A stretch of DNA of 63,832 nt, filler included, from Vannella sp. (Eukaryota), in NCBI GenBank assembly GCA_023345925.1. It is 7 parts of 7 records of this genome, joined end to end, with 100 filler letters (N's around TTAATTAATTAA, not from the genome) between each part and the next. Parts side by side here need not be neighbours in the genome. Positions count along the whole stretch, not along the records: positions 47,458 to 60,056 come from JAJQQN010000276.1; 6 more parts are not named here. The stretch is one strand, 5' to 3'. Below are positions 1 to 63,832 of this stretch, piece after piece (the first letter of the stretch is position 1; the number at the start of each line of letters is the position of its first letter). The notes beneath the pieces were generated by a model that saw only the letters and a list, made by a program, of their open reading frames with translations, made no database searches and was not told the DNA's origin. Both the position numbers and the translations under genes were made by a program.

Positions 1-1047
1 GTGGTTCCACCTCGTGCACTTGCGTCGTCCTGGGAGTTTACCGCTTTGCTGGTTAAGCCGCACACCTCCTACACTTCTATCACCAGCGGAGCTTGTCCGA
101 GGACAAGCAGGCATGGCCCACGTATCCAATCCGGCCTCCTTGCGCAAGAAGGAGGAAGCGGGTTCCCTAATTAAACCCCGTTTTTCCACAAAAATAAATA
201 AATTCGTATGTTCATGTTTGAGAGACACTGATGGTCTTTTGCGTGTCTTCGGAGCAACACCGATGCCCAAGAAAGTAAATCGGTCAAGTTGGAGGTGCAA
301 AATCGCTTGAGAACGCATCCCCTTGAAAAGGTCTCACCCAGGAGCAGAATGGCGATTCTAGCGTAACAGGCGGGGTGTCCCTTTGACGAAGCCTCTCTCT
401 GAGGTGCTGTCTTCAAACGAAACCCCGGATTTAAACCGGTTATGAACAGGCTCAGAGGATTGCAGGACGAAATGTCCTATAAGAGAGATTCCTAGCTGGG
501 AACAGGACCGAAGTCCAGCTTCTGGGGATAGCCAGGGGACAATTAACGTTAACAACTCCTGGCTCACAGGTTAAGAGGACACATCGTCACTATCTCTACT
601 CCTTGGTCAAGTCCCTCCCTGTCAAGAGTGTATCTGGTGACTTAATCACAAAAGCTGAGCTTTGTATCGAAACACGCAAAGTCCCTGGCGAGCTGCGCCC
701 CTTCACCGGCATCCACCTTTCGGTGCCGAACCTCTGATGGAGGGCAAGGCTAGTGAGGATTCAAGTGGGAGAAAGACCTAGACTCCCCTGTGGGTAAAGC
801 TGACCGAATGGGTTCGATCAGAATGGGCCAAACGCCAGGACATTTGCTTCTCATCCCGGATTGTGCCACCGCTGGAGGACAATTTCCCACCCCTTCCTGG
901 AGGTTGAATCATTCCTCCAGAGTTTACTCAATTAAACGCCAGAGAGTCAGCCCGATCGAGTTGACTTTCTTTTAGTGGGGCAGTTCGTGCATGAAACCAT
1001 CGAGAAGAACCACAGAGGAATGAAGGGCGGTACATCAAGAAGATTGA

Positions 1048-1689
1048 TCACTCTGATTCCTTTTTGGCAAAGCAGCAGAGCAGTTTTTCTGGAAGAACTG
1101 TCGCCGGGAGAGACAGTCCTCGCTTTAGGCAAAACAAATTGAGCTGCATGGCCGAAACCAGAGGTCCAGAGATATCGCGTTTTCTCACTTCCAAGGTTTG
1201 GGAGAGGTAGACGACGATGTACCGGTTGGGCTTCTCCACTGCAGTGAAGAATACTCCTGCTGCTTTAACATTACGCCGGAGCAGCTGTGCACAAAGAAAC
1301 TCAGAGAACTCTCCCCAAAAGTAGGGAACTTCGAAGTGTTCGTTCCTTCGGTTGGACAGGTTCTGTCCCATGTCGATGCGGGAGCCCTTCTTGGGCAATT
1401 TGTGACCCCAGCCAAGCAAACGGAGGGACTTGGCAACCTCCGTGGCGTTGCCTTCTTCCCGGACAAGGAGGATTCGAAGCATTTTGAGAGGAAACGTGGG
1501 GAACATGTGTTGGAGGATCCCAAGATCAATCTGTAAAGTGTCACAGGGATTAGCCATCTCATCTACCTTGTCGATACTCAGAAAGCCCATTGCCACAGCT
1601 GGGGAGGAAGAATGGACCGGGAAAAGATGCGAATCTGACGTCCCACTTCCCTCTCCTGGCGAAGAGATGGAGCGGAACAAGTGCAACAT
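1048..1689 (-). CDS. Hypothetical protein with a CUE-like segment and a possible degenerate SH2-like segment
   Basis: ORF 1048-1854, first ATG at 1689. LQHMFPTFPLKMLRILLVREEGNATEVAKSL resembles CUE (MFP motif). Start uncertain. Confidence 0.45.
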   Translation of the reverse strand: MLHLFRSISSPGEGSGTSDSHLFPVHSSSPAVAMGFLSIDKVDEMANPCDTLQIDLGILQHMFPTFPLKMLRILLVREEGNATEVAKSLRLLGWGHKLPKKGSRIDMGQNLSNRRNEHFEVPYFWGEFSEFLCAQLLRRNVKAAGVFFTAVEKPNRYIVVYLSQTLEVRKRDISGPLVSAMQLNLFCLKRGLSLPATVLPEKLLCCFAKKESE

Positions 1690-2014
1690 AACCCTACTGT
1701 TTGGTTTCTGATGCAGTGCAGGCTCAGAACTGGTCGGAGAGAGAAGAGCATGAGGGCTTGACTGTGAGAGAGTACGGGAGCAATGAATCCTCCCAATCTC
1801 CCCACCAGCAGCTGGCTTTCGTTGTCGGATTCGCTCGAAGGGAGAGAAGAGCATACCAGCGAAGAGCGAACAATAGAGAAAGGAGGTTTCTATGAATGGG
1901 CGTTACGTTACGTTCGAAAACGGCAGATTATGTGAAAAATCTTAAAGTAGTTTATGGCAATCAGAGGGGCGTTTGCGGTCGAGTGCGATTTGGATAGTAA
2001 CTAGTCTCTTTCCC

Positions 2015-5000
2015 TCACAGAGAGGCTTGGTACTTGGTAAAATGCTCTTCCATCTTGGTTTCGGTGTCGAGATATCCCTGAATCAGATTGGCTTGGAACG
2101 CTGAGTCATTATCAGACTCGCACATGGATTCGTGCTTGTCCATGCCAATTTTACAGGCCCGCAAGAACTCTTGAAGTGCGGAGCGTAATTGGAGTAGTTG
2201 GGGCTTGTCCCATTCATCAGCGCGGTCTAAGAAGAATACTCGAGAGTATTCCAGTGGCCCTGCTTGCACCTCTGCAGTGGTGTTAGATGTGGCACCTCAC
2301 AATTAGAGAGTACATACGAAGGCAGACGCTCCCTGACAGGACCGGCTGAAGAGTCTTAAGAGAAGGGCTCTGAGCAGTTGCTTCCCTAATGATGCGCGCT
2401 GCTTGTTTCTTGACCTCTTCAATGGTGTGTAGAAGAGGGTTCAGCTCTATCTGCTTCTTGTTGGCCACACGAAGGCGAGTTCTGACATATGGGAAATGGT
2501 GTTCTGCCTCCAACACAGTCTTTCTAATGAATTGATCCGCTACTGACTCTGTTCGAGCCTTCCCTGCTTTGGTAAAAGGTGTCACATAAATGAATCGCTC
2601 TACAGCAACATTAGGGCAACGTTTGATCAATGAGCGAGCTTACTGATATTGATCTTTTGTGCGTAAGACGTCTTTCTGGACTCAAGCTCAGTTGGATCAA
2701 AGTAAGCATCAACGCTGGTGATTTGAATGTAGGCAAGTGCCGGGTCCAGCTCTTCTCGAACGACATCGTTGGAATGAACGATAATCTTGGGCTCTGCTGA
2801 GAGTTTCTCTTTGTAGAGTTTGATTAAGCGGTCCTTCACTTCGACCAGCTTTGTGATTTTAGGCTCTTTGTAAATGTACTCAGCCCCATCCATCTCCTCA
2901 AAGGCACTGCCATAAAATCCCACTCGATAGTAACTTCCTAACATTCGCCTTTCCGTAGCCATCTAAGTGCATGTGAGTCCCAAGGAATCACTCATATCTA
3001 TATGGAAGAACTTACACAATCCACAATGTTGCCAAAGATCTGGCTCATGTGGAGATGAGAGCTTTGGAGCTGTTCAAACTGCAGATTCTTCTCATGAAGG
3101 GGTAAGATGAGCTTGTAAACATCTGCAGCTGTCTCGAAAAGATCGCCAGCTTCCAGTTCAGCAATTGCGTGAATGAGGAAACTGTGCATCTTCTCCTCAG
3201 TGAACACACCCGACTCGTCACTATCTCCTGATATGACTGAAGTGTCTCGGATGGTGGTCTCTTCCAAGATATTGGGCGAAACCAACATAAATGCCGCACA
3301 TCCATTGGGGCGCCCTGGGATGGGCTGAACAATGTTCAAGTACTCGGCAATCATGGCTGCGATGTGTAGATTGCACATTGCTGATTCTGCGAAGCGCCCA
3401 CGACGAGAATGAAAGCTGCCAAGACTCTCAAGCCAGGTGATGCGGAGGCTAGGTGCGTTAACATAACCATTTGCCAGCCGGTGATAAAGATCTCCCATCA
3501 TTTCAGGGTCGTCAGAGAGTGAGGAAATCTTCATGTTGTCTTCAAGAACAGTGAAGAGCCGTTCAAGCAGTGTTTGAACATGAGTAGCAAGTGCCTTCGG
3601 TGTTCGGGGCAACTGAGCGTACCCAAGGACAGCTGAGAGTGAACTTTTTAAGTACGAATCGGTCTGGCCTTTCAGTCCTCTGCCGACCAAGCGAGAGACT
3701 GCCACAGTAATGTGGACAGCAATTCGTTGGAACTGATCAGGGTATAAGCTAAAGTGTTTTTGCATAAGCAAAAACAGTAACGCACTGGCCTGTTGGCGAA
3801 TGGATTCGTCAGAAGAGTTGCAATAGTTCATCACATGGAAGCAGATCTGCCCCAAAAAGGTGCTATCTTTGAAGAGAACAAGCCCGAACTTCTCGACAAA
3901 GAAGCGCAGAAAGGCAAAGAAGTCCTGGAGGAAGTCAATGCTTTGCCTGTTCATAAGGACCGTTACAATGAAGAGAGAGACTTTCTCAAAGAGCTGCTGG
4001 TTGCAATCTTCGACTGGGAGCATGTCAAGATAGTCCCGAATGACCTCAGTTAAGGTGTACATGGCTTCGCTGGACAGGTTGGCCTCCATGGTTTCATTGT
4101 ACTTGGGTCCCGTTGCCATATCTTTGGTTGCTGTATTCCCCCGATTTAACGTTCTTCCACGGAAGGCGCGTTCTTGGCCAACGGGAGCACCTTCTGCTTC
4201 CTGAGTTGCTTTCGCATCAGCGCGTTGTTGTCTGAATGTTGTTCGCTTAGGAACTCCTCCTGCAGAATAGAAAGACTCGATGCTTTCCTTCATTGCTGCA
4301 GAGGACTTGACCTCGGAAGACTCAGTCATTCGCTCTTTCCATTCCCATTCCTCCATAAATTGGAAAGTACGAATGCACGAAGCCACAGACTGGAAGAACC
4401 GCTTCATGTCACCAATGCTCTGTCGCTTGAACCATTGGCGAAGGATACCACGCTCAGTGTGCTTCAAAAGGAACAAGAAGCACACCATGAAATCCCTCTG
4501 TTCCTCAAGAACGGTGTCCTCAGCGATTGGATGATCAATGATGATGCTGAGGAGAGGGAAGAACACAGAGAAGGCGGGAGACTGCTTCTCCTTCTTCCCT
4601 GTGAGTGTCAAGTCAAAGCTAAAGAAAGCTCTTCTGGCAACATCCAAAGCTTGAATACGAGTGGATTTGTTCTCTTGCTGCAAGTATTGGCCAAGGTCTC
4701 GTACAAGCAATGCAGCAAAGTGATGGTGCTGCAGGAAGTATCCCATCACTTCAGAGGATGGCGGGAGAGTCATGGAAGAAGAGCGTGGAAGATTAAGAAC
4801 GAGGAAATGCTCATTTTCGAGCAAGACTCTCATGAACTCGAATTTGAACTCGCTAAGGACGTTGTTCTCTTGTGCTTCTGAACTGCTCACTTCATGGAGG
4901 AACAGATAAACGGCTTGCAATACCACCCCGCGATCCGCAACCGCAAACAAATCGTTGAAGAAAGCTGCGATGTTACGGGAGAGGTCTTTGCACACAGTCA

Positions 5001-7608
5001 ACGCAGATTTGCAACGTTGGCAAATCTCCCAGGCCAAGACTGCGACTAGCCCTCGCACATCTGTAGCAAATTGGTCCGAAAAACGTCCTTTTCGAGTACT
5101 CTCGTCACTGAGTTCGCCTGTGTTGTAGATTTTGAGCACCATTGACTTGAAAATGATCTTAAAGAAGAAAGAGGAGAACTTCAGAAGAACCTCGCAGTCA
5201 ATTGATGCCTCTCGCACATACAAGAGCCACTCCTTCACCAAGATGTCATGAACATAGTGGCCTTTCTCGTTGGCTTCGCAGAGATCAAAGGTGTTATCTG
5301 AATAGGCGCGGAGGAGAGCTTGAGTGTTTGTTGGCCCAGCATTCTCTAGAACTCCCACAATAAGCTCCGGAATAACAGAAAAGACCTGCGTCGCATGAGT
5401 TTCGCTGACTGTCAGAAGCTGAAGAATGTAGTGAAGAAGAACAGGAAAGAATTTGATGAGACGAGCCGGATGGGCCTTCATCAGTATCTCCAACGGCTTC
5501 ATTGCCAGGTCCATCTTGGTGGACGAAGAAACAGGGCGCATCCGCCGGAGTACGTTATTCATGTGAATGTCCTGCGTGTAGATGGTCGATTGCATCTTTG
5601 TTCGGACAGTCAGAAGCCCCTTCCCGCCATCCAGAGGCTTCAAGTCCATCGGGTCCGAGAGATACATTGAGTTTGGTGGCTCCACATAAATAGGGAGAGT
5701 CTCCTTGCTCACTACCCGGTCACTGGGATAAATAGCCCAGAAGGAGTACCCGATGGGCTGCATCACAGCGTTGCTGCCCTTTGTAGTAGCTTTTGTCGTA
5801 CTTGACTGAAGATTCACTTGGAAGAAGGTAAAGACCAAATGGTGCGTTGCGTGGAGGACTGGAGGCAACTGGATTTTGATTTCCGTGTAGAACGAAGGTG
5901 CCTTATTGTGATACACCACAGGGGTTAGTACACTGGGAATGAAGGTATTCTGACCCGGAGAGTAGAGGATAGGCAGCCCAGGCGCTGTGATATCCTCGTC
6001 AGAATCGAGAAGCTTCACTTCAATAGCAATGTCTTTGGCAGAGGGAGTTCCAGTGCGCGAGCTTAAGTTGGCCATGTCGATGTAGAGGAACAAGTCGTTG
6101 ACATATTCACGATAGGGGGTCAGAACAGGAGCCAGAGGGAACTCCTGAATCTCGCGGAAGACAGCGCGGTCTGATACGGGCTTGACAGGCACTAAGGAGG
6201 GCGACAGTCTGCCTGGCACAGTATCTGCAGGTGGCACAACTTTCAAGCGGATGACGCAGCGCCCTGGGAGAGACTTGTACTTCTTGGAGCTGCCTTTCCC
6301 CTCCGAATGGGTGGTGATGAGCGAGACATCCGAGATGTCTTGCTCTCGTGTGCGGTAGATCGGTTTGAAGATGATTTGATCAGGAATAGCGTTCTCTTCG
6401 TTCATGAGAGGTACTGCAGCCCACCCAAACGGCTGCCAAACGTTGTACCTTGAAGCGGCAGCAGCGGCCGCGGCCACGTACTTCTCCTTCTCCTTGGCCT
6501 TGATCGTATCGTGCTTCAGGTAAGGCTCAGCAACTGTATCTACGTCTCCCTGAAGTATCTTCTCAATGCGGAGGACGAAGAAGATGTCTGGCGACGACTG
6601 AGAGAAGCGGAAGACCGCTGGAGCGGCCTCTGGCAAGCCTAAGCGGCCTTCTTCAGAGAGCATCGCGAGCTGCTGACGGTCGTTGCAATGGAAGTAGTAG
6701 GTCTCTGAGATCCGCTTCTTCTTGGCGAAGTTGTAGAGCGTCAGGCTGCCTCGGAAGGGTTCCACTGCTCCCAGGTCAAAAGAGATCTCTGCTGGCTCCA
6801 CGATGAACTCTGTAGTCTCTGCTTCCTGGTATGTGGGATACAAGCGGTCTAGTGGCTTCGGTGGAAGGTACTTCTGAGCGCCAGTGAAGGTGTGGGACAA
6901 GGGGACCCGATGCTTCTCCTATTAGCTTTGTTAGAAGGCTCCATAGACCAGTGGATAGCGTACAGTAGTAGGACGTAGCTTGCCACACTCCTTGATGAGG
7001 GTCTGGTCCACGGGAACTTGGGGAACCACCACGGGAACGGACGGGGCGTTCTCTTCCACGTCTTCCTCGAGTGAAGTGGGAGCGAGGCTTGTCACAGTAC
7101 ACAGAACCTTGGGTGGGAGAGAAGCCTCTAGACGTGTCTGAAGCTTACGGTCCTGAACGGGGATACTCGACGCCAGAGTTCTGCTGATGCGGGTCTCATT
7201 GGCTGTGAAGAACTCGACAGTCTGCTGGATGTATGGCTTTACACCACGTGTTTTCGCTTTTTGGAGCTCTGGAGGGACTGGGCTTTGAGCGTAGCGACTC
7301 TGTTGGGGAGCAACTTCGATGAGAATGTCATTCGCAGGCCATTCCCAGGCCGAAGCGCCCTTCTCTTGCTTCCTCCAGGCTTGGTAGTTATCTTCGAATG
7401 GGTAACGCGGGTTCTCCTTCAACTACGCCCAAGTTAGCCCTCCTCACCACCCAAAAAGCCGGTTTCTGCTCACAAAGGATTCGAACAACTCCGCTGGTAT
7501 CTTCGTCAACCCTGCCTTCTTCCCCGTCCCTGGTCGCCCTGCAGGCCCGTCCTCTTCTGCAGTCGACTCTCGCCGGCGTATGCTCCAGCTCCGCTTCATT
7601 CCAGACAT
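2015..7608 (-). CDS. DOCK-family (DOCK-C/D, zizimin-like) Rho GEF with C2-DHR1 and DHR2 domains, 6 exons
   Basis: DHR1 YHNKAPSFYTEIKIQLP..HHLVFTF; DHR2 YYRVGFYG..EYIYKEP, YIQITSV, LQPVLSGSV..QVQAGP. In-frame GT-AG introns at 7423-7473, 6919-6963, 2963-3015, 2600-2643, 2272-2317. Confidence 0.93.
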
Positions 7609-7641
7609 GTCTGGCCAGAACCAGACGCGAAGGACTGACCG

Positions 7642-7690
7642 AAACCCTAACCCCAAAAATGCCCCATCTCACCAACCCTAAACCCTAACC
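7642..7690. promoter_or_regulatory. Telo-box-like AAACCCTA motifs in the bidirectional promoter between DOCK and enoyl-CoA hydratase
   Basis: AAACCCTAA at 7642-7650 and AACCCTAAACCCTAACC at 7674-7690, between divergent ATGs at 7608 and 7703. Confidence 0.55.
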
Positions 7691-7702
7691 GGGCATTGTG
7701 TA

Positions 7703-8279
7703 ATGGCCCTGTCGCGAGCGAACCGAATCCTTCACCAGATACAACCTGCAGAGATTGACAACTCTGACTTTGCCTTCTTCCATGAGTTGCGAGTGACAGT
7801 GGTGGAGACACGCATCGGTGTGATCACTCTGGATCGACCTAAAGTGCTCAATGCACTCGCCCCAACGCTCATCTCGGAGCTGCGTACGGCTCTCTTTGTT
7901 TTGGACCAGCACAAAGACATAGCAGTTATCATCCTTACAGGAGGACCAAAGGCCTTCGCAGCAGGAGCAGACATCTCACAAATGGCAACGCAATCCCTCG
8001 CGGACGTGCGCAACCCCAACCACTTTGTAGACGCTCTCGCTTGCCTCACAGAAGACATCAGTAAGCCTATCATTGCTGCAGTAGCAGGATACGCTCTGGG
8101 AGGAGGCTGTGAGCTCATGATGATGTGCGACATTGCCATTGCCGCCGACAATGCGCAGTTTGGTCAACCAGAGATCAAGATTGGGACCATTCCTGGGGCA
8201 GGGGGTACGCAACGACTAGTGAGAGCGATTGGAAAGGCCAAGGCCATGGAGATGGTACTGACAGGCAGCACGATGAACG
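7703..8279 (+). CDS. Enoyl-CoA hydratase (crotonase, ECHS1-like), 3' truncated by contig end
   Basis: KAFAAGADI, ALGGGCEL, FGQPEIKIGTIPGAGGTQRL; N-terminus resembles a mitochondrial presequence. Confidence 0.93.
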
Positions 8280-8379
8280 NNNNNNNNNNNNNNNNNNNNN
8301 NNNNNNNNNNNNNNNNNNNNNNNTTAATTAATTAANNNNNNNNNNNNNNNNNNNNNNNNNNNNNNNNNNNNNNNNNNNN
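8280..8379. other. Artificial contig linker
   Basis: N44-TTAATTAATTAA-N44, with stops in all six frames. Confidence 0.98.
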
Positions 8380-11300
8380 GAGAGTCTCACTGACAGGGTC
8401 GGACTCGGATTTTCGGAAGCTATCAGTCCATCTAGAGACATGGAAGGTGTTGAGCTCCTTGTTTCACTTGGGACAAGAGACTCTGGAGATGTAGAGCTGG
8501 AAGAGGAAAGGGAAGGAGAAATGCTAGCAGTGATGGAGGAAGTATAGCTTCTTGATGCGGATAGAGAAGGAGTGCCTGTGCTGCTGTCGGAATTCGTGGA
8601 GGAGGGAGACGCGCCAATAGTCAAACTGGCAGTGACTGAAAGCGATTGTGACGGCGAACTGGACGGAGAACTTGAGGTACTACGAGATGGACTGGTTGAC
8701 ATTGAGTTTGTGACCGAAGATGAAGAGCTTGGAGTCGTAGTGGGGGATGGTGTGCGGCTGCCAGACGCTGATGGTAACGATTGCAAGAGAATCGAGAATT
8801 CCCCTTCTCCAACATCGTATCCCAACACTGCAAGAGTCAGAATGGTGTCGCTGCTGTAACTTACTGAATAGGTGAGATTGGATCCTCGTCTGGGTAAGTT
8901 ATCATCCGATGATATCAAACATGTCAGGTTATTGCAAGCTCCTTCATAGAGCCAGAGAACAGTGTCAAACAAAGGTGGAGATGTGGGTAAATCTGTGGTG
9001 ACGACCAGAGAACCTTCCCTTCCTCCAGGGATGGTGATATTGAAGAACACAACAAGTGAATTATGATTCAGTTGGTCGCATGCAGGAAGAGACCGAGCGT
9101 TAGTGATCGAATTCGTTGTGCGGCCCGGAGATACTATCCCTTCTACTAATGTCTGTGCTGTGAAGCATTGGGAGTTGCTGGGCGGTGGCGCACTTTCGAG
9201 GACTCGCAGTTCGACTCTTCCCGCCCTCTGATCCACACTTCGGACAGCCACCATGTATTCTGTTCCTATGACAAGATTACTACTGTAAAGGAGGCTACAG
9301 CCGCTGGTCTCTTGAGTCAATATACACTCCCAAGCGCCCGCTTCCAGCTTTTTCCACACAGCCAGGAAAGTGTCCAAGTCTGTTCCGAGCTCACAAGAAC
9401 TGAAGACAAGTTTTGAGTTGGAGATATTCGTCTTGTAGAACCCGTACTCGGCTGGAAGGTCTAATCCCATCACTCCACACGGCGGCAGACCGAATGTGGA
9501 ACTGGAATTTGGAGAGATTTGGGGATTGACAAAGAGAGGAAGCGGCTTTCCATTGGAGATTGGTCGAAGGAACGGATTTCTCCCTGCAGGGTCGAATTCT
9601 TCTGCAAACAGAGAAAAGCCTTCTGCAAAAGCTTGGCCATTCTCATAGAGAACGGGATATCCTAGACTTCCGCTTTTAGGTTTAATCCCAAAGGAATTGA
9701 CGGCTTGGACAGCAATGTACAATGTGGTGAAGGCTGGATCCAGTGCAGGACCAAAGAGATGAACCTCCCCCTGCCCAAAGCAAGCTGAGTTGTCGGATGC
9801 CAAACAGACTAATTGTCCGTTCTTTTTTCCATAAACCGTCAAGATAGTCTGCCCAGTATGAAGTGCATTATCACAGGTACTGAAAATCAAAGTGGAGTCC
9901 AGGTCGCTTCTATCAAAGGTGAAGAGCTCGACGGGCTGTTCAGAAAACTGGAATGGGCAAACAGGAAGACCAGATTTGCCAAGAAACTTTTTTCCTGCAG
10001 CTGATCCAACAATGGTTTCCCCACTTGCAATTCGGATTGTGGAGACCAGGGGCATAGCTTTTGGACCAGGTTGATCTTGATAGTAATACTCACTGGCCAG
10101 CTCTTGCACCAGAATACTGTATGGAGCAATATTTGGGATGTTCGCGTTAGCTGATGCTACCATGATGAGTTCTTGTCCTTTCTTCAATCTAGAGAGTGAG
10201 GAAGCCATAGTACTAATGGGTTCTCCTCTTAAGTAGTTCAAAGTCGTTGTCGAAATGTCAAGAGCTAAATTTTGGTAGCGGATCTGTTGTTTACTGAGAG
10301 AGACCAGTCCTTGGATGGCGTCTAAAACATAGATCTTAACGTTTACATTTGAAACTCCAGACAAAGTCACTCGAAGCTCCGGGAGACTCTCTTCCAAAAC
10401 ATAACGGAAGAAAGTCGGCCTGCTTCCAAAGTAAGTGTTTGTAAAACCCAGCTCCTGAGCAGAGAAGAATTGCTGATTGAAATTGATGAAACGAGCCACC
10501 TGCTTGTTTGCGAGAAGCGGTGCAGTTGTTAACTTTGTTGCAGGTTGGGCAAATGGGCCCTCGTGAACTTGGATTTCAAACGCGCCACTTCCTTGAACTG
10601 CAATAAAGATAACATCACCTGAGACTAGCCCTTCAACCAAAGAGAGAAAAGGTTTGCGGAGTTTTTGACAACTCAACGAGCCACAGCTTCCATTATACAC
10701 CGAGATAAGTATCGCTGGATAGTTATCACTCACTGCAGAGATATGAAGCGGTTTGTCACTGGAAGCAACGAAGCGGAACATCAACGCAGGGTCCCCTATC
10801 GAAAAACGGTCGTTGGGAGATGGGCATATTGTGATGTTACTAGCCTCAAGAGTATCCCCATATCCGCTAACGTATTCAAGGGTTGCTTGTTTTGGCACAC
10901 CTAGGACCAAGGTTTCGGCGGCAAAGCACAAATCTGCGTTTTCAAAGCTCACAAACTCGTCAATCTCGATCTCGAATGTGGTCATCTTATTGTTCCTAAA
11001 TAACAGCTGATAGACTGTGATTAAAATTTCAGTGCCAGCTGGAAGAGAAGCATTGAAGAATGGGTTAAAGTTTGGAGGCGGAACAAGGCAAGTAGTATTG
11101 CATCCGTTTCGGAGGTGGATGCTGAAGGGAAAGCTGACTGATGTGTCATCATTGGAAGATACAATGACTGAGATATAGAGAAGACTGTCAGGTATCGTTG
11201 TTTTGTATGTATACATGAGCGCTACCAAATCACTTGCACAATCGGCCAACATGTCACTTCCTAACCGTTGGGAGAAGCGGAAGTCTCCAACGGTTGGCTG

Positions 11301-14300
11301 ATTTAAAGACAAAGTAGCAGCCCGCTGACAGCGGTCATTAGCTGTGCTAATACGACTAATTGAGAGACTGAACAATCCGCGTTCCTCTTCTGTACTTCCT
11401 GAGATGGCAACAAATAGTTCAATGTCACTTAGCTCTGATAAAGTTACAAGTCCACGCGTTCCAAACGCACATTTGCCGGGAAATATATCAAATCCTATTG
11501 GAAGGCAACCTCGATTCAAACAAGATCCCGAGAAAGCAGAAACTTGTGCATTGAACTCAGTCAGGGATGAACAAGTGTTGATTTCAGTGAGCCCTCGGCC
11601 AATGTATCTGAAGAACATCACAGAACCGAATCCAGGAGGTACACAGAGCTGGTCTTTGATCGTTCCGAAGAAGTGCCTGCTTGTGTTGCCACTGATTGGA
11701 AGGGAGTGATGTACGAGCTCGGATTTTTCACAGACATCGTTGGACTCTATCACAGGAAGCTCCTCGACGGTAAGAGTGACAGAAGTCATTTGTCTGTTCT
11801 GCCACTCCGGTGTGTCCAGCAGAACCAAAAGGAGTCGGTCTTGACTGGTACTGCCGAATGTGACAAACTGTCCATCAGCAACGGATCCAAAGCATTCCGG
11901 GCCTCCTTCTCGGTCATTAAACAAGGCTACTTTGATCGTTGGGTCGGACAAGATGACCCACACTTTCTGATAGTCAAGCTGAGGAGAAAACGAGAGCATT
12001 TGCAGAAATACTGTAGCGTTGGAATAGCAATCCACAGGAAACCCATAATCTGACAAGACCTTAGGACCAGTAGTTCCTAATGTGATCTTTTCTCTTGTGT
12101 GGATCCGAAGTCCCAGCTGGCTGAGAGATGGCTGCTTCACTTGCAATGTGAACAAGCTGGCTTCATTGGGATTTACAGCACCCACATAAACCACGAAATC
12201 ACTAACAAGCAGGTTGAGGATGAAGCAAGGGCTTCCAAAGTTACCGATTGTGCTTGTGACACACGTTTGACAATTCTTGTCCGTAACGTCGATATAATAG
12301 GAATATGAGGGTTCTGCCGAGCATAGCTTGACCTCTGTTTTGGATGGATAGGAGCTGTTATGCCTGAATGTCAGTGGATAGAGGATGAGGGAGCAAGGGC
12401 TTGCGTTGCCCAGCAGAGCTTGAGACGGATCTCCTATGATGGGTCGATTGTTTACCAGTAATATTGCATTACTGCAATTGGTGTTGGTTGCTCGAGAGGC
12501 GATGGAAGTGCGGAGTTGGAAAGGTCCTGCCGAATTCTCAAAACCGTAGACCACCACAGTGAGGATGCTTCCTGCAGGAGTGCGAGGTGAGTCCAATTGA
12601 AGCCTTACTGTTGATCCTGTTCCACAGCCTGGAGAGTCGTCTTCCTCATTGAGACACTCTAAATAGCGACAGGTCCCTCTGAAGAGTGCCAGATAGGTGT
12701 CCATTCCTACACTCCCACAAGTACTAAACGTCACGGAGGCAACGTCTACCGGCACTTCAAATTGATAAAAAAGAGCCGGAGACTTGTAAGGGAGCCCACA
12801 AATAGGGAGATCAGATGCAAGCGTGAGAGATCCTCTCGTATCACCTGTCACTGTAGTTCCAGAAGTTATCATCTTGGCAGCAGAACAGTTGCTGTTAGCA
12901 GGATTTTGTGTGATTGTAAGAGGCTCTTTTTTCACAATAATCTGGAACTGTATCTCCTGAGGCTGCTCGGGAGCCGCCAGGATAATCAGAAGTTGGAACG
13001 GGTTTTCGTCAGCCGGAATGATTGTTAGAGGGTCAGAGCAATCAGTGTATCCTGAATTAAGGCAATTCAAGCTCCCACAACCATTTGAAGAGTTAAACAC
13101 TGAAATAGAAACATTCCCGCCTGTGTGGGAACCGCAGGTTTCGATCACATACTCGAATGGGCCTCCAGGAATGGTGATTCCGAAGTATTCCGCGTTCCAG
13201 CCAAGACCTACTCCTCCACAACTCGAATTAGTCACCAAAGTGCCTGAGAAATTGGTCAAAAGGCTCCCCTCGATGAGCTGACTGAATGCCAGGGGCGCAG
13301 GAACTTGACAAGATGAACCACCAAAGGCTTTTTCAGACACAGTCAGAGTAAATGGAGCAGCTCCTATGTTTGGAGTGAAGCGTGATTGGACACCGACGTA
13401 GAGGACTGTTCCAAAGGGGAACTGGTCCCCGAGATTGAATGAAAGACGGCCTTGTGTATCGCAGCCATTCATATTGGCTCCCAAACAGGTCAATGCGCTG
13501 CAATTGCCGGAAAAAAGGCTGACTGAAGTGATCTTTTTTGTTCGGTCACAGGTACTGATGTCCAGGCGAGCCAAAGGGTTATTCACAACATATCGGAAGA
13601 ACTCGATTGGATAATCAGATAGCAGTGCTGGAGAACAAGCCGGTATGTTTGTTAAAAGTCTCAGTAAATTAGTTCCGTCAGGGAGTCCATGCACTGGTCG
13701 GTTGGGAAAGAGAAGAGACGCATTTTCGCATGGCTCAAGATCTTTTTCTACTCCTCCATACTGATAGTCTGCAAGGGTTTCACTCACTTGGAGGAGAAAC
13801 TGCCCTTCTGCTCCATTCCCTCCCCCAATAACAAAGTACACATCAGAGCCTTGAGGGAAAACTGGATCAGGATTGTTGACTGGAGGAGCTTGGAATTCGA
13901 CTCGCGCTCCCATGTTTCCACAGGCGTTATCAACGAAACTATCTCCACGAAGAAGAAACGCTCCATCAAATACTTTCACCTGCACCTGAGTGGCCGATCC
14001 ACAAGTCGTGGCAAAGAGACCGCTCGCTTTCCCCTCTATTCGGAAGCGGAAAACAGCTACCCGCCCGGGAAGGTACGGACTTATGAGAGGCTCACTGTTG
14101 GGCGGGGATGTGGACGTGTTCCCGCTTATTGGGATGCCGTTTCGCAAGACAGTGGCACTAGAGAAGTTGTAGGCAGATTCGGTGAGGGAATACTCCGAAA
14201 AGACAAATTCAGCAATGCCAGTGGTTAATACCGCCACGTAAAACTCGGTCCCAGGGGCCACTGGTTCGATTATGGCCATGCAGGTTGAGACATTGCTTGC

Positions 14301-16202
14301 ACAAAAGAGTGCATTGCAGGAGCCACTGTAAACAACAACCCTTGGATTGTCTTGACTATTATCGTTTGTGCAAACACTAACAATCACTTGATTACTGGTT
14401 ATGCCAGACGTGAAGTTGAACAGAACAAGATTCTCTCCCAATCTATTGGGAACGGAGAGATCTATTGGGCACGAAGGGAGTCCTAGTGAATTCAAGGTCG
14501 CTTGATTGGTGGTAGCTTTGAATTGTCTGTTGCTTGATGTGGCAGTTGCTGTGACGTTGCAAAAGAGGGGTTCAGTCGGGACTTCGTCCACCAGCAACTC
14601 AAATCTGCTTGCAAAGTTTCCCTGCACCGCCAGAAGAAGCACAGTACCGGATGCGCGAGAGGAAAAGGTGGCGTCTGAACCGACCCAACACGCCAGCAAA
14701 TTGGAGATCGGGACGAAGCCATTACAAACACCTTCAATGATCCCCACCGTTGGAAAGCCAATCGCGTTATGACAAAGGGATGCTACTACGGTACTCGACA
14801 TGAACTTGGTGACATATTGATACCAGAGAACACGGGAGAATGAAACTGGTGATCCAGTAGAGCGGAGATCTCCCGCAATGGGAATGTGATCTTGAATCAC
14901 TTGTGGTCGGTTGCAATTGTCGTTGATTAAAACAACTGATTCTGCTTTGAATGGAATCAACGAGCGAGATTGATAACTTTGGACCGCCACCACTACTTCT
15001 GTACCAGGCAGAAGAGAAGTTACCAGAAGTGATTGGCCAGAATGTAGACAGCCAGTGGGCTTTTCGGTTGCGTAGCACTGTAAAGCCTCACAACCGCCAG
15101 TGAAAAGATTGATGTATCCTCCTCCAAGAGTTGAGCGGGCTGGGTCAATCGAACAGGAAGAAAAGCGGGTGGGACCTTGGATGGTGTACTGGAAGAAGTA
15201 AGTGATTCCGTCCAGCAGTTGGCTACAAGGAAGTGCTTTGGAACGGTTTGCTGAAAATGACGTTGGGAAGTCTCCCAGAGTGTATAGTAGACCCTCCTTT
15301 GCCTGGATGGCGTCTTCACACACAAGGTTCTCCGTCAATGGTATAATCTCCTCACCTCTGGAGCTTACGAAGGAGACAGACGAAGGCGGAACAGCATTCA
15401 GAATGGCAATAAGCAGTTGTTCCCCGGCTGGAAATGTTTGCTGAGGATGTCTCGGCATGTCACTAGCGTCCTCAAAGAAGTAAATAGACTCAGAGCAAGT
15501 TGGTTGGGCGCAGGCATTCCGGTAGATGACCACAACCAAGGGAAACGCAGTCGATGGATAGCTAGAGAACTCAAAAAGGAGCTCTCTGTGATTCTCTACG
15601 GGTGTATAGATGCCAATTTGCAATACATTGGGGTATTCAGAGATGCAATTGGGTATACCGTAGTCGTTCACATGGAAATAACGATCTGGAGAGATTTGAG
15701 TCTGTGTAATTGATTGCATTTTCGGCAAAGAACTGCATAAAGGCTCCTCCTCCACAAGCAAAGTGAAGATAAGACCTCCTTGAATGATTGATTGCACCGC
15801 CAACACAAAACTCGAAGAGAGTGAAGGTGCAATGACCAGTTTTGGCTGGCTCGTGCTGCAATCATTACGTACATCGATCAGAGGGCATCCAACGCTGTTG
15901 CACGTGGAGTTCAAGAAGATATCCAGACCAATGGCAACAGGGTTTGTCACGTTGCACAAGGAGACCAAGGTAGGGAGAGCTCGATGAATGGGGTCATAGA
16001 AATAGAAACCAGCAGAGTGCGGAGTTGGAGGAGAAGCACAGGCTCCAAACAGAAGATCCAGTGCTCCAGGGCTTTGTGTTATGGTTGCTCCTGTGGTGAG
16101 TCCAAGCCCAATCCTTTGGAAGTTGTATAGGATTGGGCACTGTGCAGAGACAAGGGCCAGGAAGATTAACAGCATGAACAAAGACACAGTAACAGACCGC
16201 AT
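8380..16202 (-). CDS. Giant (>2600 aa) secreted or surface protein: about 18 Cys-containing ~135-aa repeats plus a Ser/Thr-rich stalk; 3' truncated
   Basis: Single uninterrupted ORF with signal peptide MRSVTVSLFMLLIFLALVSA. Recurrent NxxCxxA..GxT...F.F...STC...DT.L.V+.G.C..L.C..DD motif. S/T/P stalk from about 8775 to the contig end. Confidence 0.88.
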
Positions 16203-16673
16203 GGTTCAACAGCAAGTGATGACAGCAAACCGGACACAGACCCTTTCCTGGAGATTTTGCGGACAATTCCAGTAAGCTGTGGCGCGATCAAAAGCCGATC
16301 TGAGGACTATATTTGGCTCTCAGCTTTGAGACCAAATCTACTTCCCCATTGTCACATCGGGCAAGCGAGGTGACAACAGTCAACGGTAGACTCCCTTCTT
16401 GTGCATGAGGTGCGCAATGCGAGAGTCGCTCATCTCCAGCACGAGCCAGCGTTTGTGTTGTAGTCAATGGTGTTTGCCTTCGTGCGGCTCCAGAACATCC
16501 TCCCCTTCCCTACCCAAGACCGATCCCGCTCAAAGAAACGGTTGGCTCCCTCCTAACTCCCCCGTCTCTCTCTAAAGTGAATGGGGAACGGAAAATCGCT
16601 TACATTCACAAAGAAGAGGCAAAACAAAGGAAGGGCAAAACCAAAGGTGCTTGCTGAAGGTGCTTCACCAGGT

Positions 16674-17177
16674 TCAGTATCGGTTGGCCTTAGCAGCATA
16701 CTCCGAGGCAGAGTCTCCGTTAGAGCACTTCTTATGATAGATACCAGCCACAACCACAACAATAGCGACAGCAGCGAGGCCAACAGCTCCTAATCCTAAG
16801 AGCCACGGCCACCAGGACTTCTTCTTGCAGAGGAGGAAGAACTCTGGACATCCACCGTTCTCGTAGTACTCCAAGTACTTGCAGGTGCTGCAGAAGGTAG
16901 TGGAAACCCCAATCCTCCCAGTACAGATGTCGTTGCTGAAGGTCTCCATCGTGTAAGCGTCCTTGTCCGTTTGCGTAAGCCTGTAGCTTCCACTACAGAT
17001 CCCACTGCAGGGATCACAGAACGGCGCTGTGCACAACCCAACGTTATAACCTTCACTCTTACACCCGTCGTCCGTGTTGCAGATGCCACACCGTTGGTGC
17101 AGTGTCCTCGTGATTATACACTCCACACTCAACAATAGACTAATCACCAACACCAACGTTGATAACCGAAGGCTCAT
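16674..17177 (-). CDS. Small Cys-rich type I membrane protein
   Basis: Signal peptide, Cys-rich ectodomain, TM helix WLLGLGAVGLAAVAIVVVVAGIY, short tail. Confidence 0.75.
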   Translation of the reverse strand: MSLRLSTLVLVISLLLSVECIITRTLHQRCGICNTDDGCKSEGYNVGLCTAPFCDPCSGICSGSYRLTQTDKDAYTMETFSNDICTGRIGVSTTFCSTCKYLEYYENGGCPEFFLLCKKKSWWPWLLGLGAVGLAAVAIVVVVAGIYHKKCSNGDSASEYAAKANRY

Positions 17178-17286
17178 CCTCAAAGAAGGGCGGGAGAATA
17201 TGAACAAGAACGTAACCATATCATTATCACGCCATTATTATAGCATGCTTACTCAATTACTGGATCAGATATTATTTTATGATTAT

Positions 17287-17386
17287 NNNNNNNNNNNNNN
17301 NNNNNNNNNNNNNNNNNNNNNNNNNNNNNNTTAATTAATTAANNNNNNNNNNNNNNNNNNNNNNNNNNNNNNNNNNNNNNNNNNNN
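17287..17386. other. Artificial contig linker
   Basis: N44-TTAATTAATTAA-N44. Confidence 0.98.
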
Positions 17387-17694
17387 TCCCTTTTCCCAAA
17401 GCCCCACCTATTCTTACTCAGATCCGTCCGGGGGAACGTATGAGCCTGCTTATTTGAACACTTCAACCATGGAAACGGTCGTTACTGAGTGTTCAAACAG
17501 ACGAAGAGCAGAGTGACTATCGACCTGCTTAACTTCACCCAGCCAGGTGCCCGTGAAGTTTCAGAAGGTCTCCCCGGAAGAACGCCAAAAGAACCTTCCA
17601 AAGTCCCCCAACCCTCCTCCTGCAGAAGAAGACGGTTGCTGTACCGGAGAAGCGATAGCTGGAATCTGCGTTGAATCGTGCATACTAATTTGCT

Positions 17695-17750
17695 GTGAGA
17701 TTCTCTGTGCCGTGGTCACGAGATGAGGCAGTGAGATTCTCTGTGCTGTG
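17695..17750 (+). repeat. 20-bp direct repeat (19/20 identical), period 36
   Basis: GTGAGATTCTCTGTGC[C/T]GTG at 17695-17714 and 17731-17750. Confidence 0.75.
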
Positions 17751-17880
17751 AACTCCCATTTGTGTGTTTCAGTAAATGTTGAAATCAATTGTACCATTTC
17801 CTCCCGCCTTAATGGTGTCATAATTAATTATCTTGAATGGATTGTTCACTTCCCCTCCGAAAATACATTTCACCGTGCCC

Positions 17881-19611
17881 ATGGCGACGTTGATGTGTGT
17901 GGAGTGCGACGATGTGCCTGCCAATGTGCGGTGTGGGCAGTGCAATGATGCTTTATGTGGTCTTTGCTTCCAGTGGCTTCATCGGAAGGGGAAGCGCGCA
18001 CTCCATCAGCCCGAGTCGTTTACTGAGAAGGGAAAGCCAGCCCCGCTTAATGTTGCGGGGACCACGGAGCACTTTGTTCGCTCCTACCCACCTTCTGGTA
18101 TCATTCAGAAGGAGAACTCTCAAGAGGCAGCTCCTGCTCAAGCTGGAGACCTCCCAGGTGGGGCACTTCAGTCCCCTGCCGCTCTCATGGAGCAACTCAA
18201 GTTTATCCCTCTCCGCTTGAGCGCTGAGGAGCGCAAGCTACTCTCTCTACTCGAAGGCGCACTAGAGATCTCTGAATACACGGACAAGGTGGACGTGAGC
18301 CGCACAATGACCGGCTGGGGCTACGGCTTCTTCAGCTTCTCTTCCTTTGGGCGCTCCACCGACTCAGACCGCAAGGAAGCAGTCATTCACCGCGAACTGA
18401 AAGAGGTCTTTGCTCTTATCTCTGGCTTGTTCACGGCAACAGACTTCCGACAGGGGCAGAAGCTGGTCGAGCGGGACTTTGTGGAAAACGAAGAGTTCTT
18501 TCAGCGTGTCTTCGAAGTGGGTCGTCGCTTCAAGATCATGAACCCAGACAAGATGAGAAACACCTATGGAAAGATGATGCACCTTCTCATGGACGCTGTG
18601 AACACTTCCAACACCAAAGTGACGGTTCTCACTCCAATCAAGACTGTCTCTGGTCTCCTCAAGGGCAAGGGGTGCCTCGCTGATGTAGAGAGGTATTGGA
18701 GAGAGTTTATCCTGGCTTCTTCTGTCATAGCTGTGGCTGGATCACAGCTGGAGAAGCAGAAGAGCGACGCTTTTGCCAAGCTTCGGGACGAGCTCGTCAG
18801 CAAAGGCAAATTGACTGAGGACGAGCTTGAACTATGTGTCAGCTCGATGAACGATCACAGTTCTTATGTAGAGGCCAACTGCTATCCTGTGGAGCAAATG
18901 CTCCACAACTTGCACAAGTACTTCCGCCCCGAGCAGGATTCTGCGGAGCGTTCCTTGGAGATCCGTTCCGGTCAGGGAGGCTCTTATCTCTCACATTCTC
19001 ATTCGACACAGTTCAAGTTCGTCAGGCAGAGTCTCATGTTGTGGAATGAGATCCAACGGAAGATGTGTGAGCTCTGGATTCTCACTGATGCCGACTTGTT
19101 GGACCCCACCAACAAGTACCGTTTGGCCAATACAGGACAGGGAATGAATCGGATGCAAGCAGCGCCTCGTATTGGAGGTAAGATGCATTCTATCTTGCGA
19201 AGCGTCCAGTCTTCTTTGAACCACAACTGGATTGGTTTGAGTGTTGTTCATCTGGGCGATCGAGACGTGCCTAATGCATTGGTCTTCATTGACAAGTACA
19301 CTCAAGTGCCACGCATCCTTGGTCCCATTGCTCGTACCATTGACTACTTAGAGAAGTTGGTGGGAGAGGATGTCCGAATTCGGAACCTCATTGAGAAGCA
19401 GTACGATGGTTTGGAGACTAGCAAGATTGCTATCTTGCGAGACTACTTCCGTCATGGATTTGATGGTTCTGGTGATGATGGAGGATCCTGTATTGATGGG
19501 CGATTGACCAGCTCTTGGAACTGGACTTCCAAGTTGGAGAAAAAGTACTTTTTCGCTCTCTTTAAGCTTGCAGACTTTGACGGTTTCGACGGCAACTTCC
19601 GGGGCAACTAA
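17881..19611 (+). CDS. B-box zinc finger plus DUF2009 (UPF0652) protein
   Basis: N-terminal CVECDD..CGQCNDALCGLCF..LHRKGKRALH; EYTDKVD, KIMNPDKMR, HLGDRDVPNALVFIDKY, FDGSG..GSCIDGRLTS.WNW. Confidence 0.88.
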   Translation: MATLMCVECDDVPANVRCGQCNDALCGLCFQWLHRKGKRALHQPESFTEKGKPAPLNVAGTTEHFVRSYPPSGIIQKENSQEAAPAQAGDLPGGALQSPAALMEQLKFIPLRLSAEERKLLSLLEGALEISEYTDKVDVSRTMTGWGYGFFSFSSFGRSTDSDRKEAVIHRELKEVFALISGLFTATDFRQGQKLVERDFVENEEFFQRVFEVGRRFKIMNPDKMRNTYGKMMHLLMDAVNTSNTKVTVLTPIKTVSGLLKGKGCLADVERYWREFILASSVIAVAGSQLEKQKSDAFAKLRDELVSKGKLTEDELELCVSSMNDHSSYVEANCYPVEQMLHNLHKYFRPEQDSAERSLEIRSGQGGSYLSHSHSTQFKFVRQSLMLWNEIQRKMCELWILTDADLLDPTNKYRLANTGQGMNRMQAAPRIGGKMHSILRSVQSSLNHNWIGLSVVHLGDRDVPNALVFIDKYTQVPRILGPIARTIDYLEKLVGEDVRIRNLIEKQYDGLETSKIAILRDYFRHGFDGSGDDGGSCIDGRLTSSWNWTSKLEKKYFFALFKLADFDGFDGNFRGN

Positions 19612-19682
19612 CTCCATCTCTCAAGAAGCATTCGAGCACGTACTCTGTTGATAAATGGATGGTTTATCTTGGTGCTATACAT

Positions 19683-22600
19683 CTAATTGGTCCTGCCATT
19701 CAAGAACTAAGGGTTTGGCGAAGCTTATCTAAAAGAGAGTGAGTGGAAGCAAACCAAGGCAGAGGTGAACACACCTTGTTGAATGGGATTCAAAGCAACC
19801 CAAGATTGCTGCATCAGTTCAGGAGGAAAGTCGCTTTGCATCTTTTTGAGGATGGAAACCATGTTTTGGAAAGTCTCTTGAGATACTAGCGGAGTTCCTA
19901 GAACATCTGCAAAAAGCTGTAAAATGCGGGGAAGGCAGGCGCAGTTTGCTCCCAAGAGGATTTCGGTGTGTTGGACGAAGAAGTGACAAAGCTGCTGGTG
20001 AATAATTGTGGCATCAGTGATTGATGTGACTGGCAAGTAGTTCAGCCAAATAGGAAGCACTTGGGTCAAGTCAATGGCATTCGGGTGGTATTGAATGATT
20101 CTTCCCACAGTGGCAATCGCAGTCTGAGTGGCTGCCAAAAAGTATTTGTCTCGGCTGCTGGGCTCATTAATCGTGGCATTCAGGCGACTGATCGAGTTGC
20201 CGAGAATCTGAGGGAAGAAGGTTTGTGAATGCTCTGAGAGTAAGCCTATCCCCATGGCAGCAGCTCGGCGAAGGTTCGGGTTGGGAGAACTAATCAGTTG
20301 GACTACAAAAGGAGTCCAGCTTTGATAGACTGGAAGGGCGCTTTCACCTCCGTACTCCACAAGAGTATTGAAAAGGTATAAAGAAATGAATTGCTCGCGA
20401 GCCTGTGCAGAATCACCAAGGAAGGTCTTGTAAACCGAGCAGATATCCGTCAAATACTTCAATAGATCGCTTCCACACGTTTCAAAGCATTTTGCTGTCA
20501 CTTCTCCAATCTTCACGAAAATGTCTCGGTAAACATCAATCGTGGAGTATTCTGTGGATTCTTCCTCTGTGTCTACCTGACCATGCTTCTGGAAGAGCTC
20601 ACGTTTCTTCAAGAACTGATTAATCAGCTTTTCAAAAGTAATCCGGAGTCGGGCAAATACTTCACTTTCCAAGTACTTCCCAACTAACCCAATGGACTAT
20701 CCCAGGTCAGTTTTGTTGATAGAGCAGTAGTCTCACTCACTATTTGCAGGGAACTCAGGAAGGAGACCAAAACATCCATGTTTGGCTCGTCCTCCATGGC
20801 CCCAAGGAGGTCCGTCAACACTTTGGTGAAAAGAGCTTGGACATGAGGAGCAGCATTGATGTCTTGTGGGCTCGTTCGAAGGTAAGCCGTGATACACTTA
20901 AGAATGCACGGTATTAATGAGGCACTGGCAATGCGAACTTGCTCATTGTGGTAGAATCGCAGCGATTCTTCGCAGACTGGAACAAGCTTATCGACATATG
21001 TAAAGAAATGCTCTTCAAGCTCGTCTGCCAACCAGAATAGCATGGTGAGAGCGGCACTCTTCTCTTGAATGCGATCCATATTGATGGCGAGGTATTTGTC
21101 ATCTTCAAAAGTGAGTCTCCGCCATCGCTCTTGGTCAATTGTGTGAGATTCTGCTTCGGTGACGACTTTCAAATCAGCAGGAAGCTTTGCTGAGATGACT
21201 AAAGGTGGGACTAATGCTGGGAGATAAGGAACAAAATCCTTCCCTAAAGCTTTACATAATCGCGCCCAAGCTTGCTGTAAGAAGGGAACTTGCTGCTCAT
21301 CCATGGGACCAGCTGGCACAGTATGAGAAAGCCTCTATGGGAAATGAAGATTCATACCTTGTATCAGCAAGAGAGTATTCAATACCTCTTTAGCGTCCTT
21401 TGAGAAGACCTCCAAACCGACTGCAACAGCCAGCAAGCTGATTGCCTCCATCGCTTTACCTCTCAGTTTAGAATGAGCTTCGCCCGTGGCTTGAATCAAT
21501 ACGCCTTTGAAGAAAGGCATAAAGTTGTCATAGAACTTTCCTACATATAAGTCTCTGGCGCAGAGGGGTGGAAAGGTTTCTTACAGGAATGAACCTCTTC
21601 TCCACACAATCAGCAATGGCTGCCACAGCGGTGATAGCTTGCTCCAAAACAATCATTTTCCCTTGCTTAAGGAGCTGGTCAAGCTTCTGAAGGAGGTGGG
21701 GAATGAAAGGCTCTAAGATGGAAGGCTCACAGTGGTCGCAGAAGTTGATAATGGCTGCTGCTGCATGAGACTGCACTCGCGGGTTCTCGCTATCATCCAT
21801 AACCATAGCAATAGAAGTGAGGACCTCATTGTGATAACGAGCTTGGAAAAGTGGGCCAAAATCAGTGGCCAATTGACCCACAGCATTGCAGGCTGCCCAG
21901 CGGACCCTTTCATTCTTGTCCTGGAAAGAGGGCAAAACCATCTTCATAATAGTGTCAAGGTTTGGCGTCAAAACCTGAATGCACCCTTCTCCCACGATTG
22001 AAATAGCCATCAATGCTGCTCGCCTCTGCTTCCAGTCCTCAGCGCTGAGAAGCGTCGGGATGATAGAGAATAGAATAGGAACCAAAACCTGTCCCCGAAT
22101 TGATAGAGCAGTCCTATCGAGGCTCTCTCCACCTAATTCACTCTCCTCTTCATCAAAATCTTCATCCTGAAGCATCAATAGAGTTAGAATCGACGTCTAG
22201 CCCGAGTACCAGACTCACTTGTCCTTCATTCCAATGGGAATTCTCCTCAATCTCTGTCATCATCCTCAGCATCAAAGAAACGAACTGTTCCAAGCTTCTC
22301 AGCTGCTTTCGAACGAGACTGGGCTTCGCCTCACACAAAGTCACGAAGAACTCCAACGCAGAATGTCTAGTTGGTGCATCAGGAGTTAAGGAAGAGAGTG
22401 GAGAGAGAGGGAAGCGAAGAGGAGGACTGGGGAGGATATCTTCTTCCCATTTGACATCCGCAGCGACTTTGAACATTCCAGCGAGAAGATGTTCGAGCTG
22501 ATGCTCGAAAAAGTGAGGACAGAACTCCACCAGCTCGATCAAGCACTCCAAAGCGGCCCTGGCGGTCTCATCATCACCCTGCTCCAAGCTGGAGGACACG

Positions 22601-23421
22601 ATCTGAAGCAGATCACTCTTAGTAAGTCTTTGCTTCCCCTTTAGGTGCTCCTACCTCGAACATGCAAGGCAGCAACGGCTGGAACTGATTACGAGAGTTG
22701 GCACGGTACACAAGGAAGTGAACAGTCCCTGAGAGCGCCGCCAAGCGCACCCGATACGAAGGATCTTGCAAAGCCCGTATCAGGATGCCTTGTAGCGTGT
22801 CGAAGAAGGCAGTGAACTCAGAATCCAAGTGAGAGAGAAGCTGAGAGAAGATCTCCAACGCTGCTTCACGCCACCTCTCACCACTCGACTGCGTCCATTT
22901 CATCAAGAAGTTCATCAGCTCGTCCCAGTTGCCTCCTGTTGAAGCACACGTGAGTTGAATACAGTCTCCATAGCTTTTGCAAGTGTTGTGAAGTTACCTT
23001 CTGATAGGACGTGGCCAGCGAAGGAGGAAGTGAGGAAGGAGAGGTGGCGGAGGATGTCACGATCAGTGGTACAGCTGAGGGCTTGTAGGATGTGAGTTTT
23101 CAGTGTTTCCAATGTGCCAGCTTGTAGATGTGGAATGAGAGGCGTTTGCCTCCGTAATAGCACCGCCGCTAAGGATCGACACTAAAGGAGAGGTTAGCAG
23201 GCTATGAAGGCAGTGAAGCAGATGCGTTGGCGCAGAGAGCCTCTAAGAAGACGTACCTGAATGTTAACCGACTCTGTCTGTAGAATGAGCGCCAAAGCGA
23301 CCACCAATTGATCAGGCACGTTCGCCTTGGCCTCGTCTAATCCTGCTTCTGCCTGCCTTCGCGCTACATTGTCGTCTGCAAGAAGCTGCGAGACGAGCTG
23401 CACGAACGGAGCGATGTCCAT
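19683..23421 (-). CDS. IPO5: Importin-5 / karyopherin-beta3-like HEAT-repeat protein, multi-exon
   Basis: WKQRRAALMAISIVGEGC, RVRWAACNAVGQLATDF, PRVQSHAAAAIINFC, LRGKAMEAISL. Last exon position tentative. Confidence 0.87.
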
Positions 23422-23534
23422 GCCCACCAGCACCAACACAAAAAGAATGACCAAATCCCCTCCGCCCATAATCACCCAATTTAAATCTCATTTAATGTAT
23501 GATTTTGGGCGCTTTGGAAGTGGGAGGTCATTTA

Positions 23535-24248
23535 ATGTTCACCTGGAACAGCAAGGAGGCGACTGCGAAGTTCCCTTCAACGCTGATCTTCCAATCACGC
23601 TTTCGAGGAGCTCACCACTTCAGTTTGACACCTGCCGAAGCACGGACGGAGACGACGGGCACGTTGCCTGCGCCAATCAAGCCGTATACTCGGTTAGGGG
23701 AGGCTATGAGGGACTTGTTCCGCTGTTCTTGGTCTTCAGAGAAGGACACTCCGTCTTGTGATGGGGTGGTTGAAAGGGCTCTTACGGTGATCCAGGAGGA
23801 GCGCAAGATCAGAGACATCCACGAGCAATACCGCCAATGCTTGGTCACAGCGGCCGAGCGCGATGCCATCCAAGCGTACCCTTACGATGTGGTTGTGAAG
23901 TATCCAGACATGCAGAACCTTTGGGGTATCACACAGCAGCTCCGTTTTGGCTTACTCCTGAGCAGCATCTTGTTTGACAAGAAGAAAACAGAAACACGGT
24001 TGGATCCAGCCTTCTCTTCCCTCCTCTCGCCAATGGGAGGCGTGCTGGGCTCTCCTCTGAATTGGATTCATGCAGCTACCTTCTGGCAAGACGGCCCGCT
24101 TCGCTACCAGCGGGTCTGTAAGGATGTGGAATGGTATCTTGACTTGTATCACAAAATTGATCTTTCCAAGGATCCTCGCCCTTATTCCGGCATCCTTTCA
24201 TGGTATTGGATCGACTTGTGTGTAAACAAAATGCCTATGTGGTATTAA
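23535..24248 (+). CDS. Hypothetical protein (intronless), divergent from importin-5
   Basis: ORF 23499-24248 (ATG at 23499 or 23535) with motif LWGITQQLRFG...LDPAFSSLLSPMGG. Confidence 0.65.
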   Translation: MFTWNSKEATAKFPSTLIFQSRFRGAHHFSLTPAEARTETTGTLPAPIKPYTRLGEAMRDLFRCSWSSEKDTPSCDGVVERALTVIQEERKIRDIHEQYRQCLVTAAERDAIQAYPYDVVVKYPDMQNLWGITQQLRFGLLLSSILFDKKKTETRLDPAFSSLLSPMGGVLGSPLNWIHAATFWQDGPLRYQRVCKDVEWYLDLYHKIDLSKDPRPYSGILSWYWIDLCVNKMPMWY

Positions 24249-24506
24249 TATACTCGGCAAAGGCCCTGCCTTCGAAGGAAAATGGTCCAAGACAGCTTAA
24301 GCCTCCTCATTCTCGATGTTAACTGTTTTCTGCCTTTCATTCAGGGGTTACACCAGTCATGATAGGGTTTCTTCGACGTACTGTCCAGTTCCGCTTTCCG
24401 TCTTTGTCAGCCTTCAGCCTCAGTATCTTTGATGAAGAGCGTTTATTTGATAGAGGGAAACACACTGGCAAAGGTTTGCTCAGGGAAGGCTTGGTGGAGA
24501 TGAGAA

Positions 24507-25836
24507 CTATCCTAACTCAGAGATGAACCGACTCACTTCTCCCAGAATTGTTTCTAGGAAGGGTATCACAGGCACCCGGAGTGACTCCGGGCAATCTAGT
24601 TTTCTGTGCGATCGCTTCACTTTTTGAAGGAAAGCCAGCAGCTGAGGCTCGTCAAAGCAATCCTTAAGTTTCTGTTTCTTTCCAGCTGCTCTTTGCTTTT
24701 GATCCCATTTCTGTTGCAGCGGTTTGACTTTTTGCAATTTGCAATTGTGAGCCATCGCTTTGCCACAAATAGGGAAGGAACTGTCATGTTGCTTGTGGGG
24801 TCCTTGACAAGAGAGTGCAGTAAACAATTCTCGGGAAAGGTCTTCCTTATTTGTCGTCGCACCCAGAGGCAGCTTCACATAATCCTTGAACATGTCTTCA
24901 GACACTGGAATCTCTTCAATTCGCTCAGACTTGTTCATTGCAAGGTTGCGGTAATGCCAAATTCGCTCAATTACTTTTGGCCAATCGAATTTCTCTTCTA
25001 GATCCTTCAGTTCTCTTGGTAAGTTGACCGAAAGTGAGTTGATGCTGTCCGAAAGTGAGGCAAAGGTCTGATCGAGCAGGAAATCGGTGACCTTTCCCTT
25101 TACATCTATGAATCCAACTTTCTTGAATTGTAACAGGAGGCGTTTGGAGTCCTTTAGGGGTGAGCTAGGGGAAGGAGCTTTGTGTATACAAAGATCGGCT
25201 AAGCTGTGGTCGGCAAATTTTTTCTCCGGTACTTCGAAGAAAAGTAGTTCGTCAGGCCTTTTGGCATCTCTGAGATTATTCAGTTGAGGGCAGAACTCTG
25301 TCTCGTGCTTCGCTTCGTTAGTTATGGAGATGAGCAGAGAAAACCAATGGGGAAAGTTTTTAACTTCTGATTTGTGCTTCATGAGAGACTCAAGCAAGTC
25401 CAGAATTGATTTCCCCCTGATTTTAAGGAATTGGTCTAATTTCCTAGAGATGTGTTCCCTCCATTTAGTTTTAGCTGGAGATACCTTCAGATCGCCTTGG
25501 TCTTTTGTAGTTCCGAGCTTAAACTCAAATTCGCAAAATTGGTCTGCGAGTTTACTTTCTTTGCCGGTGAACCGGAATGAATGCCCCATATCTTCCGGAG
25601 AAAGTACAAGATGGGTCTCCCAGGCCTTCTTATCCTTTTTTTGAGACAGTTCGGAAGTACTCCACCTTCGGCGTGGCTTCCAGTTTCCACCTTCCAGTTT
25701 TTCCAAAGTGAATGTGACTCTTTCAACAGTTTTCCCTACCACTCCACTGAAGCATACCCAATGAGAAGGGCAAGTTGTGACTAACGAGTCTGTGAGAACT
25801 TTGACCAATCTGTTCCTACTGGTAGCTTCTGTAAGA
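24507..25836 (-). CDS. Lys-rich hypothetical protein, open to contig end (5' truncated)
   Basis: Open frame of over 440 codons continuing to the linker; no recognisable motif. Confidence 0.55.
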
Positions 25837-25936
25837 NNNNNNNNNNNNNNNNNNNNNNNNNNNNNNNNNNNNNNNNNNNNTTAATTAATTAANNNNNNNN
25901 NNNNNNNNNNNNNNNNNNNNNNNNNNNNNNNNNNNN
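25837..25936. other. Artificial contig linker
   Basis: N44-TTAATTAATTAA-N44. Confidence 0.98.
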
Positions 25937-28900
25937 CTGGGAGAGGAGGTCAAAGGATGGATCCACAAGGCGGGGTACGGGATCGTCGACGAGCAAACCC
26001 AGGGGATCGCTCAAGCACTGCTGGATGCGGGTGATCTGGTCCCTTTCCAAGCCACCAGCCCGGAGAGAGAACTCAGTGGGACCTTCAGAGAAGAGGAGAG
26101 CTACTACCTTTACTTTCCTACTCTTTCGTCCTCCTTCAAGGTTCACAGTCTTCTGACCCCTTTCTCGGGGTCTTCTTCCATCCTCATCTATGCAAAGGAT
26201 GACTACAAGGAGATGATCCTTGCCAAATGGTTCAAGAAGGTGAACGACACGGAGGTTCGGTGTTTGTTGCGAGAAGCTCGTCTCCTCTCCTCCCTCCGGA
26301 ACCCTGGATCTCCTGTCATCAACTCCATCAATCGCACAGATTCGTTCTTCCTGGCACAAAGGCGTTGGGAAGGAGGAGCGCCTCTCCTCGTTCGCATATA
26401 CGAGAAGGAGAATGACGAGGATCTGATTATCAAGCTGCTAGAGAAGGCGTGTGCCATCATTGAGACTTACCACAATGCTAACGTTGTTTGTGGTCGTCTC
26501 ACACTGAAGAGTATCTTTGCTGGTGTGGATGGAACGCTCACAGAACGCACCGCAATCAAGTTGCTGGATACTGAGCATTTGACCCAGCTGGGCGATGATG
26601 CTATGGACTTGCCAGCACCTCCTTTGACCCTATTTTCTGCCCCAGAACTCTTCGGGAACCCTTCAGCTCGCCCCACCACAGCCTCGGACATGTGGAGTTT
26701 GGGGGTTTGCATGTATTGGCTCCTTTATGGCGGCCCGCCTTTCATCTGTTTGGACCTTTCTCTCATCCCCAGCTTGATGTCTCAACCGTTGTCTCTTCCA
26801 CCAGTGGAAACTTCCCTTTTGTCGAAGATCATTCCCAGGTTGGTTTCTATTCAACCGAACAGTCGAATGAAGATTAAGGACGTGATGAAGCTGCTTCGCC
26901 AACACAAGTCAGCAGACACTACTAACCTTGTTCCGTGTCCTTACAATGCGTGGCGGTCCATTTCGTGCTCACAGATGTGCTGTGACCAAGAAGAGGAGGT
27001 TTATTGTCCCACCTCAGTGACTGAGAGCACGAAAAATGGACTCCGTTCACTCCTTGGTCGCTCAAAACCGAAGAGTAGTGTGTCCAAGGATCAATCAGAA
27101 CTTCGTCCCATTGAAATCGGGATTTGCAGTAACTCTCGCGAATCAACAAAAGACTTGATGGGTGTTTTTGGTCTCGTTCAACACATGGAAGAGAATGACC
27201 AGTACGAAACATACACCAACAATGAGCTTCGTGTTCGTTTTCATGCAATCGATGCTCACTGCTTGGAATGGGATTCGAACTTCGCATTATTGACTCGCAT
27301 TTACTACTTGGTGGACCTCTCTAAGGTTGCACCTCATGATGAACATGACAAAATGGGCCTGAAGGACTCCGTAGCGGCGTTCAGAAGGCTCTACCACTCA
27401 GAGAGGTTCTTTGATCAAAACCGCACAGCGCTTTACAACATTCCAATCACCATCATCTTCGCGAATTGTTTCCAATTCAAGTCCCTGTGGAGGATTCACT
27501 TGGAGGATTTCAGCAAACTAGGAGTGAAGGGAGACTCATTCGACGAGGCTATTCAATATCTGGATGAGATGTTCCTTTCGATTATTCAGCTCACTCCCAC
27601 TCCTCGTGTTGTCCAGACCAGTTTCCTTTTGGGAGCTACGAAAGAGGGCGTTTTGGAAATCGTGACCAATGACGCAAACGAATATCGTGTCAAGTGTGAG
27701 CCAAAGGATTTCGACCAAATGGTAACTCGAGTGGTGCAGGGGAAGATTGCAAGTGTGAACCTCAGTTTCCCATTCTTCCAATCCAAGAGCAAGCTCACCC
27801 AGTTCTCTGCCCTGCGTGATGCCCTTAGCGATTTCCAGTCTGTAATTAGGGAGTTGAATATCACTAATCTCGGCCTCAAAGACAAGGAACTTGCCTTCCT
27901 TTATGATTCACTCCAAACCAACGCTTCCTTAGTGACTTTGAATCTCTCTCGAAATCCTTTTGGAGACTGTGGTATGGCGGCACTAAGTAGGGCATTACGG
28001 AACCATAGCGCTCTGGAGGTGCTTATCTTAGTTGATGTGGGAATGACCAGTGCTGGTGCCGCCCAGATAGCTTCCATCATCTCCACACTTACTCGCTTGA
28101 AAGTGTTGGATGTCTCTCGGAATCGCGTGGGAGATGAAGGCTGCATTGAGATCGCAGAGATGCTCCACTGTAATGACAGCCTTGAAGAGCTTCATATGCA
28201 AGATTGTGGGCTTTTTGAAGCGGGATTCCTGGCGCTCTGCTCAGTCCTCGAGATTCAACCTCTTCGCGTCCTCAATCTCAACTACAACGTGATTCCCTCC
28301 TACATGATACGGGCCATGTTATCCTCTTTGCGTGTTGGTATGGCATCCCATCCGATACGAATCATTCTTCAAAAGTTGTGCGAGAGGCGAATTCTCGATC
28401 AATACTTATCCAAACACCAGAGCCGGTACGAGAAGCACGAAGCAGCGTCCTTTTCGTATGACCCAATCAAAGTTACTTCGATTGCAAAGGTTGAAGAGCT
28501 TCTCATTGACTACCTGGAAACAGTGTCACAAAAGTACAACGACCAGCTGGACTTTTCGTTCTGCCGCCTCCCTCACTTTACTTTGGTGCCATCTTGGGAC
28601 TTTCTTGACACAATTGTGTCTCTGAATCTCAACAACAACCAACTCAAACTCTTCCCACCGGCTATTGGGGGCTTGAGAGGGCTCCGGAGCCTTTCTCTCG
28701 CTCACAATAAGATAACCTCTATTGCTGGAATAGAGACTATGGTGGGTTTAGAGCGACTCATTCTCAACCACAACAAGCTGGAAAAGATCTCCCAAGTCGC
28801 CCGGTTGACCCGATTACAGTATTTGGATGCCCGGCATAACATCCTCCGGGCGCCTCCTGAATTAAGTGACCATTTCCAGCTGCAGCATCTCCTTTTCGAC

Positions 28901-31900
28901 TGCAATGAGCTTCTCCGAGTGCCTTACTACATATTCACACTCCCCAAGCTCCGGAACTTTTCGATAATGCGGAATCGGGTGGTCACCAGTCGCGCAATAA
29001 TCATTGGGGCTTGGTCTCGAAACCTTCGCATCCTCAACCTCTCTCGATTGAACATTTCCTATTTACCAAAGGAGATCGGTCAGATGGATAGTCTGATTGA
29101 CTTGAATCTCAGCAAGAATAAGCTGTCTTATATCATCCCCCAGCTAGGCATATTGGCGAATCTACGAGTCCTCGACCTCAGTGATAATGCCCTTGAGAGT
29201 CCGCTCTCTATGTTACCTTTGGCAAAGCTCAATCTCTCATTTATCAACATGCGGGGGAACGACAAACTACCGCATTCAATGATGGGAACTGCTGCTGAAG
29301 TGAAGGCGTTTTTACAGGCTGAAGTTGACAAAATAGGGCCATTTACAGAGATACGGCGTGCCAAGGTGGTTCTTGTTGGAAAGGAGGACGTCGGAAAGAC
29401 TGTGGTGTCCCAAATGCTTCGCACGCCTCGGAGACAAAGGAAAAAGTTGGGTATATCACTTGCTAGCGCTGATGCACAACCTTCCAGCAACATTACCATT
29501 CATGAGTGGACGCCTTGTCCCAAAACAGACCCAACCCAGGTGTTAACTATCTGGGATATGGCTGGTGCGTCAGTCTACCACACAACGCACGCTTTCTTCC
29601 TCGAAGAACGTTCTATTTATCTGGTCTTCTTTGACTTGGCGTTTCCTATCAGTGAGAAGGAGAGACGACGAGAAGACTTGTTTACAAAGCAATCCGTTCT
29701 CACTTGGTTGGAGATGATAGCCGCCAGTGCCCCAAACAGTCCAGTCATCCTCGTCGGAACTCACGCAAATGATCTCTCAGAAGAGGCATTGGAGGTTCTC
29801 GGTCCTGCTCTCGTGGAGAAGTACGGTTCCAAGTACCCTCAAATAGCCAGTTTCATTTCCATCAATGCTTTGGATGCTTCTGATATCGAGACTTTGGAGG
29901 GAATCATTCTGGATGTATTCCATAAGCAATCCTTTGCATCCCAGAAGTTCCTGCATGGGTATCACGATCTTGTTCTCTCCATTATGACCGAGAGAACGTT
30001 GAATAATCCGCCATTTGCTAGTCTTGGCGAGTTTGAGCGGATGGTCATCGACTGTGGTATTGAAGGTTCAGCTCAAACTGTTGCAGAGTATCTTAATCAA
30101 ATGGGCATCATCTCTTACTTTAACGACAAGAAGCTGGGCATTTCTTCCAATGTGGTGCTGGATCCCACATGGCTGATTAATCTCATCTCAACAGTCATCG
30201 CTTCTGGGGATAACGGCATTGAGAAGGGGGTTTTCTTTCACAGTCAAATGGCGAAAATTTGGGTCAACTACCCGCCCTCTTTGTATCCTTTCCTCGTGAA
30301 TCTCTTCAATCAGATCGAACTCATTTTTACTCATCCCCATCCTGACCCTAAAAAGGGGACTTACAGTCTCATTCCGTCCATGTTCAGCACTTCAAGCCTC
30401 GGAGCGCAGAGCAAGTTCATTCCCGTTGATGACTATCTCGCACTGGGCTTTGGTACTCAACTGGAGAGGGTTTACCAGTTCGATTTCCTTCCTTTTGGCT
30501 TCTTCTCACGACTGGTTGTTCGCCTTCTCCACTTTACCACTCTTTCATTTGCTTGGAAGAGTGGATTAGTATGCAGTAGCGGGGAGCAAATCGCTCGCAT
30601 TGAAATCGAAATGAACTCTGAAGTGAGCGTGAAGGTACGCGGAAATAACCCTGCCAAGCTCATGCGCATGATTGTCGAGAACATTGACCTCCTCCTGGCC
30701 GGTTGGTACGATAGCCGACCCAAAGTTCTTGTTCCTTTCGTGCTGACAGGCTCGCACGTGGACAATCTGGTGGACTATTACTTCTCCCTGGAAGAGCTCG
30801 AGGAGGCTGCAGCTTTCAGTCAAACAGTAGTTAACTTTGATGTTTCTTCTCATCGCCAGGGTGGTCTTAAAACTGGCAGGAGAGGCACAGTTAGCTCTCC
30901 TCCCCAGATTATTCCCATTCGCATTGACTCTGTGGCACCTGACCTTGTCATGGCCGATGTCTCTGAACTGCTTATGAAGTGGGAGGATCTCGAGATAGAA
31001 AAGCAGATTGGCCAGGGGGCCTTTGGTATCGTTTATGCGGCCAAATACAAAGGGCGGCGCGTTGCTGTCAAGCTCATTGAAGTGGAGAAGAACATGAAGG
31101 TGGAAGCGTACGGTGAATTCCGCCGTGAAGTCGCCCTGTGCAGTGAACTCAAACATCCTGCCATTGTGGAGTTATGTGGTGTATGCTTAGACCCCTGGGG
31201 CTTAGCTCTGGAGTTTATGCCCCATGGAGACCTCTTTAGCTTCCTCCAAAAGAGGGAGAATGTGATCACCTGGAAGATGCGTCTCCAAATAGCCTTCAAC
31301 ATTGCCGAGGCTGTCCGTTTCCTTCACAGCTTCCAACCAAAGATTATCCACCGTGACCTTAAATCTCCCAACTGCCTGGTAAGTCACACTATTGCCATCT
31401 CCCTGTCATTCTTGGACACTCTCTACGCTCACTAACACTAATCCATCCCCAGATGGCAAGCATAGACCCTAATGCTGAATATCTTGTCAAAGTCACCGAC
31501 TTTGGAGAGAGCCGAGCTGTTGCCACTTCCTACACTGGAAGGGACCGACTTCACAATCCTGGTATGTTATTGACTTGAAAGACTCTTTCCTCCCGACTGA
31601 CTGGATGGCGCGAAAGTGTGGCTTGCACCAGAGATTATGAAAAAGGAGCAGTATACTGAGAAAGCTGACGTCTTTAGCTTTGGCATTATCATGTGGGAGC
31701 TCATCGGCCGAGCGGTTCCTTTCTCCGAGTACGAGATTGCCCAGTCTGCCTTCACCTACCAACTGGAAGATGCCATCATTGGCGGGTTACGCCCGACTGT
31801 TCCAGAAGGACAGTTCTGCCCTCACGGATGGATAGCCCTGATGGAAGCGTGTTGGAGTGGTGACCCCAAAGCGCGCCCTCAGTTCGAGGACATTTCCAAG

Positions 31901-31954
31901 CGCATTCGCCGCATCCAGGACTCGATTAGTCCGAAGATCGCTGATAGTACATAG
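25937..31954 (+). CDS. Roco kinase: DEP-like, pseudokinase, G-alpha-like, LRRs, ROC, COR, TKL kinase (5' truncated)
   Basis: Frame open from 25937. ROC KVVLVGKEDVGKT, IWDMAG, ILVGTH; COR VVLDPTWL; kinase IGQGAFG, HRDLKSPN, VTDFG, WLAPE. Introns 31379-31452 and 31562-31616. Confidence 0.92.
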
Positions 31955-31982
31955 CCATAGGGTACATAAAGCCCTTCTTTAG

Positions 31983-32984
31983 TTAGTTGTAAGCGTGCAC
32001 GAAGAGCAGAGCGATTCCCATTGTTGTGAGCAACACAACGATGAAGAGGCGGAAGTTGATTCCCTCCTCAGAGGACTTGCTGAGGATGTCCTTGGCATGG
32101 CTTACACGTGAAGTGCTTTCCACTGCCATCTGGTGGAGGTTCTCAATGTCTTCGCTCTGCTCTTCGACTTTGGTGGAGAAAGTCTCTTGCAGGGTGCTGA
32201 TCTCCACCACCTGCCTCTCCACCACTCGTACTTGATCCACTTTGCTTTCAAGCTCTTCTATAAGCTCTCTACTCTCTTGCTGCAGCTGAGCAGCCAACTG
32301 AGGGTTGTCTTTAAGCTTCAGACTCGACGGTTGATCCAACCCTTCTTCAGAGTGTGGAATGGGAACGTGGAACTGCGAGGCAAACTGTATCCTCCTTTCT
32401 TCCAAGTCGCTGCGGTCCTTCTCTCGGAGAGAGACCTTCACAGGAGTAGCCAGGTCGTCTGCTAACTTGACGTGCTCGTTGTCACCCATGTGCAGCCCTC
32501 TGGCCGAATGTCAATTCGCTGTGTGAGCGTGACCAACTGAAATGCATTACCCTTCTTTGTTCAAGTGCATCTGTTGGATGCGACGAGCCCTTTGTACTTG
32601 GAAGAAGGCGGAAAGCGCCTCCATCCTCTGAAAGAGGATCAATAGGACTCCCTTTCGGGACTCTACACTGTCTGGGGCCTCGTTTCCGTAAACGATGACC
32701 TTCTTCAGTTGCTCTAGCTTCTCTACTAGATGCTTGAAGCTCTTCTGCACCTTGTTTTCGATGCTGTCTCGCTCTTTGTCCTCCATCCCAGCTCGTAGCG
32801 TGCCAGAGAAGTGTCGAAAGGGATCTAAATAGTCCTTTCGCGAGGCAGTTATGTAGTTACCTAGCACCTTGATCTCTGATTGCTGTCAAAAGGGGTCAAC
32901 AAGTACGAACCACCAACACAGGCCCATTCTCCCTCACCAATTGGTCTGCTTCCTCCAAGAAAGAGGAGACACGTCGCCTCTTCC
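31983..32984 (-). CDS. STX18: Syntaxin-18 / Ufe1 / SYP81-like Qa-SNARE (5' truncated)
   Basis: SNARE motif VRVVERQVVEISTLQETFSTKVEEQSEDIENL, C-terminal TM ending HAYN; N-part RKDYL..MEDKERDSIE. Confidence 0.85.
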
Positions 32985-33084
32985 NNNNNNNNNNNNNNNN
33001 NNNNNNNNNNNNNNNNNNNNNNNNNNNNTTAATTAATTAANNNNNNNNNNNNNNNNNNNNNNNNNNNNNNNNNNNNNNNNNNNN
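32985..33084. other. Artificial contig linker
   Basis: N44-TTAATTAATTAA-N44. Confidence 0.98.
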
Positions 33085-33598
33085 TGGAAAGGGCTCTTTG
33101 ATGGTCGCTTCTTGTCTGTTTTTGAGGCTGGTCATTCCTGCCTTGGTTTCTCCTCATAAGTTTGGCTTATCAGATAGAGAGATGCCCATTCATCAGCTTA
33201 GAATCGCCTTATTACTTGGCAAATCCTTCCAACGCATCGTCAATGGAAAGGCTTCTGATAGTTTGGGTCCTCTGGCTGGTCTCGTTGAGCAATATCACGT
33301 AGAACTCATCAATGCAGTTCGATCTATTGTTCTCTATGCAAAAATAGAGTCCCGCAATGGCATCTTGTGGGCAAAGAAGACCGAAATCCTCCCCGCTGGA
33401 GTTAGTCTAAGCCCTGAAAAGGGGACAATGCAATGCAGAATACTCCAGCTCAAAATATGTGACTATCTGTGGGAGCATCTCCCTCAAACTATCCATCTCC
33501 TGTCCGCTCCCGTCAAAGAAAAGTTGATTGCTTTCGCTCCCCAATTCTCAAAGGAACCTGAAGTCCTCCCTACCCTTCCTGAGAAGGTTGCTGACTGA
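33085..33598 (+). CDS. RasGAP-domain protein, C-terminal fragment
   Basis: LFLRLVIPALVSPHKFGL (FLR...PA..SP signature) followed by GKSFQRIVN. Confidence 0.72.
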
Positions 33599-33940
33599 GA
33601 TTCTAAGGAGAAATATAAGTTATTATATCTATTAGCCAACCAGACTCTCGGTGAAGGCAAACGACGTACCAAACGTAGCGTTGCAGGAATTCCCTTTTGG
33701 TACATTCATTCCCTTGACCAGGCCAGGAACTGCAAGCCGCCTTGGAACATGGATATGGTATAACACAACCAATACAATGCTCAGAATCAACATCACGAAC
33801 TTCAACGCTCTTCTCTTCAAATCCCATTTCTCGGAAACACTTCTCGCCTGGATCAACTGGACTGGTTCTTCAGTGAGCCATCAACACCAGCTCCAAGAGG
33901 GAGTTAGCATACGTTACTGTGAAGTGCCAAAAGTCATTAG

Positions 33941-35642
33941 ATGATGGCCCAGCGGAAGAGGGGTGAGTGGCTGGTGGGGGTAAGGGGTGGAGGGTCTGAC
34001 GGGAGGGGAGATTCGGACTTTCAGTTGATAGCAGACTATGTGGGACTGGCGCCTTGCTCGCGGCATGGCCACAGCGCTGTGGTGGACGAGAAGTGCGGAG
34101 GAACGATGATCATCTTTGGGGGCAGCGACGAGAAAGGGCAGTTCTGTACAGACCTGGCTCTCTACTCTATCGAAGCACGTGAATGGACTCTGCTTCCACC
34201 ACTTCCAGATGCTCCAACAGGGCGTCAGTTCCACTCTTCGGTTCTATTCGAAGATTGGATGTACGTCTTTGCAGGCAACTCGAACGGCTACTACAACGAC
34301 CTACACCGCTTCCACGTAGAACGCCATCTTTGGGAACCCGTACGAGCCTTAGGAGAGCCTCCTTCCCCTCGCGCTGGGCACACGGCAGTGGTTTATGGCA
34401 AGTCTATGTTCGTACACGGGGGCTACGACAAGAATGGGCTCTCCTGTCATGACCTACATGAGTTCTCCTTCGAAACGAACATGTGGAAGCTCCTCACAGC
34501 CAAGGGAATCAGTCCTCCTGACACGTTCCACCATGCAGCGGTCGCCTACCAAGGCTCCATGTACGTTCTAGGCGGCTACCGCATCGAATCATCGTGTCTA
34601 CAAGAGTATCGCTTTGGTAACTACTCTCTGAAGCAAGCAGACGCCCTTATCTGACTCTCTCCAAGGCACAGGGACGTGGTCCGTGGTCAATGCCAAGGGG
34701 ACCGTCCCTTCGGCACGTTGGGGCCACAAGATCCTCATCTTTAACAACATACTGTACGCCTTTGGTGGCCGCGATAACGTAGCCAACCCCAATGAGATGT
34801 ACGAGTTCCACTTTGGTATGTCAATTCTCTCTTTCCCTTCTCCCTCTCTTCCTCTCTTCCTCACTCTCTTCCTTCCTCCCCAAAGCCACTCAGGAATGGA
34901 AGAAGTCACCTATGAGAGGCATTGAGCCTCGGTTCTTCTTCTCTGCGGAGCTTCATGACCACATTGTATATATCTTCGGGGGCACGAATATCTTCCATTT
35001 TAGCCTTGAAGGGCTTTATCAATGTGACTTGGGTATGCTCATGAACTCTAATCTACCACAAGTATGCTGATTGACCCATTTTCAGTGAAAATGTCAAGTC
35101 CATGCACTTTGGTGGAAGACTATCGCGGCCTTCTCAATAACCCTGAGCTCGCAGATGTCGTCTTCCGGTTCCCTCAAGAGAAAAATTGTATCTATGCACA
35201 CCGTAGCATTCTCGTATCGCGGTGCAAACCCTTTTCGGCCATGTTTCGAGCGGGAATGAAGGAAAGCCGGAAAGGAGAAATCATCATTTCTAATCTCTCC
35301 TTTCCGGCTTTCTACGCTCTTTTAGAGTATCTTTATACCGGCCAGCTCTTTGCATCCCCTTCAGAGTACCTCCTGGTCTTGCAAGCAGCTGACTTGTACC
35401 AATTAGGTCACTTAAAGAAGATTTGTGAACGCAAAGTGGAGCGCTTTGTGGACACCATTAACGCGGCTTACATCCTACAGACAGCCGATAAGTTCAAGGC
35501 TCCTCAACTGAAGAGCTTTTGCTTGCTATTCATCGCCAAGAACATGGCAGAAGTCCAGATCTCAGAAGGCTACCAAATGTTGGAACCGGATCTTCACAGC
35601 GAGATCACAAAAACTCTGAATAACCTCTCGACATTGGACTAG
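33941..35642 (+). CDS. Kelch-repeat plus BTB protein (LZTR1-like architecture), multi-exon
   Basis: PCSRHGHSAV..IFGG, PSPRAGHTAV..VHGG, PSARWGH; BTB ADVVF..IYAHRSILVSRC..FYALLEYLYTG. Confidence 0.9.
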
Positions 35643-35730
35643 CTTTGAGTGATTGGCATCAGCACAACGAGGAGATGCGTCTAAACGCGTTTCATTGAAG
35701 ATTCGATGGGAAGGGGGACGGGAAGGGGTC

Positions 35731-37587
35731 TTAAAGGTCGGGAATGTCGTAGCCGTGGGAGACCACTTCCTCTTCAGCTATGAAGATGCTCTCATAAGGG
35801 GATCCTGGACACATGTGCTTGAGCCCCAGGCTCTTGTTGTACTGAGTAATGAACTCTTCTAAAGAAGCGCATTCGGTTGTCCCAACCAGATAGGAGAGGC
35901 CGGGCCGGTGGTAAACCCGGTAATGCTTGATACCAGTAGCAGTAACAGTTGAAATGGCGTAGCATCCGGGGTCGCGAGCGCTGAACCGGACCAAGAAGAC
36001 TCCCTTCCGCTTCTGCGCTGCCAGCTTTTTCTCTGCCTCTGGCGCTGAGATCTCTCCATGGAACCATCTGTGTCATCTGTAAGTCTGATTGCTCTCTCTC
36101 CTACGTCAAAACTACTCACGGTCGACGAAGGAGGCCTTCCACACTCTCCAGGAAGGAGCGGAGATCCTTCATGGGTCCAAACCACTCCAGAATGCGAGAG
36201 AACTGTTCCATGGACACCTTGTCATCAGTCCCTACAAGGAGAGTCTTCAGACACTTCCAGCGAGTGTCCTGAGCGGCGTCTTTGGGGATGGCCTCCTTAA
36301 AGTAGGCGGTGAGGGCGATCGTAAAGTTCTTCCAGGAGATCTTCTCGCGGAGCTTTTGGGCCATAAAGTACTTCTTCCATAGCTTACACCCGTTGTCATC
36401 ACGAATGACAGCCTCCACCACAATCGTATCGAAGAGGCCGACGATTTGGGAGAACTTTGGACGTGCCTTTGGGTCCGTGCTCCAGCAGGCCTCTATAAGT
36501 CTACGCAGCTTCTTGGGGCAGTCTTTGGGGATCTCAGGTCGCTGTTGTGCGTCAACCACGGACGTCATCATCGCAGAGAAGGTCTCAATCCCTCCAAATG
36601 GATCCTTCTCGGTGAATAGCTCCCACAGGACGATTCCAAACGAGTACACATCAGCGCTTTCGTCATACTGTTTGTTTTGTAGCACTTCTGGTGCCATCCA
36701 GAGTGGCGCTGCCCTCTTGTGTGAGTTGTGCCAAGTTGCCTCGGCCTCTCATGACTTACTCCCGATAGTACCGTAGGTTCCCATAGATCCTGGTGTCTCA
36801 TGCTTCTTGATATGAGACAACCCAAAGTCAGCCACCTTGACTGTCCAGTTCTCGTCCACCTGCGAACCATCGTCAATTCTCCTCTCGTTTTCTCTCTCCC
36901 TGCTAGAGAGGAGCCCTTACCAGAAGGTTGTGAGTCTTCAAGTCACGATGGATGAAGGTTGGCTTGGAGCAGTGAAGCCAGTTCATGCCCAGGGCAGCAT
37001 CCTTTGCCATTTTCATCTTCTGTTTGAAGGAAAGGGTGATGTTCTTGTCGTGAAGCACGTCGTACAAGCTCCCGCGAGGCATCAGTTCAGTGACCATCAT
37101 GTAGTTGCCAGGTTGCATCACAGAGCCCATGAAGAGGATGACGTTGGGATGGCGGATTTTGCTGTCGAGCAGGGTAAGCTTCAAAGTAGCTCTCCAGGCC
37201 TTCCCATGGAGAGAGGAAGCGTACCTCATGATCATCATCTCCGCTCGAAAGTCCTCTTGCGCTTCCTCGTCAAAGGTGGTGACGTGGAGCTTCTTGATGG
37301 CAACGTCTTTACCGTGGAGCTTCCCTTTGTACACAGTCCCAAAGGCACCGCGTCCTAGCTTCTTTCCAGCCTCAATCTCATCCGGATTCAACTCCCAACG
37401 CACGGGGTTATCCAACATAGACGCTCTCTCGATAGTGGCCGAGATGGACGACTCAGACACGCCACGGGGAAGGGAGCCCTACTCCCTCCATCAACACCCA
37501 AGAGCCTCCTAACCACAGATCACATACCCGCAGGTCCACGCTCTCAAACTTAGAAGCGATAGACGACCACTCGCCATCGTCTCCCAT
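35731..37587 (-). CDS. Shk-type kinase (TKL kinase plus C-terminal SH2), multi-exon
   Basis: LGRGAFG, VAIK, HRDLKTHN, WMAPE; after the last intron, SH2 WFHGEIS..GVFLVRFS..IKHYRV, ending CPGSPYESIF. Same architecture as Dictyostelium Shk kinases. Confidence 0.9.
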
Positions 37588-37662
37588 CGAGGCCGGGACG
37601 TCAGAAAGTGAAGAAAAAATAGAATATTGAAATTGAATATTGAGAACAGAGGCAAAAGAGGA

Positions 37663-40284
37663 CTAGCCGGAGGATTGAGTGGCGGACAAGCTGTTGGTGT
37701 CGCTTGTTTCGGTTCCTGGTCGGAGAGAGGGACCGCTCTTGCCGTCACCAGCGTTGGGACTGAAGCGGTCGATGAAGATGAGACCAATGAGCTTGGGAAT
37801 CATGTGGATGAGGAGCGTCGCGTAGAATCCGTAGAGCATGCCGAGAGTGCGCACTAACCAGGCCGCAAAGGGGCTGATATAACGGAGAATGAGGAACACA
37901 GGCACAATGACTGCAATCAGGAAGCCCAGATTGAACGCAGAGATGTTCAGGAGGCGTTTGTCCATGAACGGACGAGGGACATGGCGCACAAAGAATCCTA
38001 AAAGGAGGGTCATTCCCAGGAGGATCCCTTCGTATCCCACCAGGATGAAGAAGAACACCTTTCCTGCTGGTTCTCCCACGCCACCAGAGTTACACAGCCA
38101 ATGATCCAGCCCATCCACTTCCTCCATTTTCGTTGTGGGCGTGGCAATGGCGGTCCAAAGGATGATGATGAGCAAAGGGAACAGCATGAGGAGTACCCAG
38201 ATGATCGCGAACTCTATCTCAGGGTGGATAGGGTTGCTAGCACCCTTAGCATCGCTCTTGCTCAGTTTGCGGAAAGCCTTCGTCGCCGCTGTGGAACGGA
38301 AGAAGCGGATCTGCTTAGCACAGATAGCTCTAAACTCAAGAGAGTGAGTAACTGAACATAGCTACCATGAGAGAAGTGAACTTACGCTGCCATGGAGGCA
38401 CTGGAGAGCCCAAACAGCCACAGTTGGAAGTTGCAGGCGACTGTTTGGGGCTTCCCGTACCACGCATAGGTGGAGATACAGCCCACCACGCTAGAGATGA
38501 TCAAGATAGCCAAGAATAAGGTACCTGAGAGGAAGATCCGATGACGGGGGACGCAGAAACCGAACACGCACACCAACGGGAGGCACCAGATCACTAGAAG
38601 GACCATAATGCCTGTGATGATACCCATGATGATGAAGACGATGGTGAAGCTGGGAGTGCACTGGTACCCTTCATCGGACATGTTCTGGCAATCAATGAAC
38701 TGATCGCACTCGTACTTGGCCTTGATCGTGTCCACATTGTCCTCGTCAGGCCTCTTCAGGTCGATAGTCTTTCCAGTGTCATCCGTACGTGCCTCCTTGT
38801 CAAAGCAGGACCAGTAGTCAAACTCAGGGAGAACGGTGAGGTCGGGGATCTCCGTCGTACCGCTGTACCAAACGGTGGGCTTGATAGGTTGCAGGCGGCT
38901 GACGGTGTCCCAGTTGAAGGTGGACTGGAACTTACCAGAGACGAGATTGACCACATCATACTGCGGCCGTCGGTCTCCGTTGGGTTCCAAGGTGAAGGGT
39001 CCAGTGGGCCCGGTAAAGCTTGTGCGGAGAATGGCGCTGTAAAGGTCCATTCCTGTCGGCTTGAAGTTGGCAGTGAGAGCTTTGGTTCCATTGCCGTTGG
39101 AGTACTGCTCCTGGATTGCATAAGCGACAGCGTAGACCATCTCGTACGCCAACATGTTCAAGAGGGTCGGAGCTTCCCCTGCTCCTGCGTACTCTTCAGG
39201 GTCGAGCTTGAGCCAGCGCTCAAGGTACTGGTCATAAATAGGACCATTTCCCCCTCGCGGGACGACACCCTGGTAGCCCTTGGAGAGCTTGCGGATCTTT
39301 GGCAGCTGTCGGTCTTTCGACTTGTCGATGAAGGAAGCCTCTGTCGCGCACCCATCCGAGCAGATCCAAACGTAGTACTTTCCTACGATCTTTTGCTTGT
39401 CGGCTTCGGTAATGGTGGTCTGGTAGCCCTCTGCAGCCATGAATGCGACAAACACACGGGCCTTGCTGTTCACCAGCTCTCGAATCTCGACCGAGACGTC
39501 GGTGGCACCAACAAGGAACTGTTGGAAGGCAACGTTGGTGATATTGCGAGGTGTAGCTGCATCTATAAAGGCCTTGGCGCCTGCAACGCCGTAGTCATCA
39601 GCGGAACTGATCACCCCAACTCTCCTCCAATCCGGGGCGCTCGTTCTGTTGTAGTAATACTCGATGAGATCGACCATTACAAGACTTTGTCGTATATCTG
39701 ACGGGATAGCACGCGAGAAGATAGGATAAAGCGTATCGAGAGCCAAAGCTTGGGCAGAGGCAGAGGGCGACGCCAAGAGGATGTTGTATACACCTGAAGC
39801 AACTGCAGCTATTGAGCACTGATCTGATTGCGTGGGCCCAATGACAACTGAAAGTCCGGCGGCCTGGGCTGCGACCAGTCCACTTAAGGCACCCTGTAGG
39901 ACCACATTAGAGGGTCCTCGGTCCCTGTAACTCATTCTTATACTTACAGAGACTGTTTTGTACGTGTTGAAAACGACGGGAACCAGTTCTGTGTTGGGGA
40001 GGAGATTGCGGTCGTCGTTGATGTCCTCAATAGCGAGGCGGAAGCCTGCGTACATGGTTTGGAGGGAGTCAGGAGCTGTTGAGTTGAGCCCGCTTGTTTG
40101 ATTGGTAACCTCAAACTCAAACAGCCCACCAATGGAGAACTTAGCGGGTGCTCCAGGCTGTGACGAACAAAACCCTTCCTCCCAAGTCAGCTTCTCCCTT
40201 CCCACTCACCCTCAACCCTTTCCAACACTCACCAACGATGAGACTCAGCAGCAGCGCCAAGTAGGCCCACCCAACAAGTCGCAT
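37663..40284 (-). CDS. Family C (GABA-B / glutamate-like) GPCR: Venus-flytrap domain, LDLa-like linker, 7TM
   Basis: Signal peptide; FRLAIEDIN..LLPN, VIGP..S, YPIFSRAIPSD, DDYG, FTGPTG..NGDR; 7 hydrophobic segments with CNFQLWLFGL and a C-terminal IPK. Confidence 0.88.
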
Positions 40285-40443
40285 GCGACGTACAACAAAT
40301 AACCTCAAACCAACCCGCCAAACCGTTGGGCGGCAAAACACTCCAAATTTGATGATCAATGATTATCATTTAAAAATTAAAGTTGGATTATTCTAATTCG
40401 ATGAGGACGGATTCCTGGTTCCACGGGAAGACTGAAGCCAGAT

Positions 40444-43400
40444 CTACTGGGATGAGGGAGAGCAACTGATGGCAACTTGAGAGTTGAAAGCCAACTTTGT
40501 TGTCTTGTCTTGTCGTGAGAGCCTCCCAAACCCCTCTTTCCGAAACTCAACTCCGTTTGAGTCACGTGCGCTGGAGGATCTCATTACAACAGGTCTTTCA
40601 CTAGTTTTGATCAATCGAAGCGAATCATGATGTTTAGGGCAGTTGAGCGGCTCTTTGGCGCACTTTGGAACTGGTGGATTGATTCTTGCCAAAGCGAGTG
40701 ATTTCTTGGATGAGAGGACTCTTGTTGAGGACGGGAATAGAAGGACCTAGAACCTCAAATATGTCGCTTTTGCTGGGTGAGGAGACAATCAACGCGTGGA
40801 AAGAGGATTCTTACCATAAAAGGAAGATTATCTTCTTAACAAGGCTCTTCTCCCGGAAGTCATGGTCGTTCCAAACCAACCCAAGGAATTCTAGGAGTTG
40901 TGGTAGTTGTGATGGGAGTAGTCTAGCGCACGGAGAGCGGAAGAGCATGGTGTAGGTCTGAAGAAGAGAACTTCGAAGTTGGATGATTCCATCAATCACC
41001 TCGTCGCCAAATTCAGGTTGGATTATCACAGAGGAGGCACTGTGTATAGCTGCAACAACGGGGGCGAAATAACGCTCAAAGTCCTTCCCAACACACAAAG
41101 ACAGATCTCCGAATGCTGAAAATATCTCTGGCTTGATGACAAAGGAGGCTTCCGGATTCTATTTACGTGAGCAGAGGACAACCTGGAATGGGAACAGTAT
41201 ACCTGAAGGATTCTGAAGAAGTTATGTACGAGGTTATCGCAGAATTGACCTTTGTCATGTTGGAAGAGGCCGATGCTGGTATCATCGCAGAGGAGACTCA
41301 AGCAGTGAATGCTCGCAATAAAACTGTTAAGGTCTTCTGGGTTAGCTGTTCCTGCAATGAGGAACGGCTTCATTGCAGGAAAAACTGCTGGAATTAGGTT
41401 CTCGCAATGAGATAAAACGGTGCAAATGGTCATCATTGGTTCATCCACAACGCACTTCCGGAATTGGAAGATTTCAAGGCAGATTTTGATAACGCTCTCT
41501 GCAAAGGGTGCTACCAAATCACCAATCTTCTCAGTGATAGATTGTAGCACGCTTGGGATGTAGGATTGAAGCTGACTCTGAATCTCAGAGTCAACCTGAA
41601 GAAGGTGAGCAAACAGAGGCAGATGGTGTTCGAGTTCGACGTACAGAAGGGTCAAAAGTGTGTCTGATCTTGACAATCAGAGGGTCGATAGTGCTGATGA
41701 TAAAGTCTTCACAGTCTCGAGCTGCCCCATTAATGAGCACATTCAAAGCTTCGTATGAGACCACGCAAAGGTTGTTATCGGAAGCCCCAGAGCTATCACT
41801 CGCATTAATGAGCGCGTGGAAGAGGTGACTGAACCCAGCAGAGATAGGAGATGTCTCTTCTTCTTCGTAAGAGAAGATAGCGATGACATGTTGCAACGCC
41901 TAGAGCCAGTGGTGAGATTATTCGAAAAGGGAATGCCGGGGCTTACCTCGCAGGCATGAACGGCAACCATTGGCTCGGAATCTTTTAGGCCAATGAGTAG
42001 GGCCTCAGCAACAGGCTCAACATTGGCCTCAATAACAGATGGGAAATGCTCTGCAATCTTTCCCAATGTCCAAGCAGTCGTATCTCTGACTAGAGGGATG
42101 CTTATTTCCTTCAAGTGCTTCACAAGTATTGGCAAAGCAAGTGCCAAATGATTTGCTAAGGGAGAATGTGGACTTGGGCCTGCAACAATACATGCAAGGG
42201 ACATTGTTGCTGCTTCTTTGTGCCTCCAGTCTTCCTTGACAATGTTCTCGCCAATGAATGGAATAGCGATAGGTACAATCTCGTCTCTGATAGTCTGGGC
42301 CATCAAAGTGAGACAAACCGAAGCGCATTTGGCTTTGTTCCAATCGTCGTCTTCCAGATCTTCATTTTGGAAGAGAAGTGACTGAAATAGGACCGGTGCC
42401 AAGGATGCAGAGATACTGTGGATGACGTTATGAATAACTGGGGCGGGCTGCTCTCCCTAGCACCTGTGAGAACTCCCCTCCAACACACTCAAGTACCAAC
42501 CTCTTCGATTTCTTTAAACCGGCTCAGCTCCTGGTCGCAGATGGTAGACCATACTTCAATGGCCTGCCTTCCTATGGGCTCAATATCCTTCTGGATCATG
42601 GTCAAGGTCACCTGAAGGAATGTGAGTTTGAGATATTCACTTTCCGTGCTCAGCTTGAGAAGCCTCGTACCCTCCAGATGGGCTCCAGATAAGGGCTTAG
42701 AAACTCGTAGTAGAACTCTGCAGTGCGGACGAGACACTGAATCGCATAGAGGCGGACATCCTGGTCGACTGACTGAGAAGAGGTCAAAATCATGTTCATG
42801 ATGAAGTTGCGGTGGTCTTCTTGTTCAAAGTGATGACGAATGAACTTGAGAGCGCCCAGTAATGCTTTGGCTGCTGCTCGATGGACCTTTGAGGAATTGT
42901 CAGCCAGATGGCAAGCACAGTATTCTTTCTTACCTCAACGGGAAGGTTTAGAGCTGTCCCTGAGGCAATAGCTTCAAGGATAGGTGTAGTTTGAGTCTCT
43001 AAGATACCTTCAGGCTGGAAAAGAATGAGAGGTAGAGCGCAAAACGACAAAGGGACTTACGATCTCTTCGCAGATGATTCCCAGAGCATTGAGAGTGCCT
43101 TCTTGGAGAAGAGGACTCCCTTTGGACATACTGGATACCAAGTTAGTGATGAGTGCAGGCCACTGTTGGTTGCAAAGCTCGATCACTCCGATCTGGGCAA
43201 CCACTTGGGAGGCTCCAAGCCTTGCTTCGTTGTGGGGAACAGAGAGACCTTGAACTAACTGATTATTGAAAGAGAGTGAGTAAGCGACACCTCGTGGTAC
43301 TGGAAGAGGACGTACCAAGTGCTTAATGGCGTCCCTTTGGTTGGAGGGAAGAGCCAACCATTGGACTGCCAGCTCTTCCGTGCGCCGAGCAGAAGGTCCG

Positions 43401-43640
43401 ACGACAGAGTTTTTGATAACAAGGGCTGCCATCTGCTTCTGGTTGGGAGGAAGGCTGGGGGAGAGGAGTTGTTGCGCCATCTCATGAAGAAAGAGGCCCT
43501 CGAGTGCATGTGAGACAACAATGGGATCAAGGAGGTGAGAGCCTCACCAAGTTTTGCTCCTTGAAGCTCTCCATCAGGGCCATCGCCTCATTGGGATGAG
43601 GAGAGACCAGTTGCGCGAGGAGGGAAGGAAAGTCGGCCAT
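40444..43640 (-). CDS. KPNB1: Importin-beta1-like karyopherin, multi-exon (3' end uncertain)
   Basis: MAALVIKNS, QAIEVWSTICDQE, EDDDWNKAKCASVCL, DWRHKEAATM, VRDTTAWTLGKI, SYEALNVLI. Confidence 0.85.
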
Positions 43641-43809
43641 CCCCTTCATCCTCTCAAAAGACTGGCAATTTACGTCATCCTGATGACTACCATCTTGTCA
43701 AGCTCTTTTAGGAGACCAAATCAGAAGGGTCAGTCGTGGCGATCGCCGACAAGATATTTTCAGATACTTTCTTTCCGGCCTTGTGATTGGTGGGTTCCAA
43801 TGCATTGCT

Positions 43810-44235
43810 ATGTCTGACCTGCCTTTGGAGTACCTGGATAAGGTTGTTGATTGAGCCTCTGATTCAAGACTGACTGAAAAGGCTGGCAGGTCCAACTTTG
43901 GGTGGAAGCGTGCATCAAACTGTGAGTTCAGTTTAGGACAACTCATTCTGACATCCCGAAGCTTGCTTGATAGGTCCTCTACAGTGAAGAAAGTAGAGGA
44001 GGAGCAAGGTGTGCCACCTTACGTCACCGAAGCAGTTTGGGATGAACTAGCAAGTGAGAATCCCGAGTTCTTCATTGCTTTCCATCGTAGAATCCGGGTC
44101 CGTGATCAGCTCCTTCTCTTCAGCTTCTTCACCAAACACCGCACTCGAGACCTCCCCAGCATCCTTCGAAAGCCCCAACCCAAACCCGTTCCCCTTCAAG
44201 CAGCTCCTTTCCGACACTTTCCGGATCCAATCTAA
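43810..44235 (+). CDS. A_thal_3526 (TIGR01589 / PF09713)-like small protein, 3 exons
   Basis: Introns 43843-43889 and 43922-43961 give YLDKVQLWVEACIKLLLDRSSTVKKVEEEQGVPPYVTEAVWDELASENPEFFIAFHRRIRVRDQL, matching the family pattern VQ.LIE.C...T..VW..LE.EN.EFF.AY. Confidence 0.72.
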
Positions 44236-44303
44236 GTTCTCAAAGTCCCAATTGACTCAAGAAATCGCTTTGATGGCCTAAAATCATTGTTTGGACGCAT
44301 TGC

Positions 44304-45465
44304 ATGGACCGCGTGCAGAAGCAGCTTGGGCAATTGGTGGAGAGTGGGGACGTCTATGAGGCGCAGCAAGTGTATAAAGCTACTCACAGGCGGTGAGATA
44401 CATGGGGGTTCTTGTTTGGAGTCTGGCTGACGTGCAGGAAGGTTGATTCAACGGAAGAGTTACCCCCAAGCCAAAACGTTCTTGGAAGGGGGCGTTCGGG
44501 TGATGGTCGCCAAGGGCGAGTACTCTCAAGCAAATGAATTGCTCGTTCTCTTGCTGGGAGTGTTCACTGATGCACCAAAGGAGGCTTCTCTTGGTATGCT
44601 GAGATGAAAGCTCCTTCAACCTTTCTCACTCTGTCTGCAGAGTTGATTCTGGAGCTCTTATCACTCTATCCAGACGATGCAGATGCCACTTTGGGCCTAC
44701 GAGAGGCTATCAAGTGAGTGATTTGGAGCTCGAGAGTGGGGATCGCTCACCAGACCGTCCCAGATGGAGTACTGCCTATCGAACAGAGACAGAACGAATC
44801 AAACAGGCTCACCCTTCTCTCATCAAAGTTCAGGCGGTCCGGTGGGTCCTGAATCGGGTGTTCTCGCAATTCGCTGATCCCTTTTTGCCAGATACTGGCG
44901 ACGGGGAGACTTTGGCGAGTCTATGATGGCTTTCTTGGAGGCCCAGGACCCTTCAGGAATGCTTGAGATGCTGTGTGATTGGGCAGATCGCTGCAATCCT
45001 TCCGAACAAGACCTGCTCTTCACTCGATCGATCCTTTTGTGAGCGAATCCTCATTCTGACTGTTCCTGGAGACTCATTTCAACCAGGCTGCTCTCAAGAG
45101 GGAACCTGAAGGATGCCAATGAGCTGTTCCACAGCCTGTGTCGCCGTGTCTTCCCGGGACTCGAAGAGCGCCCTGTTTTGATGAACTTTGTCCAGTTCCT
45201 GCTTCTGACACTTGAGAGAGATGCACATCCCTTCTTTATCAAGCTCACCGAGCGCTATAAGCCGGCTTTAGACCGTGACCCAGCCTTTGCAGAGGTGAGA
45301 TAGGAGAGATCTCTGTTCCTACTCTCGCGGCGCGCTCACTCTTCCATCCAGTACCTCGCAAAGATCGCAGAAGTGTTCTTCAAAGTGAAGGCGCCCCAAG
45401 CCAACAACTTCCTGGGCGACATGCTCAAGAATCTGATGGGAGGAGGCGGTTTAGGGACCGCTTAG
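44304..45465 (+). CDS. GET4: GET4 / TRC35 (Golgi to ER traffic protein 4), multi-exon
   Basis: N-terminal GDVYEAQQVYK; later PVLMNFVQFLLLTLER, YKPALDRDP, YLAKIAEVFF and a C-terminal FLGDMLKNLMGG. Confidence 0.82.
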
Positions 45466-45565
45466 GAGCACTTGAGGCAACCTAGTAAGCTAAACTACAA
45501 GCGATTTATACCTCCGATACATGTGTGATAGTGATGGTACCACCAGAGTGAGGGAATGCGAGGAA

Positions 45566-46600
45566 TCACAAAAAGTAGTCCGGAGCCTCTCGTGTTGAAT
45601 CGTTCTCAGGAGTGAGACGGTCGCTATCGGGGGCTGCTGTGAAGGTATTGTATCGCCTCTTGTGATCTTCTGCTACCTCCATGATAGCTGCAACGTTGCC
45701 ACAGCGATAGCAGTAGTTAGGTGCACTCCAAACAGTTGAGAGGGCATCTTTAAAGAGTACCTGGTACCCGTCTGTACATAACTGATGCGCCCTCACGATG
45801 TGAGTAACGCTATTGGCTCGTAAGAAGTTGCGAACAACGTCCTCTCCAAAGGAATAGCCCGCGCCACGCTGCGAGGCTCTGAATCCTTCATGATCAGCGC
45901 TGGGATCAGACCACATCAAGTCTGATAGAGCTCCTTCAGCAGGGAGCTCTTTGAAGCGGTCAAGGACGCGGATCTGATCCACAGTTTGGATGGAAGGGGA
46001 AAGGCCGCCGTGGACGCAAAAGATCGCGTTATCGATGAGAGCTGCGATGCTGAGATAGTCAAAGAGCTCCACAAAGGCCTGCCAAACCTCTGCGCTTCCA
46101 TACTTGCGGATACACTCAGCGTAGAAGCCATAAACCTGTCAGAGAGTCAGCCCACCATGACCAAGCCCCTCAAGCTTCCTACTTGGGTGACTAGCCGGCT
46201 CTCATGGTTCCCACGAAGGAGGTGGATACGTTCAGGCCATCTTAGCTTCAAGCAGACGAGCAAACTGATGGTTTGGAGGCTGTAGTAGCCCCGGTCCACA
46301 TAGTCACCTAGAAAGAGATAGTTTGTGTCTGGACAGTGTCCCCCGATGCGGAAGAGCTCCAGTACATCGAAGAACTGACTAAGAACCATCTCATATGTCA
46401 GTTGAGAGAGTCAGGGGCTGGCCGAATCCTCACCCATGCACGTCGCCCACCACGGTCACAGGGGACTTGACCTGGCACACGTTGGAGTTGGTCAGAAGCT
46501 CTTGCTTCAGCGAGTGGCAAAGGTACTTGATCTGCTTCTCTGAAAGCAGTTCACAACGATGCAGCCGCTCAATGCAATGGTCAAGATCAACGGCTGCCAT
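45566..46600 (-). CDS. PPP Ser/Thr phosphatase catalytic subunit, PP2A-related (PP4/Ppg1-like)
   Basis: [35 protein letters not shown] and C-terminal DYFL; 2 introns. Confidence 0.93.
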
Positions 46601-46789
46601 GTGAATGAAGGTTTCGCGCTCTCCTCTTAATCGATGATGACTCACATTCCTCTTTCTTCTCTGTGATGTAGAACTCCCACTCCTTCAGGGTAAACAACGA
46701 GAAGCGAATAGGTGCGTGAGAGGTGATTTTATTGAACAGCCTGTTTAAAATGGCCCGCTCATGCTCGCAAGCTCTGAGGTCCTTTGTCA

Positions 46790-46855
46790 GAGAGTTCACT
46801 ACACAAAGCCTGGGTCATTTTTAACACTAAACCGTTGCCGTTGTACGGAACTCTC
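46790..46855. mobile_element. 66-bp mini element with GAGAGTTC terminal inverted repeats and TCA target-site duplication
   Basis: TCA|GAGAGTTCACTACA ... TGTACGGAACTCTC|TCA. Confidence 0.6.
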
Positions 46856-46989
46856 TCATTGCACCTTTTCCCTCTGGTTCTCCGTCTGGGAAGGATTGGG
46901 CTTTGTGTCGAAGATTAAGGGATTTTTTAGCAGCGATTGAGGGAAGCCTTCATCGAGTATTTTCGGGACCAGGAAATCGGTCACTTTGA

Positions 46990-47357
46990 GAGAGTTCACG
47001 GCCCAGATCAACCACGTCCCCTGGCCATGGTTGAAAAGTATCTCTAAATTCAATCGGGACCTTTACCAATGAACTTTTTAGAGAAAATTCTCTAAATACC
47101 TACTTTTTCCCAAAAAAAGTTTTAAATACCTACTTTTTTATATAGTTTGATAACATCACCAAAACACTTGTATGCACTTAAAAACATGTTTCTGGGCGAA
47201 TTGGTGTCTGAAACGAAGCGAAATGCCCATTTTTCTCGAAAACTCTCACCATGAAGGACCGGTGAATGATCTTCGGAACAATCGAAAAAGTTCCAAATGG
47301 GTGTTTATATCATCCCCCATTCCTTCAGCTCTGAAGTTCGATTATTTTGAGCTTCTC
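46990..47357 (+). mobile_element. Left end of a non-autonomous DNA transposon (GAGAGTTCACGGCC family), running into the contig end
   Basis: TGA|GAGAGTTCACGGCCCA is identical over 19 bp to 63591-63609, with about 65 bp of homology. AT-rich interior has a 16-bp direct repeat TAAATACCTACTTTTT (47093 and 47123). Confidence 0.68.
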
Positions 47358-47457
47358 NNNNNNNNNNNNNNNNNNNNNNNNNNNNNNNNNNNNNNNNNNN
47401 NTTAATTAATTAANNNNNNNNNNNNNNNNNNNNNNNNNNNNNNNNNNNNNNNNNNNN
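47358..47457. other. Artificial contig linker
   Basis: N44-TTAATTAATTAA-N44. Confidence 0.98.
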
Positions 47458-48612
47458 GCCAGTGAATGAAGCGCAGTCTCTACCATCCTCAGCGCTTGAG
47501 CTAACTCGGGAGGGACGCGACTTCTCTCCGACATGGCCCTGGACCAGAGGTTACAATATAATAGCATTTGGATTCTTACTCCACTTTGATTCCAATTTTG
47601 TGAAAGGCTGGTCGGCAAGGGAGGGTTTGGCTTCGAGTTAGCGTTTAAGGGATCGGAGCTTGTTCAAGGCTTGATAAGGGATCCCTCTGAACTCAAGTCA
47701 TCACGGAGGGTAGGCTTATGCGTACAGCTTTGGACGTTCGGGGATGAAACTTCTGAGGCTCCAAGGAGAAGTGGTCTCATGTCTCGAGGACTGCCGCCCT
47801 AGTCAAGACGAGAATCAAGATCACAGGCAGGGCCCTTCCTATCTCCAACCTTCTTGTCCAAACCTTTGGAGAGGCGCTATCCCAGGAGGTCTCCCAAGTC
47901 CGGACATGGCAAAATGAGATGAGCCTCGATCCCATAATTGCGAACTTTTGCTTCTCTTCCAGATGTGCAAGCAGAACAAAGAACCAATGAACAGGAAAAG
48001 AATGATTTCATTCTGTCCTTGGTCCACTCCAAAGCAGGTTCATCCTGAAGGGTGCGTTCATGTTGCTCTTCTCGAAGGTGGATCATGTCGATAGTTACCG
48101 AGCCGATAGGACTGAGATAGCCTCTTATAGGTCGATGGTTACAAGGTACCTTAGCAATATCGGGCTGTTGGCTCTGTTTGGGAACCGGCAAAGGACAAGC
48201 TGGCCGTTGAACCAGTTCACCTTCGGCTGTTCTCCAGCGAGATCCGTTCTTTCTTAGTTTCCCGAGCCGAGAGAACTGTCGTCGATGTAGACTGACAGGC
48301 AAACGGCATCGCAGGCGACTCTCCATCAGAGTGGGACTCCTTCGAGTAACTTTCCTCACTGGAGAACGTCCCGTTATCCTCCAGCCTGGCAGAAACAGCA
48401 TTCCTGTTCATACTTATCGATCATATCAAGAGAACAAGCTCGACGGACCACAGGAAACGAAGATCAAAGGTCCCTTTTGATGAATGCGGTGTGGCCTGGC
48501 TTCTGAACCACATCCAGATGATGATGAGTCACTCTGACCAAAGATGAGACCTCACAAGATGTGACAAAGGCACTTAGAGGGCCACTTTCATTGTTTCTGG
48601 GCCTCTTCGACG

Positions 48613-50556
48613 ATGAGGTGCTTGGCCTTGCTCTTCTGCGGAGTGGTGTGGGCCAGTACTGGCATCCTGGACAGATACTTGCTTGAGATGGAAGGTGGAG
48701 ATCGCTTCTCTTGCGAGAAAATGGCAGGAGTGCCCATCACATGGACTTCCCCCTTGGGCGCGTGTGGATTAGACTCGAGGACGTACTTTAACCAGATGGG
48801 GAACAGTACAATGACTTCTTACTTGCAGTGTCTTATCAAAGGTATCGGTAAACCCTTCAAGAACGTCGGTATTGCCTATCCAGGGAGCTGCGGGTGCCCC
48901 AACTTCTGTAACAACGCCACCTTGCAAGGGAACTGCATAGAGAACCAATGCCAGTGTAACAGTGGTTGGGAAGGAGTTGATTGTAGTCAAAGTAAGCTCT
49001 TCTATCCCTCTCCGAGGGAACCCTTCTCACCTACTCCGGAAAGTCGCCAGTGATAACACCTGCAGTGGAGTGGGGCGAGTGGTTACCATTGAGAACATTA
49101 ACACCTGTGAATGTCCCACTGGAAGGAGCATGAGCGACTGCTCAGCGAGTGTAGGGAACATCCCAGCATTGACTCAAGTGATAGTTCCTGTCCAACAGTA
49201 CTCTGACAAGGAGGAATACGGCAACGATAACCCCATCTTCGATAGGAGTGTCATTGCTCAGATCCATCTCACTATGCCACCAGAGTTCCTCACTTATCAG
49301 CAAGAACCTGGCAACAGCGATACTGAAGAGTACTTAGTAAGTGGAGGGTCTTGAGAAGCGGAGGTAGAAGGCTGACGTCACCCGGTAGCCAGTGACAATG
49401 GCATTCTACAACGGGGTGACAACTCAAGTATTGGACAAAGTTGGATTCCGGTTGAAAGGACATGCTTCTCGGCGCTACGTCAAGAAAACCTTCAAATTAT
49501 CCTTCAGCAAGTTTGTTACGGACAGGAAATGGGCTCAGCAAAAGAAGCTGGAGCTCAAGGCCATGCAACAGGATGTTTCTGCTTTGAAGGAAGGAACATG
49601 TCTCGATTTGCTTTACTCGCTTAACGCTCCTGCTCAGCGTTATGGGTATGCTGAGCTATTCATTAATGGTCAGAGTATGGGAGCCTATCTGATGCTTGAG
49701 AGTCTGGATGATCAATTCCTTGATTCTCGGCTTGGAAATGACAAAGGTGCCTTTTACAAGTGCCGTGGAACATTGGAGTATCTTGGAATGGACCCTGAGC
49801 TTTATCGTAATGCCACTTCGACAGATGGTGACTTGGCGTATGGACCAGAGAATGAAGCTGCTTTGGATTACACCCTCCTTCGAGATCTGATCCGTACCAT
49901 CAACGCTACTGACAGGATCTTCGTCAACTCTCTTCGTGCGTACTTCTTTTTGGTTAGAGACTGTTCTAACATACTTGACAGCTCAATATCTTGATGTGGA
50001 TTTGTATGCCAGAACTTTGGCTTTTGAAGTTATGACAGGAAACTGGGATGGGCTCAGAAACGCTAATAACTACTTCTTGTACTATAACAAGGAATCTCGA
50101 GTCTTCCAGTACCTGAGACATGATGTTGAGATCTCTTTTGGCATTTGGAATACCTACGTCGAGATGGCTCTCTTCCCTGTTTATACTTGGGGAGAGGGTG
50201 CCCGTGGTTATCGTCTCATTAACCGATTCCTTGCAACCCAGCCATTCCGAGGACTGTTCACGAAGTATTGCCACCAATTGATAGCCCAATCTCTCCATCC
50301 AGGACTTGGAAGTTTCCTTTCGAAAGTGACGGCAACGAATCAAGAACTCCGTCCGCTCATCCGCAAAGATCAATGGCGCTTTACTGACTTGGCTTTCAGC
50401 TATGATCAGTTTCTTAATTTCCCTATCAAAGGATTTGCCCTCCCAACCGGAGAGAACTTTCAAAGTACCATCCCCGCCGTTCGCACCCTTGGAATCGAAG
50501 AATTCTTGATTCTCCGCGTAGAAAGTGCCCTCAGCCAGCTGGACAGTCCCATGTAG
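48613..50556 (+). CDS. Secreted EGF-like plus CotH kinase-domain protein, multi-exon
   Basis: Signal peptide; CQCNSGWEGVDCS EGF motif; CotH motifs FRLKGHASR..KKTFKLSF, YAELFINGQSMGAYLMLESLDDQFL, GNWDG..NANNYFLY, HDVEISFG. Confidence 0.85.
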
Positions 50557-50886
50557 ATCCGAATAGACTCTCTTTGACAAAAAACCGTTCTGCAGAATGT
50601 GGATGAAACGGACTTTGGATGTTGTCAGTCACTGGCAACAGGCATCCCATTTACTCTCTTTGCAGTTCATCCTGTATCCTTCATTTGGGCAAGACTATAC
50701 CTTTAGCTAACACATCAGATTATCCCAAACTCCATTCTGCAACCGGCTGGGCTTAGTTGTAGGAGTAGAGCAACCAATTCAGTGCTTCTTCTGAATGCTC
50801 TTGAGTATTTCTGATGAGGAAAGCCAATTTGGCGCCTTTAAGAATGACTTCATTGACCATGTTGCATCGGAAGACAACTTTCTTGG

Positions 50887-52211
50887 TTAAGACAACAGAC
50901 ATTTGGTTTGTTCCTTTGGAACCATCACGGGATAATGGTATGGTGGATAGCGATCCATGATTTCGATTGAATAGTCTATCAAGGTGCAAGACTGAGTGAT
51001 GTTCAAGGAAGTTCTGCAGGAAATCTCCAAAAATGGTATGCGGAGTTCTTCAGCAAACTCTTGTGCTGTGCGATAGTCGACGGCCCTCTCTGTTTCCAGG
51101 TCTGCTTTGTTGCCAATCAAGATCTTGTGGACGTTTTTCCTTCCAGAACGGTCAACGTTCCCTAACCATCTCGGTACGCTCTGAAAAGAATGCTGATTCG
51201 TGATATCATAGAAGATGATTACTAAGTGAGCTTCTTGGTACCGACGTGTTCCAACAATATCATTGGCGGTTCGGGCTCTCACTGAAGCATCGTCGAACTC
51301 CAGCTTGACATACTGGCCCCTAACGCGGATGTGCTTGTAATGGCGGCAGCGGACATGGAAGCCATCCTCCGTCAGAGCTATAAAGGATGTGATGCCAACA
51401 TCTAGCTCGCCCAACAGCAGGACTCTGTACACAGGAGTACGAATCTAGGGAGGGTCAGAGTTTCCATTTCCTTTGATGTTGCGACGGGCTACCTGTTCAA
51501 GGCCGCCCGCACTAGTCAACATCTCCAGGATCTTCCCTTCGGTTTCTTTGTTTCTCCCTCTTTTGGCTGCATTCAGAGGTGTCTAACATCATGAATTCGT
51601 CTCTCTTTCTGATCCTCTGTAGTTTACCTCTCTCTAAACTCATTAATAAGCTGTCCACCCTCCCTATTGAGAAGCCTCACTCCTTTGTTGACATCAATTG
51701 CCCGAAAAGAGAGCAAATACTCGACCAATCCAACCTCTCCCCGGCCAGCTGCGAGTCCAAGAAAGGTCTGAAAAGGTGATGTCACGCCGTGTTCCGGTCA
51801 GGAGGAGACTTACCCGCTATTTCCCCCCTTTCTGTGAACTCTGGTCTCGTCATTGAGACGACATCACCCACTCCCTTTCGATTGGCGATTAGTTTCACTT
51901 TGTTTTGGAGATAATGAGCTTATTGAGCTCACATTCTTCTGCTCAGATGCGCTGAGTGGAGGTCAGCTATTCCAAATGGACTTACTGCCTGCGCAGTGGA
52001 CAGCCGGTGAGTTAATCTTGTTTCTACTCCATTCTAGATACCTACTTCCAAAATGACAGCCTTTGGTGAGACGCGAATCCTTCTCCCTGACGTCAACCGC
52101 AGAAACGAGCCATCTTACGTGATTCAACCTCTCTGGATAAGCCTCCAGGTAAGCTCTCAGCACCGGTATCGTCCAACAGGTCCTCCCATCCCAACGATCA
52201 GGGGCGGCCAT
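50887..52211 (-). CDS. Ankyrin repeats plus degenerate Rab1-like GTPase with CaaX; 10 exons including 6 microexons (predicted 287 aa)
   Basis: Exons 52211-52119, 52060-52046, 51988-51986, 51938-51933, 51874-51872, 51816-51814, 51767-51681, 51633-51628, 51582-51493, 51444-50887. Ankyrin KNGRTFLGLAAGRGEVGLVEYLLSFRAIDVNKGRETPL; Rab YDITN..SF, LIGNKADL; C-terminal CLLS. Confidence 0.72.
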
Positions 52212-52232
52212 GAGAAAATGATTCGAACTGGA

Positions 52233-52266
52233 AGGGTTTAGGGTCAATCACTAGGGTTTAGGGTTT
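52233..52266. promoter_or_regulatory. Telo-box-like TTTAGGG motifs in the 100-bp bidirectional promoter between ank-Rab and BIR-U-box genes
   Basis: AGGGTTTAGGG at 52233-52243 and TAGGGTTTAGGGTTT at 52252-52266, between ATGs at 52211 and 52312. Confidence 0.55.
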
Positions 52267-52311
52267 GTGAAAAGGTGAAGTGAGGGTACAGTCATTTTTT
52301 GGGGGTCTTGG

Positions 52312-53451
52312 ATGGCTGACAATGAGCAGAGTAGATTGGAGACATTCCAGGCATTAGGGTGGCCTCACCCAGCAACGCACAAAGCAACCCCTGCGAAGCT
52401 TGCTGCTTCTGGGTTCTTCTTGGTTCCGACCAACGAACATCCCGACAGGACCGTCTGCTATTGCTGTGGGGTTGGCCTTGTCAACTGGAGTGCCAACTCT
52501 GACCCTTGGTATGCAAATGAGCCCCCTCCGTCGTGGATACCCTCCTCACCATCTAACAGGGAAGAACACATCCGTCGGTCGCCTACCTGCGGTCTAGTGA
52601 CGGGCCATCACGCCAACTTCAAGTCAGAAATAGCTCGCTTTGAGAGCTTCGTGCACTGGTAAACTCTCTATCCTAAGCACAGCGAGCGCATCCTCAATTC
52701 CTCAAGGCCGCATCCTGAAACGTTCCAAGCGACCCCTGAGAAGCTTGCTAAGGCTGGCTTCTTCTTGCTTCCGAGAGATCCCTTTCATGACCGAGCGGTG
52801 TGCTTCTGTTGTGGCCTTGCTCTCGTGCAATGGGACCCTTCTGATGATCCTTGGTGAGTGACGAGTACAAACCTCTTGATACAGCGCCCTCTCACCTCTG
52901 ACATAGGACTGAGCATCAAACACACTCCAAAACATGTGCATTCGTCCGCCAAGAATCAACAGGGAACGTTCCCCTCTCCTGTAAGGACCAATGTCACCCG
53001 TTCTTGCCTCCCAGCTCACCTTGACCTCTTCCAGCTGACCCTGAGGAGAAGAGCAAGTCCTCTTTACAGCAAATGATCATTCGCGTGCGCCAATTGGGAG
53101 TGGATCCTGCAAACAATGCACCAACATGTTTCCTGTGCCCAATCATGCAGGTCAGTCCTTCCTCCCTCTTCCTTCAGAGAGTGCTAACCACCCACCCACC
53201 AAAAGGACATCTACACAGATCCAGTCGTGGCAGAAGACGGTCACACGTACGAGAAGTTTGCCATCAAAAAGTGGCTGGAGAACCACAACACCTCTCCCTT
53301 GACGAACAAGAAGCTCTATTCCAAGCGTCTGATCCCCAACCACAACCTGAACACCCAAATCCTGGACTACGTCGAGGCCCTCGTCGTGAAACACAACCTC
53401 CACACTGGCCTCGACTCCTCCAGCCCCGGAATGTATGGCTATGCCTCCTAA
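52312..53451 (+). CDS. IAP-like protein: two BIR domains plus a U-box (predicted 292 aa, 6 exons)
   Basis: BIR1 RLETF..WP..LAASGF..CYCC..W..DPWEEH..SPTC; BIR2 RFESF.HWP..LAKAGF..CFCC..W..DDPWTEH..SKTC; U-box FLCPIMQDIYTDPVVAEDGHTYEKFAIKKWL..TSPLTN..LIPNHNL. Introns 52509-52559, 52659-52706, 52854-52906, 52981-53034, 53151-53205. Confidence 0.9.
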
Positions 53452-53610
53452 AGAGCGGAGAAGTCTCACAGAGGTAGACCTTCTTGTACATTCTCGTACT
53501 TGGACATGGAGAGGTTCATTGCTCTTTGAAGGAATCTCAGAGGGGAAGGAGAGGGAAGGGGCTGGTGGAACACAACTCCTTGGACAAAGGAAGAGAGAGA
53601 GGGGCAGCTT

Positions 53611-54312
53611 CTACAGCAAGACGCAGCAGCTGCTGTCAGCTGTCTTCATAAACGCCTTCGATTGGTAGCTGAGCTCTGCAGAACTGTCCATCAAGTCCTC
53701 AAGTCTGATAGAGAAGGCATCAGCAAGGGATGAAAAGGATGATGGTGACTCACTTCTCCCCTCTCTCGAGGAGCTGGTCGATGGACTTGATCAAAATCTC
53801 TTTCGTCTCGCCTAAGTCCTTGTTGATCTTAGCGATGTCATCTGTGGGGCGACTGGTTAGTACTACCCTGTGTGAGTCTCCAGAAAGCCGCGTGGCGCAC
53901 CTGCTTGCTCGGGGTCTTGGTATTTGGTCAGGAGAACTTGCAGTTGGGGGGTTGGGAGGTCGGTGGGAGTGTTGATAGACTTCCATTGTTCACCGTGAAC
54001 GTTGGTGAAGCCCAGAAGGCACTTAAGCATGAAGCTCTGGGCGACTCGTTGGGGATAACTCTCGTCTGTACAAACAGCAATGGCTAATCCGTCGTGCTTG
54101 ACGATTACATGACACATGTGTTCTTTGTGTAGCACTGCGTGTCGATCCCCAGCCTTTGAATGAGATACAGCTTGTCCACTAACGAACTGCAGCACTTCCT
54201 TCGCGCTTCCTTTCGTGAAGAAGTTGAACGAACTCAGTTCGAATGCTGAGGCAATAGGGATAGGCTTCTCTGCACTCCACTTGTACACAATAACACAAAA
54301 CAACTGCACCAT
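53611..54312 (-). CDS. YKT6: YKT6 longin R-SNARE
   Basis: ELSSFNFF, YPQRVA, LLTKYQDP, ETKEILIKSIDQLLERGEK, FYKTA-like segment, C-terminal CCVLL. Confidence 0.9.
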
Positions 54313-54478
54313 GCAGAAAGGCACCAGGAAATGCTCCCTCTCCCACTTCACCTTCGCCCCCAACCCGTTCGCCGATTTGCCGACTTTTCCCGTTCTCCGA
54401 TCTCACCCGCTTTTAAAATCTTTTTGAGCGGCGGAATGACGATGGGACGCATATTTGCTTTTTGAGGTTTTGTGTCTA

Positions 54479-54496
54479 TTTTAGGGTTTAGGGTTT
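54479..54496. promoter_or_regulatory. Telo-box-like TTTAGGG motif in the bidirectional promoter between YKT6 and the C2 gene
   Basis: TTTTAGGGTTTAGGGTTT, ending 8 nt before ATG 54505. Confidence 0.55.
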
Positions 54497-54504
54497 CATT
54501 TCCT

Positions 54505-55780
54505 ATGCGGGGACCGGTGGTCGTGGTGCGGATCATTCGAGGGCGGGGTCTACCTGCAAAGGATAGGAACGGGTTTTCGGATCCTTATTGCACGGTGGTG
54601 TTGGCAAATGAGGACGGGACTTTCAACAAAGAGACGAGGAGGAAGACGAAGGTTGTGAAGAAGAGTTTAGATCCTCAGTGGGATGATTCCATCTCCTTGT
54701 AAGTGTCACATCTTTTCCTTCCTTTTCCCACCCTTCCCTTCGCTGGTGGGAATGACCTGGCCCTCGCAGTGACCTCTTGCCCACCCATAAGACTCTGCTT
54801 GTTCAGTGCTGGGACAAGGATCTCATCAAGAAGGACGACTTTATGGGAGAGATACGCATTCCTTTGAACGAGAACCACGAGACAACCCTGGCGTGGTATC
54901 CCCTTGGCCCTTTGGACGGAAAACCTACGAAGGGAAGCTTCTCTGGAGAGATTGAGATGAAAGTCACCTTCTTGAACGTTCCTTCACGCACACAAGACTG
55001 TTCTAATCAAAGAGATCGCTCTTGCAAGAATTACCAGTTCTTACCCGAGCAAGGAGTCTCTTGTGAGGCTTGCGATGTCACCTTCTGCTCTCTTGAATGC
55101 CACCAAAGATGGTGCAAACCAATGGAATACCTCAAGAAGATTGGCCAAGTCATCTGCCAACGTAAGGAGGCTTCTCGCTCACACTGCATCTTGATGGTCC
55201 TCTAACTTAGCAATGTAAAGGATCTCTCCAATCCACTCCAAACGGCAAGTTCCCAGATCACTGCACTCTGTCGGACCGATGCCAGTCTTATGGCAAAAAG
55301 TTGGGAGATCAACGTCTACAGGGATTGGAGGCACCCGAGGAGCTCGTTATGTTGATTACTGAGTTGTTTGAACATCTTTGTGGCCTATTTTGGTGGCCAG
55401 AATCGAAGAGTGTTGGTGAACTGAAGCGGGCGTTGACAGGAATCGACGAAGATCCCTTTTTCCCAATCTTACAGTCCGGCGCTGCTTCAGGAGCGGTGGA
55501 TGATGAGCAGTTGAAGGCAATTGCACAATGCTCTCTTTATGTGAGAACAGAGATTTTTGGAAAGTACAGCACAGAGATGACAGAATTCAATGCCCTTGTT
55601 GCCCCCTATGAGTGGAAATCACTTTTGCGAGTGCCACCAACTGCTAATGCCGATCAGAGCCTTTTAGATCGGGTTGTTTTAGGTGACCAAGCGGCCCTTG
55701 AGAAGTATTATGGTCAAGTGCAAGCTCAGCGCAAGTTGGAAGAGGATTTGGATAAAATCCGGCATCCCAGTGAGCAGTGA
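54505..55780 (+). CDS. C2-domain protein with a Cys-rich putative Zn finger and helical C-terminus, multi-exon
   Basis: GRGLPAKDRNGFSDPYC, KTKVVKKSLDPQW, CWDKDLIKKDDFMG (Ca-binding Asp residues); CEACDVTFCSLECH. Confidence 0.8.
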
Positions 55781-56061
55781 TTTGCCATTTGCGGTCAAGA
55801 AACTTCAGCGCCATTGGCTCCCTGGTCTTATGTCAAACACAAACACTTTATCCAATAATCTTCCTTCTATCTTGCTCTCATCTCATTTGGGAACTGGAAC
55901 TCTCTCTAGCTTGGCGGATTCTGGCTACACTCAAAGCTCTTGTTGGATGCATTTGTCTTGCTGCCTCAGATCTTCGTCACTGTTCTGCTGACTCAGCGTT
56001 AAGCCAGGGGATTGGTCGGTTCCGAGGGAGTTGGAGGTTCAGTTTGTGGGAGCCGGGTGCA

Positions 56062-58372
<2,311 letters not shown>

Positions 58373-58447
58373 CGAGTTAAACTCGAGCTTTGACGATAAA
58401 GCCTCAATCTTTCATTAAACTGGATTCAAGAAAGGTTCAGAAGTGAG

Positions 58448-60056
58448 TTATTCAGCCTTATCAGGCTTCAAGGGAAGGAGATTGTGAAGGAAATGTTCGA
58501 AATTTCCTTTGTGCCCTTGAACAAATGCAGGATCAAGATGGAGAGCATCTTGTTTGAATTGGTGGAATTCACCTTCTATACCATGACAGATACCACCTGG
58601 GCAAACCAAGTCATCAATCGAAGTGACAAAAACATTGTCTCTTCTCTTTGCCACTTTCAAAACGGTATCGCGGTAAACCTCCATCACTGGACAGACCTGT
58701 ACTTCCGCCTCACACTTCTTGGATACGTCTCCCACTGTGAAACAATCGCGGCCGGCGTCAGAAGGAATGGGGTGAGATAACATGATGAGAAACGCGCTTT
58801 TGGGGAAAAGGTCAAAGTACTGGTCCATTCCATAAGCGACCATATCTGGCCATTCAGGTTCTCCCACGTTTGCAAAAGGGACATCATCCGCCGATCCTAC
58901 TGGTCTCACATTGTTGTACTCGATACTACGGGTGATCAGCACAATAACGCTGGGCTTGTCCTCTGGGTTATCAGGGATCTGTACGGGCGGGCAAGCATTG
59001 ATTATCCCGAAGTTGATGTTTGGAGTGAACTTATACTCCAGGTAGAACCAAGGGCAACCATGCGTCACTTGGATTTGAGCTTCGAATCCATACTCAGCTC
59101 CAAGCTGTTGCCAAACAGGTCCCCATTCCTCTGCAAATGAATCTCCAGCCAGCAGGAACCTTCTGTTATAAGGCTCGATGCGGGTCAGAGCTGGGAATAG
59201 ACCATTGACATCCGCTTTAAGGTTCTGTGGGAGTGGCGGCTGCTCTTTGTGCACAATAATGTCGGATAGATCGTTCGATGCTTGGATCGGGAAGAATCCG
59301 ATGAAGATGAATGAGAAGACAACCACTGTAGCCAGTATTCCCAGTCCAATGGTCACCGAATCAGGGATGCGAAGTGAGCTGATTGGGCGATCAACGAGAA
59401 TGTAGGTCAGCCACGCCATAAAGATGGTGAAAAGGAGAACCTCAACGGAAGACAATACGTCAGAATGGATCAAGTTGAGCATTCTCCCAAGTCTGATGAT
59501 TGGAAAGTGCCAGAGATAGATGGCGTAAGAGTGTTTCCCCAAGAACTGGAATAAAGCACTTTTAAGCACCTTAGCAGGAAGGCTGTTATCATCCAGCTCC
59601 AATCCAACGATCAAGACCAAAGTCAAGAATGTGGAAAGAAACCCGGCATTCGTTGGGTCCACAGGTGCCAACTTGGTCGACAGCAAAAGAATGCCAAGCA
59701 GTCCTCCAAGACAGAGACTGGATCCTTGTGCATGGAAAGCCTTCGTAAGTCTTGGTGGCAAAGATCTTGGATCCAAAAGATCCAAGGTTGTGGTCAGCAT
59801 TACACCCAGAAACGCTCCTGAAAGGAGTTGATAGATTCTCATGGGAGTCGCGTAGTACCTTTGCTCCAAGGAAAGCCCGCTGTTGAAGTACTGGAGGCCA
59901 AGGGACACAAAGAAGGCAACTAAACACCCACGAGCAGTGTTTGTCGTATAGAAAGAGTTCCAGCGAAGCAGAGTGACAACAGCAAGAGGCCAAAACATGT
60001 AAAATTGTTCTTCGACGGCAAGGGACCAGTAGTGGAGGACAGGGCTGTCCCCAGCG
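58448..60056 (-). CDS. Acyltransferase-3 plus SGNH-like O-acetyltransferase (OafA/OatA architecture), 5' truncated
   Basis: SPVLHYWSLAVEEQFY.FWP, FLGKHSYAIYLWHFP, GDSFA, DLVC...C, QDALH (DxxH). Confidence 0.88.
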
Positions 60057-60156
60057 NNNNNNNNNNNNNNNNNNNNNNNNNNNNNNNNNNNNNNNNNNNN
60101 TTAATTAATTAANNNNNNNNNNNNNNNNNNNNNNNNNNNNNNNNNNNNNNNNNNNN
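60057..60156. other. Artificial contig linker
   Basis: N44-TTAATTAATTAA-N44. Confidence 0.98.
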
Positions 60157-61607
60157 TAAAAGTCCATCGTATGCCCATAGCGAGGGGTTGGGGGGTCATT
60201 CAAACACTGAACGGGGCTCCATTGCTCTGTTTGGAGGGATGAAGAACCGTGACTGTGTCAACGACCTGCACTTCTACGACCTCGAAACAGAGCAATGGAG
60301 CCCCGTTCAGTGTTTGAATGACCCCCCAACCCCTCGCTATGGGCATACGATGGACTTTTACAACGGCTGCCTTTATGTCTTCGGGGGCTACTGCAGCCTC
60401 AACGACAAGTACCACAAGAGCAACGAGCTCTGCATCTTTGATCTTCGTGAGTGTGTTCTCCCTCAACAGCACATCTAACGAGCCCTCAGAGACTTTGAGG
60501 TGGGTCATCAAAGTGGCCCAGAACGCTCCTGCAGCTCGCAACTATCACACCTCCTTGGTGCGCCGTGATAGCTTGTGGGTGTTTGGTGGCAGCTCCCTTT
60601 CATCAGAACCCTTGGACGATCTCTATCGATTTGACTTTGGTGCGCAACCCTTTCTCCTTGTGCATGTTCATGTTACTCACTTTTCGCTAAGCTCGTAACA
60701 CATGGCGCCAGATCACCTGCCAAGGTGATCGGCCTCCTGCGCGTTGGGGACATTCCATGACGCTGGCTGATCACACTCGATTCCTTGTCTTGGGAGGATG
60801 TTGGCTCGATGGACACTACGATGACCTTTACGAGTTCACCTTTGGTACGATCTTTGAGAGACCTTGAAGATCCGTTTAACACTGTCGGTAGACACTCAAA
60901 CGTGGAATGAGATTAAGATCAATTCGTCTCTTGGAAAGCTCCGCCATGGGATATCGTCTCATTCAGCAGTGATGTTCCACAACAAGCTCCACGTTCTTTT
61001 TGGTGGGACTTACGTCCTCACAGGGATGCTCTCAACGGAGGAGCTCCTCCTCAGCTGCGACTTTCTCGCACGACCAAAGGAGGATTCGTTATCCACAGAT
61101 TGGAAGCGCCTCTTCAACAACAGGAATCTGAGTGACATTGAGTTCCTTTCAGAAGATAGGAGTATCTACGCCCACTTGTTGGTTCTCTGTGCTCGCTGTC
61201 CTGTTCTCTATGAAATCGCCCGCGTATCCTCTGGAAAGAAGATTGAAGTGAGCGGTATTGGGTACAAACGACTGTGGACACTTCTGTTCTTCATTTACAC
61301 AGGCCAGATCTCTCCCATTGAGAGCTTAGAGGAAGCCCTTCATCTGGTGATTTGGTGTCGGCGCTTGAAGATGTCCGACTTGCTCCACTTGCTTGAAAGG
61401 ATGATACTTCCTCTTGTCAACGCAGGCAACATCTCTTCAGTTCTCCTAATGGCTGAAAAGCACGAATTGTCTCAACTGAAGGTCGCTTGCATTGTCTCCC
61501 TGGAAGAACTGTGCAAAAATGATCCCAATAACTCTATATCTTTCCAAGGCTTTTCATCTCATCTGTTGCAATTAATAGCAGAGAGGAATTTGGCACACCA
61601 AAAATAA
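60157..61607 (+). CDS. Kelch-repeat plus BTB protein (5' truncated), multi-exon
   Basis: PTPRYGHTM..YVFGG, PAARNYHTS..WVFGG; BTB SDIEF..IYAHLLVLCARC..LLFFIYTG. Confidence 0.85.
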
Positions 61608-61760
61608 ACCCTGAACCCCAAAATCCACGGATTCATCTTTATCGTTCCTGATTGGTCGGCATCTGTTGGATACGATTTTGGTGCTGCCCGTTGGCACTTC
61701 AAGAGGGAGAGTTTCGGTTCAACGGATCACTCTCACATACTCATTTGCTACTCACCTCAA

Positions 61761-62191
61761 ATGGTACGAGATCACACTTCTACAACGAACTTCTTCTAAC
61801 CTCCCCTCAGCCACCAAAGACTCCATCCGCCTCCCAAACAAACAAGAAGAAGCCCGTTTCACGTTCCCATCGAGCTGGCCTTCAGTTCCCTGTCGGTCGT
61901 ATCCATCGTTTCCTGAAGGAGAGCGCCTCTGCTAGTGGCCGTGTTGGTGCAACCGCCGCTGTTTACAGTGCTGCTATCCTCGAATACCTGACCGCAGAGG
62001 TTCTCGAGTTAGCCGGAAACGCCTGCAAGGATCTCAAGGTCAAGCGTATCACCCCCCGTCATCTTCAACTCGCCATTCGTGGTGATGAAGAGTTGGACGC
62101 TCTCATCAAGGCCACTATTGCTGGAGGCGGTGTCATCCCTCACATTCATAAGTCTCTCATCAGCAAGAAGGTCAAGAAGGGCCAAGAGTAA
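61761..62191 (+). CDS. H2A.Z: Histone H2A.Z; ATG-only first exon followed by an intron
   Basis: [68 protein letters not shown]. Confidence 0.95.
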
Positions 62192-62415
62192 ACCCACCAC
62201 CATCCTCCCTGTACAACAACCACTCTTGTCTTGGTTAAAATAATCATCCGCTTGTAGATTGCCAGAGAAATAAATCCTATTCTATTCTCATTGTTGTTCC
62301 TTCCCATGCGAGCCAGACAGAAGTGGAAGCGTGATAATGACCCAATAATTTCAATGCCAAGAGTTCGCGACTTCTTTCGATCATCGGAAAACGGCTCGTT
62401 TGGTTCATTGTTAAA

Positions 62416-63513
62416 ATGGTGAGGACGAAGGTTGTTGGCACTTTGAGGCGGGTGGTCAGGAGATCCCATGATTTGAGAGTCCCTGCGGACCCTTCCTACC
62501 CAAAGGGAAGTAGTAGGTAGAGAGGGGAGTGGTCTCAACTCGTTCTGATAGGTGGATGTGCGAGCATAGCTGATCGCTTGATCCAAGTGAGCGAGGAGGT
62601 CAACCCAGGGTCTGGAGAGCCGGTGACCGTCTATATCAAAGGCTTTCTGCAAGCGTGTGAATCACCTTCTCAGTTTGGTCCCTGGTATGAGTGTCATAAG
62701 CGATTGCAGTCCCGACGGCAGTGGAGCAATGACGTGTACGGCTACTATTGGCAGTCTGGCTTCTGGCTTTCGCTGGGTACTCTTTGCTACTGGCGTCCAC
62801 CGAGCCATAGCTGATCTCTTCCATAGAAAGCAGACTTGGGAAGGTTCCTGTGCCGATGGCGACGATGGCAAATGCATCCATTCACGTTCTTCAGTCTCTC
62901 TGGAGAGGAAGTCGCCTCGTTCCCTCTCCCTCTCAAGTCGCCATCATTCTGGCTCAAGAGGTGGGCCTCTCTTTGGCAACCCTGATGTATCAATACCGAA
63001 CAGCGACATCCCACATTGAAGACCACGCCCATGTTCTTGCAAGTCACTTGGAGCAATTGAGAAGTGTTCACCGCTATCAACCGGTAGGGAGTCCCACTCA
63101 ACCTCTCTATACCATCTGACACTCTCTAGATTCGCGTTGTAGCCCACTCATTAGGTTGCAAGCTTCTACTAAAGGCAGTAAGCCACATGAAGGAAGAGGA
63201 CCGCCCAGAGGAGATTCATTTATGTGCACCGGCGATCAGTGAAGTGGAGTATGGCCAGATTCTTTCCACCGCAGCTCGTGAGAAGCTGGTTCTCTATTAC
63301 AATCCGGACGACGCTGTCCTGAAATTTTGCTTTCCGGCAATGGAGTTTTGCGAATCGATGGGGTGCGTTGGGCCAAAGGACCGTTCTGTACTTGGAGATG
63401 TGGGGCGTTCCATCGATGTACGCCCTCTTTTCAGTTTTAAGGTCCATGGCGAGTACAAACATTGCTTTGACCGGATTGTGGAGTTTGGGGATGCCGAACC
63501 TCCTTCCCGATAA
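62416..63513 (+). CDS. Alpha/beta-hydrolase-fold protein (DUF726/DUF900-like), multi-exon
   Basis: VYIKGF, YYW.S, IRVVAHSLG nucleophile elbow, YNPDDAVL and VHGEY as a putative Ser-Asp-His triad. Start tentative. Confidence 0.72.
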
Positions 63514-63593
63514 ACCTCCCCTCTTTGATTCATGGACCCGTCTTGGAAGTCTATGAGGAGTAAGTTCGAGAGTTCGCCACCACAGAATCATGA

Positions 63594-63832
63594 GAGAGTT
63601 CACGGCCCATAAAGCACGTCCGCTTGCCTCCGTTGAAAGTGCTTCTAAATTCGACTGGCACCAAATGATATTTTTATATGTTTTTAAGAGGGCTACTTTT
63701 CCCTCGTTTGGGGGGGATGGTCAAATGAGCCCAAAAAGTACCCCGACTAAACCACGTCCAACGAGGTCCCGATCGAATTTAGAGGCACTTTTCAACCAGG
63801 GGCAGCGGACGTGGTTTAATGCGGCCGTGAAC
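63594..63832. mobile_element. About 240-bp MITE with ~65-bp imperfect TIRs; the last ~4 bp lie beyond the window end
   Basis: Left end GAGAGTTCACGGCCCATAAAGCACGTCCGCTTGCCTCCGTTGAAAGTGCTTCTAAATTCGA; reverse complement of right end GTTCACGGCCGCATTAAACCACGTCCGCTGCCCCTGGTTGAAAAGTGCCTCTAAATTCGA. Preceded by TGA. Confidence 0.8.

Follow-up and report, generated by a model that had tools for sequence, protein, structure and literature searches.

Predicted codon-sized exons in the probable ankyrin hairpins of an ankyrin–Rab-like gene from Vannella sp.

A gene on the minus strand of a 63,832-nucleotide stretch of Vannella sp. DNA (assembly GCA_023345925.1; the whole of this stretch, filler included, is referred to here as the window) encodes two ankyrin repeats followed by a degenerate Rab1-like domain, and the ankyrin part of the gene contains a chain of microexons which is real and lies far beyond chance. 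The gene sits in the segment at 47458–60056, within a series of N-linked contigs from a low-depth metagenome assembly. On balance, we consider it probable, albeit by no means secure, that the exons are real and normally all included, with variation of the loop arising mainly at the level of the DNA and with one main protein as the product. The 64-way splicing that was put forward in the original prediction is possible but unsupported. The design itself is already known; the novelty lies in its lineage, in the pairing with a Rab-like domain and in a polymorphic splice site.

Architecture of the gene and its splice signals

In its original form the model of the gene gave an open frame of 287 residues, from an ATG at 52211 to a stop at 50887. 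Exon 1 (52119–52211, minus strand, as for all features of the gene given below) has 31 codons and is a predicted N-terminal cap, the last residue of which is the Asn that opens hairpin 1; taken alone it is without a Pfam or PDB match. Intron 1 (52049–52118) is 70 nt long in those haplotypes that carry AG at 52050–52049, having previously been drawn as 58 nt, to 52061, and it is followed by microexon 1 (52046–52048), 3 nt encoding Glu, for which allele evidence, loop length and profile score all argue in place of the earlier 15 nt (52046–52060). Intron 2 (51989–52045, 57 nt, splice score 11.3) contains four allelic differences and precedes microexon 2 (51986–51988), 3 nt encoding Ala. The 47-nt intron 3 (51939–51985) could end in frame at any of three tandem acceptors, 51942, 51939 or 51936 (scores of 9.4, 13.6 and 8.3, respectively), such that microexon 3 (51933–51938), 6 nt encoding Lys-Asn, would be 9 or 3 nt long via the neighbouring acceptors. 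Intron 4 (51875–51932, 58 nt, score 8.4) leads to microexon 4 (51872–51874), the 3 nt of which encode the conserved ankyrin Gly; intron 5 (51817–51871, 55 nt), the weakest of the first six with a score of 5.2, leads to microexon 5 (51814–51816), 3 nt encoding Arg. Microexon 5 is followed by intron 6 (51768–51813, 46 nt, score 8.3), exactly at the AG of which a paralogue diverges, and by exon 7 (51681–51767), 87 nt that encode the helix-turn-helix core of an ankyrin repeat.

In hairpin 2, the 6-nt microexon 6 (51628–51633; Arg-Glu) lies between intron 7 (51634–51680, 47 nt, score 3.4), which has a 2-nt insertion in one allele, and intron 8 (51583–51627, 45 nt, score 3.3), the retention of which would bring in an in-frame stop. 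Exon 9 (51493–51582, 90 nt) starts with TPL and encodes either a degenerate second ankyrin repeat or a C-terminal cap, the ankyrin profile aligning to its first part. Intron 9 (51445–51492, 48 nt, score 4.8) combines a weak donor with a strong branch site, and beyond it the last exon (50887–51444) encodes the Rab1-like domain. The predicted set of microexons, four of 3 nt and two of 6 nt, is confined to the two hairpins and flanked by eight of the nine introns of the gene (45–70 nt), and contributes 8 of about 283 residues. Intron lengths (58, 57, 47, 58, 55 and 46 nt in the first hairpin; 47 and 45 nt in the second), coordinates, donors and exon sequences are all present in the DNA as first described. 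Likewise, phase 0 holds throughout and the frame is open, all nine introns being of this phase as compared with 14 of the 25 reference introns drawn from the window's other genes.

These 25 introns served to train the splice model. They are of 44–57 nt, with one of 74 nt, and were chosen by eye at the junctions of open reading frames, which biases the set toward short introns, each of them joining an open frame. Their branch site is of the form YTNAY and lies mostly 10–23 nt before the acceptor; in the introns of the window a pyrimidine tract is often absent and some acceptors are AAG. In several of the reference introns, an AG too near to the branch site is skipped over. Scored on themselves, the reference introns have a mean of 10.8 and a minimum of 3.2, on which scale the first six introns of the gene reach 5.2–13.6 and introns 7–9 reach 3.3–4.8.

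On both strands of the window this is the sole chain of more than three introns with 3–15-nt exons between them, and neither a second chain nor a second ankyrin-like exon was found elsewhere in the window. Amongst 278 simulated sequences of 128 kb, the longest chain was of two in 137, of three in 132 and of four in nine, with none of five or more; moreover, dinucleotide shuffling of the 351-nt stretch (52118–51768) did not once give an in-frame tiling in 3000 attempts. Retention of any intron leads to a frame shift or a stop, and the skipping of a single microexon requires an intron of 98–130 nt, which exceeds all 25 reference introns. Two further ideas were set aside. For the window haplotype, a tiling that includes a 3-nt exon reading TAG has a better score, but TAG is a stop codon. 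That the introns arose through tandem duplication is not persuasive, as only introns 1 and 2 share a 13-base stretch (z 2.6; 1 of 36 intron pairs above z = 2).

Ankyrin loop and the inclusion of its microexons

Exon 7 alone has no Pfam match, but it has 335 protein matches at E ≤ 0.001 and resembles DARPin repeats in the PDB, where 145 sequences lie at E ≤ 10. From 149 of the 335 matching proteins, 595 loops running from Asn to Thr were collected, with lengths of 2–14 counted. Seven residues is the length of 412 of these loops, with eleven residues found in five and four residues in two. Hairpin 1 has seven residues when read as E-A-KN-G-R, and would have eleven with the 15-nt first exon. Gly is at the position of microexon 4 in 304 of the 412 seven-residue loops, and Arg is the commonest residue at that of microexon 5 (79 of 412). 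With the 3-nt first exon, hairpin 1 thus has the canonical form, with seven residues from the Asn of a DVN-type motif to the Thr of TPL and with Gly second to last. Hairpin 2 is different, since at four residues it remains three short of the canonical length even when microexon 6 is included. Four microexon residues fall at what we take to be DARPin library positions. The DARPin paratope is made up of randomised surface positions.

The ankyrin fit rests on a custom profile built from 400 ankyrin segments, by which the all-included form with a 3-nt first exon ranks first of 48 skip combinations, at 26.9 bits. The form with the 15-nt exon scores 25.2 bits and that with all microexons skipped 20.2 bits. 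Single skips give 26.5 (Glu), 26.4 (Ala), 23.0 (Lys-Asn), 21.9 (Gly) and 20.9 bits (Arg), such that the cost is 5–6 bits for Gly or Arg and below 1 bit for Glu or Ala. Two of the three tandem-acceptor variants, at 27.1 and 27.7 bits, score above the all-included form, the latter restoring seven residues when Glu is skipped, via a rare GAG acceptor. The profile therefore does not force one isoform, given the small cost of losing Glu or Ala and the existence of these two higher-scoring variants. For hairpin 2, the score is 28.7 bits with microexon 6 and 23.9 bits without.

In the reading that we favour, introns of 44–57 nt would each be recognised singly, by donor, branch site and acceptor; recognition intron by intron is established for short-intron genomes. 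An exon could in this way shrink to one codon, itself needing no recognition. Since every junction falls between codons, a change of one splice-site base would add or remove a loop residue while keeping the frame, and the window haplotype, which is without the acceptor of microexon 1, looks like a change of this kind. Variation of the loop would then reside mainly in the DNA, between alleles and paralogues, with minor skipping or choice of tandem acceptor at most, and the product would be a standard ankyrin hairpin ahead of the degenerate Rab-like domain.

A possible, if rather doubtful, alternative takes the exons to be real but skipped in varying combinations, as reported for the NACHT-ankyrin genes of truffles, to give a set of loops that recognise varied targets, for instance proteins of prey or symbionts. 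All junctions are indeed in phase 0 and the microexons occur only in the two hairpins, flanked by eight of the nine introns, yet the five exons of hairpin 1 make up exactly one canonical loop with no spares, as against the ‘tens’ or ‘dozens’ of truffles. In-frame tandem acceptors at microexon 3 are consistent with skipping, but most skip forms lie 3–7 bits lower. The family is also multi-copy, and many of the paralogue differences listed alter the amino acid; against this, the introns are not copies of one another, with the 1 in 36 pairs noted above, and no microexon codon differs among the few haplotypes that cover them. Precedents would seem to point both ways, the truffle genes being reported as alternatively spliced and the four shortest microexons of the fly gene sowah being listed as constitutive.

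The truffle precedent is that of the nank (NACHT-ankyrin) genes of Tuber melanosporum, for which 3-bp mini-exons have been described (Iotti et al. 2012, as related in PMC4986451, PMC9815663, PMC13449251 and PMC10197012); these papers speak of ‘tens’ or ‘dozens’ of codon-sized exons and report extensive alternative splicing. Like the window gene, the nank genes have multiple codon-sized exons in the ankyrin region and form an expanded family, and their exons have been proposed to vary the recognition surface. The window gene differs in having a degenerate Rab-like domain instead of NACHT (no NACHT match was obtained in the exons of the gene or in the scanned neighbours), in having six microexons rather than tens, and in its lineage. 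Furthermore, alternative splicing is reported for nank, whereas the splicing of the window gene is predicted from DNA alone.

For Drosophila sowah (FBgn0036302), Table S4 of PMC8042270 lists five microexons, four of which, ME119, ME3, ME2 and ME19 (12, 3, 3 and 6 nt), are entered as constitutive in Table S5. Sowah, likewise an ankyrin gene, shares with the window gene a series of consecutive tiny exons in which a lone Gly codon is followed by one further codon (Gly and Arg in the window gene), with introns of about 1–3 kb in sowah as against 45–70 nt. The likeness seen is one of exon layout and generic ankyrin, and the sowah microexons may form an ankyrin hairpin. To our knowledge, sowah has no known GTPase domain.

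Two other systems are more distant. The MEGs of Schistosoma have 10–20 short exons, introns of 0.1–5 kb, signal peptides and verified isoforms (10.1101/2023.06.21.545858), none of these features having been found in the window gene; they share with the window gene runs of short exons that are mostly multiples of 3, but the window gene lacks the 10–20 short exons, separated by long introns and making up most of a secreted protein, by which MEGs are defined. In brown algae, the ROCO and NB-ARC-TPR genes have one repeat per exon (PMC13449251). They have in common with the window gene a symmetric exon layout of a repeat domain, there in candidate immune receptors, and differ in that whole repeats are shuffled, whereas the window gene separates single residues of a loop. 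No earlier account of a chain of this kind, be it from an amoeba or from a gene that combines ankyrin and Rab, came up in the literature searched, which takes in few subscription journals. Given truffle nank and sowah, the gene is nevertheless less new than the original prediction implied.

Searches of JGI metagenome contigs with exon 7 and its splice-site pattern gave no match. A generic Gly-x-TPLH pattern, with short introns between the elements, had six matches in these contigs, five of them not ankyrin and one ankyrin, and none in viral contigs. The design is seen in L002, an unrelated eukaryote metagenome contig of 1502 nt and 34% GC, in which an array at 238–1433 on the minus strand consists of tandem units with two 87-nt ankyrin cores (Pfam Ank) and near-identical introns. 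Phase-0 pieces F-G-Q and N-Y-G-WK stand before the cores, the final piece of each unit having more than one possible boundary, and an extra His piece follows the second core. The units are 91% identical, yet all compared pieces except Gly differ. This comparison, of two units only, favours codon change between copies as the putative source of variety, and L002 is a stronger candidate for diversification than the window gene.

Haplotypes, paralogues and the Rab-like exon

The acceptor at 52061 that was first assigned to intron 1 has a branch score of −1.7, compared with 8.2 for the 70-nt intron ending at 52049; in the 58-nt form only 6 nt separate the branch site from the AAG, a tighter spacing than that of the reference introns, and this branch site suits an acceptor at 52049. 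AG occurs at 52050–52049 in three contigs from two runs (two of X1 and one of X3), the site in one of the X1 contigs being only 4 nt from the contig end, and the window has TG. The X3 contig represents the same locus, since it continues into the neighbouring BIR gene. In the AG haplotypes the 15-nt exon would contain a stop codon, and the 3-nt exon encodes Glu. A 595-nt contig of X2, possibly the source of the window, has the window's letter at this site. The model is amended in one respect: microexons that build ankyrin hairpins and are joined to a Rab-like exon are well supported, but the first microexon is probably 3 nt (Glu, 52048–52046) and not 15 nt. At least three haplotypes of the locus exist across three biofilm DNA runs of one study.

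One base, at 52050 on the minus strand, separates the haplotypes, that of the window lacking the acceptor of microexon 1. AG is presumably the functional state, with this acceptor having been lost from the window haplotype. Without it, the canonical form cannot be made through 52049, and the window allele, if functional, must involve some skipping or alternative acceptor use at this point.

Under the 3-nt model, all ten of the allelic differences listed from three contig stretches lie in introns (P about 5e-4 for a uniform distribution), with one further substitution in these stretches lying outside the listed ten. Intron 9 has three allelic differences and the flanking exon bases none in 136. 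Alleles of the Rab exon differ by seven substitutions, four of them non-synonymous, and by one 3-nt indel. The stretch itself is reproduced by contigs of three runs, one of which spans 51713–52286 without a difference and comes from a run that is possibly the source.

Paralogue matches stop at predicted splice sites, in a comparison that covers exons 1 and 7 and in which the loose contig ends, of 30 letters, are short of the microexons. For exon 1, a paralogous contig matches 52113–52193 with 13 differences in 81 nt and ends with the donor. For exon 7 there are three: the match to the first coincides with the exon, its acceptor and 8 bases of intron, with 18 differences in 97 nt; that to the second includes some intron; and that to the third breaks into a GT donor one codon earlier, exon 7 of one paralogue appearing to end a codon earlier. 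In partial lists of these differences, the amino acid is altered in five of six and four of six changed codons. Small shares of runs X4 and X5 yielded no contigs and a single match, of 34 nt. Deep contigs match intron 4 over 36 nt (51893–51928), but the flanks are unrelated and the match is regarded as fortuitous. No relative of the 57-residue frame around exon 7 was found among longer proteins (0 of 53 candidates), nor were relatives of exon 7 found in plasmids.

By sequence, the last exon has the Ras-family fold (PF00071, E = 2e-24), its named best matches being Rab1, Ypt1 and Rab8 at 30–36% identity. With respect to the motifs of an active GTPase, the P-loop lysine (GK[ST]) and DTAGQ (DxxGQ) are both replaced and NKxD is kept; a CaaX-like motif is found at the C-terminal end. 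The loss of GTPase motifs and the CaaX-like end would suggest a membrane-anchored adaptor or decoy in place of an active GTPase. The P-loop lysine and DTAGQ are also replaced in the relatives P0002, P0009 and P0015, which together with the window exon make up a small Rab1-derived family with CaaX-like ends, known only from ENA assemblies. The called N-terminus of P0002 resembles a read-through of the same intron as in the window gene. There is no in-frame ATG near the start of the last exon, which therefore requires an upstream exon; no full-length spliced relative was present among the 120 Rab matches listed, eight of which were inspected.

AAACCCT-type repeats lie in the gap to the BIR gene (52235–52266, minus strand), 25–55 nt upstream of the ATG, and there is none near 51522. 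They are a probable promoter or 5′ leader mark; telomere-like repeats of this kind before genes are presumably akin to plant telo-boxes. Similar repeats also lie just upstream of other gene starts, at 7642–7687 (plus strand) and 54482–54496 (minus strand), where they are in tandem, and at 61606 (plus strand).

It is distinctly improbable that the arrangement is a relic, in the sense of a decaying allele, or of an ankyrin part that is untranslated, with the Rab exon read from an ATG near 51522 or reached across a 351-nt intron. The window haplotype is indeed without its first acceptor, but splice signals are intact in all six introns, and exons 1, 7 and 9 are avoided by the allelic differences. 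Translation from the in-frame ATG at 51522 would begin with a short Rab N-terminus of the ordinary kind, and P0002 is called from a Met similarly placed, yet the promoter-type repeat precedes 52211 and not 51522, and joining exon 1 directly to exon 7 removes the hairpin (20.2 as against 26.9 bits). The lost GTPase motifs and the residue changes at four of seven allelic substitutions in the Rab exon are consistent with decay, against which stand conserved paralogues for both exon 1 and exon 7. That GT and AG, common as they are, fell into this order by chance in non-coding DNA, or that a low-depth metagenome assembly joined by linkers produced it as an artefact, is very improbable indeed in the face of the null tests (0 of 278 and 0 of 3000), of the contigs from three runs that reproduce the stretch and of a loop read-out that fits ankyrin residue preferences.

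Genomic neighbourhood and implications

The window has a GC content near 49% and few introns, and in this it resembles Echinamoeba silvestris, for which PMC10980511 gives 47.8% GC and 0.9 introns per gene. Head to head with the ankyrin-Rab gene, and about 100 bases from it, is a gene for two BIR-like repeats and a U-box (52279–53400, plus strand); tail to tail with it is a CotH kinase gene with an EGF-like domain (48565–50556, plus strand). Further along, an Arf-family GTPase is fused to about 570 residues consisting of three similar units with no Pfam match (56040–58372, plus strand). On the minus strand at 8328–16205, an intron-free frame of 2625 codons opens with a signal-like segment, contains numerous repeats with cysteines and closes with a region rich in serine and threonine, its product being a probable surface protein. 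The gene at 25889–31954 (plus strand) is for a ROCO protein that has LRRs, Roc-COR and a C-terminal kinase and, in addition, a further kinase domain at its N terminus. The window also encodes a family C GPCR and a kinase bearing SH2 at its C terminus, and the three together point to Amoebozoa.

Genes of the ankyrin-Rab type escape ordinary gene callers: in public collections this one is represented only by two separate proteins, one from the Rab exon and the other a scrap of exon 7 read through into intron. The short introns place the whole cassette within one 600-base amplicon, and the AG and TG haplotypes provide a natural experiment on the loss of an acceptor within a microexon chain. The question at stake is whether codon-sized ankyrin exons diversify a protein, as claimed for truffles, or are a constitutive architecture, as in fly sowah.

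Speculatively, and in our estimation unlikely as a whole, this would be a family of membrane-anchored ankyrin-pseudo-Rab proteins of amoeba-like protists, arisen independently of truffles, in which the binding loop is rewritten codon by codon, per cell through exon skipping and tandem acceptors and in the population through one-base splice-site polymorphisms, so as to provide a repertoire of sensors or decoys against Rab1-targeting bacterial effectors, with the Gly-x-Thr split in sowah and L002 as a recurrent design. If this were true, that split would mark the ankyrin hairpin as a recurrent site across eukaryotes, and if the isoforms prove to be many, splicing-based receptor diversification would reach a third eukaryotic lineage.
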